The notes: a model not told the origin generated them from the sequence alone. DNA of 64,000 nucleotides from an uncultured Gemmatimonadota bacterium (GCA_964626665.1 CAZVGK010000006.1:51393-115392), one strand, 5' to 3'. Shown: positions 1 to 64,000, counted from the first letter of the stretch. Translations and numbers: made by a program.

Positions 1-1
1 C

Positions 2-1342
2 CAGCAGGGTTTGCAGGTTTTAGGCTCCCGAAAGACCTGCCGGGAGGGTGGGCTGCTCTATAATGTGCTGGGAAATGCTTACTTCTACCGAGGAGAGCCC
101 AAGAAGGCGGAGAAGTTCTACCAGAAGAGCCTGGGGATAAGGGAGAAATTGGGGAATCAGAGAGCCGTCTCTTCATCGCTGAACAACTTGGGGAACATCT
201 ACTTCATGCAGGGGGAACACAGCAAGGCTGTGGACTACCATACCCGCAGTATGGAGATATCCGAGAGGATCGGAAACATTATGGGTGTCTCCGGTTCCCA
301 CATCAACCTGGGCAATATCTACCAGGTAGGGGGGCAACCCTCTAAGGCATTAAGCTACTTTCAGAAATCCTTGGAGATTAACCAGCGGGTGGGGGATAAA
401 AATGGGCAGGCCTCCTGTATGAACAATATCGCTGGCATCCGCATAGACAAAGGTGACCTCCAGGGGGCAGCCGACCTCTTCCAGTCCAGTCAAGAGATCT
501 TTCGCCAGATAGGGAATAAGTTCGGTGAGGCAATGTGTTACGCTAACTTAGGGATAACCTTCTTTGCTCGAGGGAAGTATTCCCAGGCCTTAAGCTTCTA
601 TCGGAAGGGTCTGAAGATGGCTCGGTTGCTGAGTAACTCCTCACTGCAGGCTACGTCTCACAACAACTTGGGAGAGGCCTACCTCGCCTTAGGGGAGGTG
701 AAGGGAGCGAGGAAGGAGATAGAGGAGGTTATCTCTATAACGGAGAAAAGTGGAGAGAAGCGGCTCTTGGCGGAGGCTTACAATCTTTTGGGCAAGGCCG
801 AGCTGACCACGGGAGAAATCTCGCGGGCGGAGGCTGCCCAGAGGAAGGCCTTGGAATACTCCACCCTGTTGGGGGATGAGCGGTTCCGGGGGCGGGCCTT
901 TGTCGATTTGGGTCACATCGCCCTGAGGCAGGAAAAGGACGAGGAGGCCCTGGGTTATTGTGAGGAGGCCCTTTCCATTGCGGAAAGGCAGGGAGCCAAG
1001 GAGCTTTTGGCCGAGGCTTTCCTGCTCAGGGGCCAGGTGGAGGGGCGGCGCAGTTGGGGCAATAGATCGAGGGCCCTGAAATTCTTGGAGAGGACGATCA
1101 ATCTCGCCCAGGAGATGGGGGTCCCTGAGCCGAACTGGAGAGGCCACTACCAGATGGGCAAGCTTTATCAGGAAGGCAAGTTCCTCCAAAAGGCGCTGCG
1201 CCACTATGCAGAGTGTGTGTCCATATTCAAGTCCTCCTGCTCTCAGATCAAAGTGGAGAGGCTTAAGTGGAGCTATCTTGAGGAGAAGGGGAGGCGGGAG
1301 GTCTTCGAGGCGATAAAAAAGCTAAAGAAAATCGCTCCATAG
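2..1342 (+). CDS. TPR-repeat protein, C-terminal part (5' end lies outside the window)
   Basis: The frame is open from the window edge. Tandem TPR-like units (NNLGNIY...A..Y..SL.I) run throughout. Confidence 0.85.
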   Translation, partial: QQGLQVLGSRKTCREGGLLYNVLGNAYFYRGEPKKAEKFYQKSLGIREKLGNQRAVSSSLNNLGNIYFMQGEHSKAVDYHTRSMEISERIGNIMGVSGSHINLGNIYQVGGQPSKALSYFQKSLEINQRVGDKNGQASCMNNIAGIRIDKGDLQGAADLFQSSQEIFRQIGNKFGEAMCYANLGITFFARGKYSQALSFYRKGLKMARLLSNSSLQATSHNNLGEAYLALGEVKGARKEIEEVISITEKSGEKRLLAEAYNLLGKAELTTGEISRAEAAQRKALEYSTLLGDERFRGRAFVDLGHIALRQEKDEEALGYCEEALSIAERQGAKELLAEAFLLRGQVEGRRSWGNRSRALKFLERTINLAQEMGVPEPNWRGHYQMGKLYQEGKFLQKALRHYAECVSIFKSSCSQIKVERLKWSYLEEKGRREVFEAIKKLKKIAP

Positions 1343-1367
1343 CCGAATATTATTAGAGGAGCTAATT

Positions 1368-4300
1368 ATGGGTAGAAGGAAGAGTAGAACCATAGAGGGG
1401 TTTTTCCGGGAGGTGGATGGGCAGATAAAGGAGCTGGAGGGCAGATTGGGCCCATTTCAGGGAGAGCCATTAGGGGAAGGGGGGGTGAACTTAAAGAAGA
1501 TGTTGGAAATCTCCCGGGCGATGAATTCCACATTAGAGCTCGCCCACCTCTTAAGCTATGTGATGGACAAGGTGGTAGAGATCACCAGGGCGGAGAGGGG
1601 TTTCCTTATCTTAGTGGGGAAGGGGGGCAACCTGGAGTTTAAGGTGGCTCGCAACCTGAGCCGGGAGGAGATAGCCAGCGCCGAGTTCGAGATCAGCCAT
1701 TCGATAATCGGGGAGGTAGTGAAGACCGTCCAGCCTATGCTTATAGAGAACGCATTTGAGGATGGGAGATTTGCCCAACAGGTCAGCGTGAGGGATTTGG
1801 AGCTGCGCTCCATTATGTGTGTTCCTCTGCAGGTCAAGGGCAAATTAACTGGCGTGGTCTATGTTGACAACCGTTCCGTAGTCGGCCAGTTTGATCAGGA
1901 TGACCTCGACCTCCTCATCCTCTTTGCCAGCCAGGCGGCCATTGCCATAGAGAACGCCCGGCTCTATGAGGATCTCCACCGCTCCCAGGAGGAGATTAAG
2001 AGGTGGAACAGGGAGCTGGAGAGGAAGGTGGAGGAGAAGACCAGGGAGATCAGAACCTCGGAGGAGAAATATAGAGCCTTAGTGATGAATGCCTTGGCTG
2101 GCCTTTATATATTTCAAGACAGCAAGTTCAAGTTTGTGAATCCAGAGATAGAGTCGATCACTGGATATAGTCGAGAGGAGATAATAGGAAAGAGCTTCTG
2201 GGAGGTAGTTGCTCCCCATGATAGGAAGCTGGTTAAGGAGAGGGGACTGAGAAGGGAGGGGGGAGAGAAGGTTGAAAGCCATTATGGTTTTAAGATTGTG
2301 AGGAAGGATGGTGAGTTGCGGGATGTGGAGGCTCTGGCCTCCCGCATAAAGTATGAGGGGAAACCAGCAGTGCAGGGCTGGATTAGGGACATTACCGAGG
2401 AGAAATGGGCACGGGAACAGACAAAACGGGGGTATAATCGGGTTAAGGAGTTAACCAGCATTGCCGGCAGCATCTTACGGGAGAGAGACCTAAAGAAGAT
2501 ATTGGATCAAATTGCCACCGCGGTAAAGGGGTTTGCCGGTTTCGGGAGGGTATTGATCTCCCTTATGGATAGGGACTTCAACGGCCGTCTAGTCTCCTTC
2601 GTGGGCCTGACCAAGAGAGAGGTGGAGGAGGTAAGGGGGAAGAGTATGACCCCTGAGGAGAGGAGGATGGTCTTCAGTGACCGTTGGCTGTTGGGCGGTT
2701 CATATTACATTCCCCACGATCAGATGCCCTTCCAGGATAGGGGCATACCCAGCCGGGCACCGCAGGGGGGCTTCCTGGGTTGGCACCCCAATGACCTGCT
2801 TCTCATACCCCTGCGGGGGACCAAGGGGAGGTTTATCGGTTACATCTCGGTGGATGAGCCAGATGATGGACGAGTCCCTACGGCGGAATCCTTGGTTCCC
2901 GTGGAGCTTTTTGCCAAGTTAGCCTCCGTGGCCATCGAGAACGCCAACCTCTTTAGCGAACTCCAGCGCCGGCTCCAGGAACTAAATACCCTCAACCGCA
3001 TTGGTGAAGTTCTTAGTTCCACCTTGGAGCTGGATGAGCTGCTGCCGGAGGTATATAAGCAGGCCAGCAGGGTAATGGATACCACCAACTTTTACATTGC
3101 CCTCTACGATGAGGGTTTAGATGAGATTGAGTTCGTCTTCACGGTGGAGGGGGAGAGACAGCTCACGGATCCTCCGGTGAAAAGGTGGGGCGGAAAGGGG
3201 ATGACCGAATATATCATTCGAAACAGGGCGCCGCTCCTCGTGAAGAGGGATGTTGACAGGTGGCAAAAGGAGCAGGGGATCGAAATGATTGGGAAGCCCG
3301 CCTCCTCCTGGCTGGGTGTGCCGATCATTGCCGGGGAGAAGGTGTTAGGGGTCATTGGCGTGCAGAGCCACACCCAGGAAAACAGCTATGATGAGGGTCA
3401 TCTCGAGCTGCTCTCCACCATTGCCTCCCAGGCCGCGGTAGCTATGGAGAACGCCAGACTCTTCGATAGATATGAGATGAAAGTAAACCAGCTCTCCACC
3501 ATCTTAGAGGTGAGCAGGAGCCTCTCCCTCACCCTTTCCTTTGATGAGGTCCTCTCCGAGATCGCCTCTGATGTGCAGGGGCTTCTCAAGGGTGACCTCT
3601 CCGTTCTCTACGTCTTGGAGGAGGGGGATATATTAAGGCCAAAGGCGGTGATGGGCAATTATGCCCAAGAGATAATCGCCCATTCCCTGCAGGTAGGGGT
3701 TGGCCTGGCCGGATCCGTGGCCAAGAAGGGGAGCGCGCAGATACTAAATGATCTCCAAAGGGCCAAGAGGGATAGGCTTCCCATTAAGTCCCCGCTGACC
3801 CAATCCCTCCTCTCGGTTCCCCTTCTCTCCAAGGGAAAGATACTGGGCGCACTTACCGTGGCTCGGTTGGGGGAGGGAAGGAAATTTGCCCGGGAGGAGC
3901 TGGAACTCTGTGAGATCTTTGCCTCCCAAGCTGCGGGGGTATTGGAGGATGCCCAGCTCTTCGATGAGATAAACCGCGCCTATGAGCAGTTGAAGCTTAC
4001 CCAACAGCAGCTTGTGCAGGCCGGGAAGCTGGCCGCGGTCGGGGAGCTGGCCGCGGGGGTGGCCCATGAGCTGAATAACCCTATTGGGGGGATCTTAGGC
4101 TATGCCCAATATGCGCTGGAGAAGCTGAATAGGAGGACTACCCTTACCGACCAGGAGCTGGAGAGCTTGCACAAATACTTAGACTACATCCAGCAAGGTT
4201 CCCAGAGGGTTAAAGGTATTGTGGAGAATCTCCTCCGTTTCTCCCGGGCGGACTCCTCCGGATTCGGAAGCCTGGACATAAACAAGGTGTTAGAGAACTC

Positions 4301-4748
4301 CTTTGCCTTTACCCAGCACCAACTGAAGCTTAGTAAGGTTGAGGTGGTTAAGGAGCTAAATCTGGAAGTCCCTGCACTGAAAGGGAATGCCAACCAACTG
4401 GAGCAGGTCTTCACCAACCTGATTATTAATGCTGGTAAGGCAATGCCCCAGGGGGGAAAGCTCCAGATTAAATCGGGTTATGATGTAAAGAGTTCAACGG
4501 TCAAAGTTGAATTTGCCGATACCGGATGTGGCATCCCCCAGGAGAACCTGAATAAGATATTTGACCCCTTCTTTACTACGAGGAAGACTGGAGAGGGAAC
4601 AGGACTGGGCCTCTCGGTGAGCTATGGCATTGTGAAGAACCATCAGGGGAAAATAGAGGTGAAGAGTAAGGAGGGGGAGGGGACCAGGTTTGTTATCAGC
4701 CTGCCGGCTGGCGAAGCCTCGCCTCAAAGTGAAGGACCCACTGGGTGA
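1368..4748 (+). CDS. Multi-sensor histidine kinase (GAF-PAS-GAF-GAF-GAF-HisKA-HATPase)
   Basis: GAF motifs (AAIAIENARLY), a PAS segment, H-box AGVAHELNNP, N-box QVFTNLIINA, G-boxes DTGCGI and GTGLGL; RBS GAGGAG upstream. Confidence 0.93.
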   Translation: MGRRKSRTIEGFFREVDGQIKELEGRLGPFQGEPLGEGGVNLKKMLEISRAMNSTLELAHLLSYVMDKVVEITRAERGFLILVGKGGNLEFKVARNLSREEIASAEFEISHSIIGEVVKTVQPMLIENAFEDGRFAQQVSVRDLELRSIMCVPLQVKGKLTGVVYVDNRSVVGQFDQDDLDLLILFASQAAIAIENARLYEDLHRSQEEIKRWNRELERKVEEKTREIRTSEEKYRALVMNALAGLYIFQDSKFKFVNPEIESITGYSREEIIGKSFWEVVAPHDRKLVKERGLRREGGEKVESHYGFKIVRKDGELRDVEALASRIKYEGKPAVQGWIRDITEEKWAREQTKRGYNRVKELTSIAGSILRERDLKKILDQIATAVKGFAGFGRVLISLMDRDFNGRLVSFVGLTKREVEEVRGKSMTPEERRMVFSDRWLLGGSYYIPHDQMPFQDRGIPSRAPQGGFLGWHPNDLLLIPLRGTKGRFIGYISVDEPDDGRVPTAESLVPVELFAKLASVAIENANLFSELQRRLQELNTLNRIGEVLSSTLELDELLPEVYKQASRVMDTTNFYIALYDEGLDEIEFVFTVEGERQLTDPPVKRWGGKGMTEYIIRNRAPLLVKRDVDRWQKEQGIEMIGKPASSWLGVPIIAGEKVLGVIGVQSHTQENSYDEGHLELLSTIASQAAVAMENARLFDRYEMKVNQLSTILEVSRSLSLTLSFDEVLSEIASDVQGLLKGDLSVLYVLEEGDILRPKAVMGNYAQEIIAHSLQVGVGLAGSVAKKGSAQILNDLQRAKRDRLPIKSPLTQSLLSVPLLSKGKILGALTVARLGEGRKFAREELELCEIFASQAAGVLEDAQLFDEINRAYEQLKLTQQQLVQAGKLAAVGELAAGVAHELNNPIGGILGYAQYALEKLNRRTTLTDQELESLHKYLDYIQQGSQRVKGIVENLLRFSRADSSGFGSLDINKVLENSFAFTQHQLKLSKVEVVKELNLEVPALKGNANQLEQVFTNLIINAGKAMPQGGKLQIKSGYDVKSSTVKVEFADTGCGIPQENLNKIFDPFFTTRKTGEGTGLGLSVSYGIVKNHQGKIEVKSKEGEGTRFVISLPAGEASPQSEGPTG

Positions 4749-5074
4749 GACCTCGAGTGTAAGAAGAATGTAGAATGAAAGAGCTATGGGCCCAGACAAT
4801 AATCGGCATCAGGAGATGCCTCCCACAACTTCTTGAAGATGGGACACGAATGCCTCGAATAAACGAATCTACACGAATGGGAGCCCCGTGTGTCGCAGAT
4901 CGTTGCTCGTAAGATCGGGGAACGAACCGCAAAAACCGAATACCGAGAACCGATAGCAAAAAGCTGAGTCAATTAGGATTTGTGCTATTCGTCCATTCGT
5001 GGGATTTGTGTTCAAGGCCTTATCAACAACCCGTCAGGGCGGGGATCCTGACGTCACAGGAAAGGGGGTGAAAG

Positions 5075-5386
5075 ATGAGAGTTGACTTACAGAAGATAAA
5101 ATCTGGGATGAAACTTAGCGAGCCGGTCTTAAACCAACAAGGAGGCCTTTTACTCAAGGAAGGAGAGGTAATTACCCCTCAGCATCTTATGCTCTTTAAA
5201 ACCTGGGGAGTTGGACAGTTTGAGGTCGAGGGTGAGTCTAAAAAGGAGGAGGGGACAAAGAAAGGAGAGGAGATAGAGAAGGAGGTTGAGGCCATATTCT
5301 CGGCCTCTGGTGGGGGAGAGATTATGGAGGAGATCAAGAGGGTAGCTAAAAAGATGAGGGCAGCTAAGGAGAGGAGTAGCCAATGA
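5075..5386 (+). CDS. Small hypothetical protein resembling the N-terminal module of HD-GYP/HDOD-associated proteins
   Basis: Motif KSGMKLSEPVLNQQGGLLLKEG; purine-rich RBS; ATGA overlap with the HDOD gene. Confidence 0.7.
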   Translation: MRVDLQKIKSGMKLSEPVLNQQGGLLLKEGEVITPQHLMLFKTWGVGQFEVEGESKKEEGTKKGEEIEKEVEAIFSASGGGEIMEEIKRVAKKMRAAKERSSQ

Positions 5387-6231
5387 ATGTAGGCCAATTG
5401 CATGGAAGGATAGAAAGAACCAGTGACCTTCCCACCCTCCCGGTCATCTACCAGAAGGTTAAGGATCTAGTGGATAACCCGCAGACTTCCGCATCAGATC
5501 TGGGCAAGGTGATTACCCAAGATCAGGTTCTTACCACGAAGCTCTTGAGGTTGGTCAACTCTTCATTTTATGGATCCCCCCAGAGGATAACCACGGTAAA
5601 CCGGGCCATCACTATAATAGGATTTAGGGCCTTAAAGGCTATGGTTCTGGCTACCTCTATCCTGAGGGCCTTCTCGCTGGATGGGAATGACGGCTTTCAG
5701 GGCGAGGGGTTTTGGCAGCACTCTATCGGGTGTGCGGTCGGGGCTAAGATAATTGGGAAGTATATAAAGTATGAGGAGCCTGATGAGCTCTTTGTGGCTG
5801 GTCTCATCCATGATATTGGGAAAGTGGTGGAGTATGTTGCCTTTGGTGCAGAACTAAAGGAGATACTGAGGATTACAGAAAAGGAGGGCATTTTCATCCG
5901 GGAGGCCGAGAACAGGGTTTTGGGGGCGGATCACGCCCAGATAGGGAGCATATTTATCCGCAAATGGAAGTTACCTCCCCAATTAATCGAGCCAATTACC
6001 TACCATCATACCCCCCAGGAGGCCAAGGAATTCTCCCGGGAGGTGGGAGTGGTTCACCTCTCTGATATACTTATCAAGGCCTTGGGGTTGGGATGGGCGG
6101 GTGATTACAAAGTCCCTCCCTTGGATTTAGGAGTGTGGGATAACTTGGGTTTGGCAATATCGGCCATAGAGCCTATTATGGAGGAGATGGAAGAGGGGTT
6201 CTGGGATGGGATCTCCATCTTAAAGGAATAG
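5383..6231 (+). CDS. HDOD domain protein
   Basis: LPTLP, DQVLTTKLLRLVNS, FWQHS, GLIHDIGK, DHAQIG..WKLP motifs. Confidence 0.92.
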   Translation: MNVGQLHGRIERTSDLPTLPVIYQKVKDLVDNPQTSASDLGKVITQDQVLTTKLLRLVNSSFYGSPQRITTVNRAITIIGFRALKAMVLATSILRAFSLDGNDGFQGEGFWQHSIGCAVGAKIIGKYIKYEEPDELFVAGLIHDIGKVVEYVAFGAELKEILRITEKEGIFIREAENRVLGADHAQIGSIFIRKWKLPPQLIEPITYHHTPQEAKEFSREVGVVHLSDILIKALGLGWAGDYKVPPLDLGVWDNLGLAISAIEPIMEEMEEGFWDGISILKE

Positions 6232-6688
6232 GCAAGGATCGGAGGATCAGGGGATCAGGGGAAAATGGAAATTATGGAGCCGTCAGATCCCCTGATCTGA
6301 CAGCAGCTCCTTTCCCCGAGCGATCAGATGCCCTCATCTGACCGCAAAGGGTGGGTGACAGAATTGGGGTTCTGCCACCTCGATATGATCTTTCTATTCG
6401 TGCAGATTCGTCTATTTGTGTCATTCGTGTTCGAGTCCAGTGAACGGGCTAAAGCCCTATCAACCCCGGCTAAAGCCGGGTAGAAAAAAGCTCATCCTGA
6501 GCTGTCAAATCCTCGAGTCTGACGGCAAAGGGAGATGGTGGCAGAATTGGGGTTCTGCCACCTCGATATGAGCGGTTAGATGCCCTCTTCTGACCGTCTC
6601 TCCGACGAGCAAGAGTATAACCGACAATTAGCTGATTACTGATCACCGATCACTGTATTACTGGGTGAGCCGTTATAAGGAGTAGAAT

Positions 6689-8050
6689 ATGTCGATCAAC
6701 CAGAAAGAAGGGTTGGAAGGAGAGCTAAATAGGGCTCAAAAGAGGATAACTCAGCTTGAGTTCACCAATCAATCCTTTCTTCAATCCCTTAGTCGATTGG
6801 AGTCCGCAGGGGAGTTCCAGGAGAGGGTCGAGTTATCCATAGGCCTGGATCAACTGGCAGAGATACTCCTGGAGGAGGCCGGAGAACTGATCAAGCTAGA
6901 GGTCTCTGCCCTGTTCCTGGTTGAGCCTCATTCTCAGGCCTTCAAACTGAAGTTATCCCGGCCTACGGATTCCGCCCCTCTCTCTCAGGAGGAGATCAAA
7001 CAACAGATAGAGACCGGTGTATTCTCCTGGGTGTTAAATCAGAGAAGATTGGCCGTAATCCCTTCCTTAGCCTTGGATGAGAGGAAGGGAGAGCTGATTA
7101 TGGTCCCCCTCACCACAGCCAAGCGAACCATTGGGATGTTACTCGCCCTTGTCGGGGTGGCCGTTGATTTCATCCCCCAGGGGTCGCTTAAGCTCCTCTC
7201 AGTTATGGTCAAACAGGCATCCTTTGCCATTGAGAACAGTCAGTTGTATCAGGGCCTGAAGGATTATAGCCTTAATTTGGAGAAGATGGTGGAGGAGAGG
7301 ACGCAAAAGCTAAAGGAGACCCAATCCCAGCTCTTCCGGTCCTCCAAACTGGCTGCGGTGGGACAGTCGGCGGCAGGAGTGGCTCATGAGCTGAACAATC
7401 CCTTAGGAGGTATTTTGGGGTATACCCAGTGGCTTCTGGAAAAACTGGAGGATGTCAACCTTCAAGGAGAGAATACTCACCAGATTGGGGAATGGTTGCA
7501 ATTTATCGAAAAGGAGACCAAGAGGTGCAAGAAGATAGTAGGGGGGCTGCTCGGATTCTCCCGTAGCGCGGAGATGGATTTTAAACCCTTAGATATCAAT
7601 CAGATTCTTCAGGAGACCCTTCTTTTCTCCGAGCCAAGCCTGAAGCAAAAGAGGATTAAACTGGTAAAAGGGCTTGACCTCTCTCTTCCTCAGATTAACG
7701 GGAATGCCGAACAACTTCAACAGGTTTTTACCAACCTGATACTTAATGCCCAAAAGGCGATGCCCCAAAGGGGAGTTCTTAAGATAAACTCTGAATTTGA
7801 TCCCCAGAAAAGGGAGATACGGATAAGTTTTCGGGACACTGGGTGTGGCATACCGAATGAAATCCAAAGTAGGATATTTGAACCCTTCTTCACCACCAGC
7901 AAACCGGGTGAGGGAACGGGTTTAGGCCTCTCGGTGAGCTATGGAATAGTAAAGGGTCATGGTGGACATATAAAGGTGAAAAGCAAGGTGGGAAAGGGTT
8001 CAACATTTACTGTCTTCTTGCCAGGGGGGGGGAACAATGTCCATGATTGA
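6689..8050 (+). CDS. GAF-domain sensor histidine kinase
   Basis: H-box AGVAHELNNP, QVFTNLILNA, DTGCGI, GTGLGL; RBS AAGGAG. Confidence 0.92.
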   Translation: MSINQKEGLEGELNRAQKRITQLEFTNQSFLQSLSRLESAGEFQERVELSIGLDQLAEILLEEAGELIKLEVSALFLVEPHSQAFKLKLSRPTDSAPLSQEEIKQQIETGVFSWVLNQRRLAVIPSLALDERKGELIMVPLTTAKRTIGMLLALVGVAVDFIPQGSLKLLSVMVKQASFAIENSQLYQGLKDYSLNLEKMVEERTQKLKETQSQLFRSSKLAAVGQSAAGVAHELNNPLGGILGYTQWLLEKLEDVNLQGENTHQIGEWLQFIEKETKRCKKIVGGLLGFSRSAEMDFKPLDINQILQETLLFSEPSLKQKRIKLVKGLDLSLPQINGNAEQLQQVFTNLILNAQKAMPQRGVLKINSEFDPQKREIRISFRDTGCGIPNEIQSRIFEPFFTTSKPGEGTGLGLSVSYGIVKGHGGHIKVKSKVGKGSTFTVFLPGGGNNVHD

Positions 8051-9026
8051 AGGGAACGCCAAGCTACAGGCCGAGACATTGGTCGAAAGTATGAAGGATG
8101 AGGAGATAAACTCCATCTTAGTGGTTGATGATGAGGAGATAATGAGGAGTTTCCTGCAGGATGTCCTTACTGGCGAAGGTTACCAGGTGGATATTGTTCC
8201 CACTGGGGAGGAGGCAGTGGATAAAGTTGGCGAGAAGAGATACGATTTGGTGATCACCGATATAAAGATGTCGGGGATTGATGGAATTCAGGTCTTGAGC
8301 CAGGTGAAGGAGATCAACCCGGCCACTGAGGTAGTGGTGATGACCGGATACGCCTCCTTAGAGTCTGCAGTGGAGTCTATGAAGATGGGGGCTGCCGATT
8401 ATATTACTAAACCCTTCAACATTGATCAGATAAGGATTGTGGTGGCCAAGACCTTAGAGAGGAAGAAGTTGCGGCAGAAGGCCGAAGATGAGGAGTTCTA
8501 CAAGCATCTTTCGCGCACAGACGGGCTGACAAACCTCTATAACCAACGTTTTATGCATCAACTGTTGCAGTCTGAGATCTCGCGGGCCAAGAGGTTTCGC
8601 CAATCCCTTTGCCTTCTTATGCTTGATATAGACAACTTCAAGGTATACAACGATACAAACGGTCACCTGGCTGGCGATCAGGCCCTCAAGCAATTGGCCT
8701 GGATATTGAACAAATCCGTGCGCAGTTGTGATATGGTAGCCAGATATGGAGGTGAGGAATTTGTGGTTATTGCTCCCCAGACCGACCTGGAGGGGGGGGA
8801 GATACTGGCTACGAGGTTGAATCGGTTGGTGAGGGAGACCAAATTCGCCAAGGAGGAGGTCTTCCCCCAGGGGAGATTGACGGTAAGCATTGGTGTGGCC
8901 TGTTTCCCTGAGCAAGCTACAGACGAACGGAGCCTCATAGAGAGATCAGACCAAGCCCTTTATCAGGCCAAATCCAAGGGTAGGGACCAGGTTTGTCTCT
9001 ATGGAGGGGCTAATGAAAAGGGCTAA
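8037..9026 (+). CDS. Response-regulator diguanylate cyclase (REC-GGDEF)
   Basis: REC motifs (VVDDE, ITDIKM, ITKPF) plus DGLTNLYN, DIDNFK, RYGGEEF. The start may instead be the ATG at 8091. Confidence 0.92.
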   Translation: MSMIEGNAKLQAETLVESMKDEEINSILVVDDEEIMRSFLQDVLTGEGYQVDIVPTGEEAVDKVGEKRYDLVITDIKMSGIDGIQVLSQVKEINPATEVVVMTGYASLESAVESMKMGAADYITKPFNIDQIRIVVAKTLERKKLRQKAEDEEFYKHLSRTDGLTNLYNQRFMHQLLQSEISRAKRFRQSLCLLMLDIDNFKVYNDTNGHLAGDQALKQLAWILNKSVRSCDMVARYGGEEFVVIAPQTDLEGGEILATRLNRLVRETKFAKEEVFPQGRLTVSIGVACFPEQATDERSLIERSDQALYQAKSKGRDQVCLYGGANEKG

Positions 9027-9372
9027 GGTTCTCGTAGTTGACGATGAGCCGGTGATCAGGAGCCTCCTCTCCGATGTCCTCCGCGAGGAAGGCCTGGATG
9101 TGGTGGTGGCCAAGGGGGGAGAGGAAGGGATAAGTAGGGCGAGAAAAGACAATTTTGATTTAATCTTTACCGATATTCATATGCCCGATGTAGATGGGAT
9201 AGAGGTGCTTAAGGTGGTCAAGGGGATGAACAGATCGACTGAAGTTATCCTTATGAACAGCTATCCGGATGGCCTGGAAGAAAAGGGTTTAAACTTAGGG
9301 GCCTATGGCTGTCTGCACAAACCCTTCGAGCTAAGGGGGTTGCGGTCTATCTTAGAGGATCTGTTGCCATGA
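9013..9372 (+). CDS. Single-domain response regulator
   Basis: VVDDE, FTDIHMP, HKPF; GGAGG RBS just before the ATG at 9013. Confidence 0.88.
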   Translation: MKRAKVLVVDDEPVIRSLLSDVLREEGLDVVVAKGGEEGISRARKDNFDLIFTDIHMPDVDGIEVLKVVKGMNRSTEVILMNSYPDGLEEKGLNLGAYGCLHKPFELRGLRSILEDLLP

Positions 9373-10727
9373 GCAAGGTTCTGGTAGTAGACGACGAGGA
9401 TGTGATTAGGGAGATGGTCAGGGAGGTCCTGGTGGGTGAGGGCTATGAGACTGTCACGGCGGAGGATGGTCGATCTGCCCTCAACAGGATCAAAGATGGG
9501 GGGATTAACCTGCTGTTGACCGACATTAAGATGCCAGAGATGGGCGGAATGAAGTTGATCAAGGAGGCCAGGAAGTTGGACCCCGATCTGCTCTCCATAA
9601 TAATGACTGGATATGGCACCTTGGAAACGGCAAGGAAGGCGATGAGGGAAGGGGCTTATGATTACCTTCTCAAGCCATTTGATCTGGTCGATTTGCGGAT
9701 GGCCGTCTCCAGAGCCTTTGAGAGAAAGAGGCTAGATGAGGAGAATGCGCGCTTAAAACAGCTAACTGGCCTTTTTGAGGTTAGCCAGAAGTTAAGCGAA
9801 ACCATAGAGAGGAATACACTCTCGGAGCTTCTCCTCCGCTCCGCCCTGGCCCAGACCCAGGCGGAACGGGGGGAAATATGGCTGGTGGATAGGGAGGGGA
9901 GGATGCAGGAGGTGGCCACCCACGGTGATGGTCTGGATCTAAAGGGGGTGGTGGGTGAGGTGGTCCAGGGGGGTGAACCCCTCTTCATGGCCGCAGATGA
10001 GGGGGAGCTAATCCTTCTCCCCTTAAAGGCCAGCAGGAAGGTGTTGGGGGTGATCGGTCTCCAGAAGGGCAGTGGCGGAAAGGGTTTTAGCCCGGGAGAT
10101 CGAGAGCTACTCAACCTTTTGGCCAACCAGGGAGCTATATCCTTAGAGAACAGCCACCTCTTCTCCAATCTTCAGGATGCCTATTTTTCCATTATAAAGT
10201 CCTTAAGCCTTCTCCTCGAGGTCAATGACCCCTATACAAAGGGGCACTCCCAGCGGGTAACCGAGCTCTGTCTGAAGTTGAGCAGAAAGCTTGGTTTGAA
10301 GGAGGGCGATGTGCAGCTTTTAAAGCAGGCTGCCCCCCTGCACGATATAGGGAAGATAGCGATTAGTAATGGCATACTCCACAAGAAAGGGAAACTGAGC
10401 CCCAATGATTGGAAGGCCATCAGATCACATCCCATTGTGGGGGATGAGGTCCTAGCCCCCATAGGTTTTTTGCAACAAGCCAGGAAGATCGTCCGTCATC
10501 ATCACGAGAGGATGGATGGAAAAGGTTATCCAGATGGGTTAACTGGAGAGAAGCTTGACCTGCCCACCAGGATAATCATCGTTGCCGATGCCTACGATGC
10601 AATGGCCTCAGATCGTCCTTATCGGAACAGGCTCTCCCGGAAGAGGATCATCCAGGAATTTAGGGAAGGCGAGGGAATCCAGTTTGACCCCCAGATCGTC
10701 CATAGCCTTTTGGAGCTGTTAAATTGA
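9369..10727 (+). CDS. REC-GAF-HD-GYP cyclic di-GMP phosphodiesterase
   Basis: REC N-terminus, DPYTKGHS, HDIGK, HHHERMDGKGYP; ATGA overlap with the previous gene. Confidence 0.92.
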   Translation: MSKVLVVDDEDVIREMVREVLVGEGYETVTAEDGRSALNRIKDGGINLLLTDIKMPEMGGMKLIKEARKLDPDLLSIIMTGYGTLETARKAMREGAYDYLLKPFDLVDLRMAVSRAFERKRLDEENARLKQLTGLFEVSQKLSETIERNTLSELLLRSALAQTQAERGEIWLVDREGRMQEVATHGDGLDLKGVVGEVVQGGEPLFMAADEGELILLPLKASRKVLGVIGLQKGSGGKGFSPGDRELLNLLANQGAISLENSHLFSNLQDAYFSIIKSLSLLLEVNDPYTKGHSQRVTELCLKLSRKLGLKEGDVQLLKQAAPLHDIGKIAISNGILHKKGKLSPNDWKAIRSHPIVGDEVLAPIGFLQQARKIVRHHHERMDGKGYPDGLTGEKLDLPTRIIIVADAYDAMASDRPYRNRLSRKRIIQEFREGEGIQFDPQIVHSLLELLN

Positions 10728-12076
10728 GTTTCCTTCTGATTGCCGGGGAGAGGGAGAACCCCACCATGAAGGTGGTGCGGAAGATGGTTTCCCAGAGGGG
10801 GGGAGGAGAGGTCTGGGCTCAAACCCCACAGGAGGCCCTGCAGCTAGCCGATCAGAACTCTCCTCAACTTGCCTTGGTGGATCTCGATTATTTGGGGGAG
10901 AAGTCCTTTGAGCTGATCAGAAGGCTTAAGTCCAAGAACCAGAGACTAAGGGTGGCACTAACCTCATTCCAGTCCTCCTTAGAGGATGCCATGCGGGCTG
11001 TTCGGGCGGGGGCTGAGGATTTTATCCCCCTTCCTCAGAAGATGGATAAGCTGGAGTCATTTTTGGAGAAACGTCTCAATGTAGAGGTAAACCCTTATAG
11101 CTTGGAGGGAAAGGGATTTGAATGGATAATCGGGGAGAGCTCAAAGCTAAAGAAGGTTCTGGAAATAGCCAGGAAGGTCAGCAGAAGTTCAGCTCGCACA
11201 GTCCTCATCAGGGGGGAGACGGGGACAGGAAAGGGACTTTTGTGCCGGGCGATTCACTACTCTAGCCCAAGGGCCGATAAGCCCTTTATAGAGGTGAACT
11301 GCACGGCCATCCCAGAGACGCTTTTGGAGGCAGAGCTCTTTGGCCACGAGAAGGGGGCCTATACCGATGCCAAGGAGAAAAAGCTGGGCCTCTTAGAGTT
11401 GGCTAACCTTGGGACTATCTTTCTCGATGAGGTGGGGAATATGAGCCTCAACACCCAGGTTAAGCTCCTCAATGCCATAGAGGAGAGAAAGTTTAAGAGA
11501 TTGGGGGGAACAGAGGATATTAGGGTTGATATGAGGGTAATTACTGCCACCAATAAGGATTTGGAATCTGCGGTGAAAGATGGGAACTTCCGTGAAGATC
11601 TCTACTACAGGCTCAATGTGGTCTCCCTCCTGCTTCCTCCCTTAAGGGAGAGGGAAGAGGATGTGATCCTCTTGGCCCATCACTTCATTCAAAAATACAA
11701 CCGGGAGTTTAACCGTCGGGTCAGGGGGCTTACCCCAGAGGGGGAGAGGTTCTTGCTGGGTTACAACTGGCCAGGCAATGTGAGGGAATTGAAGAACTTC
11801 ATCGAGAGGGCAGTCCTCCTGGGGGAGGGGGACTTCATTGGCCCAGGGACAGGGAGCATACCCGATGGTCACTACTCCCTTAAGAGGGCCGATGCGGGAG
11901 AAGATGACCTTGCCGGCCTAGTGATAGGCCTGCCCGAGATGGAAAAGGGGCTTATCCAGAGGGCACTTAGGTTGACTAAGGGGAACAAGAGCCAGACGGC
12001 CCGTCTCCTGGATATATCTCGCCCTCGCCTGCTGCGTAAGATAGAGAAATACTCCCTCCAGGAAGATCACCTGTAA
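10724..12076 (+). CDS. Sigma54-dependent NtrC/Fis-family activator with a degenerate REC domain
   Basis: Walker A GETGTGKG, ELFGHEKGAYTDA, FLDEVG, FREDLYYRL, WPGNVREL, C-terminal Fis-type HTH; TTG start overlapping the upstream stop. Confidence 0.92.
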   Translation: MSFLLIAGERENPTMKVVRKMVSQRGGGEVWAQTPQEALQLADQNSPQLALVDLDYLGEKSFELIRRLKSKNQRLRVALTSFQSSLEDAMRAVRAGAEDFIPLPQKMDKLESFLEKRLNVEVNPYSLEGKGFEWIIGESSKLKKVLEIARKVSRSSARTVLIRGETGTGKGLLCRAIHYSSPRADKPFIEVNCTAIPETLLEAELFGHEKGAYTDAKEKKLGLLELANLGTIFLDEVGNMSLNTQVKLLNAIEERKFKRLGGTEDIRVDMRVITATNKDLESAVKDGNFREDLYYRLNVVSLLLPPLREREEDVILLAHHFIQKYNREFNRRVRGLTPEGERFLLGYNWPGNVRELKNFIERAVLLGEGDFIGPGTGSIPDGHYSLKRADAGEDDLAGLVIGLPEMEKGLIQRALRLTKGNKSQTARLLDISRPRLLRKIEKYSLQEDHL

Positions 12077-12340
12077 CAAAATAGTTCACCACTGATACTA
12101 CTCAGATCACATTATAGTTTGCACATTGGTATTTTAAGTGTCATTGCGAGGCTTGTCCCGAGCGCAAGCGAGGGAACTGGCCGAAGCAATCTCATAGTCT
12201 AAACCTCCATTAGGCGTTTTGGATTGCTTCGCTGCGTTCCCAATAAAAGTGTGCTGTCAGGAGTTACCTCCTGACAGCTCCTGAAAATTTCGATGAGCCG
12301 TCAGAACCCCGATTCTGACGGCAAAAGGTGGTTAGCGATC

Positions 12341-12409
12341 TGTAACAAAATAGACCATTAATTCGGCTATTTGGCAGTCTGATCATTTTGGTATACCAAA
12401 ATGTTACAG
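12341..12409. promoter_or_regulatory. Candidate upstream activator site for the sigma54 promoter
   Basis: Perfect 20-bp palindrome CATTTTGGTATACCAAAATG (12384-12403). TGTAACAAAATAG at 12341 is repeated exactly at 12072. Confidence 0.55.
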
Positions 12410-12488
12410 TTTACTCTTTCAAAAAAATCATAGGTATAAAAACCCGTTGCTAAACAATGAGTTGGGGCATTAGACTCCAGTCCTCTTC

Positions 12489-12505
12489 CTGGCACGCCAC
12501 TTGCA
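12489..12505 (+). promoter_or_regulatory. Sigma54 (-24/-12) promoter
   Basis: CTGGCAC-GCCAC-TTGCA matches TGGCAC-N5-TTGCW, about 40 nt upstream of the ATG at 12547. Confidence 0.85.
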
Positions 12506-12546
12506 AGTAGTAAAGATGGAAAAGGAAAATTCACAGGAGGTGCCCC

Positions 12547-13107
12547 ATGCTTAAAGATCACAAATGGGAATTGGCCCTTATGGGTGGGTTCCTGCTTCTC
12601 ACCCTTCTCTTCTACACCGGTTGTGGGCAGAAGGGAAGCCCTACTGCCCCTGAGGTCCCCAGGCTCCCTCAATCTGGTATTCGAATTCTAAGGTTGGGAG
12701 GTGCTGATTCTGTGGGCGTAGTTTGTAAAGGGGAGCCACTCTATGCGGAGGAATTCATTGAGGCGGATGTAGGGGGTGAGGTTGAACTCGAGGGAGAATA
12801 TGTGGATCACGAGGTGGAGGTTCCTGCCGGTGCCCTGAGCGAAGATACCCTTATTTCTGTCGCCTGTCCGGATGCTCAATTGGCCGTGGTTAACTTTGGC
12901 CCTTGTGGTATCTCCTTCAATGTGCCAGTAAGTGTCTCGCTTTACTGGAGGGATGTGGAGGATGTAGGTGGCGACTTAGGGATTTATTGGTATGATGAGG
13001 AGCAGGGAAAGTGGGTAGAAATCCTGGCCAGGATCGAAGTTATCGGAAATGATGTCGATGCCGAGTTTGAACTTAATCACTTCTCCCGCTATGCACTGGC
13101 GGATTAG
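12547..13107 (+). CDS. Lipoprotein with a ZU5-like domain and C-terminal HFS motif
   Basis: RBS AGGAGG; hydrophobic signal with lipobox-like YTGC; VPAGAL..I, FGPCGISFNVPV, IYWYDE..W; ends in NHFSRYALAD. Confidence 0.75.
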   Translation: MLKDHKWELALMGGFLLLTLLFYTGCGQKGSPTAPEVPRLPQSGIRILRLGGADSVGVVCKGEPLYAEEFIEADVGGEVELEGEYVDHEVEVPAGALSEDTLISVACPDAQLAVVNFGPCGISFNVPVSVSLYWRDVEDVGGDLGIYWYDEEQGKWVEILARIEVIGNDVDAEFELNHFSRYALAD

Positions 13108-13135
13108 TGATTAAAGGGCTTGGCCATTTCCCGAA

Positions 13136-13174
13136 AAGAAGAGAAGCCACGGGTCAACCGTGGCTTCTCTTCTT
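13136..13174 (+). terminator. Intrinsic terminator-like hairpin after the lipoprotein gene
   Basis: 17-bp perfect stem AAGAAGAGAAGCCACGG / CCGTGGCTTCTCTTCTT with a GTCAA loop. Confidence 0.7.
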
Positions 13175-13200
13175 GGGTTCTACCGTTAAATCATCAGAAA

Positions 13201-14982
13201 GTGAAGGAAATAAATACGGCAAGTTTAAAAGATGGCCTTCTCCGCCTCAAGGAGAAGGGGGATAAAGCCCAGGGAATCTCAGACTATAGGAAGGCTTCTG
13301 AATATTATACCTCTGCCCTCAAGGCTCTAAAGAGGGTGGAGGGAGTGAACTTGAGGGAGTTGGAGTTTGACCTTTTGCTCAAGCTGGGAAAGGTCAACGA
13401 CCTTTTGGGGGATGCCCATAAGGCAATGGAAAATTTCCAGCTCTCCCTCGGGTTGGGGGAATTCGTCTATGGTCAACCTCTCTATCCTGAGCTTTTGCGG
13501 CAGATGGGGCGACTCTATGCTCGCAAGGGGGAGAGAGAAAAGGCGATCAGGTTCCTCTCCCGGAGCATTAGGGCGTTTAAACAGAGAGGAAACCTGAAGG
13601 GAATGGCTGACGGCTATCTCTCTCTGGGGAACATATCCTTTGAGCGCGGAGATTGGAAGGAGGTTGTGGAGTTTTTCAATCTTGCCCTCCAGATAGGGGA
13701 GAGGATGGATGATTTCAAACTTATGGCCCATATATATAACAACTTTGGTGCTATGTTCAACATCCAAGGGGATTGGGAGGGAGCCATAACCTATTATCGG
13801 AAAAGCGGTGGATTATACCGGAGAATTAAGGATGATTTCGGTTTAGCCCGCACTTTCCACAATATAGGTATGACCTTCGTTGACCAGACGGACTACAGGA
13901 AGGCGGACTACTATTTCAATCAGAGTCTGAGGATATCTGAGGCCAAAGGGATAGCCAGTTTAATGGCCACCACCTATCTGAGTAAGGCAGAGGTCTTTGT
14001 CAAATTCTCTCGTTTGAAGGAGGCCAGAAAGTTCTGCGATAAGGCAACAAAGCACTTTGAGAAACTGGAGGATGAGTTAGGGGTAGCTGAGGCAGAAAAA
14101 TTGAAAGGGGCAATATATAGAGAGGGGAAGAAATGGAGTCTGGCTGAAGAACATCTGAGGAGGAGTGCGGAGATAAATCGTCGGGCCCAATGCCCTTTGG
14201 GTCTGGCCGAGGCCTATCGGGAGTTAGCCCTTATTTACAGGCGAAAAGGAGAAAACCGAAAGGCCTTAAGCCTTTTGGGGGAGACTATAGAACTCTTCAG
14301 GGCTCTGGGGGCAGAAAAGGATTTAGAAGAGGTCAGTAAAACGGTCTCTCAGATAGAGGAGCTCTATCTGAGGATAGTCCAGTCTATGGGTGCTCGGGTG
14401 GAGCAAAAAGATCCCTATACCCTTGGCCATTCCGCCAGGGTGGCTCAATACTCCCTGCGGATAGCCCAAAAACTTGGCCTCTCCTGGGAGAAGGTGAAGG
14501 GTATTCTCACCGCTGCCTACTTGCATGACCTGGGGAAAATACATATAAAGGCCAGCATACTGAAGAAACCAGCAAAGTTAACCCCGGAAGAGTATGAGGA
14601 GATAAAGCTTCATCCGGCCAAGGCCTTGGAGGTTTTGCAGGGAGTTAAGTTCCCCTGGGGGGTAGAGGAGATTATCCTCCACCATCATGAAAGGTGGGAT
14701 GGAAGAGGCTATCCCGAGGGACTCAAAGGTGAAGAGATTCCCTTAGGGGGAAGGATAATAGCTGTAGCCGACTCCTTTGATGCGATGACCACCACCCGCC
14801 CTTACAGGCCTGCCTTTAGTAAGAGGGAGGCCTTAGATGAGATAGAGGAAAAGATGGGGATAATGTATGATCCTAAGGTAGCCAAAGCTTTTTTGGAGGC
14901 GATGGAGGAAGAAGGGGAGGGAAAGGTAGACTATACATTTGATTCCGTTTGGGGGGACTCCCGTCAACGGCTTTCCCCATAG
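13201..14982 (+). CDS. TPR-repeat HD-GYP phosphodiesterase
   Basis: About 9 TPR-like units followed by DPYTLGHS, HDLGK, HHHERWDGRGYP. Start uncertain; the GTG at 13201 was chosen because 13120 precedes the terminator hairpin. Confidence 0.88.
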   Translation: MKEINTASLKDGLLRLKEKGDKAQGISDYRKASEYYTSALKALKRVEGVNLRELEFDLLLKLGKVNDLLGDAHKAMENFQLSLGLGEFVYGQPLYPELLRQMGRLYARKGEREKAIRFLSRSIRAFKQRGNLKGMADGYLSLGNISFERGDWKEVVEFFNLALQIGERMDDFKLMAHIYNNFGAMFNIQGDWEGAITYYRKSGGLYRRIKDDFGLARTFHNIGMTFVDQTDYRKADYYFNQSLRISEAKGIASLMATTYLSKAEVFVKFSRLKEARKFCDKATKHFEKLEDELGVAEAEKLKGAIYREGKKWSLAEEHLRRSAEINRRAQCPLGLAEAYRELALIYRRKGENRKALSLLGETIELFRALGAEKDLEEVSKTVSQIEELYLRIVQSMGARVEQKDPYTLGHSARVAQYSLRIAQKLGLSWEKVKGILTAAYLHDLGKIHIKASILKKPAKLTPEEYEEIKLHPAKALEVLQGVKFPWGVEEIILHHHERWDGRGYPEGLKGEEIPLGGRIIAVADSFDAMTTTRPYRPAFSKREALDEIEEKMGIMYDPKVAKAFLEAMEEEGEGKVDYTFDSVWGDSRQRLSP

Positions 14983-15376
14983 ATTTTGGGAATGTTTTTC
15001 TCTGTGCCGTCAGGGCTCTGCCTTGACGGAATAAATCGAGGTGGCAGAACCCCGATTCTGCCACCGTCAGATTAGGGCATCTGAGGGCTCTGAATTTCCA
15101 TTTTCTATTTTCCCATTTATAATTCCCAATTCATAATTGCTTTTTTCCGTGAGATTCCGAGGTGAACTGTTACGACTTGGTGCAGACCGAGAGAAATCTT
15201 GTCCTGCCATTTTATACTGATTTTTCCCTTGATATTAGATGGTTGTTTGCTTAAATTGTTTTTATAGGTAAAGAAAGTTCAAAGTCATCCAGAGGAATAT
15301 ATCTATGAATAGGCCAGGTATAAGTAGTTGGGCGAAATGCTGAATTGAGAGGCAATAAACACTTGGGAGGCACAGT

Positions 15377-15595
15377 ATGATCCGTATGGTTGAAGTCATA
15401 TATGAAGATGAGGTATTAAAACCTCTTACGCCCATAGGGGGGCTTAGGAAACATGAGAGAACCTGGGTAATTCTCTGTCCTCGGACTAAGAAGAAAGCTT
15501 TACATGAACTGGTTGGAACGCTAACTCATGAAGAAGCCGAGGCAATGCAGAAACTCATTGAGGAGGAGTTTGAGAAAATTGAGGGCGAATGGTAG
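15377..15595 (+). CDS. Antitoxin, AF2212/DUF104-like
   Basis: N-terminal IYEDEVLKPL motif; GGAGG RBS; overlaps the PIN gene. Confidence 0.75.
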   Translation: MIRMVEVIYEDEVLKPLTPIGGLRKHERTWVILCPRTKKKALHELVGTLTHEEAEAMQKLIEEEFEKIEGEW

Positions 15596-15989
15596 ATTAG
15601 CTGTTGATACCAATGCTGTGATCGCATATCGAGAAGGCATTCCTGAAGTCTGCAGTTTAATAGAAAGAGCAGATACGATCCTTTTGCCTGTTATTGTCTT
15701 GGGCGAGTTGCTCTATGGTGCAGCCAATAGTGCTCGCCCCCAAGAAAATGAACAAGCCGTTCGTAAATTTTTGGATCAATCCGTTCTTACACCTATAGAT
15801 GAGAGTATAGCTGCTCACTATGCTGCTGTTCGTTCAAAACTCAAAAAGATAGGTCGCCCTATCCCAGAGAACGATATTTGGGTTGCTGCGACATGCTTGG
15901 AACTTGGTGTGACTCTCCTTAGCCGAGATACTCATTTTAATTATATTGATGATTTGCCAGTGATTAATTGGATGTCTCGGAAATTCTAA
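15579..15989 (+). CDS. vapC: VapC/PIN-domain toxin
   Basis: VDTN, LGELLYGA, GRPIPENDIWVAA, SRDTHF; TTG start after AGGAGGAG. Confidence 0.88.
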   Translation: MRANGRLAVDTNAVIAYREGIPEVCSLIERADTILLPVIVLGELLYGAANSARPQENEQAVRKFLDQSVLTPIDESIAAHYAAVRSKLKKIGRPIPENDIWVAATCLELGVTLLSRDTHFNYIDDLPVINWMSRKF

Positions 15990-16289
15990 AATTTCCGAGA
16001 CAGTCATCAGGGAGTTGCGCTGAGTTGAACCATAAGGGTACATTCCACTGTGGGGGCGCTGTGCCGTCAGGGCTCTACCCTGACGAATAACCAAGAAGGC
16101 AGAACTGAGTTCTGCTCCCTTTTCATATTCCGTCATTGCGAGAAGCGTAGCGACCTGTCTGCGTGCCTGCCTGAGCGAGAACGCTCGCAGTCAGGCAACG
16201 CACAGGCAGGTGAGGCAATCTGGTGGCCTCAACCCCCATTCAGTTGTGCCGTCAGGGCTCTGCTTTGACGGAGTAAAAAGGAGGATCTT

Positions 16290-16919
16290 ATGATGAATAA
16301 ATCAATTCGCGGTCACTGGATTTTGTTTTTGACCGGCATCATTCTTCTTGGAAGTTCTTTCATTCAAGCCCAGCAATCCACTCAGGATGTCCAACTTAAA
16401 AAAGAGCTAGAAAAGGCCAGAGTCAAGAAGGTGATTGATGGGGATACAGTGGTTTTGACTGATGGAAGAAAAGTGAGACTCATCGGAATAGATACTCCTG
16501 AGCTGAGCAATCCAAGCAAACCGGTGGAATTCTACGCTGAGGAGGCAAAGAAGTTTACGGAAGAGCAATGTGAGAACAAGCTGGTGACTCTTGAGTATGG
16601 GAATTCCAGAAAAGACAGATACAATCGGACCCTGGCCTACATTTATCTGCCAAGTGGGGAGATGTTGAATGAGAAGCTGCTTTCTGAGGGGTATGCTGTA
16701 GTTTATACCCGTTTCCCTTTCAAATACATAGACCATTTTAGGGAGCTTGAGCAGAAAGCCCGCGAGGAGGAGAGGGGGTTCTGGGGGACATATTTGGGCA
16801 ATTCCGATGTCCGAAATCTTGTCCACGATTATATGCTGCTGGATGGAAAGGGTAGAGTGTTACTGCGTCGCTACTTAGCCAATTTACTGGGCTCACATGC
16901 TCGCAAACTGGAGGATTAA
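16290..16919 (+). CDS. Secreted thermonuclease (SNase family)
   Basis: Signal peptide; VIDGDT, VRLIGIDTPE, DRYNRTLAY, AREEERGFW. Confidence 0.9.
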   Translation: MMNKSIRGHWILFLTGIILLGSSFIQAQQSTQDVQLKKELEKARVKKVIDGDTVVLTDGRKVRLIGIDTPELSNPSKPVEFYAEEAKKFTEEQCENKLVTLEYGNSRKDRYNRTLAYIYLPSGEMLNEKLLSEGYAVVYTRFPFKYIDHFRELEQKAREEERGFWGTYLGNSDVRNLVHDYMLLDGKGRVLLRRYLANLLGSHARKLED

Positions 16920-16922
16920 GCT

Positions 16923-17435
16923 ATGGCTGAAAAACACGGGATTAGCGATATTTATCTGAAACTAATGTTGGGTCTAATCGTCGTGCTGCTTTGTGGTATC
17001 CTGGTCACCCTTGTGATTGGATTGACACGAACAGCCAGGCCGTCAGGCCCGGTACCTGGGATTTTCCACTCAAGGGCACAGGAGGCCAGGAAGTCCCTAT
17101 CAACCAAGCCTGCTGTTGCCATACCTGAATCGGAAGAAGAGGGTACCGTTATATCCTGGGAAGATGCCGCGAAGCACTACGGTGAATACCTGACAGTGGA
17201 GGGAACTATTGTGCTCACCTACAATTCTGGCAAAGCATGTTTCTTAAACTTTCATCCCGATTGGAAGGAGCACTTTTCAGTGGTGATCTTTGCCTCGGAC
17301 TTCCCCAAGTTTCCTTCCCCCCCTGAGGAATACTACAGAGGCAAAAAGATCCAGGTGACAGGACGGATTAAGAGCTACCATGGTCGCCCCGAGATCATCG
17401 TGGAGGATCCGAGCCAGATAGAGGTGTTGCGCTGA
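16923..17435 (+). CDS. Membrane-anchored OB-fold nucleic-acid-binding protein
   Basis: N-terminal TM helix; VEGTIV..FLNF..FSVVIF..GKKIQVTGRI..YHGRPEI. Confidence 0.75.
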   Translation: MAEKHGISDIYLKLMLGLIVVLLCGILVTLVIGLTRTARPSGPVPGIFHSRAQEARKSLSTKPAVAIPESEEEGTVISWEDAAKHYGEYLTVEGTIVLTYNSGKACFLNFHPDWKEHFSVVIFASDFPKFPSPPEEYYRGKKIQVTGRIKSYHGRPEIIVEDPSQIEVLR

Positions 17436-17933
17436 GCTTGAATCATAAGGTCACTTCCCCCGAGATGGCAGAACTCTGTTCTGCCATCTTTCCGTATTCC
17501 GTCATTGCGAGGAGCGCAGTGACGAAGCAATCTGGTGGCCTCAGCCCCATTCAGTTGTGCCGTCAGGGCTCTGCCGCGATGGAGTGAACCTCCCCTTACC
17601 CACAGGTGGGTATCCAAAACATTCTCTTACCCCTTGGTGGGGGAGGACTAAGGAAAGGGTGAAAACCATATCCGTTTTCCCCCTCCCCTTTTCTCACCAG
17701 GCGAGAGGGAACTATAAGGATGTCATTCCTTCCCCTTCACCGAAGAGGGGATTCTAAATGGTTTTTATAGAGTGAGGTGGCAGAACCTCAGTTCTGCCAC
17801 TTTTTTGTTCCAGATGGCAGCCCTACCCGCACAATGGCGGAAATAGTTGTTGACTCCCCCCTTTTGATTTGGTATTTTCCCTGCAGATGAAACTGCTAAA
17901 CAATAACGAGATAATATGTAGGCAAAGGTAGAT

Positions 17934-18164
17934 GTGATGAAAGTAAAATTCTCACGCCATGCAAAGAGAAGAGCCAAACTTTATAAAATTCCAGAATCAA
18001 CAATTTTAGACATTTTGGAGAGCATAAAACTGCCCCAAGGTAAACATGAAATCACAAAAAGTGTTGAAGGATTTAAGTATCCGCTAAAAATTGTTATCTC
18101 TGTTGGCGGCGATATAATATCAATAATAACAACTTATCCTTTAAAGAAAGGGAGAAAGGTATGA
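17934..18164 (+). CDS. DUF4258-like putative toxin
   Basis: KFSRHAKRR N-terminus and IITTYP C-terminus; overlaps the DUF2283 gene. Confidence 0.7.
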   Translation: MMKVKFSRHAKRRAKLYKIPESTILDILESIKLPQGKHEITKSVEGFKYPLKIVISVGGDIISIITTYPLKKGRKV

Positions 18165-18388
18165 AAGTATATTATGATAAAGAAGTAGATGCTCTGTATA
18201 TAAAATTTGGGGACAATGTACCTGAAGGAGTTATTGAAATTTCGGAAGGGGTTAATTTAGACACGACTTCTGAAGACAAAATAGTCGGCATAGAGATTCT
18301 TGATGCCTCTAAAAAGATGGATATTGAAACAATACTTTCTTATACACTTGAATTAGACCAAAAATTATTAACTCAGAAGATAGCTTAA
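18161..18388 (+). CDS. DUF2283 putative antitoxin
   Basis: MKVYYDKEVDALYI...GIEILDAS. Confidence 0.85.
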   Translation: MKVYYDKEVDALYIKFGDNVPEGVIEISEGVNLDTTSEDKIVGIEILDASKKMDIETILSYTLELDQKLLTQKIA

Positions 18389-18439
18389 CAACTCAGTCCA
18401 GCGGGCATCTGAGGGTACCGCTGAATCCAATTGTTAAGA
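18383..18439 (+). mobile_element. attC-like integron cassette recombination site
   Basis: GCTTAAC (RYYYAAC, containing the DUF2283 stop) ... CAGCGG / CCGCTG ... GTTAAGA; a 57-bp imperfect palindrome. Confidence 0.65.
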
Positions 18440-18786
18440 TTATAAGTGGGGGGGGGGAAACCAGGAAGGCATGGTGGGGACGTCCATAAGGTTATGAAAA
18501 TTGCTGTTTCACAGGGTTGACCCCTTTCCCTCCTAAGGCGGATATACCCCCTTTTTTTTCGAGCTGGCAGAATCCCAGTTCTGCCAGCTTTTTTTTAGAC
18601 TTCCGCAATCCATTAAGCATTCGCCAAATCTCCGCTGTTTTATCCAAAACCTGCTTATTGGCTGAGCCGTCAGATCTCCTGATCTGGCGACCTCAAAATT
18701 TCCAATTTCAATTTCCACCTGATCACCTGATTTCCTGATCCTCTAATCCCTATTCCCTGTCCCCCGGGAACTGCTACAAAAATTCC

Positions 18787-18813
18787 TAAAGTTTTCGCTA
18801 AAAATGCCGATAA
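18787..18813 (+). promoter_or_regulatory. Sigma28 (FliA)-type promoter
   Basis: TAAA-N15-GCCGATAA, an exact consensus match. Confidence 0.7.
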
Positions 18814-19149
18814 GATATTTAGTGAGTGAAATTGCCTTTCATTCTGTGATAGCCTGAAGAGAAAACTTGATTTCCCTGGATGGATAGAGAAAGCGAAGCG
18901 ATCATAAGCATTTGCACAAAGCCTATTAGAGTTATATCACTGAGGCGGTACTAAGGAAGCCAGATCTTATGAGGGACGGAAACAGTCTTTTTAATTTTAT
19001 GGATTCCCCCTCTTTACCCTTTGGCTGTAAACTCCGTTTGGTTGGGGCATCCCTGCAGAGATGTTCCCCTACGGGGTCTCAACTTAAAAAGCAAGACCTG
19101 ACCTCATTAACTGGACATTTACCTTTGATTCTTAAGAAAGGAGGAAACA

Positions 19150-19851
19150 GTAGCTAAGAAACGAAACAAAAAAATTTGGCTTGGGATTGTAGGAGGTCTT
19201 TTTGGCCTTCCGATTTTCCTATTTGTTATACTGGTTATAGTGGCTATTTTCGGTGGATTGGATGAATCTACCCGACCTGCCAGTAAAGTTGTGGAGGCTC
19301 AAAAGAATGCTCCGAAAAAAGTTGTAAAGACTCAGCCGGATACCATTTTTGTAGATCCACCCCAAAAACTCTATGTTATACCTGCTAAATTGAATATGCG
19401 GGTTGGCCCCGGCACGAATCATAAAGTGACCAAGACCATATCGGGTGGGCCTGAGTTTTATGTGAAGGGTATAGCAGTTTATGGAGATTGGGCTAAGCTC
19501 AAACGGACTTGGTGGCATCTGGGTGGTTGGGTTTGTCGGAAATATCTCGGCTCTAAGGAAGTGGCCGCAGCTGCAGAGCAGAAGAGAAATGCTGCAGAGC
19601 AAAGACACAGACAGACCCAGGATGAATGGCTTTCGGCCGGTATGAGAATATACCCTGGTGTTAAAATCTATTATGGAGATGGGCCTCAGAAGCGATATGT
19701 GGGTACAGTAATCGAAACCGGCCAAATTGACGGCAAGCGGGCGGTGCTTTTAGAGCCAGGAGGATGGAAATATCGAAATAGTTTGATTCAGTGGGGTTGG
19801 GTTCTAAGAAGCCAGTATGAAGAAGCGAAACGCAGATATCTCGGAGAATAG
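19150..19851 (+). CDS. Membrane-anchored SH3b-domain protein (start codon anomalous)
   Basis: LNMRVGPGTNHKV...WAKL...GWVC SH3b motif. The frame is open upstream of 19240 through a basic stretch and TM segment to a GTA codon following AAGGAGG. Confidence 0.7.
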   Translation, partial: VAKKRNKKIWLGIVGGLFGLPIFLFVILVIVAIFGGLDESTRPASKVVEAQKNAPKKVVKTQPDTIFVDPPQKLYVIPAKLNMRVGPGTNHKVTKTISGGPEFYVKGIAVYGDWAKLKRTWWHLGGWVCRKYLGSKEVAAAAEQKRNAAEQRHRQTQDEWLSAGMRIYPGVKIYYGDGPQKRYVGTVIETGQIDGKRAVLLEPGGWKYRNSLIQWGWVLRSQYEEAKRRYLGE

Positions 19852-20027
19852 TTGAGCAAAGACTGTCTCTCTGGGGGTTGAATAAAAGGGAGGAAGGGAA
19901 TCGTATCTTTACTCTTGACTTTCCGATATCTTAAGCTATAATAATCATCAAGCAGCCTTTCTCATTCAAAAATCAAGAATAAAGATGTGACCCCTTTTAC
20001 CCTTCTTTTAAGGAGATTTAGCTTTCT

Positions 20028-20873
20028 ATGAACAAAACAATCATAAGAAGATATTTCTCTGTGGATACCTATGAAGCCATAAGAAATGACTTCCGATTCC
20101 TGATTAAGAAAATCAAACAGTCAGGATTTGAATATGACTTACAGATAAGGAATAACTATTTTAATCTTTACTACAAAGGCAACAGTTTGGGAAAGATCTC
20201 ATACAATAAAAAGCTAAAACAATATAGAATTGGAATTCATACTAAATTCATCAATGACAAAATAAAGAAAAGGAAGGGATTTAAGCCAGAACGATCCGGG
20301 AATTATTTGATATTTAAACTATCACCGAGTCAGCTTCATCCTCTTTTTAGCTCACGAAACCTTGCTTCCATGAGCCAAAAGGTTAAAGAAGTGAATTTTA
20401 AAGAGGAAATTTCATTTGAACAAATGTTGATGACAGACAACCTGAACAGAGAAGATTTAATCATCATAGATAGGCAAATTGTAGACACTACAGATAGGTC
20501 CAAAATGGATTTATTGGCCTTGAGACAGAAGAAAAATCATGATTATAGCTTCTGCATCATTGAAGTTAAACTTGGAAACAACTCGGAACTAAAGGGATAT
20601 GTTATTGGACAGTTGGATAGCTATATCCAAAAGATTTCAAGGAGTTTTGAGCAGTATAAGAAGTGTTATGAGTTGAACCTCAGACAAAAGCAAGGATTGG
20701 GGTTGATTGACCGAAATCTTGAAATCAATATAGTTCCTGGTGTTATAGGAATAGTTGTGGTAGGTGGTTATTCAGGGATAGCTGAAAAGAGTATCAGGGA
20801 GCTTAAATCCAAATCTCCCAGTATAAAGATCATTCATCTAAAAAATGTGATTGATTTCTCGAAAATTGTTTAG
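20028..20873 (+). CDS. AT-rich hypothetical protein with a PD-(D/E)XK nuclease-like motif
   Basis: MDLLAL...IIEVKLG..Q..Y; RBS AAGGAG; TTGACT-N16-TATAAT at 19915-19942. Confidence 0.6.
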   Translation: MNKTIIRRYFSVDTYEAIRNDFRFLIKKIKQSGFEYDLQIRNNYFNLYYKGNSLGKISYNKKLKQYRIGIHTKFINDKIKKRKGFKPERSGNYLIFKLSPSQLHPLFSSRNLASMSQKVKEVNFKEEISFEQMLMTDNLNREDLIIIDRQIVDTTDRSKMDLLALRQKKNHDYSFCIIEVKLGNNSELKGYVIGQLDSYIQKISRSFEQYKKCYELNLRQKQGLGLIDRNLEINIVPGVIGIVVVGGYSGIAEKSIRELKSKSPSIKIIHLKNVIDFSKIV

Positions 20874-21072
20874 GATTGATCTGTGAGACTGACTATTGAC
20901 GGAATAAAACAAGCTGGCAGAACTTCTGTTCTGCCAGCTTTTCTTTTGCCCCCAGAAGAGGGAATCTGAGGGGTCAGTAGAACAAGTCTTAAATTGACTT
21001 TTCCCCCTAATAGTTGAGGACTTCAAGAGTTCCTCTATTTTCTCCATTCGGATAGCAAGCCTCAAAAATTCC

Positions 21073-21100
21073 TAAAGTTTTCGCTAAAAAATGCCGAAAA
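21073..21100 (+). promoter_or_regulatory. Second sigma28-type promoter (paralogous copy)
   Basis: TAAA-N16-GCCGAAAA within a diverged duplicate of 18778-18966. Confidence 0.55.
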
Positions 21101-21311
21101 GATATTTAGTGAAGTAAGGTTGCCTTCCATTCTGTGATAGCCTGATGGGAAAGCTTGATTTCCGTGGATGGGGGAGCTAACAGCGGGAAGGAAAGGTTAT
21201 CACTGAGGTGGCACTAAGGAAATGCGATTTGATCTGTGGGAGGGCAGTTTTTTATAATTTTATGGACGTCCCCTTTCCTTGAAAATTAAATAAGAAAGGA
21301 GATGAAATAAA

Positions 21312-21575
21312 GTGAAATATGCAGATTTAGTTGGATTTGTTGATGAGGTCATTATAGGTTTTACGGATTCGATTACAGATCAAGTTTTCTTGATGATTGA
21401 ACGTGATAAGGAGGTAAGGAGAAAATATGATAAATTGGTCGAAAAATATGGAGGGGGAGCTATGAATCGTCAAATTGGGAAGATTGTGAAACTGCATCTG
21501 AATCTTAAGAATACTCATCGGACCTGGAAACCTCAGAGTAATTTGATTGATAGTTATACCAATCACGTGGTTTAA
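21312..21575 (+). CDS. Hypothetical protein
   Basis: 87-aa ORF with RBS AAGGAG and GTG start. Confidence 0.6.
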   Translation: MKYADLVGFVDEVIIGFTDSITDQVFLMIERDKEVRRKYDKLVEKYGGGAMNRQIGKIVKLHLNLKNTHRTWKPQSNLIDSYTNHVV

Positions 21576-21613
21576 GTTTTGTATAATTGATAAAAAAAGG
21601 AGGTGAGGTTTTA

Positions 21614-22207
21614 ATGAAAAGGTTAATCTTTTTTTTAATTCCATTATTGCTTCTTTCAATTACTTCAGCTATTGCTAGTAATGTCTGGATTCTAATTGTC
21701 CCAAAACTGAATGTTCGTGATGGTCCTTCAACTACTTATCCGGTTATTGGATCAATTGGCTACCTTGATGGTATCACAATCCTTGATGAAGAATCCGATC
21801 GGGATTGGGCAAGAATTAGCTATTCAAAAGATGATGCTGAAATCTCTGGTTGGGTTTGTACAAAATACTTACAGAAAATGTCAGAAGCAAAATACGAAGC
21901 ACTCTGGCTTTTTACATTAGCGATGGAAACAATTCATAAGAAATCGGAAGATGAAGCAATAAGACTATGGAATCGAGATGTAGATGATTTGTCTTCTGAT
22001 GAAGAATGGCTAAATTTTGCTCAACAATACGCAGAGGCTATAGATCAATATTCACGGAGTGAAAAACAAGCTTACGAATGGACACATTCTAATCTTGATC
22101 CGAAAACTAACAAAGAATATTTTCATCTCCTCGGACAAAGATATATGGCGGTTATGTTGCTCCTGCGTATTGAAAGTGACCGGAAAAAGTTGAAAGGAGA
22201 ACAATAG
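21614..22207 (+). CDS. Secreted SH3b-domain protein
   Basis: Signal peptide MKRLIFF..AIA; LNVRDGPSTTYPVIG..WARI..GWVC; RBS GGAGGTGAGG. Confidence 0.8.
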   Translation: MKRLIFFLIPLLLLSITSAIASNVWILIVPKLNVRDGPSTTYPVIGSIGYLDGITILDEESDRDWARISYSKDDAEISGWVCTKYLQKMSEAKYEALWLFTLAMETIHKKSEDEAIRLWNRDVDDLSSDEEWLNFAQQYAEAIDQYSRSEKQAYEWTHSNLDPKTNKEYFHLLGQRYMAVMLLLRIESDRKKLKGEQ

Positions 22208-22753
22208 GATTAAGGCAATCCGAGAATAGATAGGATAAAAGGCAGAACTTTATGTTCTGGTCTTTTTTTATCGGGTGGGGACGTCCATAAAATCATAAAA
22301 AACTATTTTCGCACAGTTCAAACCTCTTTTCTTTGCTTATCTTCTTCCTCCATTCACTGTGATGCTTATGGCGGGTTGGTTTGAAATATGGGGAGACTTC
22401 CCTCAGGTGGCAGAACTTCAGTTCTGCCACCTTTTTTGCCTCTCAATGTCAGCCCTGATAGCCTGATCTATTTAAAATTCCTAATCGTTGCTGCAAGGTT
22501 CGGGTCGCATAAATGCGACCCCTACATACTCTACCGGTCAGGTCAAGGTTGCTTCTACCCGACTTTAGTCGAGGGTTAAAAAGCCAAGATGGCATCCCGA
22601 TAAATCGGGATGCCACGGTCAGATGAGGGCATCTGGCCGCTCGATTGTAGGTCGATCGAAGCATCTGAATGTAATCTTGTGAATAATGCGGGCTAGCACA
22701 ATGATAGAAATAGTTGTTGACTACCCCCTTTTGATTTGGTATTTTCCCTGCAG

Positions 22754-24502
22754 ATGAAATGGCTAAACCATAACATTTGGAGGGGGTTTTCTTTATCCCT
22801 TCTGGTTCTCCTTCTCTCCGGCTTGGCCCGAGGGGAAGATTTTATGGCTCCCGACGAGCTTAAGCCAGGAATGAAGGGGGTGGGGAAGACCGTGTTCCAG
22901 GGGATGAAGGTGGAGGAATTTGGGGTGGAGATCCTGGGGGTCTTGAAGAAATGGCGGCCCAATGGGGACCTTATCTTAGCTAAGCTTAGCGGCGGTCCCT
23001 TAGAGGGGACGGGGGTTATTGCCGGAATGAGCGGCAGTCCAGTCTATATTCAGGGAAAGCTCATCGGGGCCATTGCCTATGCCTGGCCCTTCTCCACCCA
23101 ACCCATAGCGGGCATTACCCCGATAAGGGAGATGTTGAGACCATCCCTGGGAGGAGGGGGTGAGGCCTTCCCTCAGAAGTCGCGGGGGCCCTCTAATTTT
23201 TCCCCTCTGGCCACGCCTGTAATGCTTTCCGGATTCCCCCCCCAGGTCTTGGAGGAGATGATCCCCTTTCTCAAGGGCCTTAGTTGTTTTCCTCTGCAGG
23301 CAGAGGGCCAGGGGATGGAGGGTGGGGATGTTAAACCTCAACCCGGATCGGCCATTGGGGTGCAACTGGTGCGGGGGGATGCTGAGGCTATTGCCGTGGG
23401 TACTCTCACCTATATGGATGGCGATCGGATCTATGCCTTTGGCCACTCCTTCCTAAACGCCGGAGGGGTTGATTTTCCCTTTACGGGTATCTATGTCCAT
23501 TCCATACTCCCCAGCCAGGTGGTTTCCTTCCGCTTTACCTCCTCAGCTGCCCTTTGGGGCAAGATAAACCTGGATACCGAGACAGGCATCTCCGGGCAGA
23601 TTAAGGGGAAGGCTAAGCTTATCCCCTTGAAGATCAGTCTTACTTTACCAGATGCTACCAGGGATTACCATTTTGAGATCGTGGATCATAAGTTCCTTTC
23701 CTCCCAGTTCTTTCGCTGGGCATCCCTCAATGCCCTCCTCTCCTCTTTGGGAAGTAGAGAGGCTACCCTCAGGGTATTCTCCCAGATCTCCCTTAAAGGC
23801 TATCCCCCACTGGAAAGGGAGGACCTCTTCACTGGCTCGGCCCCCTCCTTTCCCTTGGCCGCGAAACTGGCTGATCTGATTAAGCGGCTTCAGGAAAATA
23901 AGTTTAAGAAGGCCCAAATAAAAGGGGTATCCCTCAGGATTAAGTTGGGGGAGGGGAGGAGGTCGGCGATTCTCCAGGGTCTATGGCTTGACCGTAATGT
24001 AGTCAGGCCTGGGGATAAAGTAGTGGTCACCCTCTTTTTTCAACCCTATTCAGGTTTTTCTTTTGCCAAAAAAGTAGAGATCCCCATTCCTACTACTGCT
24101 CCGGAGGGACAACTTTGGGTTAAAGCCGGGGCAGTCCAATGTGTGCACAATTGGGAGAAGGAGAGGAACCCTTATTACAACCTTCCCCGTAACTTTCCTC
24201 AGCTCTTAGAGACTATGCGTCAGGAAAAGGGGAACGATATTGTTAAAGTAGAGCTGGTGAGTTCAGTTTCAGGCTACTCAGTAGAGGGGAGGGAGCTTCC
24301 CTCTCTTCCCCCCTCGGCCCTGGAGGTAATGAGTTCTACTCCAGGCAAGGGAGGGAGAGGCTTAGTAAAGAGGGGGAGGATCTTTGAGAGTTGGTTGCAG
24401 CTTGACTATGTGGTCTCCGGTTGTCAGACGGTCCCCCTTGAGGTGAAGCCAAAGGTCCCCGGGAGTGAGGGGACAGAGACTGGAGTTAGAATTAAGAATT
24501 AA
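22754..24502 (+). CDS. SpoIVB peptidase S55 domain protein
   Basis: GMKGVGKTVFQG, GVIAGMSGSPVY, AFGH motifs; signal peptide; TTGACT-N17-TATTTT just upstream. Confidence 0.88.
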   Translation: MKWLNHNIWRGFSLSLLVLLLSGLARGEDFMAPDELKPGMKGVGKTVFQGMKVEEFGVEILGVLKKWRPNGDLILAKLSGGPLEGTGVIAGMSGSPVYIQGKLIGAIAYAWPFSTQPIAGITPIREMLRPSLGGGGEAFPQKSRGPSNFSPLATPVMLSGFPPQVLEEMIPFLKGLSCFPLQAEGQGMEGGDVKPQPGSAIGVQLVRGDAEAIAVGTLTYMDGDRIYAFGHSFLNAGGVDFPFTGIYVHSILPSQVVSFRFTSSAALWGKINLDTETGISGQIKGKAKLIPLKISLTLPDATRDYHFEIVDHKFLSSQFFRWASLNALLSSLGSREATLRVFSQISLKGYPPLEREDLFTGSAPSFPLAAKLADLIKRLQENKFKKAQIKGVSLRIKLGEGRRSAILQGLWLDRNVVRPGDKVVVTLFFQPYSGFSFAKKVEIPIPTTAPEGQLWVKAGAVQCVHNWEKERNPYYNLPRNFPQLLETMRQEKGNDIVKVELVSSVSGYSVEGRELPSLPPSALEVMSSTPGKGGRGLVKRGRIFESWLQLDYVVSGCQTVPLEVKPKVPGSEGTETGVRIKN

Positions 24503-24820
24503 GAATAAGGATTGAAAATAGAAATTGGAAAATGGAAATTGAGAGACCACTGATAACCACGGAATCGCACAGAGCTACCGGATAACTTCAAGGATTTAAG
24601 GTCAAGCAAACCTCCAGAATAAATCTTTTCCCAGTTCATTCCGTGGTGATCAATGGTGAAGATCCTTTGGCTAAGGATGGGTAGAAAAGTATGTATGAGG
24701 CACATTTATGCGCCCCGAACCTTACCACAAGGGACAAAGGCATTTACCTGATCTGACTGTGTCAGAATTCAAAATATTCCGTGAGCTGATCGAGGTGAAA
24801 AAAAATTTTAGGAGTAGCAG

Positions 24821-26878
24821 ATGAAAAGGACCTCCTTTTTCTTAATAATTTTCCCCCTTATTTTCCTTTGGCTAAATTATTCCCTTTCTACCACTACCTC
24901 TTTCTGGAGGGTGGAGCTTAAGGAGGATTTTGAGAAGGGAGAACCAGAGGGTATTTCCATATCCAGCCAAGGAGAGTTGATGATCTCCCCTAAGATTGAA
25001 CTCCTGGCTGACACCGGGGAACCCTATGTCTGGGCTCTGGCCAAAGATGCCCAGGGAAACCTGTATGCAGGAACGGGAGATGGAGGGAAGATATTCAAGA
25101 TTGACCGGAAGGGTAAACTCTCCCTTTTCTTTGACTCCCCCGAACTGGAGATCTTGAGCCTGATTACGGACTCAAGGGGAAACTTATATGCGGGAACCTC
25201 CCCAGATGGCCTTGTCTATAGTCTTAATCCTCAGGGCGAGGCTTCCACCTTCTTTAAAACCCAGGAGAGCTATGTCTGGTCTCTGGCGATTGATCCCTCA
25301 GGCAATCTTTATGCGGGAACAGGTGCCCAGGGGAGGATCTATCGGATTGACTCTAAGGGGAGGGGAAATCTTTTCTATTCAACCGGGGAGAAGCATATTA
25401 TGTGCCTTCTCTGGACCAAAGGGGGGCTTTTAGCCGGAAGTCAGGGAGAAGGGTTGGCCTACAGGATTTCTCCTCAGGGGAAGGGTTTTGTCCTCTATGA
25501 TCCTCCGCAAAAAGAGGTGAGGTCCCTGATTCAGGATGGGAAGGGGAATGTCTACTTAGGGACCATAGAGGCTGTAGGGCTGGAAGGGGAGGGAAAGAAG
25601 GGGGAGCAAGGAGGGAAGGGGGCAGTCTATAGGGTTTCCCCGAATGGTCCAGTTAGTAGGCTCTGTGAGCTTTCCTCAAAGCCCATCTATTCCCTCCTTT
25701 TGCGAGATGAGGCTGTCCTTCTCTTAGGGTCGGAGGGGGAGCTCCTCTCCTTGGACTCCTGGGGAAGGGTAGGTGATTTAGCCCAATTGGAGGGTCTGCG
25801 CATCCTTTGCCTTTTGCGGGGTAATGGGGGGGAGGCCTTTTTGGGGACTGCAGATGGAGGCAAGGTCTATAAGATCTCCCCGGGTTTTGGCCGCCAGGGG
25901 AGATATGAATCCCAGGTATTCGATGCCCAAACCATCTCCCGCTGGGGGAGGATAGATTGGAGGGGTGCGGTTCCCCATTGGACTGAGCTTACAATCAAGA
26001 CCAGGACTGGCAACACCCAGAGGCCAGATTCTACCTGGAGCGATTGGTCCCCCCCGTATAAGCAGGGGGAAAGGATAAAAAGCCCTGCGGCCAGGTTTCT
26101 GCAATTTCGGGTTGTCCTCTCCACCAGGGATGGCCAGATTTCCCCCTCTCTTAGCCAGTTAACCATATCCTATCTCCCCCGGAATCTGAGGCCGCAGGTT
26201 ACCTTCCTTAAGGTCTATCCTCCAGCCAAGGGCTTGGAGCTCCTTCCCTCGCCCCTGATGGGCCAAGCACCATCTTCAAGCTTTGCGGGAGAGGGCTCTC
26301 CCTTAGGGGGGAAGGGGAGGTGGATCCCCCAGGGGTTGCGGGTGACTAAATGGGAGGTAGAAGACCCCAATGATGATCAACTCAGTTACTCTCTCTATTA
26401 TCGCGGATGGGAGGAGGAAGGTTGGAAGCCCCTGAAGCGAGGGTTAAAAGATAAGGTATTTTCCTGGGATTCCCGTTCCCTCCCAGATGGAACATATTTG
26501 CTTAAGCTTGTGGCCACCGATTCTTCCTCCAATCCCCCCGGGATGGCGCTTGCAGGGGAGAGAGGGAGCCGTCCCTTCTTGGTGGATAATACTCCACCAG
26601 AGGTAGAGATTGGCTCGGTTACGTCTATGGGGAAAAGGAAATATAGGATTGCAGGAAGGATAAGGGATAAGACCAGTTTGGTAAAGGAGCTCTCCTATTC
26701 CTTAGATGGAGGTAGTTGGATGGGTTTATCCCCTCTTGATGGGATATTAGACAGCCCTCAGGAGGATTTCTCCTTTTCCTTGGGCCCTTTGAATAAGGGG
26801 GAACATACAATAGTGGTAAGGGCCAGGGACTTCTCCCTAAACATAGGAACGGTCAAAAGGGTGATTAAGGTCAGATAG
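24821..26878 (+). CDS. Secreted beta-propeller protein with C-terminal Ig/FN3-like domains
   Basis: Repeated D..GNLYAGT blades, signal peptide, DPNDDQLSY, PDGTY, VDNTPP. Confidence 0.8.
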   Translation: MKRTSFFLIIFPLIFLWLNYSLSTTTSFWRVELKEDFEKGEPEGISISSQGELMISPKIELLADTGEPYVWALAKDAQGNLYAGTGDGGKIFKIDRKGKLSLFFDSPELEILSLITDSRGNLYAGTSPDGLVYSLNPQGEASTFFKTQESYVWSLAIDPSGNLYAGTGAQGRIYRIDSKGRGNLFYSTGEKHIMCLLWTKGGLLAGSQGEGLAYRISPQGKGFVLYDPPQKEVRSLIQDGKGNVYLGTIEAVGLEGEGKKGEQGGKGAVYRVSPNGPVSRLCELSSKPIYSLLLRDEAVLLLGSEGELLSLDSWGRVGDLAQLEGLRILCLLRGNGGEAFLGTADGGKVYKISPGFGRQGRYESQVFDAQTISRWGRIDWRGAVPHWTELTIKTRTGNTQRPDSTWSDWSPPYKQGERIKSPAARFLQFRVVLSTRDGQISPSLSQLTISYLPRNLRPQVTFLKVYPPAKGLELLPSPLMGQAPSSSFAGEGSPLGGKGRWIPQGLRVTKWEVEDPNDDQLSYSLYYRGWEEEGWKPLKRGLKDKVFSWDSRSLPDGTYLLKLVATDSSSNPPGMALAGERGSRPFLVDNTPPEVEIGSVTSMGKRKYRIAGRIRDKTSLVKELSYSLDGGSWMGLSPLDGILDSPQEDFSFSLGPLNKGEHTIVVRARDFSLNIGTVKRVIKVR

Positions 26879-28472
26879 AGAAGGCCTCCCTGTATTCCTC
26901 CCAGAGCCTCTCCTTTCCTTCCCCTCCTTCCACTATCTCCCAGGGGAAAGTTTCCTCCTTGCCCTTCTGCCGATAGATATAAGGGTATGGATCAATGCCG
27001 CCCCTCTCCCAGGCCTGGTTCCAACTGATGTTCTCCTCTATGCGGTGGTAGAGAGCCATCCCCACCTTTCTGTTCCCCAAGGAGATGATGGCCTGAAGGG
27101 TGGCCTGGTGAGGGCTTTTTTGCACCCACCTTACCCCCATCCTTCTTATTCCCAATTCCAACCTCTTCAGTTTCCCCTTCATTTCCCTTTTCGCCTCTAA
27201 GGGGAGCCATTGAAAGGGGGTGTGTGGTTTGGGGATGAGGGGGTTTATGCTCACCGTTATCGCCTGGGTCCGGGGGGAGAAAGCTTTGGTAATTTTTTGG
27301 GTCAAATCTAATATCCCCTCAATCTCCTCTTCCTCCTCCTGGGGAGTTCCTATTAGATAATAGATTTTCATTCTCGTAAAACCAATTTGGGAGGCCAGCC
27401 TAACCCCGGCGAGGATGATCTCTTCCTCTACTTTCTTTCCCAAGATGACTCTTGTCCTCTCCGTCCCCCCTTCAGGGGCGATGGTGAGCCCTCTGGCCCC
27501 GGAGCCGAAGATGGCCTCTAAGAGCTTGGGGCGGAAGGAGTCAATGCGCAAGGAGGAGAGGCTGAGGAGATAGCCCTCCGCTGCCAGATGGATGCATACC
27601 TCCTGCAGGCTGGGCAAATCGGAGAGGGAGGAACCGATGAGCCCAATTCTTTTGGTTATCCCCTTAGCCCCATCTGCCTCTCTGTAAATTCTCTCCGTGG
27701 TCTTGAATCTTAGGGGGTAATAAATCTGTCGGGCAGCACAGAAACGGCACCTCCTGCCGCATCCCCTGGCCACCTCAATGAGATACATATTCGCAAAATA
27801 GGCCAGAGGGGTGACCACTTGAGAGAGAAGGGGGAGCTCGTTTAAGTTCCTCACCTGCCTCCTCTTTATCCTCTCCGGTAATCCTTCCTCCTTGGGGAGT
27901 GGGGGACCGGGATGGTCATCCCTGTAGAGGCTGGGGACATAGATTCCCTCTATCTGAGCAAATTGCCTGAGAAGTTCCCCTTTGCTGTGGTTTCTATCTT
28001 CTAACATTAGGCGACAGATCTTTGCCACTGCCCCCTCCGCCTCTCCAATGAGGATAAGATCAAAGAAGGGAGCCAGGGGTTCTGGGTTAATGGTGGGGGC
28101 TGCCCCCCCGCAGAGGAGCAGTGGCCTTCCCCTTTGGGAGGAGAGGAGAGGGATCTTCGCCTCCTTTAGAATTCGTAGGGAGTTAGGGTAGTCGAGCTCG
28201 TAAGGTAGGGAGAAACAGACCAAGTCAAAATTCCTCAAGGGGGTTTGGCTCTTCAGTGTCCTGCCTAATGGTTGTTCCAGGAAGAACCTCTCGCAACTTA
28301 CGCCATCCTGCAGGTTGAAGAGCATCCACACGGTCTGAAAGCCGAGGTTGGAGATTCCCACCTGATAGCGGTTAGCATAACCCAGGGCTACCCTTAACCT
28401 CCCTCCCCTTTTGGGGAGCTCTACCCCTTTTTCCTCGTGGAGTATTCTGTTAACTATTGGAGTCATATTCAT
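26871..28472 (-). CDS. Radical SAM protein (B12-binding-like N-terminus)
   Basis: EVARGCGRRCRFC (CxxxCxxC); SNLGFQ, NPEPLAPFFD, PKPHTPFQW. Confidence 0.88.
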   Translation of the reverse strand: MNMTPIVNRILHEEKGVELPKRGGRLRVALGYANRYQVGISNLGFQTVWMLFNLQDGVSCERFFLEQPLGRTLKSQTPLRNFDLVCFSLPYELDYPNSLRILKEAKIPLLSSQRGRPLLLCGGAAPTINPEPLAPFFDLILIGEAEGAVAKICRLMLEDRNHSKGELLRQFAQIEGIYVPSLYRDDHPGPPLPKEEGLPERIKRRQVRNLNELPLLSQVVTPLAYFANMYLIEVARGCGRRCRFCAARQIYYPLRFKTTERIYREADGAKGITKRIGLIGSSLSDLPSLQEVCIHLAAEGYLLSLSSLRIDSFRPKLLEAIFGSGARGLTIAPEGGTERTRVILGKKVEEEIILAGVRLASQIGFTRMKIYYLIGTPQEEEEEIEGILDLTQKITKAFSPRTQAITVSINPLIPKPHTPFQWLPLEAKREMKGKLKRLELGIRRMGVRWVQKSPHQATLQAIISLGNRKVGMALYHRIEENISWNQAWERGGIDPYPYIYRQKGKEETFPWEIVEGGEGKERLWEEYREAFSI

Positions 28473-28932
28473 TGCTCAGACCTTCAAGGGATTCCCCGCT
28501 GAATTGTTATGATTTTCTTATTTGTTTGTGTAGATTTGTCTATTCGTGTTATTCGTGTTCTATCAGTGAAATCCGTGTAATCTGTGGCTCTTTTCCCAAA
28601 GGCGAGGTGGCAGAACCCTGATTCTGCCACCTTCCCCCTGCCGTGGGGTAAAGGCACTTGATGGCTGGCGAAGCTTCGCCTTCCCGGCCAGGGACGGACA
28701 AACCGTCAAGCCCTGATAACCCAAACTGGGCGAAGCTCCGAATTTCAAATTGAAAATTGCAAAGTGTAAAAGTAAAAATCGTTATTGTCTCCAACCTGTT
28801 AAGCCCATAGCTTAGCTTTAATTTTGATATTTTCAATTTACAATCTGCAATTTACAATTGCTGGCTGCAAACCATACCATAAATTTCAAGAAGTTGCCTT
28901 ATGAAGCCAGCTAGTGGTGAACTGTTAACCAT

Positions 28933-28968
28933 AAAAAAGCAAAAAGCCGAGCTCCTCAACACTCGGCT
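28933..28968 (-). terminator. Intrinsic terminator
   Basis: Minus strand reads AGCCGAG-N10-CTCGGCT followed by TTTTGCTTTTTT, just after the 28996 stop. Confidence 0.6.
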
Positions 28969-28995
28969 GGATGGGGCAAGCTGTAATAGGCAGTT

Positions 28996-29655
28996 TCAGA
29001 TCTCCTCCTCCTCCAAAAGGGAACCAATGGCCCGGTTGAGCGCATCCAGGGTGGCAAATATGACCGCTCTACCCAGGTCTCCCTTTACAAAGGCACAGCC
29101 AATGAGTTTCATCTCCTCCCGGGTAGAGAGGGAAGTAATTGAGGCCAAGATTACCTCATGGCTAGCCAAGGAAACGGAGACGACATCCTCTAAGACCAGA
29201 GAGTAGTTTGGTTTGAGAAATTTCTCCACTGCCTTCAAGGTTGCCTGGCTAATTAATCTTAGTTGGTTTTTCCTTGAGTTTGGCCCGGAGGCAACCCCTG
29301 AGGAGACTACACTGTCCCTGACCAGTTCCACCTGGACTTCTGTCTGGAGCCCAGAAACGGAGAGGTCAAGGCCAGAGAACTTTATGCGAGGGGATAAAGC
29401 TGGATGGGTCTCCTCACCCTTTACCTGAGCAACGGATACCTTCTTATGATCGATCCTTATCCCAAACCTGGTGACTAAGGCAGACTCGATGTCCCTGACT
29501 ATCTGCTTTGGGGAGCGGTCAAAATTGGCCAGGACATGAATCTCCTCGATGTTTTGGCTTCCGTTAAAGGCGATGTGGGAGGAGATTATCCCTTGAAGTT
29601 CGTTAATTGCCCCTTCTAACTCCCTTTCTAACTTGTGTATATCCTCTAATGCCAA
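28996..29655 (-). CDS. Conserved-looking hypothetical protein
   Basis: 219-aa ORF with EIHVLA..RSPKQIVRDIES..IDHKKVSVAQ and ATLDALNR; TTG start after GGGGGTGG. Confidence 0.75.
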   Translation of the reverse strand: MALEDIHKLERELEGAINELQGIISSHIAFNGSQNIEEIHVLANFDRSPKQIVRDIESALVTRFGIRIDHKKVSVAQVKGEETHPALSPRIKFSGLDLSVSGLQTEVQVELVRDSVVSSGVASGPNSRKNQLRLISQATLKAVEKFLKPNYSLVLEDVVSVSLASHEVILASITSLSTREEMKLIGCAFVKGDLGRAVIFATLDALNRAIGSLLEEEEI

Positions 29656-30537
29656 TTACCACCCCCGGTTAACAGGGATAAAGTTTTTGAGGGTTTTTGA
29701 TGAGCGATGCAGGCTTTAGCTTGTGAAAATGAGCCTTCTGAATCAGCCGAATACGCAACCTGAAGGTTGCGGCTAATTTTCGACATTTTTGCAGTACATT
29801 TATTAACTAAAAGATAATAAAAAATCGGGGTATAGTCAAGCCATTTTTCTCAATGGGCAATGGAGCATCTATCCCGAATGATTCATATGCCACAAAGGAG
29901 CCAAGGCACAAGGTCTTGATTATATGTAGGTTAAACAGGTGTTTAAGGAGTAACACGGGGGAAATCAATTTGATACACGGGTGTTTTATGTTTAACCTTC
30001 TTAGAGGCTTCGTGGCCAAATTCACTACCGAGGGGTTAGATCTCCTAATCTGACTGTGGCAACTTGATTAAAAATATGGGAAGTGTCCCTAATTTTCTGA
30101 TCTGCCTGACGGAATTATCCACAAAATGTGAAGTTCTAAGAACTTAGCCGTCAGGGGACTTTTCTGAGGGGATGGACAGGATTTTCAAAAAAAATATGCC
30201 AGGAAACCCGTTCATATGAGGCGGGGGTGAATAGCATCCTTTTCCAAGAAGCCATCAAGGGATGATAGGCACTAAGGGCGAGCAATAGATCAATCAGAAA
30301 ATCGCCGGTTTTCGTGAGGCCGAAAAGCCCCACCGCTTGTGATGGGGATAGGTCTCACGAGGCGATTTTCTTTGGTTTATGTAGCCGACGCGGCGGTAAG
30401 CCGCATCCGGCTTTAGTGGCTGGCTAAGCTTCAAAGATAACTTGTTACATATCAAGCCTCGTTTTCGCCCGCCAGACCGGGTCAAATTGTCACGAGTAAA
30501 GATTTGACCCCTGTTTAATATTAGATGGTGGCGATTC

Positions 30538-31164
30538 CTATAGTTGGGCCCCAAGGCTGAGCTGTCCTGATGTGACCTTGAGGTCCTTGCCACCATCAAC
30601 CTTTAACGAGAAGGTCGTTCTGCCCTTGCGAACGGATATGTCGCTTTTCCATCCCTGCGGGGACAGCTCGACTGAGGTTTTGTGATGCTTTCCCTTGTGA
30701 GTGAACTTGCCTGAGACCTTCCCTTCTGACAACCGCAGGTTCACGGAGCCTTGGCGCGTCAAGCGTGACCTAAAAGACCCGGAGGGGCGCCCGGATTCAT
30801 CCAGCTTCAGATTGAAGTTGTGGTGATCGCTATTGATCTTGATCAAACCCTTAAGCTTCTTCTTACCTCCCCGGACGCGCGCCACGCCAGCTCGGATGTC
30901 TAACTCCAGCCCGTCGTCTTGCAGCTCCCTGTAGGATCCGCTAACAGAACCGTCTCGTTCGAGGTCGAGAGTCAGTAAATGCGTGTCGCCCGAGTGGATC
31001 AGTGAACCGGAGAGCTTGCCCCGCGCCGAATTCAACCTTATAGCCGCGTGGTCTGAGAAATTGTAAACTGCACCCCCGCGGATCTTGCCGGTACCAGTAT
31101 CGGCAGTAAGTTCAAGGGAGTGATGATCACCGTGGTGTTTCACAGTCGCCTTCGGATTACTCAT
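30538..31164 (-). CDS. Hypothetical beta-strand-rich protein with four internal His-containing repeats
   Basis: RBS AAGGAGG; repeats GDHHSLEL / GDTHLLTL / SDHHNFNL / GKHHKTSV. Confidence 0.65.
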   Translation of the reverse strand: MSNPKATVKHHGDHHSLELTADTGTGKIRGGAVYNFSDHAAIRLNSARGKLSGSLIHSGDTHLLTLDLERDGSVSGSYRELQDDGLELDIRAGVARVRGGKKKLKGLIKINSDHHNFNLKLDESGRPSGSFRSRLTRQGSVNLRLSEGKVSGKFTHKGKHHKTSVELSPQGWKSDISVRKGRTTFSLKVDGGKDLKVTSGQLSLGAQL

Positions 31165-31190
31165 CTGCTGCCTCCTTCCCGCCCCTTCAG

Positions 31191-31562
31191 TTAAAACTCT
31201 ACAATTGATTTGGCAATAACAGCAAAGAGTACCGCTACGCTCAAATTGACGAGTGTCCCAAGAAGGTAGTAGGAGGGATTCTGCTCCAGTTTTTCCTTAC
31301 GAACGAACTCCTTGGCCGCAATGACGATGGCCAGTGCGCTGAACTCTCCCTTGCACACAAGAATGAAGATCAGCAGAGTTTCGCAGAATCCAATCCAGAA
31401 TCCAGTCGACTTGGGATCAAATGGGCGAGAGGAATTGCTCTCCGGCAAGATCTTTTTCTGGATGCCGTTGGCCTTTAGTTTCGGTATGGCCAAACGGATG
31501 AGCAACGTCGAGACTATAAAGGAAAACAGAAACAGTCCGACCAAATAAAGATAATCAATCAT
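31191..31562 (-). CDS. Membrane protein, DUF3307-like partner of SatD
   Basis: GFWIGFCETLLIF..F.A...IAAKEFVR..YYLLGTL; several TM helices. Confidence 0.7.
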   Translation of the reverse strand: MIDYLYLVGLFLFSFIVSTLLIRLAIPKLKANGIQKKILPESNSSRPFDPKSTGFWIGFCETLLIFILVCKGEFSALAIVIAAKEFVRKEKLEQNPSYYLLGTLVNLSVAVLFAVIAKSIVEF

Positions 31563-31593
31563 TTCCTATGGATTTCGAGAAGTAAATGACTTT

Positions 31594-32244
31594 TCATTGT
31601 TTCAGCCTGAGCAGTAGGTCTCTGATGGTTCGCTGGACATCTAATATTAGTGCCGCCTTGCTCCTCTTTACGGCATCGGAAACTGACTGAGGATGTTTCC
31701 TCAGTTTGCGCGCCACATTCTTTTGCGTAAAACCTTGCTCAAGGAGAATAAACACCTCTCTCTGGTACTTTGTCATATCCTCAAAAAAAGCATTGCTCAT
31801 TTCCGTCAAACAGGTGAGGACTGAATCAAAAATGGGCTCACCAAGGAGCCAGCAGCAGAACCTGTTTCTCTTCTTGATACGCTGCATGGCTTCGTTGGCT
31901 TTCTTGAATACCTCACCCCCAACTTTGCGGATATCCTTTGAAGACACAGCAATCTTCCCTCGGGTCACCACGAATCGGAGGCCGACATCAGGATAGAGCA
32001 CATTCCGCACATCCATCACCACATCAAACAGTCGGGCAGGCGTGGTGAAAAGGCCGGCTACCTCGTCCCCATAGCTCATGCTTAGACCGAGGACAGGTTT
32101 CGGTTTGAGGGTGCGGTTGATTCGTTGGAGCTCCACTTCCAGCTTCTCCATAAACTGGCGTGCCTTTGGCGTAGCCAGCCGAGTGGATCCCCTAATGTCA
32201 ATCAGAAGCAAGTAGTAATCAGCGCGCGCATCCATCAGAAACAA
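31594..32244 (-). CDS. satD: SatD family protein
   Basis: LLIDIRGST, GDEVAG, GGEVFKKA, C-terminal HTH TQKNVARKL..QSVS. Confidence 0.75.
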   Translation of the reverse strand: MFLMDARADYYLLLIDIRGSTRLATPKARQFMEKLEVELQRINRTLKPKPVLGLSMSYGDEVAGLFTTPARLFDVVMDVRNVLYPDVGLRFVVTRGKIAVSSKDIRKVGGEVFKKANEAMQRIKKRNRFCCWLLGEPIFDSVLTCLTEMSNAFFEDMTKYQREVFILLEQGFTQKNVARKLRKHPQSVSDAVKRSKAALILDVQRTIRDLLLRLKQ

Positions 32245-32650
32245 TGATATAGCATTGATTATTTAAAATCAACTTTTTTCCATTTAGTCAGGTGGTACCC
32301 TATTGAAGTCTCGCCTTCTCGGCTGGGGACGGGCAAACCGTCCAGTTATGGCAACATAAACAAGGCAAAGCTTCGAATATAGAATTCGTCCAGTTAAATA
32401 TTTGAGGGTAAATCCTTCTTCTCATAATTCCGTTTCGGCCTCTCTAATTTTTGGTGGGACTTGCCATTTAGAGGGGGTGAAGAATGTAGAATTAAGATCG
32501 AGCACAAGAACATTTTCATAACCACCGCCTACATGTGCATTACTCACTCGTCTCGTCTGCGGATGGTGGGTACGTCTTGGACGAAATGATTATGGGTTCA
32601 GATTGATTGAAGAACAGGATTATCAATTCTTGTTGGGCCGTCTTCCTCTC

Positions 32651-33136
32651 TTACGCTTCCGACTTCCTACCGCTGTGCAGCATCCTCACAGCTTTCTCCA
32701 ATTCGGCAACGCGATGGAGAAGCTCTTGGTACGTGGGGATCTCGACGCTGCCAGATGGGGGTTTGGAGAACACCGCTTCCACCTGACGGGCGAAATCCTC
32801 ACGGTCCGCAATGAACTCCACAGGTGCTGAGACCTTCTGACGACTACGCAGCACTGGGTCGAGAATTCGAAATGCAACTACTTCTGCTTCCGCCATATAC
32901 TGCTCAAAGAGCGGGTGGAGCCACCACCGGACTTCAGTAACCCTATCTGGATCGAGAGAAACTGCTGAAGCGCCCGTAACTATGCTGCTGTCCTTGCGGA
33001 CAAGGTGCTGAAGCAGACGCTGTCGGATGTTCTTGGTCACACCCACATAGGCGATGTACCGGTGTCGCCCGTGGCCCGCGCACAGCGCGTATATGCCTGC
33101 GCTCTTTGGTGCCGCAGAAAGTAGTGAGACAATCAT
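32651..33136 (-). CDS. GIY-YIG nuclease-like protein
   Basis: AGIYAL...YVGVTKNIRQRLLQH. Confidence 0.7.
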   Translation of the reverse strand: MIVSLLSAAPKSAGIYALCAGHGRHRYIAYVGVTKNIRQRLLQHLVRKDSSIVTGASAVSLDPDRVTEVRWWLHPLFEQYMAEAEVVAFRILDPVLRSRQKVSAPVEFIADREDFARQVEAVFSKPPSGSVEIPTYQELLHRVAELEKAVRMLHSGRKSEA

Positions 33137-33497
33137 CTATGTTTCTTTACTGCTCAACATAATACCGTCAGGACTATGGTTTTTCTTATTTCCAATATTG
33201 GGAATAGATTTCCTTCGGCATCAATATACTAACTCCCAAGAAAAAGTCAACCTCGGTTTGTTTTTTGTGCGTGGAAATCATATTGGCCGAAGATGGACAA
33301 ATACAGGATTAACAGTTGAGTGATCTAAAAAAGGGGTATAATACACATATTGTCTGTTCGGAGATACCTATATTTCTTGTCATTCCGGCAATTTTTAAGC
33401 CGGAATCTACTTAAAATCAGTAATGGATTCCCGCTAACGGCGTGCGGGAATGACAAATTCGGACAGACACTATTTAGGTGGAATCCCTGATATAGGC

Positions 33498-34322
33498 TTA
33501 AAATTTTTCCCTCACATAATCCACTGCATTTCTGAATATCTTAATCCCATCCCCCTCCTCATCAGCCAGGAATTTACCGGCTCGCTTGAGTTCCTCCTTT
33601 CTCCCTGTCCAGTCCGGATGATTGGTGAAGTGATTGTAAGCCTCGGGGTGAGGCATTAAGCCAAAGATTCGCCCTGTGGGGTCGCAGATGCCAGCGATGT
33701 CCTCCAAAGAGCCATTCGGATTTAAAGGAAACTTCCCTCTGGCAGGTTCACCCTCAGAAGTGGCATACTGGAAAACAACCTGATCCTTCTCAAAGAGCCT
33801 TTGGATCACCTCTGGTGGGGCATAGAATTTTCCCTCCCCATGTCTTATCGGTAATTCCAGCATATCAATTCCCCGGGTGAAACCGCACGGTGACTCCCTG
33901 GTCTTTAAGTGGACCCATTGATCCCTGAAATTTCCACAATCATTAAAGGTTAAAGCCACATTCCGTTCATCATAATTATTATCAAATCCTGGCAAAAGCC
34001 CCAGGTTAACAAGCGCCTGAAATCCATTACAGATGCCGATAATTAGCTTGCCATCCTCGATAAATTCTCTCAGTTGTTGGCCGATGTTATACTTCAACCT
34101 GGTGGAGAGAATCACCCCTGCCCCATGATCATCTGCCCACGAGAAACCACCATCGAAGGCAAGGATGTGATAGTCATCCAGATCTTCTATTTGACCCAGC
34201 CCTTCCCCCTTTATCAGCTCATTGATGTGCACCCTTTTTGAGTCTGCTCCGGCTAACTTCAGGGCATAGTGGGTCTCATAGTCGCAATTTAACCCATATC
34301 CGGTAAGAACAAGGGCCTTCAT
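33498..34322 (-). CDS. purQ: FGAM synthase glutaminase subunit
   Basis: GYGLNCD, GGFSWAD, GICNGFQ, HGEGK, NPNGS, GLMPHPE. Confidence 0.95.
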   Translation of the reverse strand: MKALVLTGYGLNCDYETHYALKLAGADSKRVHINELIKGEGLGQIEDLDDYHILAFDGGFSWADDHGAGVILSTRLKYNIGQQLREFIEDGKLIIGICNGFQALVNLGLLPGFDNNYDERNVALTFNDCGNFRDQWVHLKTRESPCGFTRGIDMLELPIRHGEGKFYAPPEVIQRLFEKDQVVFQYATSEGEPARGKFPLNPNGSLEDIAGICDPTGRIFGLMPHPEAYNHFTNHPDWTGRKEELKRAGKFLADEEGDGIKIFRNAVDYVREKF

Positions 34323-37315
34323 ATTAGATCTCCAAATGGTTTTTGCCAGGCTTCCTTCAATTCACGAACAGACTTTTGAATGATTTTCTCCCTTTTGAGG
34401 CCATTTATGACCAATTTTCCCGCCTGAGTAATTCTTCCCACACAGGCGTGAGGGAAGCCATTGAAAATTTTCTCAAATCTTCCCCTATTCTCGGACGCTA
34501 TAGTCAGGATAAATCTTCCCGCTGACTCTGAATAGAGAATTTTGTCATCCCTTGCCAACTTCTCGAGGGGTATTTTGCTCAAGTCAATATCCATTCCCAG
34601 TCCACCCCCCATACCAACCAGGGCAAGATGAACCCCCAGGCCACCTCGATATATCCCGTGGGCAGAAGCTACAATACCTTCATTGATTGCCCTATGCAGT
34701 AGCTTGTATAAGCTAAGAACTTCCTCTGGCTTTACCTGGGGGACGTTCAGGCCCGTGTATCCGAACCTATCGTAGTATTCTGAGCCGCCAAGCTCGTCTT
34801 TAGTTATCCCCAATATGTAAACCAGGTCGCCGGGGATCTTTGCCTCCATTGTCAGGCATTTTCTCACATCCTCGATCACGCTGGTGGCCGTGAATTGGAT
34901 TGTGGGTAATCCGGATACCTTATGTCTCTCCCCGTATCTCCCTTCCAACTCTCCGTCAATGTACATGCTGTCCTTTCCAGAAAGCAGGGGAATTCCAAAT
35001 GCTAGGCAGCACTGCTTTAGTGCCAGGCCTGCTCTAACCAGTTGAGCGGCCTTAAACTTTCCGTCAGGATTTCTCTGGGCATCATATTGGATATTGGGCC
35101 AGCAGAAGTTGTCCAACCCTCCAATGTGATCGGGGTCTCCGCCAACGGCAATTAACCTCCTTACTGCCTCATCAATGGTGGAGGCGGTCATATGATAGGT
35201 ATCGATCTTGCTGTAAGTGGGATTAAGTGCCTGGGTAATGGCGATTCCCCTCACCGATTCTAGCACTGGCCTGATGACCACAGCGTCGCTATCAATGTCC
35301 CTATCCCTTCCCACAAGGGGTTTTATTACACTGCCCCCCTGAACCTCGTGGTCATACTGGCGCACAATCCACTCCTTGGAGCAGATGTTCGGTCTGGAGA
35401 GCATATCCAGCAGGAGTCGATCATGGTCGACCACCTCCTTGAGCACCGGTTCCTGGAGGCCGCGCAACTGGGGTGGTATCCACTCCGCATCAAACTCCCA
35501 TTGGGGGAATTCCGATTGCAAAAGATCCATATGCACATAGGCACAGGTCTTGCCTTTGTATTTAAGGTGCAGCTTCCCAGTATCCGTATATTTGCCGATG
35601 ACAGTGCTTTCCACATCGTGCTTTCTGGAGAGCTTAAGGAACCTGGTTCGGTTTTCGGGCTTAATGGCTACTGTCATTCTCTCCTGAGATTCCGAAACCC
35701 ATATCTCCCACTGGTCAAGCCCTTCGTACTTCAGGGGTACCTTCTCTAAGTGGACTTCACAGCCATTACTGAACCTTGCGGTCTCCCCAATGGATGAGGA
35801 GAGACCTCCCCCCCCATTGTCGGTTATAAACTCAATTAAGCCCTTATCCCGTGCCTCAAGTAGGAAGTCGTGCATCTTTTTCTGAGTATAGGGGTCTCCA
35901 ATTTGCACATGCCCAGCAGGAGTATGCTCGGTATAAGCCTCCGAAGCTGCGGTAACCCCGTGGATGCCGTCCTTGCCCACCCTGCCTCCGGTCATTATGA
36001 GCAGATCACCAGCGTGAGTGGTCTTTTTATCCGCTGGCATCCCATTGATCACGGAAGGCATAATGCCCATGGAAGTGACAAATACCAGGCATTTACCCAT
36101 AAAGCTCTCATCAAAGAAGACCTTTCCAAAGGCAGTGGGGATACCGCTTTTGTTTCCACCGTCCTTTACCCCCTCAATGACCCCGTCGAGAAGCCGTCTG
36201 GGATGCAGATGGGGTTTTAGATCTCCACTATAATCCCGCGGCCCAATACAGTATCCATAGGTCCCCAGGATGAGCTTCGAGCCTTTGCCCGTGCCCATAG
36301 GGTCCCTATATACCCCTACAATCCCGGTAATGGCCCCACCGTAGGCCTCCACATTGGAAGGGCTGTTGTGGGTCTCTCCGGTGATGGTGTAGAAATGATG
36401 CTCATCGAACCTTCCCACGCCGGCATTATCCCAGAGCACGGATATAACCCACGGCTTTTTCTTTTTAATCTCCAAAGTCGGTTCCTCAATACATCTCTTG
36501 AACAGGTTGTCGATGAGCTTCTCCTCGCCAGTTGCCAGGTCCCTGTATCTGAAAAGGCCCCTGAAGGTGTTATGATTGCAGTGGTCACTGCGTGCTTGAG
36601 CGATGTATTCCAGCTCCACATCAGTAGGCAGGCTAAGCCCGACCCTTCTCCGCTCTTTCTGGACATTTTTCCTTAAGAAATACTCCCTGATGGTTGGTAT
36701 ATCTCGAGGATTGAGGGCCAGGTTGCGCTCATCGCTTATTCTCCTCAACTCCTCATCGCTTACCATTGGAATGGGGGTGACTGCGGGCTCGTGCTCCAGA
36801 ATGACCCTGGGAATATTAAGTCCGATGCCCTCTTTCTTGTCCCACTCAGTGAGGCTGAATATCTTCCACTGCTGGATTAAGTCATTGGCCAGAAGCTCAC
36901 GAGCTATGCGATTAACATCACTGCGGCTCAAATTTCCACCCTTAAGGAAGTAGAGTTTTGATGTGTAGGCTGCCTCTTCCTTTTTGAATTTTACCTTCAA
37001 TAGATCTTCAATGGCCTCCACGGCCGTGCTTCCTGCTGGATCCCTTACGCCGGGCAGGTAGCCCACCCATATAGCCCAGTCGAAATCAAAAGCCAAGGGC
37101 TCAAAGGAGGAGAGCTGGGTTACCGGATTGGTGAATATCTTTATCCGGGCCTCTTCAAGCTGCTCTGGGGAGAGGGAAGAGTCAATGGTTATCACGTGGA
37201 CCGTTCGGATGGAATCCAATTCAAATCCGAAGTAATCCCTGGCCTTTCTTTTAATACTCTCGCCCTCGGCATCGAACAGTTGTGGCTTGAGCGATATTTC
37301 CAGTCTTGCAGGCAT
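34319..37315 (-). CDS. purL: FGAM synthase synthetase subunit with a PurS-like N-terminal extension
   Basis: SDHCNH, ETHNSPS, DGIHG, DNGGGG, SESQERM, QYDHEVQG, SGKDS. Confidence 0.95.
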   Translation of the reverse strand: MPARLEISLKPQLFDAEGESIKRKARDYFGFELDSIRTVHVITIDSSLSPEQLEEARIKIFTNPVTQLSSFEPLAFDFDWAIWVGYLPGVRDPAGSTAVEAIEDLLKVKFKKEEAAYTSKLYFLKGGNLSRSDVNRIARELLANDLIQQWKIFSLTEWDKKEGIGLNIPRVILEHEPAVTPIPMVSDEELRRISDERNLALNPRDIPTIREYFLRKNVQKERRRVGLSLPTDVELEYIAQARSDHCNHNTFRGLFRYRDLATGEEKLIDNLFKRCIEEPTLEIKKKKPWVISVLWDNAGVGRFDEHHFYTITGETHNSPSNVEAYGGAITGIVGVYRDPMGTGKGSKLILGTYGYCIGPRDYSGDLKPHLHPRRLLDGVIEGVKDGGNKSGIPTAFGKVFFDESFMGKCLVFVTSMGIMPSVINGMPADKKTTHAGDLLIMTGGRVGKDGIHGVTAASEAYTEHTPAGHVQIGDPYTQKKMHDFLLEARDKGLIEFITDNGGGGLSSSIGETARFSNGCEVHLEKVPLKYEGLDQWEIWVSESQERMTVAIKPENRTRFLKLSRKHDVESTVIGKYTDTGKLHLKYKGKTCAYVHMDLLQSEFPQWEFDAEWIPPQLRGLQEPVLKEVVDHDRLLLDMLSRPNICSKEWIVRQYDHEVQGGSVIKPLVGRDRDIDSDAVVIRPVLESVRGIAITQALNPTYSKIDTYHMTASTIDEAVRRLIAVGGDPDHIGGLDNFCWPNIQYDAQRNPDGKFKAAQLVRAGLALKQCCLAFGIPLLSGKDSMYIDGELEGRYGERHKVSGLPTIQFTATSVIEDVRKCLTMEAKIPGDLVYILGITKDELGGSEYYDRFGYTGLNVPQVKPEEVLSLYKLLHRAINEGIVASAHGIYRGGLGVHLALVGMGGGLGMDIDLSKIPLEKLARDDKILYSESAGRFILTIASENRGRFEKIFNGFPHACVGRITQAGKLVINGLKREKIIQKSVRELKEAWQKPFGDLI

Positions 37316-37588
37316 GAGGTTACCTCATTGAAGAATTTCGAATTTCCATCTTTAGACAGGATTGACAGGATGATCAGGACAAACAACCTCATTCATTAAA
37401 CACCGAAAATCACTAAAATAACAAGAAATCCTAAAGAAGAATGTGCGTTATAAATAACTATTCGGTAGTTTCGGTGTCATTCAGCGTTCTCTTGTATAAT
37501 AAAAGTGTGCTGTCAGGAGTTACCTCCTGACAGCCCTTACGGGATGAATAAAGATCCTGTTAATCCCGTTATCCTGTCAAAGAAAGTT

Positions 37589-37765
37589 CCGCCAATTACG
37601 GCTAAGTTCAATTTCCCAGAATTTCCGCTGGGTCGGGGGCTGTTTGAAGCCCCGAGGTAGGTCGGAATTCAATTATGACAGCTCTGCAATCCGAGTCTTG
37701 ACGCAGGTCGGGAAGGATCGGTGAGCCCCGATGGAGAAGTTAGCGACCAAAGGGAGCTAAGTTCT
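37589..37765. other. Structured non-coding element, copy 1 (homologous to 47369-47555, inverted)
   Basis: Shares ordered conserved blocks and covarying stems with 47369-47555. Confidence 0.7.
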
Positions 37766-37939
37766 GCAGGGTGGTTTGCCAGTCCTGGGCCGGGGAGGCG
37801 GAGCTTCGCTAAAAGTTTGCCCATCAACCAATCCATTTTGGAGCCGAAAAGTTAGTCACTCTTTAGAAGGGAGAAATTTTTCGCCTGGCCTTTGCCTTTT
37901 AATGGGGTGTCATCTGTTGTGATGGACTCATCATCAAAT

Positions 37940-38332
37940 CTATGACTCCCAGGGCATACTATACCAATTTGCAAATTCTTGAACAGCAGATTCTGCAATG
38001 CTATACCCAATTCCCCTTGCACTATTCCGTCTTGAATTAACCTGTGAATCCTCAAATAGTTTTTCCACAATTGGCAAAAGCAAATCGAGGGCTTCATCGT
38101 AATCGGTTCCCTGTGATGTAATGTATAACGAATATGCAACTGATCTCTCTTCCGGATCGCTACCATATTTTTCATAAGCAACTCCCGAGGCGTATTGAAG
38201 CATAGATGCGATCATAGGGGCTAAACGATGTGTTCGTCCCTTAGGAACTAATTGGTGCAGCATATCAATCCAGACCGAATAGACTTTATCTCCAACAATT
38301 TCTTTGAGACTACCTTGATTTCCCTTTGCCAT
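37940..38332 (-). CDS. Hypothetical protein
   Basis: 130-aa ORF with RBS AAAGGGG, in an accessory context. Confidence 0.6.
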   Translation of the reverse strand: MAKGNQGSLKEIVGDKVYSVWIDMLHQLVPKGRTHRLAPMIASMLQYASGVAYEKYGSDPEERSVAYSLYITSQGTDYDEALDLLLPIVEKLFEDSQVNSRRNSARGIGYSIAESAVQEFANWYSMPWES

Positions 38333-38558
38333 AGTATTCGACCCCTTTCTTTGTATTGCCCACCATTTCGGATAACAGGACAGCGGGTAGGTGAAGCCCG
38401 AACTTGTCGGGATTTGGGGACAGCGAGAGCAAAGCTGCTTACCTTCCTTAAGTTAAATGGCATAGACCTACTTCACAAAACCTAAAGTCTATATAGGCCA
38501 CCAGCTTGAATAGGTTATTGGATCTGCAAAAAATTCGATGACTCCTTTTGCTGCCAAG

Positions 38559-41500
38559 CTACTTTTCAAACTCTATGGTCCCCTTCTCCACTTCTGGATA
38601 AATACCATCAATTTCCCTCTGGATTTCAATTGTCATTTGCAGGGTGGTAACGACCTTGCAGTAATGTTTTATCTCATCAAGGGATAATCTTTTTCCTTTT
38701 CTATCTTTCAACCATTTGTGACAAACCTGATAGCCCCCGATCTGATATTGCCAGACCTCTTTTGGAATTCCCTCAAAATACTGGCTCGGATTTACATAGA
38801 CATGCCTTTCTTTTTCATCATACCTCAATTTTTCAACTTTTTCATCTCCTTTACCCCGGAATTTAGCGAGGGTTGGGTCAAGTTCTGCTGATTTTAAAAG
38901 ATGCAGCGAAACAAGCTTTTTCCCATATTCTGCCATTTCGCTGAACAGTTTGTAATCTTTGGTAAAAGGAATCCTTGGGAAATCCATCTTTAGGAACTCA
39001 GCGTATTTTGTGCGATAGATATTGGAATAGAGGACAGCGTAGATGTAACAGAAAATTTGTTCGGGTATTGGTGTTTTCTCAAAAACTTTTTCTAATTGAT
39101 CAACTATTGTAGGAGACAAATTCGGTCTTTTTGCCTTATAGTCAGTCTTTGGCTCAAAGAGCATCATGGCACTTCCTGAGGGCCGTTTTGGGGGTTCGTC
39201 TTTCAGGTGATGGATATAGAGAGGGAAAACATTAGAAATTGAAACAGCGGAAGTTATCGAATGAGCATCTATTATTAAATCGGTTACAAAAACAGGCTGT
39301 ATTCCTGACTTGTCCATCTGCCTTGCTGTGATCAACCCCAAATTCTCCTGCAACATATGATGCATAACTTCAGGGCGGGGCATACAATGAAATCCACGAG
39401 ATTTACCTGTGTAATAGGTATATCTTATGTCAAATGGTCTGTATAGGATTGGCACTACTTTCTTCTTGTCCAAACCACTATCCGACAAATCCTTTTGGGC
39501 CAATTCAACCTTCCAATCCCTCGCATCTTTGCCCAAATTATAGGCTAACCGTGCTAATTCGATGTCCATTTTAGAAAAGTTTAGCACAGTGCGCCAAATC
39601 TCCTCAGGTGACCACCTTATCGTCAATTTATCCCTTGCTGTGACTATTCCCACGCTATTTAATGGGAAAATATCGGTTATCTTTGGATACTTTCCATAAC
39701 TTTCCATAAGCCGTTCATCTCTGGGAATAAAAAGGTAAAATCCAGATTTGGGAGACAATTTTTTCCAGTCGGTTGTTTTTAGATCATGCTCCAAAAGCCA
39801 ATCATACTTATGTTGTCGCAAACCCCACGCATCAGCGTGGTAGGTGTTGCATTTATGCCTCTTTGGCTTTTCTTTGGTTTCCGTTTTCTCAAAAAGGCTC
39901 TTTTGAGGTGAAGGACGAAACATAGGATATAACGGTTCCTCTTTCTTTTCTTGTCTTTTTATGAAGAGAACAATAGCCACTCCTTGGCGGATGTCAAAGA
40001 CATTCTCGTCTTTAGATCCGTCAGGGCATTTCTCTTTCTTCAGGCTGTTACCATGCAAATCTAGGATATAAATCTCGTTGAAACTGCTCATCAGGGATTG
40101 CCGCATCCCCCTGAAGGTGGGATTATCCAGATAGCTGTGATTGGTGATAAACCCTAAAACTCCTTCACCCGCCTGGTCTATCTTCCATTGCGCGAAACGG
40201 ATGAATTTGACATAATCATCTTGCAGCCATTTGGGATTCTTTTCCCCGAGGGCTTTGCCATCAACAAATTTGTAATCCTCAATGAGGTTACCTATCCAGG
40301 TTCTTATCTTCTTTCTTTTTTCCTGCCCATTCTTTGCCTTTATAGTGATGTATTTTACACTTACATTTGCGGAGTGTCCAGAATAAGGAGGATTACCAAG
40401 TATCACCAGAATAGGCTGTTCTTTCTTGACTTCGCCTGCCAAATGGGATTCTTTGGAAAGCGAAGCCATACCAGGAAGCTCGGTTTGGGCGAGTTCCTCC
40501 ATCTCCAGGGTATTGGTGAGATAGAGCTTGAACCTATCGTCCGCTTGGAGTTTGTAGCCCAATTCTTCCAGGAGAAAAGACATCTTCAAATGACCAACTG
40601 CGTAAGGTGCCATCATCAGTTCAAAGGCATAGAAGTTTCTCAATATGTGCTCTTTAATCAAACTCTGCCTTCCGCCTTCCCCGTATTTGAAGACGAATTC
40701 CTCCATTGCCAACTTGGCTGCTTCAGCCAAGAAGGTAAGAGTGCCTGCCGCAGGGTCTAAAACCGTAACAGATTCACTGGCGAATCCGTCCGTTCGATTA
40801 AAATGTTTCTTCAGAATATGATGCAAGGAACGGACGATATAGGAAACCACGGGCTCTGGAGTATAATAAACTCCTCTCTTTTCCCTCGTTCGTGGATCGT
40901 ATTCAGCCAAGAAGGTCTCATAAAAATGGACGATAGGGTCTTTGCCCTTGCCCTCGTGAAAATACTGGTGAAGGATATTTCTCACATCAGTAACCGCTAA
41001 AACTTCCGAAATATCATCAATAATCCATTCCATCTGCTGGGGTAAGTCTCCAAGTGAAATGAAATTGAAAACATCTCTTAAAATTCCGATAGTATGTGGA
41101 ATATTATCGTAGGCAAGTTTTCTGTTAAAGCTGTTCTCTGATCGGGTGCGGGCAGCAAAAAGGCCGTAGGTGATGGTTTGGGAGTAAAGATCGGCAAATT
41201 CCTCTTTGGAGAGGCCGCTGATGAGGAATTTCCTGAATGCCTCATAAAACCCTATGATAAATCCCTTTCCCGTTTTTTCCTCTTCTTTTAACTCCTCAGC
41301 AACAACCTCATCCTTTAAGAAGCGTGTCCGCTTTGCTAATTCCACCGCCAGGGTTTTAGCATCGTAGACTCTCGGCAAAGAGAAAGAGAAGAATTTCTCC
41401 AGCAGGTTTAGAAAAGCTGATTCTTTTTCTACCGGCGGAATGGTTTTGAGTTTATGCACAATAAAAGGTCTGGCGATAAGGACCTTATCTATCAAATTGC

Positions 41501-41843
41501 CATTGCGATAGAGTCTGAATTCAAAGAAGTTGGTCAATATCAAATTCGGGAATGTATGCAGATAGCGTTCTAACTGCTCTGATGTCTCTACCTGGTCTAA
41601 ATACTCAACTGTTGGTGCTTTGGCCTCAATATACCCTACAATATGCTGTGATCCATCCCAGATTCTAAAATCGGGATTGCCGGCTTCCGTCTTCTTTGGT
41701 AGCGTGGTTATGTGGATATTCCTTCTGTCCACTGATTCTGTATATTCCTTAAACAATCCATCAAGAACAGAGTAGTAACTCTCCTCCCTGGCATCTCCAC
41801 GCTTAGCAATCTCATATATTTTCTTCAAATACGATTTGAGCAT
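38559..41843 (-). CDS. Fused restriction endonuclease / N6-adenine methyltransferase / specificity protein (type IIG-like, with a type ISP-like C-terminus)
   Basis: N-terminal PDF..IEAK nuclease motif; GVYYTP, LDPAAGT, GNPPY, YRPFD, IGGYQV..KWLK. Confidence 0.9.
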   Translation of the reverse strand: MLKSYLKKIYEIAKRGDAREESYYSVLDGLFKEYTESVDRRNIHITTLPKKTEAGNPDFRIWDGSQHIVGYIEAKAPTVEYLDQVETSEQLERYLHTFPNLILTNFFEFRLYRNGNLIDKVLIARPFIVHKLKTIPPVEKESAFLNLLEKFFSFSLPRVYDAKTLAVELAKRTRFLKDEVVAEELKEEEKTGKGFIIGFYEAFRKFLISGLSKEEFADLYSQTITYGLFAARTRSENSFNRKLAYDNIPHTIGILRDVFNFISLGDLPQQMEWIIDDISEVLAVTDVRNILHQYFHEGKGKDPIVHFYETFLAEYDPRTREKRGVYYTPEPVVSYIVRSLHHILKKHFNRTDGFASESVTVLDPAAGTLTFLAEAAKLAMEEFVFKYGEGGRQSLIKEHILRNFYAFELMMAPYAVGHLKMSFLLEELGYKLQADDRFKLYLTNTLEMEELAQTELPGMASLSKESHLAGEVKKEQPILVILGNPPYSGHSANVSVKYITIKAKNGQEKRKKIRTWIGNLIEDYKFVDGKALGEKNPKWLQDDYVKFIRFAQWKIDQAGEGVLGFITNHSYLDNPTFRGMRQSLMSSFNEIYILDLHGNSLKKEKCPDGSKDENVFDIRQGVAIVLFIKRQEKKEEPLYPMFRPSPQKSLFEKTETKEKPKRHKCNTYHADAWGLRQHKYDWLLEHDLKTTDWKKLSPKSGFYLFIPRDERLMESYGKYPKITDIFPLNSVGIVTARDKLTIRWSPEEIWRTVLNFSKMDIELARLAYNLGKDARDWKVELAQKDLSDSGLDKKKVVPILYRPFDIRYTYYTGKSRGFHCMPRPEVMHHMLQENLGLITARQMDKSGIQPVFVTDLIIDAHSITSAVSISNVFPLYIHHLKDEPPKRPSGSAMMLFEPKTDYKAKRPNLSPTIVDQLEKVFEKTPIPEQIFCYIYAVLYSNIYRTKYAEFLKMDFPRIPFTKDYKLFSEMAEYGKKLVSLHLLKSAELDPTLAKFRGKGDEKVEKLRYDEKERHVYVNPSQYFEGIPKEVWQYQIGGYQVCHKWLKDRKGKRLSLDEIKHYCKVVTTLQMTIEIQREIDGIYPEVEKGTIEFEK

Positions 41844-42205
41844 TTTACCTTTCTTAATAATTTGGGATTCTTAGGCACAGTATCCAAATCCATTTTCTCC
41901 TTGATAGGGGATCGAAATGAATATAAGCAGGTTGTCACCCAAAATCAAGCTAAATGAGGGACTCCAATGACAGAGAACCTCACAAGGTTACCATTCACCA
42001 AAGCAGAGCTGTCAGGAGGTAACTCCTGACAGCACACTTTTTAGGACCCTCATTTTGTATATCTTGTGATAATCTTGTGGAATCTCGTGGTTTCTTACTG
42101 CATAATCTGGGGTTATTTATTCTGGTCATCCTGTCTAGTAAAAAGGAATTTCCATCGAATTGGAGAGGCTTGACAATTAACTCCCGGGGGTGTATTTTAA
42201 AGGAG

Positions 42206-44269
42206 ATGAAAGCAAACCATATTATCCTTCTCTTTCTCCTCCTTCTCTCCTGTTCCCATCCCCCGCGTCCCACCAGTGATGAGGTGGCAAAGCGTTATTC
42301 GGCTGCTGTAGAGCTCTATAAAGAGGGGAGGGTGGAGGAGGCGACAGGGGAGCTGGAGGAAGTCGTCAGGCTCTATCCTAATTTTGCTCCTGCCCATAAT
42401 CTCTTAGGTGAGATCTACCGCAGGAGGGAAGACCTCTTGAGCAGGTTCAAATCTGAAAAGGAGCTGAGAAAGGCAACAAGGCTTGAACCTCTAAATCCTG
42501 AGTATCATCTCAACTTGGGTCTTACCCTGATCAAGAGGGGATTCCAGCACTCAGCCCTTAAGGAGTTTAAGAGGGCATTTGAGCTTGACTCCCTCTGCTT
42601 TGATGCACTCTATCAGATAGGTCTCATCTGGGAAGAAGAAGGGCTAAAAGTGTTTGACCGGGGGGATTTCCGCAAAGCACAAAAGGCATTTGAATCTGCC
42701 TTGAAGGTTGATCCCACATCTCCTAAGGCCCATTACCATCTCGGCCTCTGTTATTTAGAGCTGGGGCAGTATAGGGAGGCTGAGGCCAGGCTTCGTCGGG
42801 CAACCGAGCTTGACTCCACATTTTATCAGACCCATCTGCTTTTAGGCTATCTCTACCACAAAACCAAAAGGGAGGAGGAGGCAGCAAGGGAGTTTGAGGA
42901 GGCCTTCCGCTGGATGATGACCGCCGAGGAGGTGGTCCCCTATTTGAGCATTAGGCTTATAGCCTCCAAAATGGAATGGGAGAAATACCAAAAAATCCCT
43001 TGGAGCCAGAGGAAGGAATTCCTCCACCGTTTCTGGAAGGAGAGGGATCCTATCCCGACCACAGCTATAAACGAAAGGCAGATCGAACATTATTGTCGAG
43101 TGACCTATGCCAATCTTCACTTCTCCGTTCCCCCAAAGGGCTTGCCTGGATGGAGGACAAAGAGGGGAGAGGTCTGCATCAGATATGGCGAACCCACCTT
43201 CCAGAGATGGGTGATGCCAGATGTGCTTCCCAAATTTGGTCTCATCCCCCCCAAATGGGTCTGGTTCTACTCCGATCTCCCCCACCCAGTGGCGCTAACC
43301 TTTGCGGATAATGGGCTTAATGGAAACTATGATCTCCCTTATCCTGAAAAGAACTGGAGCCCAAAGGATTATCGGGAGAGCACGGGGGCTGTCCTGGCCT
43401 CCCTCACCAACACCTTACCCCAATACTACAGCTATGACTATGGGGGGGAACTGCTCAAATACATTTGTCGTGTCTACCAATTCAGGGGAGAAGGGAGAAA
43501 GACCGATGTGGAGATCTACCTGAGTATTCCCCACCCGGAGCTGGACTTTGTAAGGGGTAAAGGTCTCCCCGCGGCCAGGGTGAAGAAGAGGATAGCGGTA
43601 TTTGATAACCTCTGGAAGAATTTGAAAAGTACGGCCGAGGAGGTTAAGTTTCGGGTTCCTCCTACACAAACATCCAACCCAAACCTGATGGTAGTGGACA
43701 GGTCCACCCTCTCCCTACCCCCTGGAGACTGCACCCTGGCCCTAAACATCAAAGATCTCAATTCAGAGAATTTGGGGATAAGGAAACTTCCTCTAAAGGT
43801 GAGGGATTTCCGGGGAGAGGGGCTTCTCTTAAGCGACCTCGCTTTGGTGGAGAAGGCCCGTCCACGAGAAAGGGGAGATAAATTCGGTAGGGGCGAGCTT
43901 CACCTCGTTCCTCGGTTTTCCTCCCGATACCATAGGAACCAATCCCCCTATCTCTACTATGAGATCTACAACCTGAAAAGAGCCCCCTTCACCAACTACA
44001 GGCTAAGCTATGCCATCATCTTAATCTCCCCGCAGCGGAGCGGGCTCTCCACAGTCTGGAATCGCTTGCTGTCGGTTATCCAGGGGGGACGCTGGGAGTC
44101 CATTGTCCAATCTACACTTAATCAGGGGAGGGCAGAGAATGAGGTGGGCTATTTGGAGGTCGATATGAGCAAAGCAAGGAAGGGAAATTACAGGCTCAGC
44201 TTAAAGGTGGAGGATCTGCATAGCGGCCAGACCGCCGAAGGGTGGGTGGACTTCACCATTGTTGATTAG
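42206..44269 (+). CDS. TPR + GWxTD-domain lipoprotein
   Basis: Lipobox LLSC; TPRs; FWKERDPIPTTAINERQIEH..R..YA..GWRTKRGEVCIRYGEP; TTGACA-N17-TATTTT promoter at 42170-42198. Confidence 0.85.
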   Translation: MKANHIILLFLLLLSCSHPPRPTSDEVAKRYSAAVELYKEGRVEEATGELEEVVRLYPNFAPAHNLLGEIYRRREDLLSRFKSEKELRKATRLEPLNPEYHLNLGLTLIKRGFQHSALKEFKRAFELDSLCFDALYQIGLIWEEEGLKVFDRGDFRKAQKAFESALKVDPTSPKAHYHLGLCYLELGQYREAEARLRRATELDSTFYQTHLLLGYLYHKTKREEEAAREFEEAFRWMMTAEEVVPYLSIRLIASKMEWEKYQKIPWSQRKEFLHRFWKERDPIPTTAINERQIEHYCRVTYANLHFSVPPKGLPGWRTKRGEVCIRYGEPTFQRWVMPDVLPKFGLIPPKWVWFYSDLPHPVALTFADNGLNGNYDLPYPEKNWSPKDYRESTGAVLASLTNTLPQYYSYDYGGELLKYICRVYQFRGEGRKTDVEIYLSIPHPELDFVRGKGLPAARVKKRIAVFDNLWKNLKSTAEEVKFRVPPTQTSNPNLMVVDRSTLSLPPGDCTLALNIKDLNSENLGIRKLPLKVRDFRGEGLLLSDLALVEKARPRERGDKFGRGELHLVPRFSSRYHRNQSPYLYYEIYNLKRAPFTNYRLSYAIILISPQRSGLSTVWNRLLSVIQGGRWESIVQSTLNQGRAENEVGYLEVDMSKARKGNYRLSLKVEDLHSGQTAEGWVDFTIVD

Positions 44270-44654
44270 ATAAGCTTTTAGAACTTAGCTCGCTTCAGCG
44301 ACACCTTTTTGACAGGATGAACAGGATTTACAGGATTTTTATGACAAGATGTCAGAATACATCGTTCTGTGAACGGGGATGAATGACATCCTTATAGTTC
44401 CCTCTCCCCTGGTGGGAGAAGGTTCACCCCCTCCTTAGTCCTCCCCCATCAAGGGGGAGGAGACTGTTTTGGATGCTTCGTCCTGTGAGTAGGGAGGTTC
44501 ACTTATCCTGATCATCCTGTCAATCCTGTCTAAAAATGGGATTTTCTATGCTATAGACTTAACGCCCTTCGGTCGAATTCTATGGGATGCAGATTAGCGC
44601 AGGTTTACAAAATTATCCTCCCAAATCTGCGTCTATCTGCGTCCAAAATCGAAT

Positions 44655-46100
44655 CTATACAGACCTTCCCCCCCAAATCCTTCTGATGTGCTCCTCTGGG
44701 AGTCTCTTGGTAAACAGGCTCACCAGAATGAGCAAAGCCACACTTACCCCAATTCCAGGTATGAACCCGTGGACTCCAAAGGGATTTCCCGCAATCATCC
44801 AGCCTAAGGCAACAACAAAACCCCCGATCATCGAGGCGGTACATCCCCACCTGGTCGCCCTTTTCCAGTAGATGCCGAAGAGTAGAGGCCAGAGGGTGGT
44901 GGAGGCGATAACCGCCCAGGCGAAGGCGCAGAGAACCAGGACCAGAGCGGGGGGCCTGAGGGCTATTAAAAGGGAGACCAAACCAACTGCCGCACTGGTG
45001 ATGCGGCTGTATTTGAGGATGGTCTTCTCCGGCAGATTTTTCTTTAACCCCTTCTGATAGATGTCCCTCACTAAGGAGCTGCTGGTGATTATCAAAACCG
45101 AAGAGAAAGTGGACATCCCGGCAGCGATGACTGCGGCCAGGAAGATCGCTGCCCCTAAGGGTGAGAGCACCCCCTTGGTCAATGTGGGAATGGCCAGGTC
45201 GGCATTTTTCAAGCCTGGATAGAGGATTCTGGCTATAGCCCCATTTAGATAAGGCAATATCGCCACACATCCCCCAATGGAGGCAACCACAGTTCCTATC
45301 TTTAAGACATTAGTGCTCTTGATGGAGTAGAACCTGACCACGAGCTGAGGCATCCCCCAGACCCCAAAGCTGACGATCAGGGAGAAGGAAACAAGCCCAG
45401 CCCAACCCCAGATCCCAGGTGTGGAGACCAAGCCAGGGTTAATTGCCGATAGTTTGAGATGGGCAGCGGTGAATCCTCCAACCGCGGAGAGGGAGGCAAA
45501 GGTCAAAAGCAGGAGGCCGAATATCATTATCCAGGCCTGAAGAAAGCCCGTCCAGACAACTGCTAAATATCCACCGATAGCCACATAGAAGATGATGATC
45601 AATCCGGAGAGGAGGACACCCCAGAGGTAAGGGATGTTCATCAGCACCTCCAGGATGTGGCCCATCCCCTTCAAGATGCTCACATTGTAGATGATCATAA
45701 AGAGAAAAATCACCGCAGCAGAGAATATCCTGGCCTCTTCTGCCTTATATCTTTCGGCGACGAAACCGGGGATGGTCATTGTGCCCAACCTGGTAGTGAA
45801 CTCCCTCAGCCTTTTGCCTAAAACTATCCAGCAAAGGGTGCATCCTAAAAGGACATTTATCGCCCCTATCCAGATGGTGGACATGCCGAACATATATCCA
45901 AATCCACCTCCACCGACGATTAGGACTGAGGAAAAATAGGCCGCGATAAAGGAGAGGGCAGTGACCCAGGGGCCAATATTTCTTCCTCCTAAGTAGAAAT
46001 CCTCCACTTTCTTCAGCCTCTTTGAGCTTACCCAACCAATGACCACCAGGAGGATCAGATATATGATCAAGACAACCGAATAGGTCCAGGTCTCTCCCAT
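44655..46100 (-). CDS. Sodium:solute symporter (SSS family)
   Basis: FYLGGRNIGPW, GGYLAVVWTG, GMPQLVVRFY, AAGMST; many TM helices. Confidence 0.92.
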   Translation of the reverse strand: MGETWTYSVVLIIYLILLVVIGWVSSKRLKKVEDFYLGGRNIGPWVTALSFIAAYFSSVLIVGGGGFGYMFGMSTIWIGAINVLLGCTLCWIVLGKRLREFTTRLGTMTIPGFVAERYKAEEARIFSAAVIFLFMIIYNVSILKGMGHILEVLMNIPYLWGVLLSGLIIIFYVAIGGYLAVVWTGFLQAWIMIFGLLLLTFASLSAVGGFTAAHLKLSAINPGLVSTPGIWGWAGLVSFSLIVSFGVWGMPQLVVRFYSIKSTNVLKIGTVVASIGGCVAILPYLNGAIARILYPGLKNADLAIPTLTKGVLSPLGAAIFLAAVIAAGMSTFSSVLIITSSSLVRDIYQKGLKKNLPEKTILKYSRITSAAVGLVSLLIALRPPALVLVLCAFAWAVIASTTLWPLLFGIYWKRATRWGCTASMIGGFVVALGWMIAGNPFGVHGFIPGIGVSVALLILVSLFTKRLPEEHIRRIWGGRSV

Positions 46101-46534
46101 AGTGCTTTCTCCTTTTTAAAAAGATAAGTTCAGAGAATAACTTCCACCTGCGCATACAGGTAATACGCCACCAACAGCCAAGCAGTCAGGTGTCCTCACC
46201 TGAGGGCAAAAGAGCACGGTGGCAGAATCGGAGTTCTGCCACCTCTTTTTTGGTGATTTTACCGTTCTGTTTTATGTTTTCTCAATGCCCAGACTATGGC
46301 CCCAACTACACTCAGGGCCGAGACGATGTAAGCAGAAAATGTTGACCAAGGACAGCCAAATGCTCCCATTTTTTCCTCCCTTAAAAAGTAGGCAGTTTAC
46401 CACGGATGTGACAGTTCGCGGGGATCAGTGATCAGTTTACAGGGATCGAGAACCAGGAATAACCAGCATAAACTTCACTTTTAATTCTCAATTTGTAATT
46501 GTTTTTTTCCGTGAGATTCCGTGGTGGGTTTTAA

Positions 46535-47353
46535 CTAAAGCAAGTAGACGATTTTCACAAAAGGGGCCAGGTGGTATCTATAGCCGCCCTTTGCCAGAAC
46601 TGGCAGCTTGACCGCGACCCCAATCTTAAACCCCTGAAATCCACTGTATTGTAGACCGGGGCATAGCTCCAGGATGTAGTTGTCCCTTTTGAACAAGCCC
46701 TCGCCCGTCATAGATCCATTAAGCTCACAGACGGCTGCCAGATTTTGAAGGAAAGGATATTCAACGGTCAGGTTATAGAATGTCTGATCGGGCCGGTCTT
46801 TTCCATTTAACCAATAGCCCAGAGTAGCGTGTCCAGTGAAGGGTTTAATTTTATGGGTTAGCAAAATCCCCATCAAGAAGTCGGTCGAGCCATCTCCCAA
46901 TGGAGGGGATGCGGTATCGTCCCCTGTGGGTAGCCTGAGCCCAGTAAATCCCGATATTTTGGGGATGCTCTTGCTTCCCTTTACCAGACAGATCTTGGGG
47001 TCTATTACCAGATCCCCAATTCCCGTCGATCTTTCCTTTGATCCACCGGTCTTTATGTTCTGAGCAATAGCCGGAAGGGTTAGCCTGATGGTGAGAAAAT
47101 CGGCGATTCCATAATAGAATCTGGGTAAAAACAAGGCCTTTTCGAATGAATCCCCGCTCGGTAAATCCCCCCAATCTCCCTTGGCGAAAATATCAGACTC
47201 AGCAAAATTCATATACCAGAGAAGCCCATCCACCATAAATTTGCCCCTTGGTAGGGTGTTGGCGCTTGCCCCGATGAGCGGACTGGCCTCTCCTACCCTT
47301 ACCCCTCCGAGGAGCAAACTTATTATCAAACCAACCCCAAAAACCCTTCGCAT
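46535..47353 (-). CDS. Putative outer-membrane beta-barrel protein (MetA-pathway/phenol-degradation-like transporter family)
   Basis: Signal peptide; TGIGDL, LRLPTG..LGDGSTD; RBS GAGGAG before the ATG at 47353. Confidence 0.7.
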   Translation of the reverse strand: MRRVFGVGLIISLLLGGVRVGEASPLIGASANTLPRGKFMVDGLLWYMNFAESDIFAKGDWGDLPSGDSFEKALFLPRFYYGIADFLTIRLTLPAIAQNIKTGGSKERSTGIGDLVIDPKICLVKGSKSIPKISGFTGLRLPTGDDTASPPLGDGSTDFLMGILLTHKIKPFTGHATLGYWLNGKDRPDQTFYNLTVEYPFLQNLAAVCELNGSMTGEGLFKRDNYILELCPGLQYSGFQGFKIGVAVKLPVLAKGGYRYHLAPFVKIVYLL

Positions 47354-47368
47354 AATTTCTCCTCTCTC

Positions 47369-47555
47369 AGAACTTAGCTCCCTTCGGTCGCTAACTTCTC
47401 CAGAGGGCCTCACCGGCCCTATGGCGCTCCGCAATCCTCCGCCAGCTCGGATTGCTCCGCTGTCACCCTTGAAGGGGGCCTACCCCCTTCAAAGAACCCC
47501 CGACGTCTCGGAATTCCTGGGAATTCCGAGACGTGAACTTAGTCGTAAGCGGCGG
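47369..47555. other. Structured non-coding element, copy 2
   Basis: Series of hairpins flanked by GAACTTAG direct repeats; homologous to 37589-37765. Confidence 0.7.
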
Positions 47556-47864
47556 GGTTTTTTTTGACAGGATTTACAGGATTTTTGTTCATCCTTTACA
47601 TCCTGTCTATTCTTATACCACATCCCCTTGAAAAAGGAACACGAATCACACGAATAGACGAATCTACTCGAATGGAGAGTAGAACACAAGGAATTATGAA
47701 TTAGGATTTGTGCTATTCGTCCATTTGTGGAATTCGTGTTCAAGGCCTTATTAAAATGAGGTGGCAGAACCACCATTCTGCCACTTTGGGGGAGAGGACT
47801 CCAGACCTTCCGAGAGTTGTCAGGAGGTAACTCCTGACAGCACACTTGAGTTTTATTTATCCTG

Positions 47865-49367
47865 TCAATCCTGTCTAAAAAATGTAAAGGATTCGTTCTG
47901 CCCTTTCAGCCACTGGAAGACAGCCCAGGTGGCATCAAGATCCTCCTCGTTGTATTTGAGGACTTGAGCCATAATGTCCTCCCTTAGGGAGCGATCATCA
48001 GTTTCTATGGCCTGAAAGTATTTGGCCATGGACCAATCTCCCCCATATTCATCCTGGGTTCGCTTGAAGCCAGCAAGCCTTTCCACTATTTTAAGGCTAT
48101 AGCTTGGCTCGGCAATAACCATCGCCTTTTTAGTGAGAGGAAGCAGATCCACAAGGTTATGCAAGACCCTCTCGGCGATGCCCTGAGGGTCCCCGTATCT
48201 TTTCCTATACAACTTAACCTTTGTCCTCTCGTAGGAAGCCCAGTGGATGAAGGGGATGCCACCGTATTCAGCGAATATCCCCTGGCAGTTGGAGAGGAAA
48301 TCCTGCCAACCATTGAGGTCACCATCCCTTTCTATGGGGGAGAGGGAAGGTTGGTAGGGGCCAGGATTTTCTCCATAAACCTTAACCCCCCAGAGATAGA
48401 CCTTTTCAAGCTCGTCTAAGTAAGGGGGGAACCCCTCCAGGTCAAAGACTACCAAGTTGGGGGATGTGGGCAGGTAAACCCTCTCCAGAGGGATGCTTCT
48501 CTCATCCCTCATTGCCTTTGCCTGAAGTAGGATGCGAGAGGCATCTCTTCCCACCCTCCTTGATAATCTTCCCCAGGGGCGAGTAATTTCGCTTAGGGAA
48601 GACTCGGTATAATTGTCAACCAACTGACCGATAGTTGATACGCCATTCTCCCGCAGGGCAATTACTAAGCCCTGATCCACCCCATAGACCTGGGCCAAAT
48701 CGTTAGTGGCTTGAGCCTCACTCCAGCATAGCTCCCGGAAACCACAACCCTGGCACTTGGACCAGCCTACAGGGGAGTAAGGAGCCTTGGGCAAGGAGAC
48801 CGTAGAGAGGATCTCCGTTAGCGATTTTATGGCCGACCTGCTATCATAGGGGAAATCAACTATTGAGCCATCTCCTAAGAATGCCTCGATTCTAAAGGGC
48901 TTTCCCCCAAAACTTTTTTCGAAGAGATAACCATATACCTGCATCTGCGCCCTGATCTCCGGATGGATCCGTTCGGTAGCATGCCTGGCAAGTTTACAAT
49001 CCCTGATCACATAAGACGAGCCTTCAGGGATGAGAATGTCCGGTATTCCCAGAACCTGGACTTGAGAACCATCTAAGTTGACATCTACAAGGAGAACCCC
49101 CTGATAGATAATGGGTATCCCCTTATTAAGCTGTTCGATCGTTCTTGATGCTCTCTCCTGCAGGCTCCCTGAGGATAGATCAACAAACCTGCCTAAGAAA
49201 TTTATATGGTCTTGCTCGTGCCGCTTGCCAAGTTCAAAGATGACCTGCTCAAAAGGGCCGGGAGGGATTTCCTCCCGATTATTAAAACGGTAAAACAACC
49301 TCCTTCGGCAATATTTGGGAGAATAGAGGTCGTAGATGTTTTCTGCGGTAAGTTTGATACTTTTCAC
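47865..49367 (-). CDS. TM0106-family RecB-like nuclease with an RNase H-like C-terminal domain
   Basis: GIPDIL..DCKLA..Q..Y, C..C.FRELC, FDLEG, HWASYE, SYSLK, YNEEDL. Confidence 0.9.
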   Translation of the reverse strand: MKSIKLTAENIYDLYSPKYCRRRLFYRFNNREEIPPGPFEQVIFELGKRHEQDHINFLGRFVDLSSGSLQERASRTIEQLNKGIPIIYQGVLLVDVNLDGSQVQVLGIPDILIPEGSSYVIRDCKLARHATERIHPEIRAQMQVYGYLFEKSFGGKPFRIEAFLGDGSIVDFPYDSRSAIKSLTEILSTVSLPKAPYSPVGWSKCQGCGFRELCWSEAQATNDLAQVYGVDQGLVIALRENGVSTIGQLVDNYTESSLSEITRPWGRLSRRVGRDASRILLQAKAMRDERSIPLERVYLPTSPNLVVFDLEGFPPYLDELEKVYLWGVKVYGENPGPYQPSLSPIERDGDLNGWQDFLSNCQGIFAEYGGIPFIHWASYERTKVKLYRKRYGDPQGIAERVLHNLVDLLPLTKKAMVIAEPSYSLKIVERLAGFKRTQDEYGGDWSMAKYFQAIETDDRSLREDIMAQVLKYNEEDLDATWAVFQWLKGQNESFTFFRQD

Positions 49368-49630
49368 TCTAAGGCATGCGCTTTTCTTCTGTCAGCACAG
49401 GAATTAAGGGATTTTCGTTTTGGACAGGATTGACAGGATGATGAGGATAAGTGAACCTCCCTACTCACAGGACGAAGCATCCAAAACAGTTTCTTCCCCC
49501 CTCACCCTAACCCTCTCCCCCAAGGGGAGAGGGAACTATGTGAATGTCATTTATCCCTGTTCACAGAACGGGGTATCTGATATGTATTCATAAAATCCCG
49601 TAAATCCTGATGTCCTGTCGGAAAACTCCC

Positions 49631-50365
49631 CTACTCCCACTTGAAATATCTCGCTGAGATGGCAAAACATACCACTAACCAAACAATAAGAAATAAAAGG
49701 TCAGAACCGAAAGAGCTAAAACCTTTAGCCTCAATGGAGACCTTTCGCAAGGCTTGACCTAAAAATGTTGCTGGGAGAATTCTGGAAAGGGGCCGGAGAA
49801 ATTTGGGAAGCATATTTATGGGCCAAAAGCAAGGGGAGAGGAACATCATCACAAAAAAGACAATCATAGAGATGGGTTGAGCGCTCTCTTCCTTACGCAC
49901 TAAGCTGGCAATGAGAAAGCCAATCCCCAATAGGCTGAACATCCCTACCGTCAATATCAACCAGAAGAAGAACCAACTTCCACTGACCCTTGCCTGGAAG
50001 AATAAGATGGCCACCAGCATGAGGAGGGCTGTCTGGATAAGCACAACCAGATAGCGGGTAAGGGCCAAACTGCCGATGAGCGTGGATCGTCTGAGGGGGG
50101 TTAAGGCCAGCCGACGGAAGATTCCCTTCTCCCGGTCAGAGACTACAGAGATGGCCGTGGACTGGATGCAGGTGGTCATCAGGGCCATAACGATCATCCC
50201 AGGAAGGAGGAAGTCGATATAGCGGGTCCCCCCTGTATCAGAGCCAAAGATGGAGCCAAAGAGAGTCATAAAAAAGAGGGGGAAGGCAAAGTTCCAAAAG
50301 AGCGCCCCCTTTTGGCGTAAGAAGAGCTTGGTCTCCATCTTAGTCTGTTTCCAAAATACGCTCAT
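49631..50365 (-). CDS. ABC-2 type transporter permease
   Basis: About 6 TM helices; REKGIFRRLALTP. Confidence 0.9.
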   Translation of the reverse strand: MSVFWKQTKMETKLFLRQKGALFWNFAFPLFFMTLFGSIFGSDTGGTRYIDFLLPGMIVMALMTTCIQSTAISVVSDREKGIFRRLALTPLRRSTLIGSLALTRYLVVLIQTALLMLVAILFFQARVSGSWFFFWLILTVGMFSLLGIGFLIASLVRKEESAQPISMIVFFVMMFLSPCFWPINMLPKFLRPLSRILPATFLGQALRKVSIEAKGFSSFGSDLLFLIVWLVVCFAISARYFKWE

Positions 50366-50369
50366 ATGT

Positions 50370-51287
50370 TCAGTCCCTCAGCCTTCTTCCGGTCAGTTCC
50401 AAAAATACATCCTCCAGCGTGGCTCGACGAACAGAGATGTTTTCAAATCTCAATTTCCCCTGATCATAAAGCCGAGTAAGTGCCAACAAAACCTTATGGG
50501 GACTCTTTGTAAACAGGAGAAAACAATTCTTGTCCTGGGTGACCAGGTTGACCTCAGGAAGGGATTCCAGGAAGGATTTTTCCATTTCATCAGGGAAACT
50601 CAACTCCACTGCCGCATTCAAGTCTTGTCGTTCGATCAGCTCCCGGGGAGTCCCCAGGGCGATGAGCCTGCCCTGGTCGATGATTCCCACCCGATCGCAG
50701 AGCCGCTCTGCCTCCTCCATATAATGGGTGGTGAGCAGCACCGTCTTCCCCTTACCCCTGGTGCTCTCTATCACCCCCCAGAGGTTGCGCCGTGCCTGGG
50801 GATCAAGGCCGGTAGTGGGCTCATCTAAGAAGAGGATCTGGGGGTCATTCACCAAGGCCAAGCCTAAGGCTAACCGTTGCCTCTGACCTCCGGAGAGGTT
50901 CTGCACAAAAGATCTCTCCTTCTCTTTGAGGGAAACGATCTCCAGAATATCAGAAGTGGGCAGTTGGTGGGGGTAGTAACTGCCGAAGAGGTCTATGACC
51001 TCCTTTACCCGAATTCTTTCATAGAGGGTGGTTTGCTGAAGCTGAACGCCGATGATCTCCCGAATCCTGCCCAGGCCATCCTGTGGATTGATCCCCAGTA
51101 CCCTTATCTCTCCCCCATTAGGTGAGCGCAGCCCTTCGATCAGTTCCACTGTAGTTGTCTTGCCCGCACCATTGGGGCCAAGAAGGCCAAAGATCTCCCC
51201 GTTCTTGATCTGGAAGCTCACCCCATCCACAGCAGCCACTTCCCCATATCGTTTTCTCAGGTTTAGGACTGAGACAGCATCATCCAA
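50370..51287 (-). CDS. ABC transporter ATP-binding protein
   Basis: GPNGAGKTT, LSGGQRQR, LDEPT, TTHYMEEA. Confidence 0.95.
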   Translation of the reverse strand: MDDAVSVLNLRKRYGEVAAVDGVSFQIKNGEIFGLLGPNGAGKTTTVELIEGLRSPNGGEIRVLGINPQDGLGRIREIIGVQLQQTTLYERIRVKEVIDLFGSYYPHQLPTSDILEIVSLKEKERSFVQNLSGGQRQRLALGLALVNDPQILFLDEPTTGLDPQARRNLWGVIESTRGKGKTVLLTTHYMEEAERLCDRVGIIDQGRLIALGTPRELIERQDLNAAVELSFPDEMEKSFLESLPEVNLVTQDKNCFLLFTKSPHKVLLALTRLYDQGKLRFENISVRRATLEDVFLELTGRRLRD

Positions 51288-51844
51288 TTAATTTAACTCC
51301 CTTCGGAAGGGCTTTTTTGACAGGATAACAGGATTTACCGGATTTTTATTTATCCCCGCTATTATTGTAAGAGCTGTCAGCCCCGTTCCGACGGGATTCC
51401 TGGTGGAAGAGATAACTCCTAACAGCACCCTTTTGATCGACATCAGGAGATGTCTCCCACCCACTAACTCGCTTAGATGTAACATTAGTGGACGGGTTTT
51501 ATTTATCCTGATCATCCTGTCAATCCCGTCTAAAAAAGGAATTTCCTATACTTTAAATTTAGTTTGACTTAGGGCGGGAACCAGTTTATATTCGTTTCGA
51601 TGCTTTCGAGAGTCGCCCTTGATTATGAATAGAGCCAACAGCTTGGCATAGTATAATCCTTGATCTCATCCTGGTCAAGCCAAAAGTGAGGTGGCTGCTG
51701 ATGAAGGCTGGCAATCTCCACAATAAGGAGGTATAGTATGGTGTGAAAAAGCTGATTATAGGGGGATTTATGAAGAGCGGACTGTGTTGAGGGGGATATG
51801 AACGAGCTAAAGAGATTGGCCACTCAAGAAAAACGGAGGGAAAA

Positions 51845-53785
51845 ATGAGAGCTTCAAGATCGATAGCTGCTTTGGCCGTGATTCTGATCGGAGCCGCGAT
51901 AGCGATTTTCTTGGCTTCATGTGCTACCCAGGAGCCTGAACTTATTCCCAGGGAGGTGCTCTTTGGAAATCCGGTGAAAACTGCCCCCAAGATCTCGCCG
52001 GATGGAAAGCTGATGGCTTACCTGGCCCCAGTAAACAATGTGTTGAATGTCTGGGTGAAGACTATCGGCGCTGAGGATGACAGGGCGGTTACCAAGGACG
52101 ACAATCGCGGGATACGACGTTACTTCTGGGCACAAGACAGCAGACACATAATGTATCTTCAAGATGTTGGCGGTAACGAGAACTGGAGGTTGTATGCTGT
52201 AAATCTGGAAACGGACGAAATCAGGGATTTGACTCCATTTGAGGAGGTGCAGGTTCAGGTCGTTGACCATAACAAACATTTCCCCAATGAAATGCTCATT
52301 GCAATGAACAAGGAAAATCCCCGGGTTCACGATGTCTATCACCTCGATTTAACCTCCGGTGAACTCGAACTGGTCGCCAAGAACCCTGGCAATGTCCTGG
52401 GTTGGGTAACTGATGCGGGTTTCAAAGTGCGCGGTGCTTTGGCTTCCACACCTGAGGGCGGGTTCGACCTGATGCTCCGGGAAAATGAGGAGGCAAGCTG
52501 GGATAAATTCATCACCTGGGATTCGGAAAACACTTTGACCAGTGGCCCAGTTTGTTTTTCTAAAGATGGGAAATATCTCGTTTTGCTCGATTCCCGTGAT
52601 GCGAATACAGGACGTTTAGTTAAGATGGAAATCGCCACCAAGGAGATCGAAGTTATCGCCGAAGACCCACAATATGATATCAGCGATGCCATGATCCATC
52701 CGGATACGTATGAAGTCCAGGCTGTCTCTTTCACCAAAGCAAGGAAGGAATGGGTCGTTCTGGATGAATCAATAAAAGGCGATTTCAAAGCAATTGCCAA
52801 ACTCGATCATGGGGATTTCTTTATTTACAACCGGGATAACGCAGATGACACCTGGCTGGTGGGTTTCACCAAGGATAACGGGCCAGTCCCTTTTTATGCT
52901 TTTGACCGGAAGAGGCAAAAAGGCACTTTCCTGTTTGCCAATCGCCCCGAGTTGAAAAACTATGCCTTGGCACCTATGGAACCGGTATCCTTTACTTCCC
53001 GAGACGGATTAACTATTCATGGCTATATCACCTATCCGGTGGGAAAAGGGAGAAGAAATTTGCCGATGGTACTAAATGTCCATGGAGGTCCTTACTACCG
53101 TGATAGCTGGGGATATAATCCCGAGGCTCAGTGGTTTGCCAACCGTGGCTACGTGTGCCTGCAGGTGAATTTCCGTGGTTCAACTGGATATGGCAAAAAT
53201 TTCATAAACGCCGGAGATAAGGAGTGGGGCGGAAAAATGCATAATGATCTTGTGGACGCAGTTAACTGGGCGATTGAACAGGGTATCGCCGATCCCAAGA
53301 GAGTTGCCATATACGGTGGGTCTTATGGTGGATATGCCGCTTTGGTTGGGGCCACTTTTACGCCTGATCTCTTTTGCTGCGCAGTGGATATTGTTGGTCC
53401 CAGTAATCTCATAACCTGGATTACAACGCTTCCTCCTTATTGGTCCGCCATGCTGGCTCTTTTATATAAGAGAATCGGTAACCCGGACACTGAGGAGGAA
53501 TTCCTGAATTCCCGTTCCCCGCTCTTTAAGGTCGACCAGATAAAGATCCCCATGTTGATTGCCCAGGGTGCCAATGATCCGCGCGTGCCACAAGCAGAAT
53601 CCGAACAGATTGTGGAGGCGCTGAAAGAGAAAGGAATCGAATACGAATATATGCTCTTTCCGGATGAGGGCCACGGATTTGCTAAGCCGGGGAATAGGCT
53701 TAAGTTCTATGCTGCTGCAGAAAAATTCCTCGCTAAGTATCTGGGTGGCCGCTATGAGGAATCTGCTGCGGACTCCCTGCGGTAG
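51845..53785 (+). CDS. S9 family (prolyl oligopeptidase / dipeptidyl peptidase-like) lipoprotein
   Basis: Lipobox LASC; HGGP, GGSYGG, GANDPRV, DEGHG catalytic motifs. Confidence 0.93.
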   Translation: MRASRSIAALAVILIGAAIAIFLASCATQEPELIPREVLFGNPVKTAPKISPDGKLMAYLAPVNNVLNVWVKTIGAEDDRAVTKDDNRGIRRYFWAQDSRHIMYLQDVGGNENWRLYAVNLETDEIRDLTPFEEVQVQVVDHNKHFPNEMLIAMNKENPRVHDVYHLDLTSGELELVAKNPGNVLGWVTDAGFKVRGALASTPEGGFDLMLRENEEASWDKFITWDSENTLTSGPVCFSKDGKYLVLLDSRDANTGRLVKMEIATKEIEVIAEDPQYDISDAMIHPDTYEVQAVSFTKARKEWVVLDESIKGDFKAIAKLDHGDFFIYNRDNADDTWLVGFTKDNGPVPFYAFDRKRQKGTFLFANRPELKNYALAPMEPVSFTSRDGLTIHGYITYPVGKGRRNLPMVLNVHGGPYYRDSWGYNPEAQWFANRGYVCLQVNFRGSTGYGKNFINAGDKEWGGKMHNDLVDAVNWAIEQGIADPKRVAIYGGSYGGYAALVGATFTPDLFCCAVDIVGPSNLITWITTLPPYWSAMLALLYKRIGNPDTEEEFLNSRSPLFKVDQIKIPMLIAQGANDPRVPQAESEQIVEALKEKGIEYEYMLFPDEGHGFAKPGNRLKFYAAAEKFLAKYLGGRYEESAADSLR

Positions 53786-54237
53786 ATTTCATTGGGGGAG
53801 GGAGATCAGATGAGGGTTGAGTGCCCTCCAAGGATGTCTCTGGTTAAGGTATTATGATGTGCAATGGAAGGGAGTGTGTGATCAATGCTTACCGTGGAGA
53901 ATACTGCTTATGCCAAGGGAATTCTCCAAACAATGAAGTAGCGGTTGAATCTGAGAAGGTCAAGTCTGGTTCTGCCATAGATAGCCGAGCTATCAGTTGT
54001 CAGCGGTCAGCTGATTGTCAATTTAAACCCTGAGCCGTCAGAATCCCAATTCTGACGGCTCAGGGAGAGGGTGGCAGAATTGGGGTTCTACCACCTCAGG
54101 AATTCTACCGCACTTTAGTGCGGGTTTAGGGCCTTCAGGCCCCCTGCGACTTTGCGGTGAATTGTTTGGTTGCGGCTTCGCCGCGTTGTGTTAACCTGTG
54201 TCCCACAAAATCCCCCGCAGGGTGCTGAGCTGATATT

Positions 54238-55323
54238 ATGAAAAGAAAACCGATAAAATTGGGGAAGATGGAGGCCCACCTCCTCTGGTTTGACTCCCTG
54301 GGGGCAAAGTCCTCATCCTTCCTTGTAGAAACCCCAGACCTGAGGCTATTAGTAGACCCCGGGGTGGCAGTAATGCAGCCAACTTACCCCTTACCAGATG
54401 AAGAGAAGGAGAAACTGGCCGAGGAGGCCTTTCAGAGGATAGAGGAAGCGGCAGCCAGGGCCGGGCTCGTCTTCATCTCCCATTACCATTATGATCATCA
54501 TACCCTGCCCTCCGGGGCAAAGGGGTTGTATGAAGGTAAAAGGCTGTGGGTGAAGGACCCAAACCAGTGGATAAATGGTTCCCAATGGAAAAGATCGAGG
54601 CTCTTCTTAGAGGAGCTTTACCTGCTATTCCGGGAGGGAAACCCAGAGGATCTGCTTGGCCCTCCGCAGCAGATGGAATATCCTGATCCCTTGGTCGCTC
54701 TCCCCTTGGTTAAGGGCAAAAAATGGGGCGACTACCAGCAGAGAAAAGAGGAACTTTTGGAGAAGGGGAGGAAATGGTTCAAAAATCAGAGCAAAAAGTG
54801 GAGGGAAAGCCTCTGGGTTAAGGAGTTTGCGACAGGAGGGACAGAGGTAAGATTTGCCGATGGGCAGTCCTTTACCAAGGGCCGAACCAGGGTAAAGTTC
54901 ACCCCTCCCCTCTTCCATGGGATCGAGTTCGCCCGGTTGGGATGGATTGTAGGCCTGGTGGTAGAATATGATGGGCACAAACTGCTTTATACCTCAGACC
55001 TGCAAGGTCCGCAAGTTGAGGACTATGCCCAATGGATAATTGAGGAGAACCCGGAACTCCTCATCGTAGATGGTCCCACCACCTATCTTTTGGGCTATAT
55101 GCTCAATCAGATCAACTTGAGAAGGGCAATTGACAATATGTGCAGGATCATCAGGGAATCATCGACCAAACTGATCATCTACGATCACCACAATCTCAGG
55201 GAGGCCAGATACAGGGAGCGGCTAAAAGATGTCTACCGCACAGCAGAAAGCCAGGGGAAAAGCCTCCTCACTGCTGCCGAGTGGTTTGGCCAGAAGCCCC
55301 TTATTTTGAGAATTAAAAAATAG
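54238..55323 (+). CDS. MBL-fold metallohydrolase, UPF0282-like
   Basis: FDSLGAKS, VDPG, SHYHYDH, HG, SDLQGP, DHH motifs. Confidence 0.8.
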   Translation: MKRKPIKLGKMEAHLLWFDSLGAKSSSFLVETPDLRLLVDPGVAVMQPTYPLPDEEKEKLAEEAFQRIEEAAARAGLVFISHYHYDHHTLPSGAKGLYEGKRLWVKDPNQWINGSQWKRSRLFLEELYLLFREGNPEDLLGPPQQMEYPDPLVALPLVKGKKWGDYQQRKEELLEKGRKWFKNQSKKWRESLWVKEFATGGTEVRFADGQSFTKGRTRVKFTPPLFHGIEFARLGWIVGLVVEYDGHKLLYTSDLQGPQVEDYAQWIIEENPELLIVDGPTTYLLGYMLNQINLRRAIDNMCRIIRESSTKLIIYDHHNLREARYRERLKDVYRTAESQGKSLLTAAEWFGQKPLILRIKK

Positions 55324-55650
55324 GGACACTTCCTATTTTTTGGTTTCCCATCCCGGCTGCCAGGAAGGAAAAAAAGCTCCTGATGGAAACAGGGGGCGGT
55401 GGTGCAGAGAGTGCCAAGCACTTTCGGCTTGCCGCCCTCCATCTCCCTAATTTCTATTTTTCAGCCTGACCCCATTTACTTTCCTCGGCTGAAACTGGGT
55501 AGAACGAGATTGCTTCGTCGCTACGCTCCTCGCAATGACGATTTCCTTGTCTGTCATTGCGAGGCTTGCCCTGAGCGGCAGTGAAGTGGCAAGCCGAAGC
55601 AATCTCTAACTTCTACTGCACTTTAGTGCAGGGTAGAACCTGCGGCTTGC

Positions 55651-58080
55651 TTACTCGATCTCGGGCAGATAGGGCATAAGGTAAAGGACCTCTCCATTTC
55701 TGAAGTGTTCCTTCATCCTCCAGACCTGGGACAGAGGGAGATTATCTTTCAGGCCATCCATATAGATGAGATCTTTCAGGCCGGTGAAATAGCCATAGCG
55801 AGGATAGGTAATGATCCTCACCGCCTGTTTTTTGCTCAGCCCTGCCTTGGCCTTGGCAATATCAATGGCTCGCTCCAGCCCACCCAGCTCATCTACCAGT
55901 CCATTTATCCTGGCCTGGCGGCCGGTCCAGACCCTGCCTCGGCCAATTCTATCCACATCCTCATAGCTCATCCCCCTCCCTTGGGCTACCTTGTTGACGA
56001 AGTCGTCGTAACCCTCCTTAAGCATTCCCTTGACCTTCTTCCTCTCCTCCGCGGTGAAACCACGATAGTCGGTGTAGATGTTCGCATTCTTCCCTCTGGT
56101 GGTGGTCTCCTTTCTTAACCCGATCTTGTCATAGAATCCCCTCATATCGAACTTGCCCGATATAGCCCCTATGGATCCGGTGATCGTTCCTGGCTCGGCC
56201 ACAATGGTATCGGCGGCACAGGCGATATAATATCCACCGGAACCGGCTACATCTGACATAGAGACGATAAAGGGTTTCTCCTTGCGGGCCAGGGTCACCT
56301 CCCTCCAGATGACATCGGAGGCCAGGCCAGAACCACCCCCCGAGTCTATCCTGAAAACTATCCCTTTGATGGACTTGTCCTTTCTCGCTTTTCTGATTGC
56401 CCGGGCGATTGTCTCCGATCCCATATATTTCCCACCAATCAGGGGAATAGGAAAAGGGTTGTATCCGCTCTCCCCAGACCAGATAGTGCCGCAGGCATAG
56501 ATGATGGCTATTTTGGGAGGGACAGTCCATTTATACCTTCGCTCTCTCCTCTGGGCAAATCTCTTTCCCTTTAACTTGCCGATTTTTCTACCGGCCAATT
56601 TTTTGGCTATATCCTCTATTTGATCCCAATAGGCCAGGGTGTCCACCAGCTCTGCCTTTAGGGCTCCCGCGGCCATATAGGGTCCCTGGTCTATCTTTTC
56701 CTTTACTTCCTTAGCCTTCATCCCCCTTTCCTGACCAATGGCCTCAGTGAACTGGTCATAATAGTCATCTAAGATGGAGTTGACCACCTCGCGATGGGCC
56801 ACAGACATAGAATCCCTGGTCAGAAGGTCAGAGGCAGATTTATATTTCCCAATGTGTTCAAGATCGGCCCTTATCCCCAACTTCTCCAGAGTGCCCTTTA
56901 AGAAGGGAACCTCCGATTTCAGGCCAGTAAGGGAGAGGTCACCTGATGGATAGAGCACAATCTTATCCGCAGCAGTAGCCAAGTAATAATCGAGATTTCC
57001 GCCTGTTTCCATATAACAGATTACTTTTTTGCCAGCAGACCTGAAGTCGAGAAGCTTAGCCCGGATCTCCTGGACCTTCCCCCAACCAGCAGAGAGGGAA
57101 CCAACCCTGAGTATAATGCCGTCAACGGATTTGTCCGTTTTGGCCCTTTCAATCAGATCGAGGACAGCCTTGGTGGTAAGGCCTCCGTGGCCAAATATTC
57201 CGCCTGGTTTTTCGTCGACGATATTTCCAGCCAGCTTTAGTTCCACGAATTGGTGTTTCTTATGCAGAAATGTCCGATACCTCTCGGACGAAAACCGCAG
57301 ATAAGTGGCTCCCCCTTGATAGTCAGAGTTTTTGTCATAAAGCCTGATTAGGCCACCACCTAAAGTTGTCAGGTTGAGCTGAACCCCAAACCCTAAATTC
57401 CCGTCTCCGTCTCTACTCCCCTTGAGGAACAACCCATCAATGGGCTCCAGCTCCAGGCCATAGATGGGCACCATGTCCTTGATGCTCTCCCTTTCGCTCA
57501 TCCTCCCATCTACAGAGAGGGTTACCCTATTGGTGAAAGGTCTAAAGGCCAATCCGAAGTCAAACTCCCGGTGGCGGATCCTCTCCCAGTTTCTGGGTCT
57601 ATTGAGGTTACGCCCCACCCAGCCGAGGGAGAGGAGGTTGTTGGGGCGATAGGCCAACCCGAGGTTTAGGGCGGAATAGTCATCGAAGAGGTATGACCTC
57701 GACCTCTTCCAGGTGTAACTCAACCCAGTGTAAAAATGATCCCCTGATTTTCCGCTTAAGGAGAGAGTGTAGCTGCGATAATCTATCCCCTGCGGGGTCT
57801 TCAGCCATTGGGCGGCAAAGCCCAATCCTCCTGTTGAGAGGAAGAGGGAATTGCCTTCCTGGTAGGAGGAGTCGGAGAATTGATGATAGAAGAGGCCGGA
57901 AAATCCTTGGCTCGTCGCCATAAGAGCAGGGTTTAAAACCACATCCCTACTATCTTCACAGTAAGCCACCGAGGCTAAGCCATAGAGATCCCTCAAAGCC
58001 AAATGAGAGAGACCGGCCTGGGTCTGAACCGAGAAGAGAAGAAGACCCAAAGCCAAGAGAAAAGAACCAAACCTTCGCAT
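55651..58080 (-). CDS. sppA: Signal peptide peptidase SppA (tandem S49 domains) with an N-terminal beta-rich domain
   Basis: YYLATAAD, GKYKSA, RIDSGGGS, AGSGGYYIA, TITGSIG, GRVWTG, GLVDELGG. Confidence 0.92.
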   Translation of the reverse strand: MRRFGSFLLALGLLLFSVQTQAGLSHLALRDLYGLASVAYCEDSRDVVLNPALMATSQGFSGLFYHQFSDSSYQEGNSLFLSTGGLGFAAQWLKTPQGIDYRSYTLSLSGKSGDHFYTGLSYTWKRSRSYLFDDYSALNLGLAYRPNNLLSLGWVGRNLNRPRNWERIRHREFDFGLAFRPFTNRVTLSVDGRMSERESIKDMVPIYGLELEPIDGLFLKGSRDGDGNLGFGVQLNLTTLGGGLIRLYDKNSDYQGGATYLRFSSERYRTFLHKKHQFVELKLAGNIVDEKPGGIFGHGGLTTKAVLDLIERAKTDKSVDGIILRVGSLSAGWGKVQEIRAKLLDFRSAGKKVICYMETGGNLDYYLATAADKIVLYPSGDLSLTGLKSEVPFLKGTLEKLGIRADLEHIGKYKSASDLLTRDSMSVAHREVVNSILDDYYDQFTEAIGQERGMKAKEVKEKIDQGPYMAAGALKAELVDTLAYWDQIEDIAKKLAGRKIGKLKGKRFAQRRERRYKWTVPPKIAIIYACGTIWSGESGYNPFPIPLIGGKYMGSETIARAIRKARKDKSIKGIVFRIDSGGGSGLASDVIWREVTLARKEKPFIVSMSDVAGSGGYYIACAADTIVAEPGTITGSIGAISGKFDMRGFYDKIGLRKETTTRGKNANIYTDYRGFTAEERKKVKGMLKEGYDDFVNKVAQGRGMSYEDVDRIGRGRVWTGRQARINGLVDELGGLERAIDIAKAKAGLSKKQAVRIITYPRYGYFTGLKDLIYMDGLKDNLPLSQVWRMKEHFRNGEVLYLMPYLPEIE

Positions 58081-58654
58081 CTTACCTCCTTTTAAGGGTT
58101 TAATCTAAATAACGGATTTTTGGACATTAAGGTTTCAGAAGAAAAAGGCAATTAAGAATTAAGAATGAAGTTTAGCCACAGATTACACTGATAGAACACG
58201 AATGACACGAATAGACGAATCTACACGAATGGATAAGAAAACGTTCCTATTCACCATGAGCTCTCTTGTTGAGGTGGCAGAATCGGGGTTCTGCCACCTG
58301 GGCTTGGTTCATTTTTAATTCTGCATTTTACATTTGAAGCTTCGCTGAAGTACCTGACCCCTGATCTCCGTGGACTGTAACGAGCCCTCTTAAATTAACA
58401 ATTCTGGGAGGAAATGCAACCCTTTTTTGAGGAAAATGGCTGATGACCTCACATAGTAACCCACTGGGAGTTACCTGAGGTTCGACTGACATTGGTGATA
58501 ATATCCCTCGGATTTACATTTTATCTTTGACTTACCTGGCTGCTTCATTATACTATGGCGAAAAACAATTAACCCAGATTTTTCATTGGGTCAGAGTTCG
58601 TAGGGTTCATACCCAGGGCACTAAGTTCATACTTTTGCCAGAAATGGGAAAACT

Positions 58655-60061
58655 ATGAGAACCATTTTTAAGATCCCCTTTATCTTCTTTGCCTTAGCCC
58701 TAATGGGAATCGGCTGTGAGAGGGCTTATCAATTTAGAGACGGCAAGATCTCTGGTATCCATACAATTCAAGAGTTAGACAGGGCAGCGGTGTGCAATTT
58801 TGTCATAATGAGCGATAATAAGGGCGATTCTCCCAAAAGCAGTAAAAGATTTGCCCATATGGTCAAATGGATTGAGGAAAGTGATGATCAATTTGTTATT
58901 GGTCTGGGCGACCATGTTAAAAAAGGTTGGGAGAATAGCTTCCTCACCTTTTTACGAGAAAACAGATGGTGGTACCAAAATTTCTACCCAAATGTGGCAG
59001 ATGGTGAGAATGAGTTCTGGGGTAAAGGTCAGGCGGATTGGGGAGCTGGCGCACCGATTCTGGAGGAAGTTGATCTTTCTACCCATCCCAATGTGATAGT
59101 CAGGGGAAACAGATGTGAGTACTATGCAAAGATTGGAGTAGAGGATTACACTGTTCACCTGATTCAATTGCACTATTCTGATCAGCCCGATGAGGACAGT
59201 ATCGCTTTTACCCAGTCATCTAAACGATACCTGATGGACGTTCTCGAATCAATTGATAAAGGTCTGAAAGACATTATTATTGCCGCGGCCCATTCGAGGA
59301 CCGGATTCTGGATTGATCAACTTTCCCCTGAGCAACGAGCTGTGGTTATGGACAAATGTGATTTGGTGCTCTCTGCTACCAACCATTTTTGGGAGAGAAA
59401 GGTAATTCCGGGATATGAAGATAGCGGACCTTTATTTGTCAACACGGGCTCAATTACCTATCCTGCTCGTTACTGTCCATACGGATATGTCCAGATCCAT
59501 GTCCTCAGGAAGCCACTAAGTTTAGTGGTTCAGTATATAAATGCCGACCGGTCTGAAAGGGAGATGCAGTCCAGTGATTATGCCTTTATAAAGGTCATTG
59601 GCGGAGAGATCCTAAAGACGGATTTCCGAAAACTAAGACCTGAAGAGGATGTAAATCGAGTAATTGGGTATCTGCCAAGGGGTTTTTCGAAAGACGAGAT
59701 GGACAAGTTGGTAAAGGAGTTATATCTCAGGCTCACCCATGCTGATGAGGCCTATATCAAAGCTGGTTCAGGGATGGATAAAGGTGAGGTGACCTATCGC
59801 CAATTATGGGATGTATTCCCTTACAATAACGAGATATACTCGTTGACCCTAAAAGCAAAAGAGGTTCGCTCAATCTTCGGAGCCAAACTGCCAATGAAAG
59901 GACGCAGGAAGATAAAGTTGGCCGTCAGCAATTATTACGGCAATTACCTGATTAAAAAGCTCAAGCTCCCCAAGGAGCGGGTGGTAAAAACCGGTAAGAA
60001 AGAGATCCCTTTGCTTAAGAAGTGGGTCACCCGCCAGGGCAGAGGTAAGGGCAAAGGGTGA
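58655..60061 (+). CDS. Lipoprotein with a calcineurin-like phosphoesterase domain and a 5'-nucleotidase C-terminal-like domain
   Basis: Lipobox GIGC; SDNKG, GLGDH, GENE, AAH; GEVTYRQLWDVFPYNN; TTGACT-N16-TATACT at 58527-58554. Confidence 0.7.
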   Translation: MRTIFKIPFIFFALALMGIGCERAYQFRDGKISGIHTIQELDRAAVCNFVIMSDNKGDSPKSSKRFAHMVKWIEESDDQFVIGLGDHVKKGWENSFLTFLRENRWWYQNFYPNVADGENEFWGKGQADWGAGAPILEEVDLSTHPNVIVRGNRCEYYAKIGVEDYTVHLIQLHYSDQPDEDSIAFTQSSKRYLMDVLESIDKGLKDIIIAAAHSRTGFWIDQLSPEQRAVVMDKCDLVLSATNHFWERKVIPGYEDSGPLFVNTGSITYPARYCPYGYVQIHVLRKPLSLVVQYINADRSEREMQSSDYAFIKVIGGEILKTDFRKLRPEEDVNRVIGYLPRGFSKDEMDKLVKELYLRLTHADEAYIKAGSGMDKGEVTYRQLWDVFPYNNEIYSLTLKAKEVRSIFGAKLPMKGRRKIKLAVSNYYGNYLIKKLKLPKERVVKTGKKEIPLLKKWVTRQGRGKGKG

Positions 60062-60852
60062 GCTCGGTGTTGTCTATCTCGGATTATTCATAAACTTTAG
60101 CCACGAAGGCACTAAGTGGTCCGTTTCATAAGTTCTGTTACGTATCATTGGAGACAGTTAACCTACATAACTTTTAGCCAACTTAGGGTTAAGCAAATCC
60201 GAAATTCTAAATCCAAATGACCGAAACAGGACTTGTTTTGCACATTTGAATTTTGGTCATTCCTGCCTGTGCGGATCACGCAGACAGGTGGTATTGTTTC
60301 GTATTTCGAGTTTCGTGCTTCGGGTTTTAACTCATGTCTACCATTTACATCGTTAACCTTGCCAACTTCTCAAAATATGTCACCGTAATTATGAAATAAA
60401 GCACTAAGTCACCAAGGATATGAAAAATTCGAGCTAACCCGGATTATGCATCAGGGGCCACGAGATTTTACGGAATTGTTACAAGCTATTCAAGATAAGG
60501 AACTTACAAAAATAGAGTTTACCTCCATCTTTATCTGAGAGCGGGAAGTCTTTATTCTTGAAAATTCCTGTAGAATCTGTGGAAATCTGCGTTTATTCGC
60601 GGTTATGGATATTTTGGGCTAATGAAATAAATTCCGAGGATTGCTGAAATAAGGAAAATATGATTATCATTCACCGCAAGTGGAAAGATAAAAGGCATCT
60701 CCTGATGCCGATAATAGGGATCTGGAAACCTCTCTCCCAGTTCAGGGGAGGGCTGGCTTGAAGGTTATGATTCAAATGTGGATTGCAATAGGGAATTTAA
60801 TCCCCAGGAGGCTCGCTATCCATAGAGGTTTTATCTCGCAAAAAGGCTGGAG

Positions 60853-62040
60853 ATGGGTCTCCTGACCTGGATAGGATTTTTCCTTTCCCTGTTTACGCTT
60901 CTTCTCGTTTCGAGGAGAAGCCTCCCTTTAGCCCTCTTTGCTGGAGGGATTATTTTAGGGGTTTTTACTCTGCCCCTCTCCGAGGTGGGGGGGAAGATCT
61001 TAGATACACTGAGCGACCCCTCCATTGACCTGCTAGCCCTGGCTATGGGGGTAATTCCTCTGATTGGGGGGGCGATGAAGGAAAGCGGGCAGATAGACGA
61101 CCTGGTTAACAACCTGAGGATCGGGAAGAAGGCGCTATTGGCCCTTTCTCCAGCGATGATGGGGCTCCTTCCTATGCCTGGGGGAGCTCTCCTCTCCGCT
61201 CCCCTTTTAGAGAAGGGGGGGAAAGATGTAGATGGAAAGATAAAGGTGGCCATAAATGTCTGGTTCCGTCACCTGCTTATCCTTATCTATCCCCTCAGCC
61301 CAGCTCTCATCGCTTCGGCCAAGATTGCCAGCTTAGGTGTCTACCAGATCATCCTTTATCTTCTGCCAGGATTTGGCTTAGCTCTTTTGCTGGGATATGT
61401 TTTCCTTCTGAGAAGGGTAAAGGGGGTGATTTCCTATACAGATAGCTTCTCCTGGCGGAGGTTGCTTCCTCCGCTGGGGATCGTGCTGGTCGCCCCTGGC
61501 TTGGACTTCAGCCTGCAGAGGGTATTTGCCCTTCCGGTGAAGGAGATGGCCACCCTAATCGCCGTCCTCACCAGCCTCTTTCTGGCCCTGACCTTTGGTC
61601 GGTTCAGGCTGGATATGAGGGAGATTTGCCGCCAGATGAAACCTTGGAACTTCACCCTGATTATCCTGGGGATGTTCATCTTCCTCCACATCTTTGAGGC
61701 CTCAGACGCAGTGGATTTGATAGCCTCTATTCCCCTACACCCTCTTACCCTCTCTGTCCTGGGTGGGTTTTTGTTGGGGTTGGCAACGGGAAGGGTGCAG
61801 TTGCCCGCATCTATTGTTTTGCCTGTTTACTTGGCTACAGCAAGTTTTATCTCCCCAATCCTCTTTTCCTTAATATACATCAGCATCTTCTTTGGCTATG
61901 TTCTCTCCCCTGTCCATCCCTGTGTCTCCGTTTCCTGTGAATATTTTGGGGTGCAGGTTAAGGATTTCCTCCGGGAGCTGATTTTACCTGTGTTTATCAT
62001 CTTTGGCATTACTTTGGCGCTCTCCTTTCTCCTTGCTTGA
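60853..62040 (+). CDS. DUF401 family membrane protein
   Basis: GLLPMPGGALLSAP, NVWFRH, LSPVHPC. Confidence 0.85.
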   Translation: MGLLTWIGFFLSLFTLLLVSRRSLPLALFAGGIILGVFTLPLSEVGGKILDTLSDPSIDLLALAMGVIPLIGGAMKESGQIDDLVNNLRIGKKALLALSPAMMGLLPMPGGALLSAPLLEKGGKDVDGKIKVAINVWFRHLLILIYPLSPALIASAKIASLGVYQIILYLLPGFGLALLLGYVFLLRRVKGVISYTDSFSWRRLLPPLGIVLVAPGLDFSLQRVFALPVKEMATLIAVLTSLFLALTFGRFRLDMREICRQMKPWNFTLIILGMFIFLHIFEASDAVDLIASIPLHPLTLSVLGGFLLGLATGRVQLPASIVLPVYLATASFISPILFSLIYISIFFGYVLSPVHPCVSVSCEYFGVQVKDFLRELILPVFIIFGITLALSFLLA

Positions 62041-62404
62041 AGGGACTATGGCTTAAATGACAATTGGAACCAATGGAATCATAACAGTACTCCATGGGGG
62101 TCAGGAAACAGGGATTAGGATAAAGAATTAAGATAAACCAAAGGAAATTGGGTGAAAATATGTGGGAGGTATCTCCTGATGCCGATTATTGTTGAAAGTG
62201 GATAGTTACAAGGAATTGAAAGGAATGGAAGGGAAAGCTTTTCAAATCCTTTCAATTCATTGTAAAAGGAGAGGAAAGTTGCAACAGTTTCCAGAGGTCA
62301 GGAATTCTTTCATTCTTAATTTTACATTTGAAGCTTCGCTGAAATACCTGACTGCTGATCCCTGGCTCCCGTAAACTGTTATCCTGAATCTATGGAAGGA
62401 GAAT

Positions 62405-63133
62405 ATGATGGGAGGGTGTGCCATAGTCACTGGTGGATCTGGGGGGATTGGGGAGGCCATCAGTCTAAGGCTGGCCGAGGCCGGCTTCGATGTCTGCATC
62501 AATTACCATAACTCCCCGGAGCGGGCAGAAAGGGTAAAGAAGGGGGTGGAGGGGTTGGGGAGGAGAGCTATAACCTTTAGGGCGGATGTTTCTAAATTCT
62601 CAGAGGTGGGGGAGATGGTGCAGGAGACAGCAGATGCTTTTGATGGGATAGATGTTTTGGTGAACAATGCGGGGATACTTTCCCAGCAAACGGTAACAGA
62701 GGATCTTGATGAGGCAGAATGGGATAGGGTATTGGCGGTAAACTTGAAGGGCCCTTTTCTTTGTGCACGGTTTGCTATTCCCTACCTAAAAAAGGCCCAT
62801 CAGGCCAGCATCGTGAATATTTCCTCGATTGCTGGCAAGATGGGAGGTGTGGTAGGGGTTCATTATGCCGCCTCCAAGGCTGGGCTCATCGGGCTCACTA
62901 TGGCCTTAGCCAGTGAGCTGGCCCCTTACGACATCACCTGTAATGCAGTGGCCCCTGGGCCGGTGGATACCGCGCTCATAGATGCCCAGCTTAAGGAGAG
63001 GCTGAAAGGGCTCACCCCTTTAAAGCGGATAGCCAGGCCCGAGGAGATTGCCTCCTCTGTCCTCTTTCTCATTGAAAACCGCTACATCACCGGGGAGACC
63101 ATAGATGTAAATGGGGGAAGGTATATGGATTGA
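62405..63133 (+). CDS. SDR family oxidoreductase (FabG-like)
   Basis: TGGSGGIG, NNAG, YAASK, PG. Confidence 0.92.
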   Translation: MMGGCAIVTGGSGGIGEAISLRLAEAGFDVCINYHNSPERAERVKKGVEGLGRRAITFRADVSKFSEVGEMVQETADAFDGIDVLVNNAGILSQQTVTEDLDEAEWDRVLAVNLKGPFLCARFAIPYLKKAHQASIVNISSIAGKMGGVVGVHYAASKAGLIGLTMALASELAPYDITCNAVAPGPVDTALIDAQLKERLKGLTPLKRIARPEEIASSVLFLIENRYITGETIDVNGGRYMD

Positions 63134-63329
63134 TCTTTATCCTTGGGGGTTTCTTGGTCATAAAGTGGCAAATTTTAACTTGACGATACAGTCCTTTTTG
63201 ATTATACTGTAAAGGATGGGGTATCTGCCCAAACTTCTTAGGTCGCCTGACTACAGTTAGCCGATGGAAGCGCCGAAGTGATTGGTTTGGGCTATTAGTA
63301 AACCAAACACAATAGTCGGAGGGAGCGCT

Positions 63330-63653
63330 GTGGACTATACTTTCGAGGAGCTTAAAGAAAAGACGGTGGCCCAACTTCGGGAGATCGCCGAGAAGATCGA
63401 TCACGAGGCCCTGCATGGTTACAAGACGATGCACAAGGAGCAGTTGCAGTTGGCTCTGTGCCAGGCCTTGGGGATTGAGGCCAAGGTTCATCATGAGGTC
63501 GTGGGCATCGACAGGGGGAAGATCAAGGCGCAGATCCGTGAGCTGAAAACAGAGCGAGATGCTGCCCGGGGAGCACATGACCGCAAACGGCTAAAGATGA
63601 TTAGACGCCAGATACACCGTTTAAAGCGGAGCATCAAGAAGGCAGCAGTTTAA
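63330..63653 (+). CDS. Small protein with a Rho-termination-factor N-terminal-like domain
   Basis: ELKEKTVAQLREIA..MHKEQL; RBS GGAGGG; promoter TTGACG-N17-TATACT at 63180-63208. Confidence 0.75.
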   Translation: MDYTFEELKEKTVAQLREIAEKIDHEALHGYKTMHKEQLQLALCQALGIEAKVHHEVVGIDRGKIKAQIRELKTERDAARGAHDRKRLKMIRRQIHRLKRSIKKAAV

Positions 63654-63711
63654 AATTGATTTAGGATACTCTGTTTCGGAAGGGGGCTTCCCCTAAGGAG
63701 GGCTGAAGTCA

Positions 63712-63918
63712 GCTTTGGTCATCGAGCAGGAGATAGGTGAGTATCAATCAGATATGGTTGTTGAGAGCAAGATAATTCTGGAGTTAAAGGCCGTCTTCGA
63801 GTAAAATAGGATCTTTGAAAGACACATTCTTTCATACTTAAAGGCTACTGGGATGAAGTTGGGGATATTGCTCAACTTCGGAGACAAGAAGGTGGGATAC
63901 AAGAGAATTGTAAATTAG
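63712..63918 (+). pseudogene. GxxExxY-family protein C-terminal remnant
   Basis: IGEYQSDMVVESKIILELKAVFE*NRIFERHILSYLKATGMKLGILLNFG..KRIVN*; in-frame TAA at 63802-63804 and no 5' half. Confidence 0.8.
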
Positions 63919-64000
63919 GATTCGTGCTATTTGCATATTCGTGGGATATGAATATAAAGATTTCTCTTGACTTTCAAGCAATCTGTCTTATATTGGGACA

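Follow-up and report, generated by a model that had tools for sequence, protein, structure and literature searches.

The locus raised the question of whether a small exported lipoprotein, encoded between the gene for a sigma-54 activator and the gene for a TPR-HD-GYP protein, cuts itself and signals to the TPR protein encoded next to it. The original prediction had proposed a Rap/Phr-like or tethered-agonist-like circuit, acting through the heptapeptide at the C-terminus of the lipoprotein. The window, i.e., the whole stretch of DNA that was analysed, is 64,000 nucleotides long. What we found in it and in other genomes suggests that the lipoprotein and the TPR module are an envelope-to-cytoplasm signalling unit, and the lipoprotein and the TPR protein are very probably functional partners.

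The sigma-54 promoter and the flanking genes

The genes and control elements of the locus are as follows.

10724-12076, + strand: gene for a sigma-54 enhancer-binding protein (EBP), 450 aa, Pfam Sigma54_activat E 1.1e-67
12340-12409, no strand: candidate UAS (activator-binding site), from a repeat search and conservation in G002, a genome of the same genus
12490-12505, + strand: sigma-54 promoter TGGCACGCCACTTGCA, with exact -24 TGGCAC and -12 TTGCA
12536-12541, + strand: ribosome-binding site AGGAGG, 5 nt before the ATG, read from the sequence and kept in G002
12547-13107, + strand: lipoprotein gene, 186 aa (signal peptide, lipobox, Pro-rich tether, ZU5/GAIN-like domain, stop)
13137-13173, + strand: stem-loop of 16 bp (17 bp with one extra A-U pair), from RNA folding
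13201-14982, + strand: gene for the TPR-HD-GYP protein, 593 aa, Pfam TPR_12 and others, HD_5 E 2.5e-42

A consensus sigma-54 promoter before one small lipoprotein gene, preceded by the gene for a sigma-54 activator, had been predicted, and both are present. The promoter is the single exact match to TGGCAC-N5-TTGCW in the window (shuffled sequences gave a mean of 0.04), and the ATG of the lipoprotein gene follows at a distance of 41 nt. The 3.17-Mb genome, in which rpoN was found, contains 10 exact sites versus 0 for the reversed control pattern, and G002 keeps the promoter as TGGCACGGGACTTGCA. The EBP has Pfam matches to AAA_lid_14, HTH_8 and, weakly, Response_reg besides Sigma54_activat, and combines an N-terminus that resembles a degenerate receiver with an AAA+ sigma-54 interaction domain and a Fis-type HTH; it is 79% identical to its G002 orthologue. 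Its AAA+ loop reads GAYTDA in place of GAFTGA. Going by the sequence, we assume that an EBP with this loop is active and that the lipoprotein gene is a sigma-54/EBP-dependent unit. The core of the candidate UAS is a perfect 20-bp palindrome (12384-12403, with the halves CATTTTGGTA and TACCAAAATG), flanked by inverted CTGTAACA (12340-12347) and TGTTACAG (12402-12409), and the end of the palindrome lies 87 nt upstream of the -24 element. The block is kept in G002 while the DNA around it has diverged, which makes it a candidate for the activator-binding site.

The hairpin said to close the lipoprotein gene with 17 bp folds as a stem of 16-17 bp, with a dG of -42.2 kcal/mol over a 101-nt stretch and a z of -5.4. 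It lacks a T-run and is therefore absent from the listing of the terminator scan; its G002 counterpart has a T-run. It is probably a terminator or an attenuator between the lipoprotein and TPR genes. The longest ORF for the TPR-HD-GYP protein begins within the hairpin region, at TTG 13120, and the likely start is instead GTG 13201, past the hairpin. The protein itself was predicted to fuse about nine TPRs to an intact HD-GYP domain, and this description holds: there are some 9-10 TPRs, modelled as 20 helices at pLDDT 91, and in the translation the HD_5 domain carries the HD motif, in ...YLHDLGK..., and the HHExxDGxGYP motif, as HHERWDGRGYP in ...HHHERWDGRGYP..., so that by domain and motifs the protein is classed as an HD-GYP c-di-GMP phosphodiesterase. 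It is 79% identical to its G002 orthologue, and inspection of its N-terminus for a hydrophobic segment found none. The best structural matches of the TPR model are the peptide-binding TPRs of LGN/Pins, with RapF at rank 48. Assignment to the RRNPP family was rejected, RNPP_C giving E 0.024 and 14.6 bits versus a Pfam cut-off of 26.5, as was assignment to AimR, whose NCBIfam model gave 17.2 bits versus a cut-off of 70. With the family models below cut-off and RapF only at rank 48, the earlier likening to RRNPP proteins does not extend to the receptor.

The lipoprotein domain and its H-F-S turn

Within the lipoprotein gene the following parts were distinguished.

12547-12624, + strand: lipoprotein signal peptide, hydrophobic near its N-terminus, ending in the lipobox F-Y-T-G↓C26, with a helix at residues 6-24 in the model
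12736-13104, + strand: ZU5/GAIN(MAIN)-type beta-sandwich, residues 64-186, from the AlphaFold2 model, VIA-align, Foldseek and profiles
13078-13086, + strand: H178-F179-S180, predicted autoproteolytic site (cut F↓S), placed by DSSP on the model
13084-13104, + strand: SRYALAD, the last beta-strand, at the position of the GAIN Stachel strand; a free 7-residue peptide if cleaved

A search for relatives at E<=1e-3 gave 510 cluster representatives, most of them lipoproteins of 170-230 aa. Among 84 relatives C26 is conserved to at least 90%, and the signal-peptide part gives a weak match that is limited to the LptM lipobox region. The lipoproteins of G000, the genome of the window, and of G002 share 37% identity, against 68-80% for the six neighbours; despite the low overall identity HFSRYALA is the same in both. 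Searches of a third genome of the genus (90% complete) and of 4 others from the phylum did not turn up the small lipoprotein.

The AlphaFold2 model of the lipoprotein has a mean pLDDT of 88 and a pTM of 0.74, with the domain above pLDDT 94. When the predicted structure of 12547-13107 was compared by VIA-align, the ankyrin-B ZU5 gave Z 11.6 (rmsd 2.7 Å, 116 aligned), UNC5b gave Z 8.8, and GAIN domains gave Z 8.3-8.9, with BAI3 at 8.9 (120 aligned) and CD97 at 8.6; Foldseek matched the model to ZU5 with E 1.4e-4 and probability 1.00. The modelled range, which runs to residue 186, lines up with GAIN domains at their ends. A Pfam search with the 186-aa lipoprotein alone gave no match, ZU5 included. 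Pfam ZU5 does match 31 of the 84 relatives at E<=0.1 (best 7.6e-6), and the family profile matched PDB sequences of the ankyrin-1 ZU5 (E 5.6e-5) and the ZO-1 ZU5 (E 0.006), in the N-terminal half only. The ZU5-like character noticed earlier is thus borne out by the family profiles and the fold comparison, and on the model residues 64-186 can be assigned with high confidence to a ZU5/GAIN-type beta-sandwich.

The HFS at 13078-13086 and the end SRYALAD are read in the ORF as had been reported, and DSSP places HFS in a turn of the model between strand 169-178 and the last strand, 181-185. H is found at position 178 in 154 of 158 aligned domains. At position 180 the same domains have S (139), T (13), C (4) or G (2), and never A or N. 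H-Phi-[S/T/C] is present in 126/126 small relatives that have residues at those columns, and in these the tail from nucleophile to chain end has a mode of 7-8 residues. Self-cleavage of the lipoprotein is likely, given the fold, the conserved motif and what experiments have shown for bacterial homologues of the domain. The tail motif [RKQ]-[YFW]-[AGS]-[LIV] is conserved throughout the family, large surface proteins and lipoproteins without a TPR neighbour included; a motif shared across the entire domain family is accounted for by the fold and does not point to ligand specificity. A structural strand would fit this pattern better than a specific pheromone. The HFS site of the lipoprotein matches that of PIDD. 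The claim of an autoproteolytic fold stands in that the fold is of the ZU5/GAIN type and HFS lies in a turn, but GAIN and MAIN domains and the Stachel strand are a better comparison than PIDD1.

Cleavage at HF↓S is already known in bacterial MAIN domains from the 2026 bioRxiv preprint of Brogan & Rudner (10.64898/2026.05.12.724683), in which Edman sequencing placed the cut between F and S of H-F-S, S-to-A abolished cleavage and S-to-T restored it. The cleavage evidence given there comes from Firmicutes domains, whose fragments stay associated, and for both MAIN and GAIN domains the preprint describes the cleaved strand as staying tightly bound. [quoted passage not shown] The main text of the preprint has 0 mentions of lipoprotein, TPR, ZU5 or Gemmatimonad, and its supplementary tables may list small proteins of this kind. 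Export, a beta-sandwich fold and a conserved H-F-S turn are common to bacterial MAIN domains and the domain studied here. Large relatives of the lipoprotein have ectodomains, Pfam ZU5 (55 bits) and SLH anchors, which is the MAIN architecture; phmmer reaches such SLH-anchored multidomain proteins at E 1.3e-9 (P0062) and 9.9e-9 (P0090), the likeness being one of architecture. Unlike the MAIN surface proteins, the 186-aa lipoprotein is anchored by an N-terminal lipid and consists of a single domain without an ectodomain, its chain ending 7 residues past the cut site. Whereas MAIN cleavage releases an ectodomain, cleavage of the lipoprotein could free only the heptapeptide. What is new is this architecture, with its N-terminal lipid anchor, no ectodomain and an end at SRYALAD, together with the gene neighbourhood; the literature search found no paper on a module of lipoprotein, TPR protein and sigma-54 activator.

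The best fold (Z 11.6) and profile (E 5.6e-5) matches are to eukaryotic ZU5 domains, among which an autoproteolytic role is stated for that of PIDD (Zhang et al. 2012, PMC3482391). Eukaryotic ZU5 proteins are cytosolic and multidomain, whereas the window protein is an exported, stand-alone lipoprotein. The same article predicts bacterial ZU5 autopeptidases in polymorphic toxins and large surface proteins; the bacterial set, as far as it is described there, holds no stand-alone lipoproteins and no link to TPR or sigma-54 genes. In the FIIND of NLRP1 and CARD8 the strand past the cut is described as staying docked until the N-terminal part is degraded, and a docked strand of this kind is what we propose for SRYALAD. 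Adhesion GPCR GAIN domains are cut at His-Leu/Ile-Ser/Thr, and the strand past the cut, with the tethered-agonist (Stachel) consensus TxFxxLM, is described as the signalling element (PMC13197933). The likeness extends to the fold (Z 8.3-8.9), and TxFxxLM may be set beside S-R-Y-A-L-A-D. The GAIN Stachel, however, is covalently tethered to its own 7TM receptor and exposed by force on a large ectodomain, whereas the lipoprotein strand is untethered and the receptor proposed for it, the TPR protein, is a different molecule in the cytoplasm. The tail is anchored to nothing, so no force would be transmitted across the cut. The SEAL-domain anti-sigma factors of the RsgI type also cut themselves outside the cytoplasm, keep their fragments together and signal to transcription (PMC10556640, PMC10328401). 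They resemble the lipoprotein as a bacterial extracytoplasmic self-cutting type of domain, cleavage being a prediction for the latter, and differ from it in their SEA-like fold, in being membrane-spanning anti-sigma factors, in intramembrane proteolysis and in acting on SigI, not sigma-54.

Linkage of the lipoprotein to TPR and activator genes

The survey covered 41 small homologues at 38 loci in 27 other genomes. Of 39 homologues, 14 are immediately followed by a TPR gene in the same orientation, versus a background of 5 of 282 other ORFs, and of 37 homologues, 10 are immediately preceded by a sigma-54 activator gene, versus 1 of 282; the Fisher p-values of ~1e-10 and ~1e-9, respectively, are overstatements because the surveyed genomes are not independent. 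Both genes are present together in 6 genomes of different GTDB families, with the same-genus G002 counted, and the adjacency of the lipoprotein to TPR or EBP genes is seen again in 9 genomes, each from a different GTDB family, although the surroundings are rearranged. The original prediction had hinged on such linkage, and linkage to TPR genes, with or without HD-GYP, and to sigma-54 activator genes is indeed kept in unrelated genomes. Sigma-54-like promoters (<=1 mismatch) precede ~12 of the 41 homologues versus ~0.6 expected, and the gaps between lipoprotein and TPR genes are often 6-17 nt, or the genes overlap.

The TPR partner carries HD_5 at three loci (L044, L051, L059), Pkinase at two (L053, L060) and a cyclase-AAA_16 at one (L054), and in 8 triads it is a bare TPR, with no output domain, next to the EBP. 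An N-terminal hydrophobic segment is absent from all 15 TPR partners inspected. In the triads, the N-termini of the EBPs resemble degenerate receivers, and the loop reads GA[FY]TDA in 10 of 13. The module is not always complete: lipoprotein-TPR pairs without an EBP are found in G307 (L051, L058, L059) and at L052, at least 15 of the 38 loci have a family lipoprotein without a TPR neighbour, and many family lipoproteins (e.g., L045, L046, L057 and L064) have a sigma-54-like promoter and no TPR or EBP gene nearby.

Proposed signalling from the lipoprotein and rival explanations

In the mechanism that we propose, a sigma-54/EBP-dependent lipoprotein, with a minimal ZU5/GAIN-type ('MAIN'-like) autoproteolytic beta-sandwich as its sole globular part, would be exported and lipidated and would then most likely cut itself between F179 and S180, and the lipid-anchored body would keep the last strand, SRYALAD, non-covalently. 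The lipoprotein would signal and the cytoplasmic TPR encoded directly downstream would receive, in a conserved two- or three-gene module, and the TPR output would be HD-GYP here and elsewhere a Ser/Thr kinase, a cyclase-STAND, or a bare TPR beside the activator. By the likeliest route, the body would be unfolded or degraded in the envelope and lose the strand, and the peptide would be taken up and bind in the TPR groove. The outcome would be altered c-di-GMP turnover, with feedback on the sigma-54 promoter via the GA[FY]TDA-type activator. The analyses show the anatomy of the locus, the fold and the conservation of the gene linkage; we infer the direction of information flow, as we do the cleavage within 12547-13107 and the peptide route. 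That the lipoprotein, in any form, is an input to the TPR has a little less than an even chance of being right, and the assignment of the signal-generating half to the lipoprotein and the receiving half to the cytoplasmic TPR, the cleaved-peptide route included, likewise falls just short of probable. It is rather unlikely that the freed heptapeptide is the TPR ligand.

The lipoprotein may instead be simply a sigma-54-regulated envelope or surface product, perhaps self-cutting, with no information passing from its tail to the TPR. This is possible, though on balance doubtful; the TPR would then regulate the same circuit in the cytoplasm, e.g., as an anti-activator or adaptor that acts on the EBP's degenerate receiver, or as a c-di-GMP input. 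Cell-exterior components are commonly under sigma-54 control (PMC3162934), as would be expected of such a product. The lipoprotein and the TPR are in different compartments, the fast-evolving body (37% identity) fits a surface-exposed protein, the fold accounts for the family-wide conservation of the tail, and many lipoproteins with sigma-54-like promoters have neither TPR nor EBP gene nearby; further, the degenerate receivers and GA[FY]TDA loops of the triad EBPs suggest that these are controlled by a partner protein, for which the bare TPR would qualify. The pair is kept, however, at the four loci without an EBP, and also with unrelated TPR outputs (HD-GYP, kinase, cyclase). The element shared by these is thus a TPR sensor beside the lipoprotein, which is hard to explain as tuning of the EBP, and the near-zero intergenic gaps suggest coupled synthesis.

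Tight coupling of the two genes would also be expected if the TPR bound the precursor at its C-terminus or its signal-peptide region and were freed by export, the freed TPR then acting on the HD-GYP or the EBP, so that the module would report export flux or envelope capacity. This improbable scheme removes the compartment problem, and the conserved tail forms the very end of the chain, a place that TPRs often bind; carboxylate-clamp TPRs and IpgC/MxiE-type logic are parallels for TPRs that act on C-termini or secretion substrates, and the closest TPR structures, LGN/Pins, take extended peptides in the inner groove. Sec substrates normally leave quickly, however, no lipoprotein precedent was found, and the strictly conserved H and S/T/C are left without a role. 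Those residues also argue against the view, very improbable to us, that HFS is an uncleaved structural turn in this subfamily and that the TPR/EBP adjacency is inherited synteny without function. The best structural matches, namely the eukaryotic ZU5 domains found in ankyrin, UNC5 and ZO-1, are not known to be autoproteolytic, and the window lipoprotein itself has no Pfam match; but these ZU5 domains lack HFS, whereas the lipoprotein family keeps H and S/T/C almost always, and the adjacency has persisted in nine GTDB families with rearranged surroundings. Less probable still is a use of the acyl-shift chemistry at HF↓S for transfer instead of hydrolysis, with the ester resolved by another nucleophile, e.g., a cell-wall amine, which would leave the body attached, the heptapeptide a by-product and the TPR linkage regulatory only. 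The conserved S/T/C nucleophile and a C-terminal product too small for an obvious structural role would suit such a transfer, and an N-terminal membrane tether combined with C-terminal attachment might bridge envelope layers, but hydrolysis by MAIN domains in vitro needs no acceptor (10.64898/2026.05.12.724683) and the neighbourhoods hold no pointers to cell-wall chemistry.

The preferred reading, signalling by the lipoprotein to the TPR, has a parallel in the RRNPP systems of Firmicutes (Rap/Phr, NprR, PlcR, PrgX, AimR), which are described as Gram-positive (PMC10075063, PMC9765709). As in those, a gene for a cytoplasmic TPR receptor adjoins the gene for an exported precursor, the outputs vary and expression is plausibly auto-regulated. 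In place of a short propeptide trimmed by exoproteases, however, the precursor here is a folded lipoprotein of 186 aa that carries its own predicted cut site, the TPR is outside the family models, the genome has no Opp-type binding protein and the host is diderm. The Rap/Phr-like or tethered-agonist-like circuit first proposed thus retains the adjacency (14/39) and a strand at the Stachel position, and loses RRNPP membership and the Opp route. With the lipoprotein outside the cytoplasm and the TPR inside it, a carrier step would be required. It had been remarked that no peptide importer was evident in the cluster; none is encoded there, and the 99.65%-complete genome gave no match to SBP_bac_5 (Opp/Dpp-type), for which the control search was positive in 11 of 14 reference genomes, nor to PTR2. 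Candidates for peptide uptake that the genome does have are OPT and CstA transporters, and at two of the surveyed loci (L047, L052) the module has SBP_bac_5/Opp genes no more than three genes away.

The lipoprotein and its signalling cluster

The lipoprotein gene and the TPR-HD-GYP gene that follows it come after a long plus-strand run of signalling genes. Each element listed in the original prediction was found in the window where it had been placed.

Genes of the signalling cluster preceding the lipoprotein gene, from ORFs and Pfam (window positions)
2-1342, plus strand, TPR protein
1368-4748, plus strand, GAF-PAS histidine kinase
5383-6231, plus strand, HDOD protein
6689-8050, plus strand, GAF histidine kinase
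8037-9026, plus strand, receiver-GGDEF protein
9001-9372, plus strand, single receiver
9369-10727, plus strand, receiver-GAF-HD-GYP protein
10724-12076, plus strand, sigma-54 activator

Between the large GAF-PAS kinase gene and the HDOD gene sits a 103-aa ORF (5075-5386) without a Pfam family. NCBIfam shows a weak likeness of the 103-aa product to a c-di-GMP phosphodiesterase response regulator, at the C-terminal end of the latter (E 0.0024). Its positional counterpart in G002, a genome of the same genus, is a 99-aa ORF (145-444 of locus L010).

A 470-nt spacer separates the sigma-54 activator gene from the lipoprotein gene. The consensus sigma-54 promoter predicted there is an exact match, TGGCACGCCACTTGCA at 12490-12505, and it is the sole exact one in the 64-kb window, shuffled sequence giving a mean of 0.04; genome-wide there were 10 exact matches in 3.17 Mb and none for a reversed control pattern. 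The window's genome encodes rpoN. A perfect 20-bp palindrome (12384-12403), framed by inverted half-sites, precedes the promoter by 87 nt and is conserved in G002; it is a plausible candidate for the activator-binding site. The 186-codon lipoprotein gene, preceded by AGGAGG, runs from ATG 12547 to 13107, and beyond it comes a stem-loop of 16-17 bp (13137-13173), in keeping with the 17-bp hairpin described originally; a T-run is absent here and present in the G002 counterpart. The next gene, with GTG 13201 as its likeliest start, encodes about 9-10 TPRs and an intact HD-GYP domain, much like the roughly nine TPRs first counted. The TPR region was modelled as a regular superhelix, with its best structural matches in LGN/Pins, whose TPRs hold peptides in extended form in the groove. 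A homologue search with this region returned generic TPR proteins only, and by the Pfam and NCBIfam family models it is not a homologue of the RRNPP (Rap/Phr-type) peptide receptors.

The lipoprotein consists of a signal peptide, a lipobox (FYTG|C26, its Cys shared by 90% or more of the 84 relatives aligned), a proline-rich tether and one domain. No family for it was found in Pfam, nor a model in NCBIfam. We regard it as ZU5-related since a profile of the 84 relatives matched ZU5 in ankyrin (E 5.6e-5) and in ZO-1, the Pfam ZU5 model matched 31 of the relatives, and its neighbours in the ESM Atlas are clusters of hypothetical proteins in which up to half of the members have ZU5. The ZU5-like character first noted from motifs is supported by an all-beta AlphaFold2 model (mean pLDDT 88, above 94 over residues 64-186), for which the best ZU5 matches were ankyrin-B (Z 11.6, with 116 residues superposed at an rmsd of 2.7 A) and UNC5b (Z 8.8), and the GAIN matches, all from adhesion GPCRs, were BAI3 (Z 8.9), CD97 (Z 8.6) and BAI2 (Z 8.3). 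In the model H178-F179-S180 sits in the tight turn joining the last two strands.

To compare the cut-site residues, the best 152 cluster representatives, with 158 instances of the domain, were aligned by HMM. The His of HFS was present in 154 of the 158. Position 180 was occupied by Ser in 139 instances, Thr in 13, Cys in 4 and Gly in 2, and in no case by Ala or Asn, the commonest neutral substitutes for Ser. Further, all 126 proteins shorter than 260 aa with residues at those columns had H, a hydrophobic residue and S, T or C. Judged from the alignment, this conservation is as expected for a catalytic nucleophile. The lipoprotein body is fast-evolving: it is 37% identical between the window's genome and G002, against 68-80% for six neighbouring genes, with HFSRYALA unchanged.

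Self-cleaving ZU5, GAIN and MAIN (microbial GAIN-like) domains are devices for shedding a large ectodomain or exposing a tethered agonist. Both the class of the domain and the chemistry it performs have been described before (PMC3482391; bioRxiv 10.64898/2026.05.12.724683). The 2026 MAIN preprint of Brogan & Rudner reports that bacterial MAIN domains undergo self-cleavage at HFS, the cut falling between F and S, that an S to A change abolishes and S to T restores cutting, that both fragments stay together afterwards, and that the proteins average 158 kDa and have a C-terminal anchor, so that cleavage sheds a large ectodomain (bioRxiv 10.64898/2026.05.12.724683). The window lipoprotein, by contrast, is anchored by an N-terminal lipid, has nothing else attached, and ends seven residues past the predicted cut; the sole possible cleavage product of such small lipoproteins is a short free strand, here SRYALAD. 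This heptapeptide occupies the position of the Stachel, the tethered-agonist strand of GAIN domains, whose consensus is given in a review as TxFxxLM (PMC13197933). Because of the fold, the S/T/C conservation, the cutting at HFS in MAIN domains, and relatives with MAIN architecture, we assign the lipoprotein domain to the ZU5/GAIN/MAIN autoproteolytic class and think that it probably cleaves itself.

At E<=1e-3 the family comprises at least 510 clusters (50% identity), the majority of their representatives being lipoproteins of 170-230 aa, and in its small members the distance from nucleophile to C-terminus has its mode at 7-8 residues. By profile search the domain occurred in 117 of 401 sampled genomes, both in small proteins and inside giant surface proteins; large relatives found with phmmer combine ectodomains, a Pfam-ZU5 domain and SLH anchors, which is the published MAIN architecture. 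Within the window's lineage the small lipoprotein is patchy. Of three genomes from the genus two have it, and no copy turned up in four more genomes from the phylum, where the sole match was an exported protein of roughly 740 aa containing an HFSTYAVLLD domain internally. The window's own genome likewise has a 730-aa exported protein (contig C56, locus L082, 1780-3972) with an M23-peptidase-like N-terminus, an internal ZU5/MAIN-type domain (...VWHFSTYAVLLD...) and some 100 residues more. Family matches in the phylum's other genomes are confined to proteins of this kind, 730-770 aa or so in length. A maximum-likelihood tree of 42 lipoprotein domains, made by a quick method, left 21 of 39 inner branches open. 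Whether or not the strand is a signal, the module defines a large unannotated family of sigma-54-regulated lipoproteins of at least 510 clusters, with partner genes that make its function directly testable.

Linkage with TPR and activator genes

Gene neighbourhoods were surveyed with Pfam and local phmmer/hmmsearch in 27 of the genomes that the profile search had yielded; their 38 loci hold 41 small homologues, the window being left out. A TPR gene lay directly downstream on the same strand for 14 of the 39 homologues having a downstream neighbour, and a sigma-54 activator gene directly upstream for 10 of the 37 having an upstream one. As background, 282 other ORFs of the surveyed loci included five TPR proteins and one activator. 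Fisher's test gave p ~1e-10 for the TPR gene and ~1e-9 for the activator, both overstated, since the sample contains paralogues and related genomes and so lacks independence. Activator, lipoprotein and TPR genes were found together as a full triad at ten loci in eight genomes, all but G002 from other GTDB families. The linkage of the lipoprotein with TPR genes and activators is therefore real and conserved across genomes, clearly contrary to the absence of linkage that the original prediction had named as refuting it.

Arrangements of the lipoprotein gene in surveyed genomes (G handles)
Triad: G002, same genus, fully syntenic
Triad: G194
Triad: G056, two loci
Triad: G121, TPR with HD-GYP as in the window
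Triad: G197, two loci
Triad: G028, two loci
Triad: G071, one small gene between
Lipoprotein then TPR-HD-GYP, without activator: G307, three times
Lipoprotein, TPR, hybrid kinase, SBP_bac_5: G231
Lipoprotein, small gene, Ser/Thr kinase-TPR, GAF kinase: G342
Cyclase-AAA_16-TPR then lipoprotein: G345
Lipoprotein facing GAF kinase and kinase-TPR gene: G227

At least 15 loci had neither a TPR nor an activator partner. The gaps between lipoprotein and TPR genes were often 6-17 nt or negative. Some 12 of these 41 homologues had a sigma-54-like promoter in front (at most one mismatch, GG/GC dinucleotides intact), which was an exact match in four cases; the background rate predicts about 0.6. By eye, none of 15 TPR partners examined had an N-terminal hydrophobic segment, and the TPR partners are therefore predicted to be cytoplasmic. 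HD-GYP enzymes must be cytoplasmic.

The canonical sigma-54-contact loop of activators is GAFTGA. A GA[FY]TDA loop was found in 10 of 13 triad activators, whose N-termini are degenerate and receiver-like. The observation concerns the activators of the window (10724-12076) and of loci L010, L043, L044, L047, L055, L056, L069, L075 and L079, and their receiver-like N-termini were without the usual acidic pocket. The loop and the altered N-termini suggest a distinct activator subfamily that may be under protein-partner control rather than controlled by phosphorylation.

Another recurrent context, seen at loci L060, L061 and L065, is a rubrerythrin gene followed by one or two lipoproteins facing a GAF histidine kinase, the Ser/Thr kinase-TPR gene coming next in L060. 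The three genomes (G227, G062 and G374) are of one GTDB family, and these lipoproteins have longer tails, HFS[RK]Y[LIV]IA.GPP[PT]...

SBP_bac_5/oligopeptide ABC genes lay within three genes of the module in two loci (L047, 8320-11125; L052, 3488-5212). Near the window's module there was neither an SBP_bac_5/oligopeptide ABC gene, in line with the missing importer noted at the outset, nor an exported subtilase, and the 24 further window ORFs held no subtilase or other obvious processing protease. Exported subtilases (Peptidase_S8) occur less than 5 kb from the module in three triad loci (L042, 2841-4277; L043, 3074-4942; L044, 3-3311).

Possible roles of the module

The TPR sensor is constant, whereas the output may be HD-GYP, a kinase, a cyclase or an activator encoded alongside; this is the signature of a sensor together with the source of its input. 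Because the sensor is common to all arrangements, we tentatively favour the lipoprotein as the signal-generating half of the module, a reading that we hold at a little short of an even chance. The most economical way of making the signal would have three steps. The exported lipoprotein would cut itself; the strand would be shed once the lipoprotein body unfolds or is degraded in the envelope, much as in FIIND proteins the post-cut strand is docked until degradation of the N-terminal part; and the imported peptide would bind the TPR groove. That the freed heptapeptide is the ligand of the TPR is a speculative, rather unlikely proposal. In its general form, a diderm peptide-signalling system in which a self-cleaving ZU5/GAIN-type lipoprotein stores its last strand as a latent ligand, freed by envelope damage, unfolding or proteolysis and taken up to reach cytoplasmic TPR sensors with interchangeable outputs (HD-GYP, a Ser/Thr kinase, cyclase-STAND, or a bare TPR acting on a sigma-54 activator), it is no more probable.

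The fast-evolving body with its unchanged HFSRYALA and the Opp-type genes beside the module in two loci are consistent with the peptide route, and OPT and CstA transporters are present in the window's genome. Against it, that genome has no SBP_bac_5 protein and no PTR2 transporter, a TPR neighbour is missing for many members of the family, the TPR is unrelated to RRNPP receptors by the family models, and MAIN fragments, according to the preprint's main text, remain associated (bioRxiv 10.64898/2026.05.12.724683). Moreover, the tail motif is conserved over the entire domain family and is therefore explained by the fold. The chief rival account, though on the doubtful side, is that the lipoprotein is merely an envelope product under sigma-54 control, with the TPR protein tuning the activator or c-di-GMP; the constancy of the TPR sensor favours the signal-generating reading instead. 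A partner switch acting before export, which would bring the lipoprotein together with cytoplasmic TPR partners, seems improbable. Synteny without function is very improbable beside a linkage recurring in other families, and use of the cut for acyl transfer, for which the lipid anchor and the nucleophile could be cited, we consider hardly credible.

On the signal-generating reading or otherwise, a self-cleaving device is here pared down to a bare lipoprotein and genetically locked to cytoplasmic TPR sensors and sigma-54 control in many unrelated bacteria. No description of the minimal N-anchored architecture, of the conserved pairing with cytoplasmic TPR sensors, or of sigma-54 control of the lipoprotein was found in the literature searched, the MAIN preprint's main text included, and searches on GAIN in bacteria and on RRNPP in Gram-negatives gave no account of the module either. 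If the strand is the signal, Gram-positive bacteria would no longer be alone in having peptide-type TPR signalling, this being the first such system outside them; c-di-GMP and sigma-54 networks would gain a new input, and there would be a simple model of how GAIN-type tethered agonists arose. It would then be a bacterial counterpart of the adhesion-GPCR Stachel and of RRNPP pheromones, and possibly the evolutionary root of tethered-agonist signalling.

Other genes and repeats of the window

Beyond the TPR-HD-GYP gene, several of the small genes are bordered by short palindromic intergenic repeats (14992-15073, 16060-16154, 16212-16284, 17460-17588, 17774-17809 and 18561-18596) with cores like GGTGGCAGAAC...GTTCTGCCACC and TGTGCCGTCAGGGCTCTGC.TTGACGG. 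They look like REP/MITE-type elements, and hairpins resembling them occur at 12253-12278 and 12297-12322 in the activator-lipoprotein spacer. Two overlapping gene pairs look like toxin-antitoxin modules: 15377-15989, an AF2212-like protein (72 aa) with a PIN-domain protein (153 aa), and 17934-18388, a 76-aa protein without a family with a DUF2283 protein (75 aa). Between them, at 16290-16919, is a gene for a secreted SNase-type nuclease. Further downstream, on the minus strand at 38559-41843, is a gene for a Type ISP restriction-modification enzyme of 1093 aa, with N6_Mtase and a Type_ISP_C specificity domain (E 8e-92).
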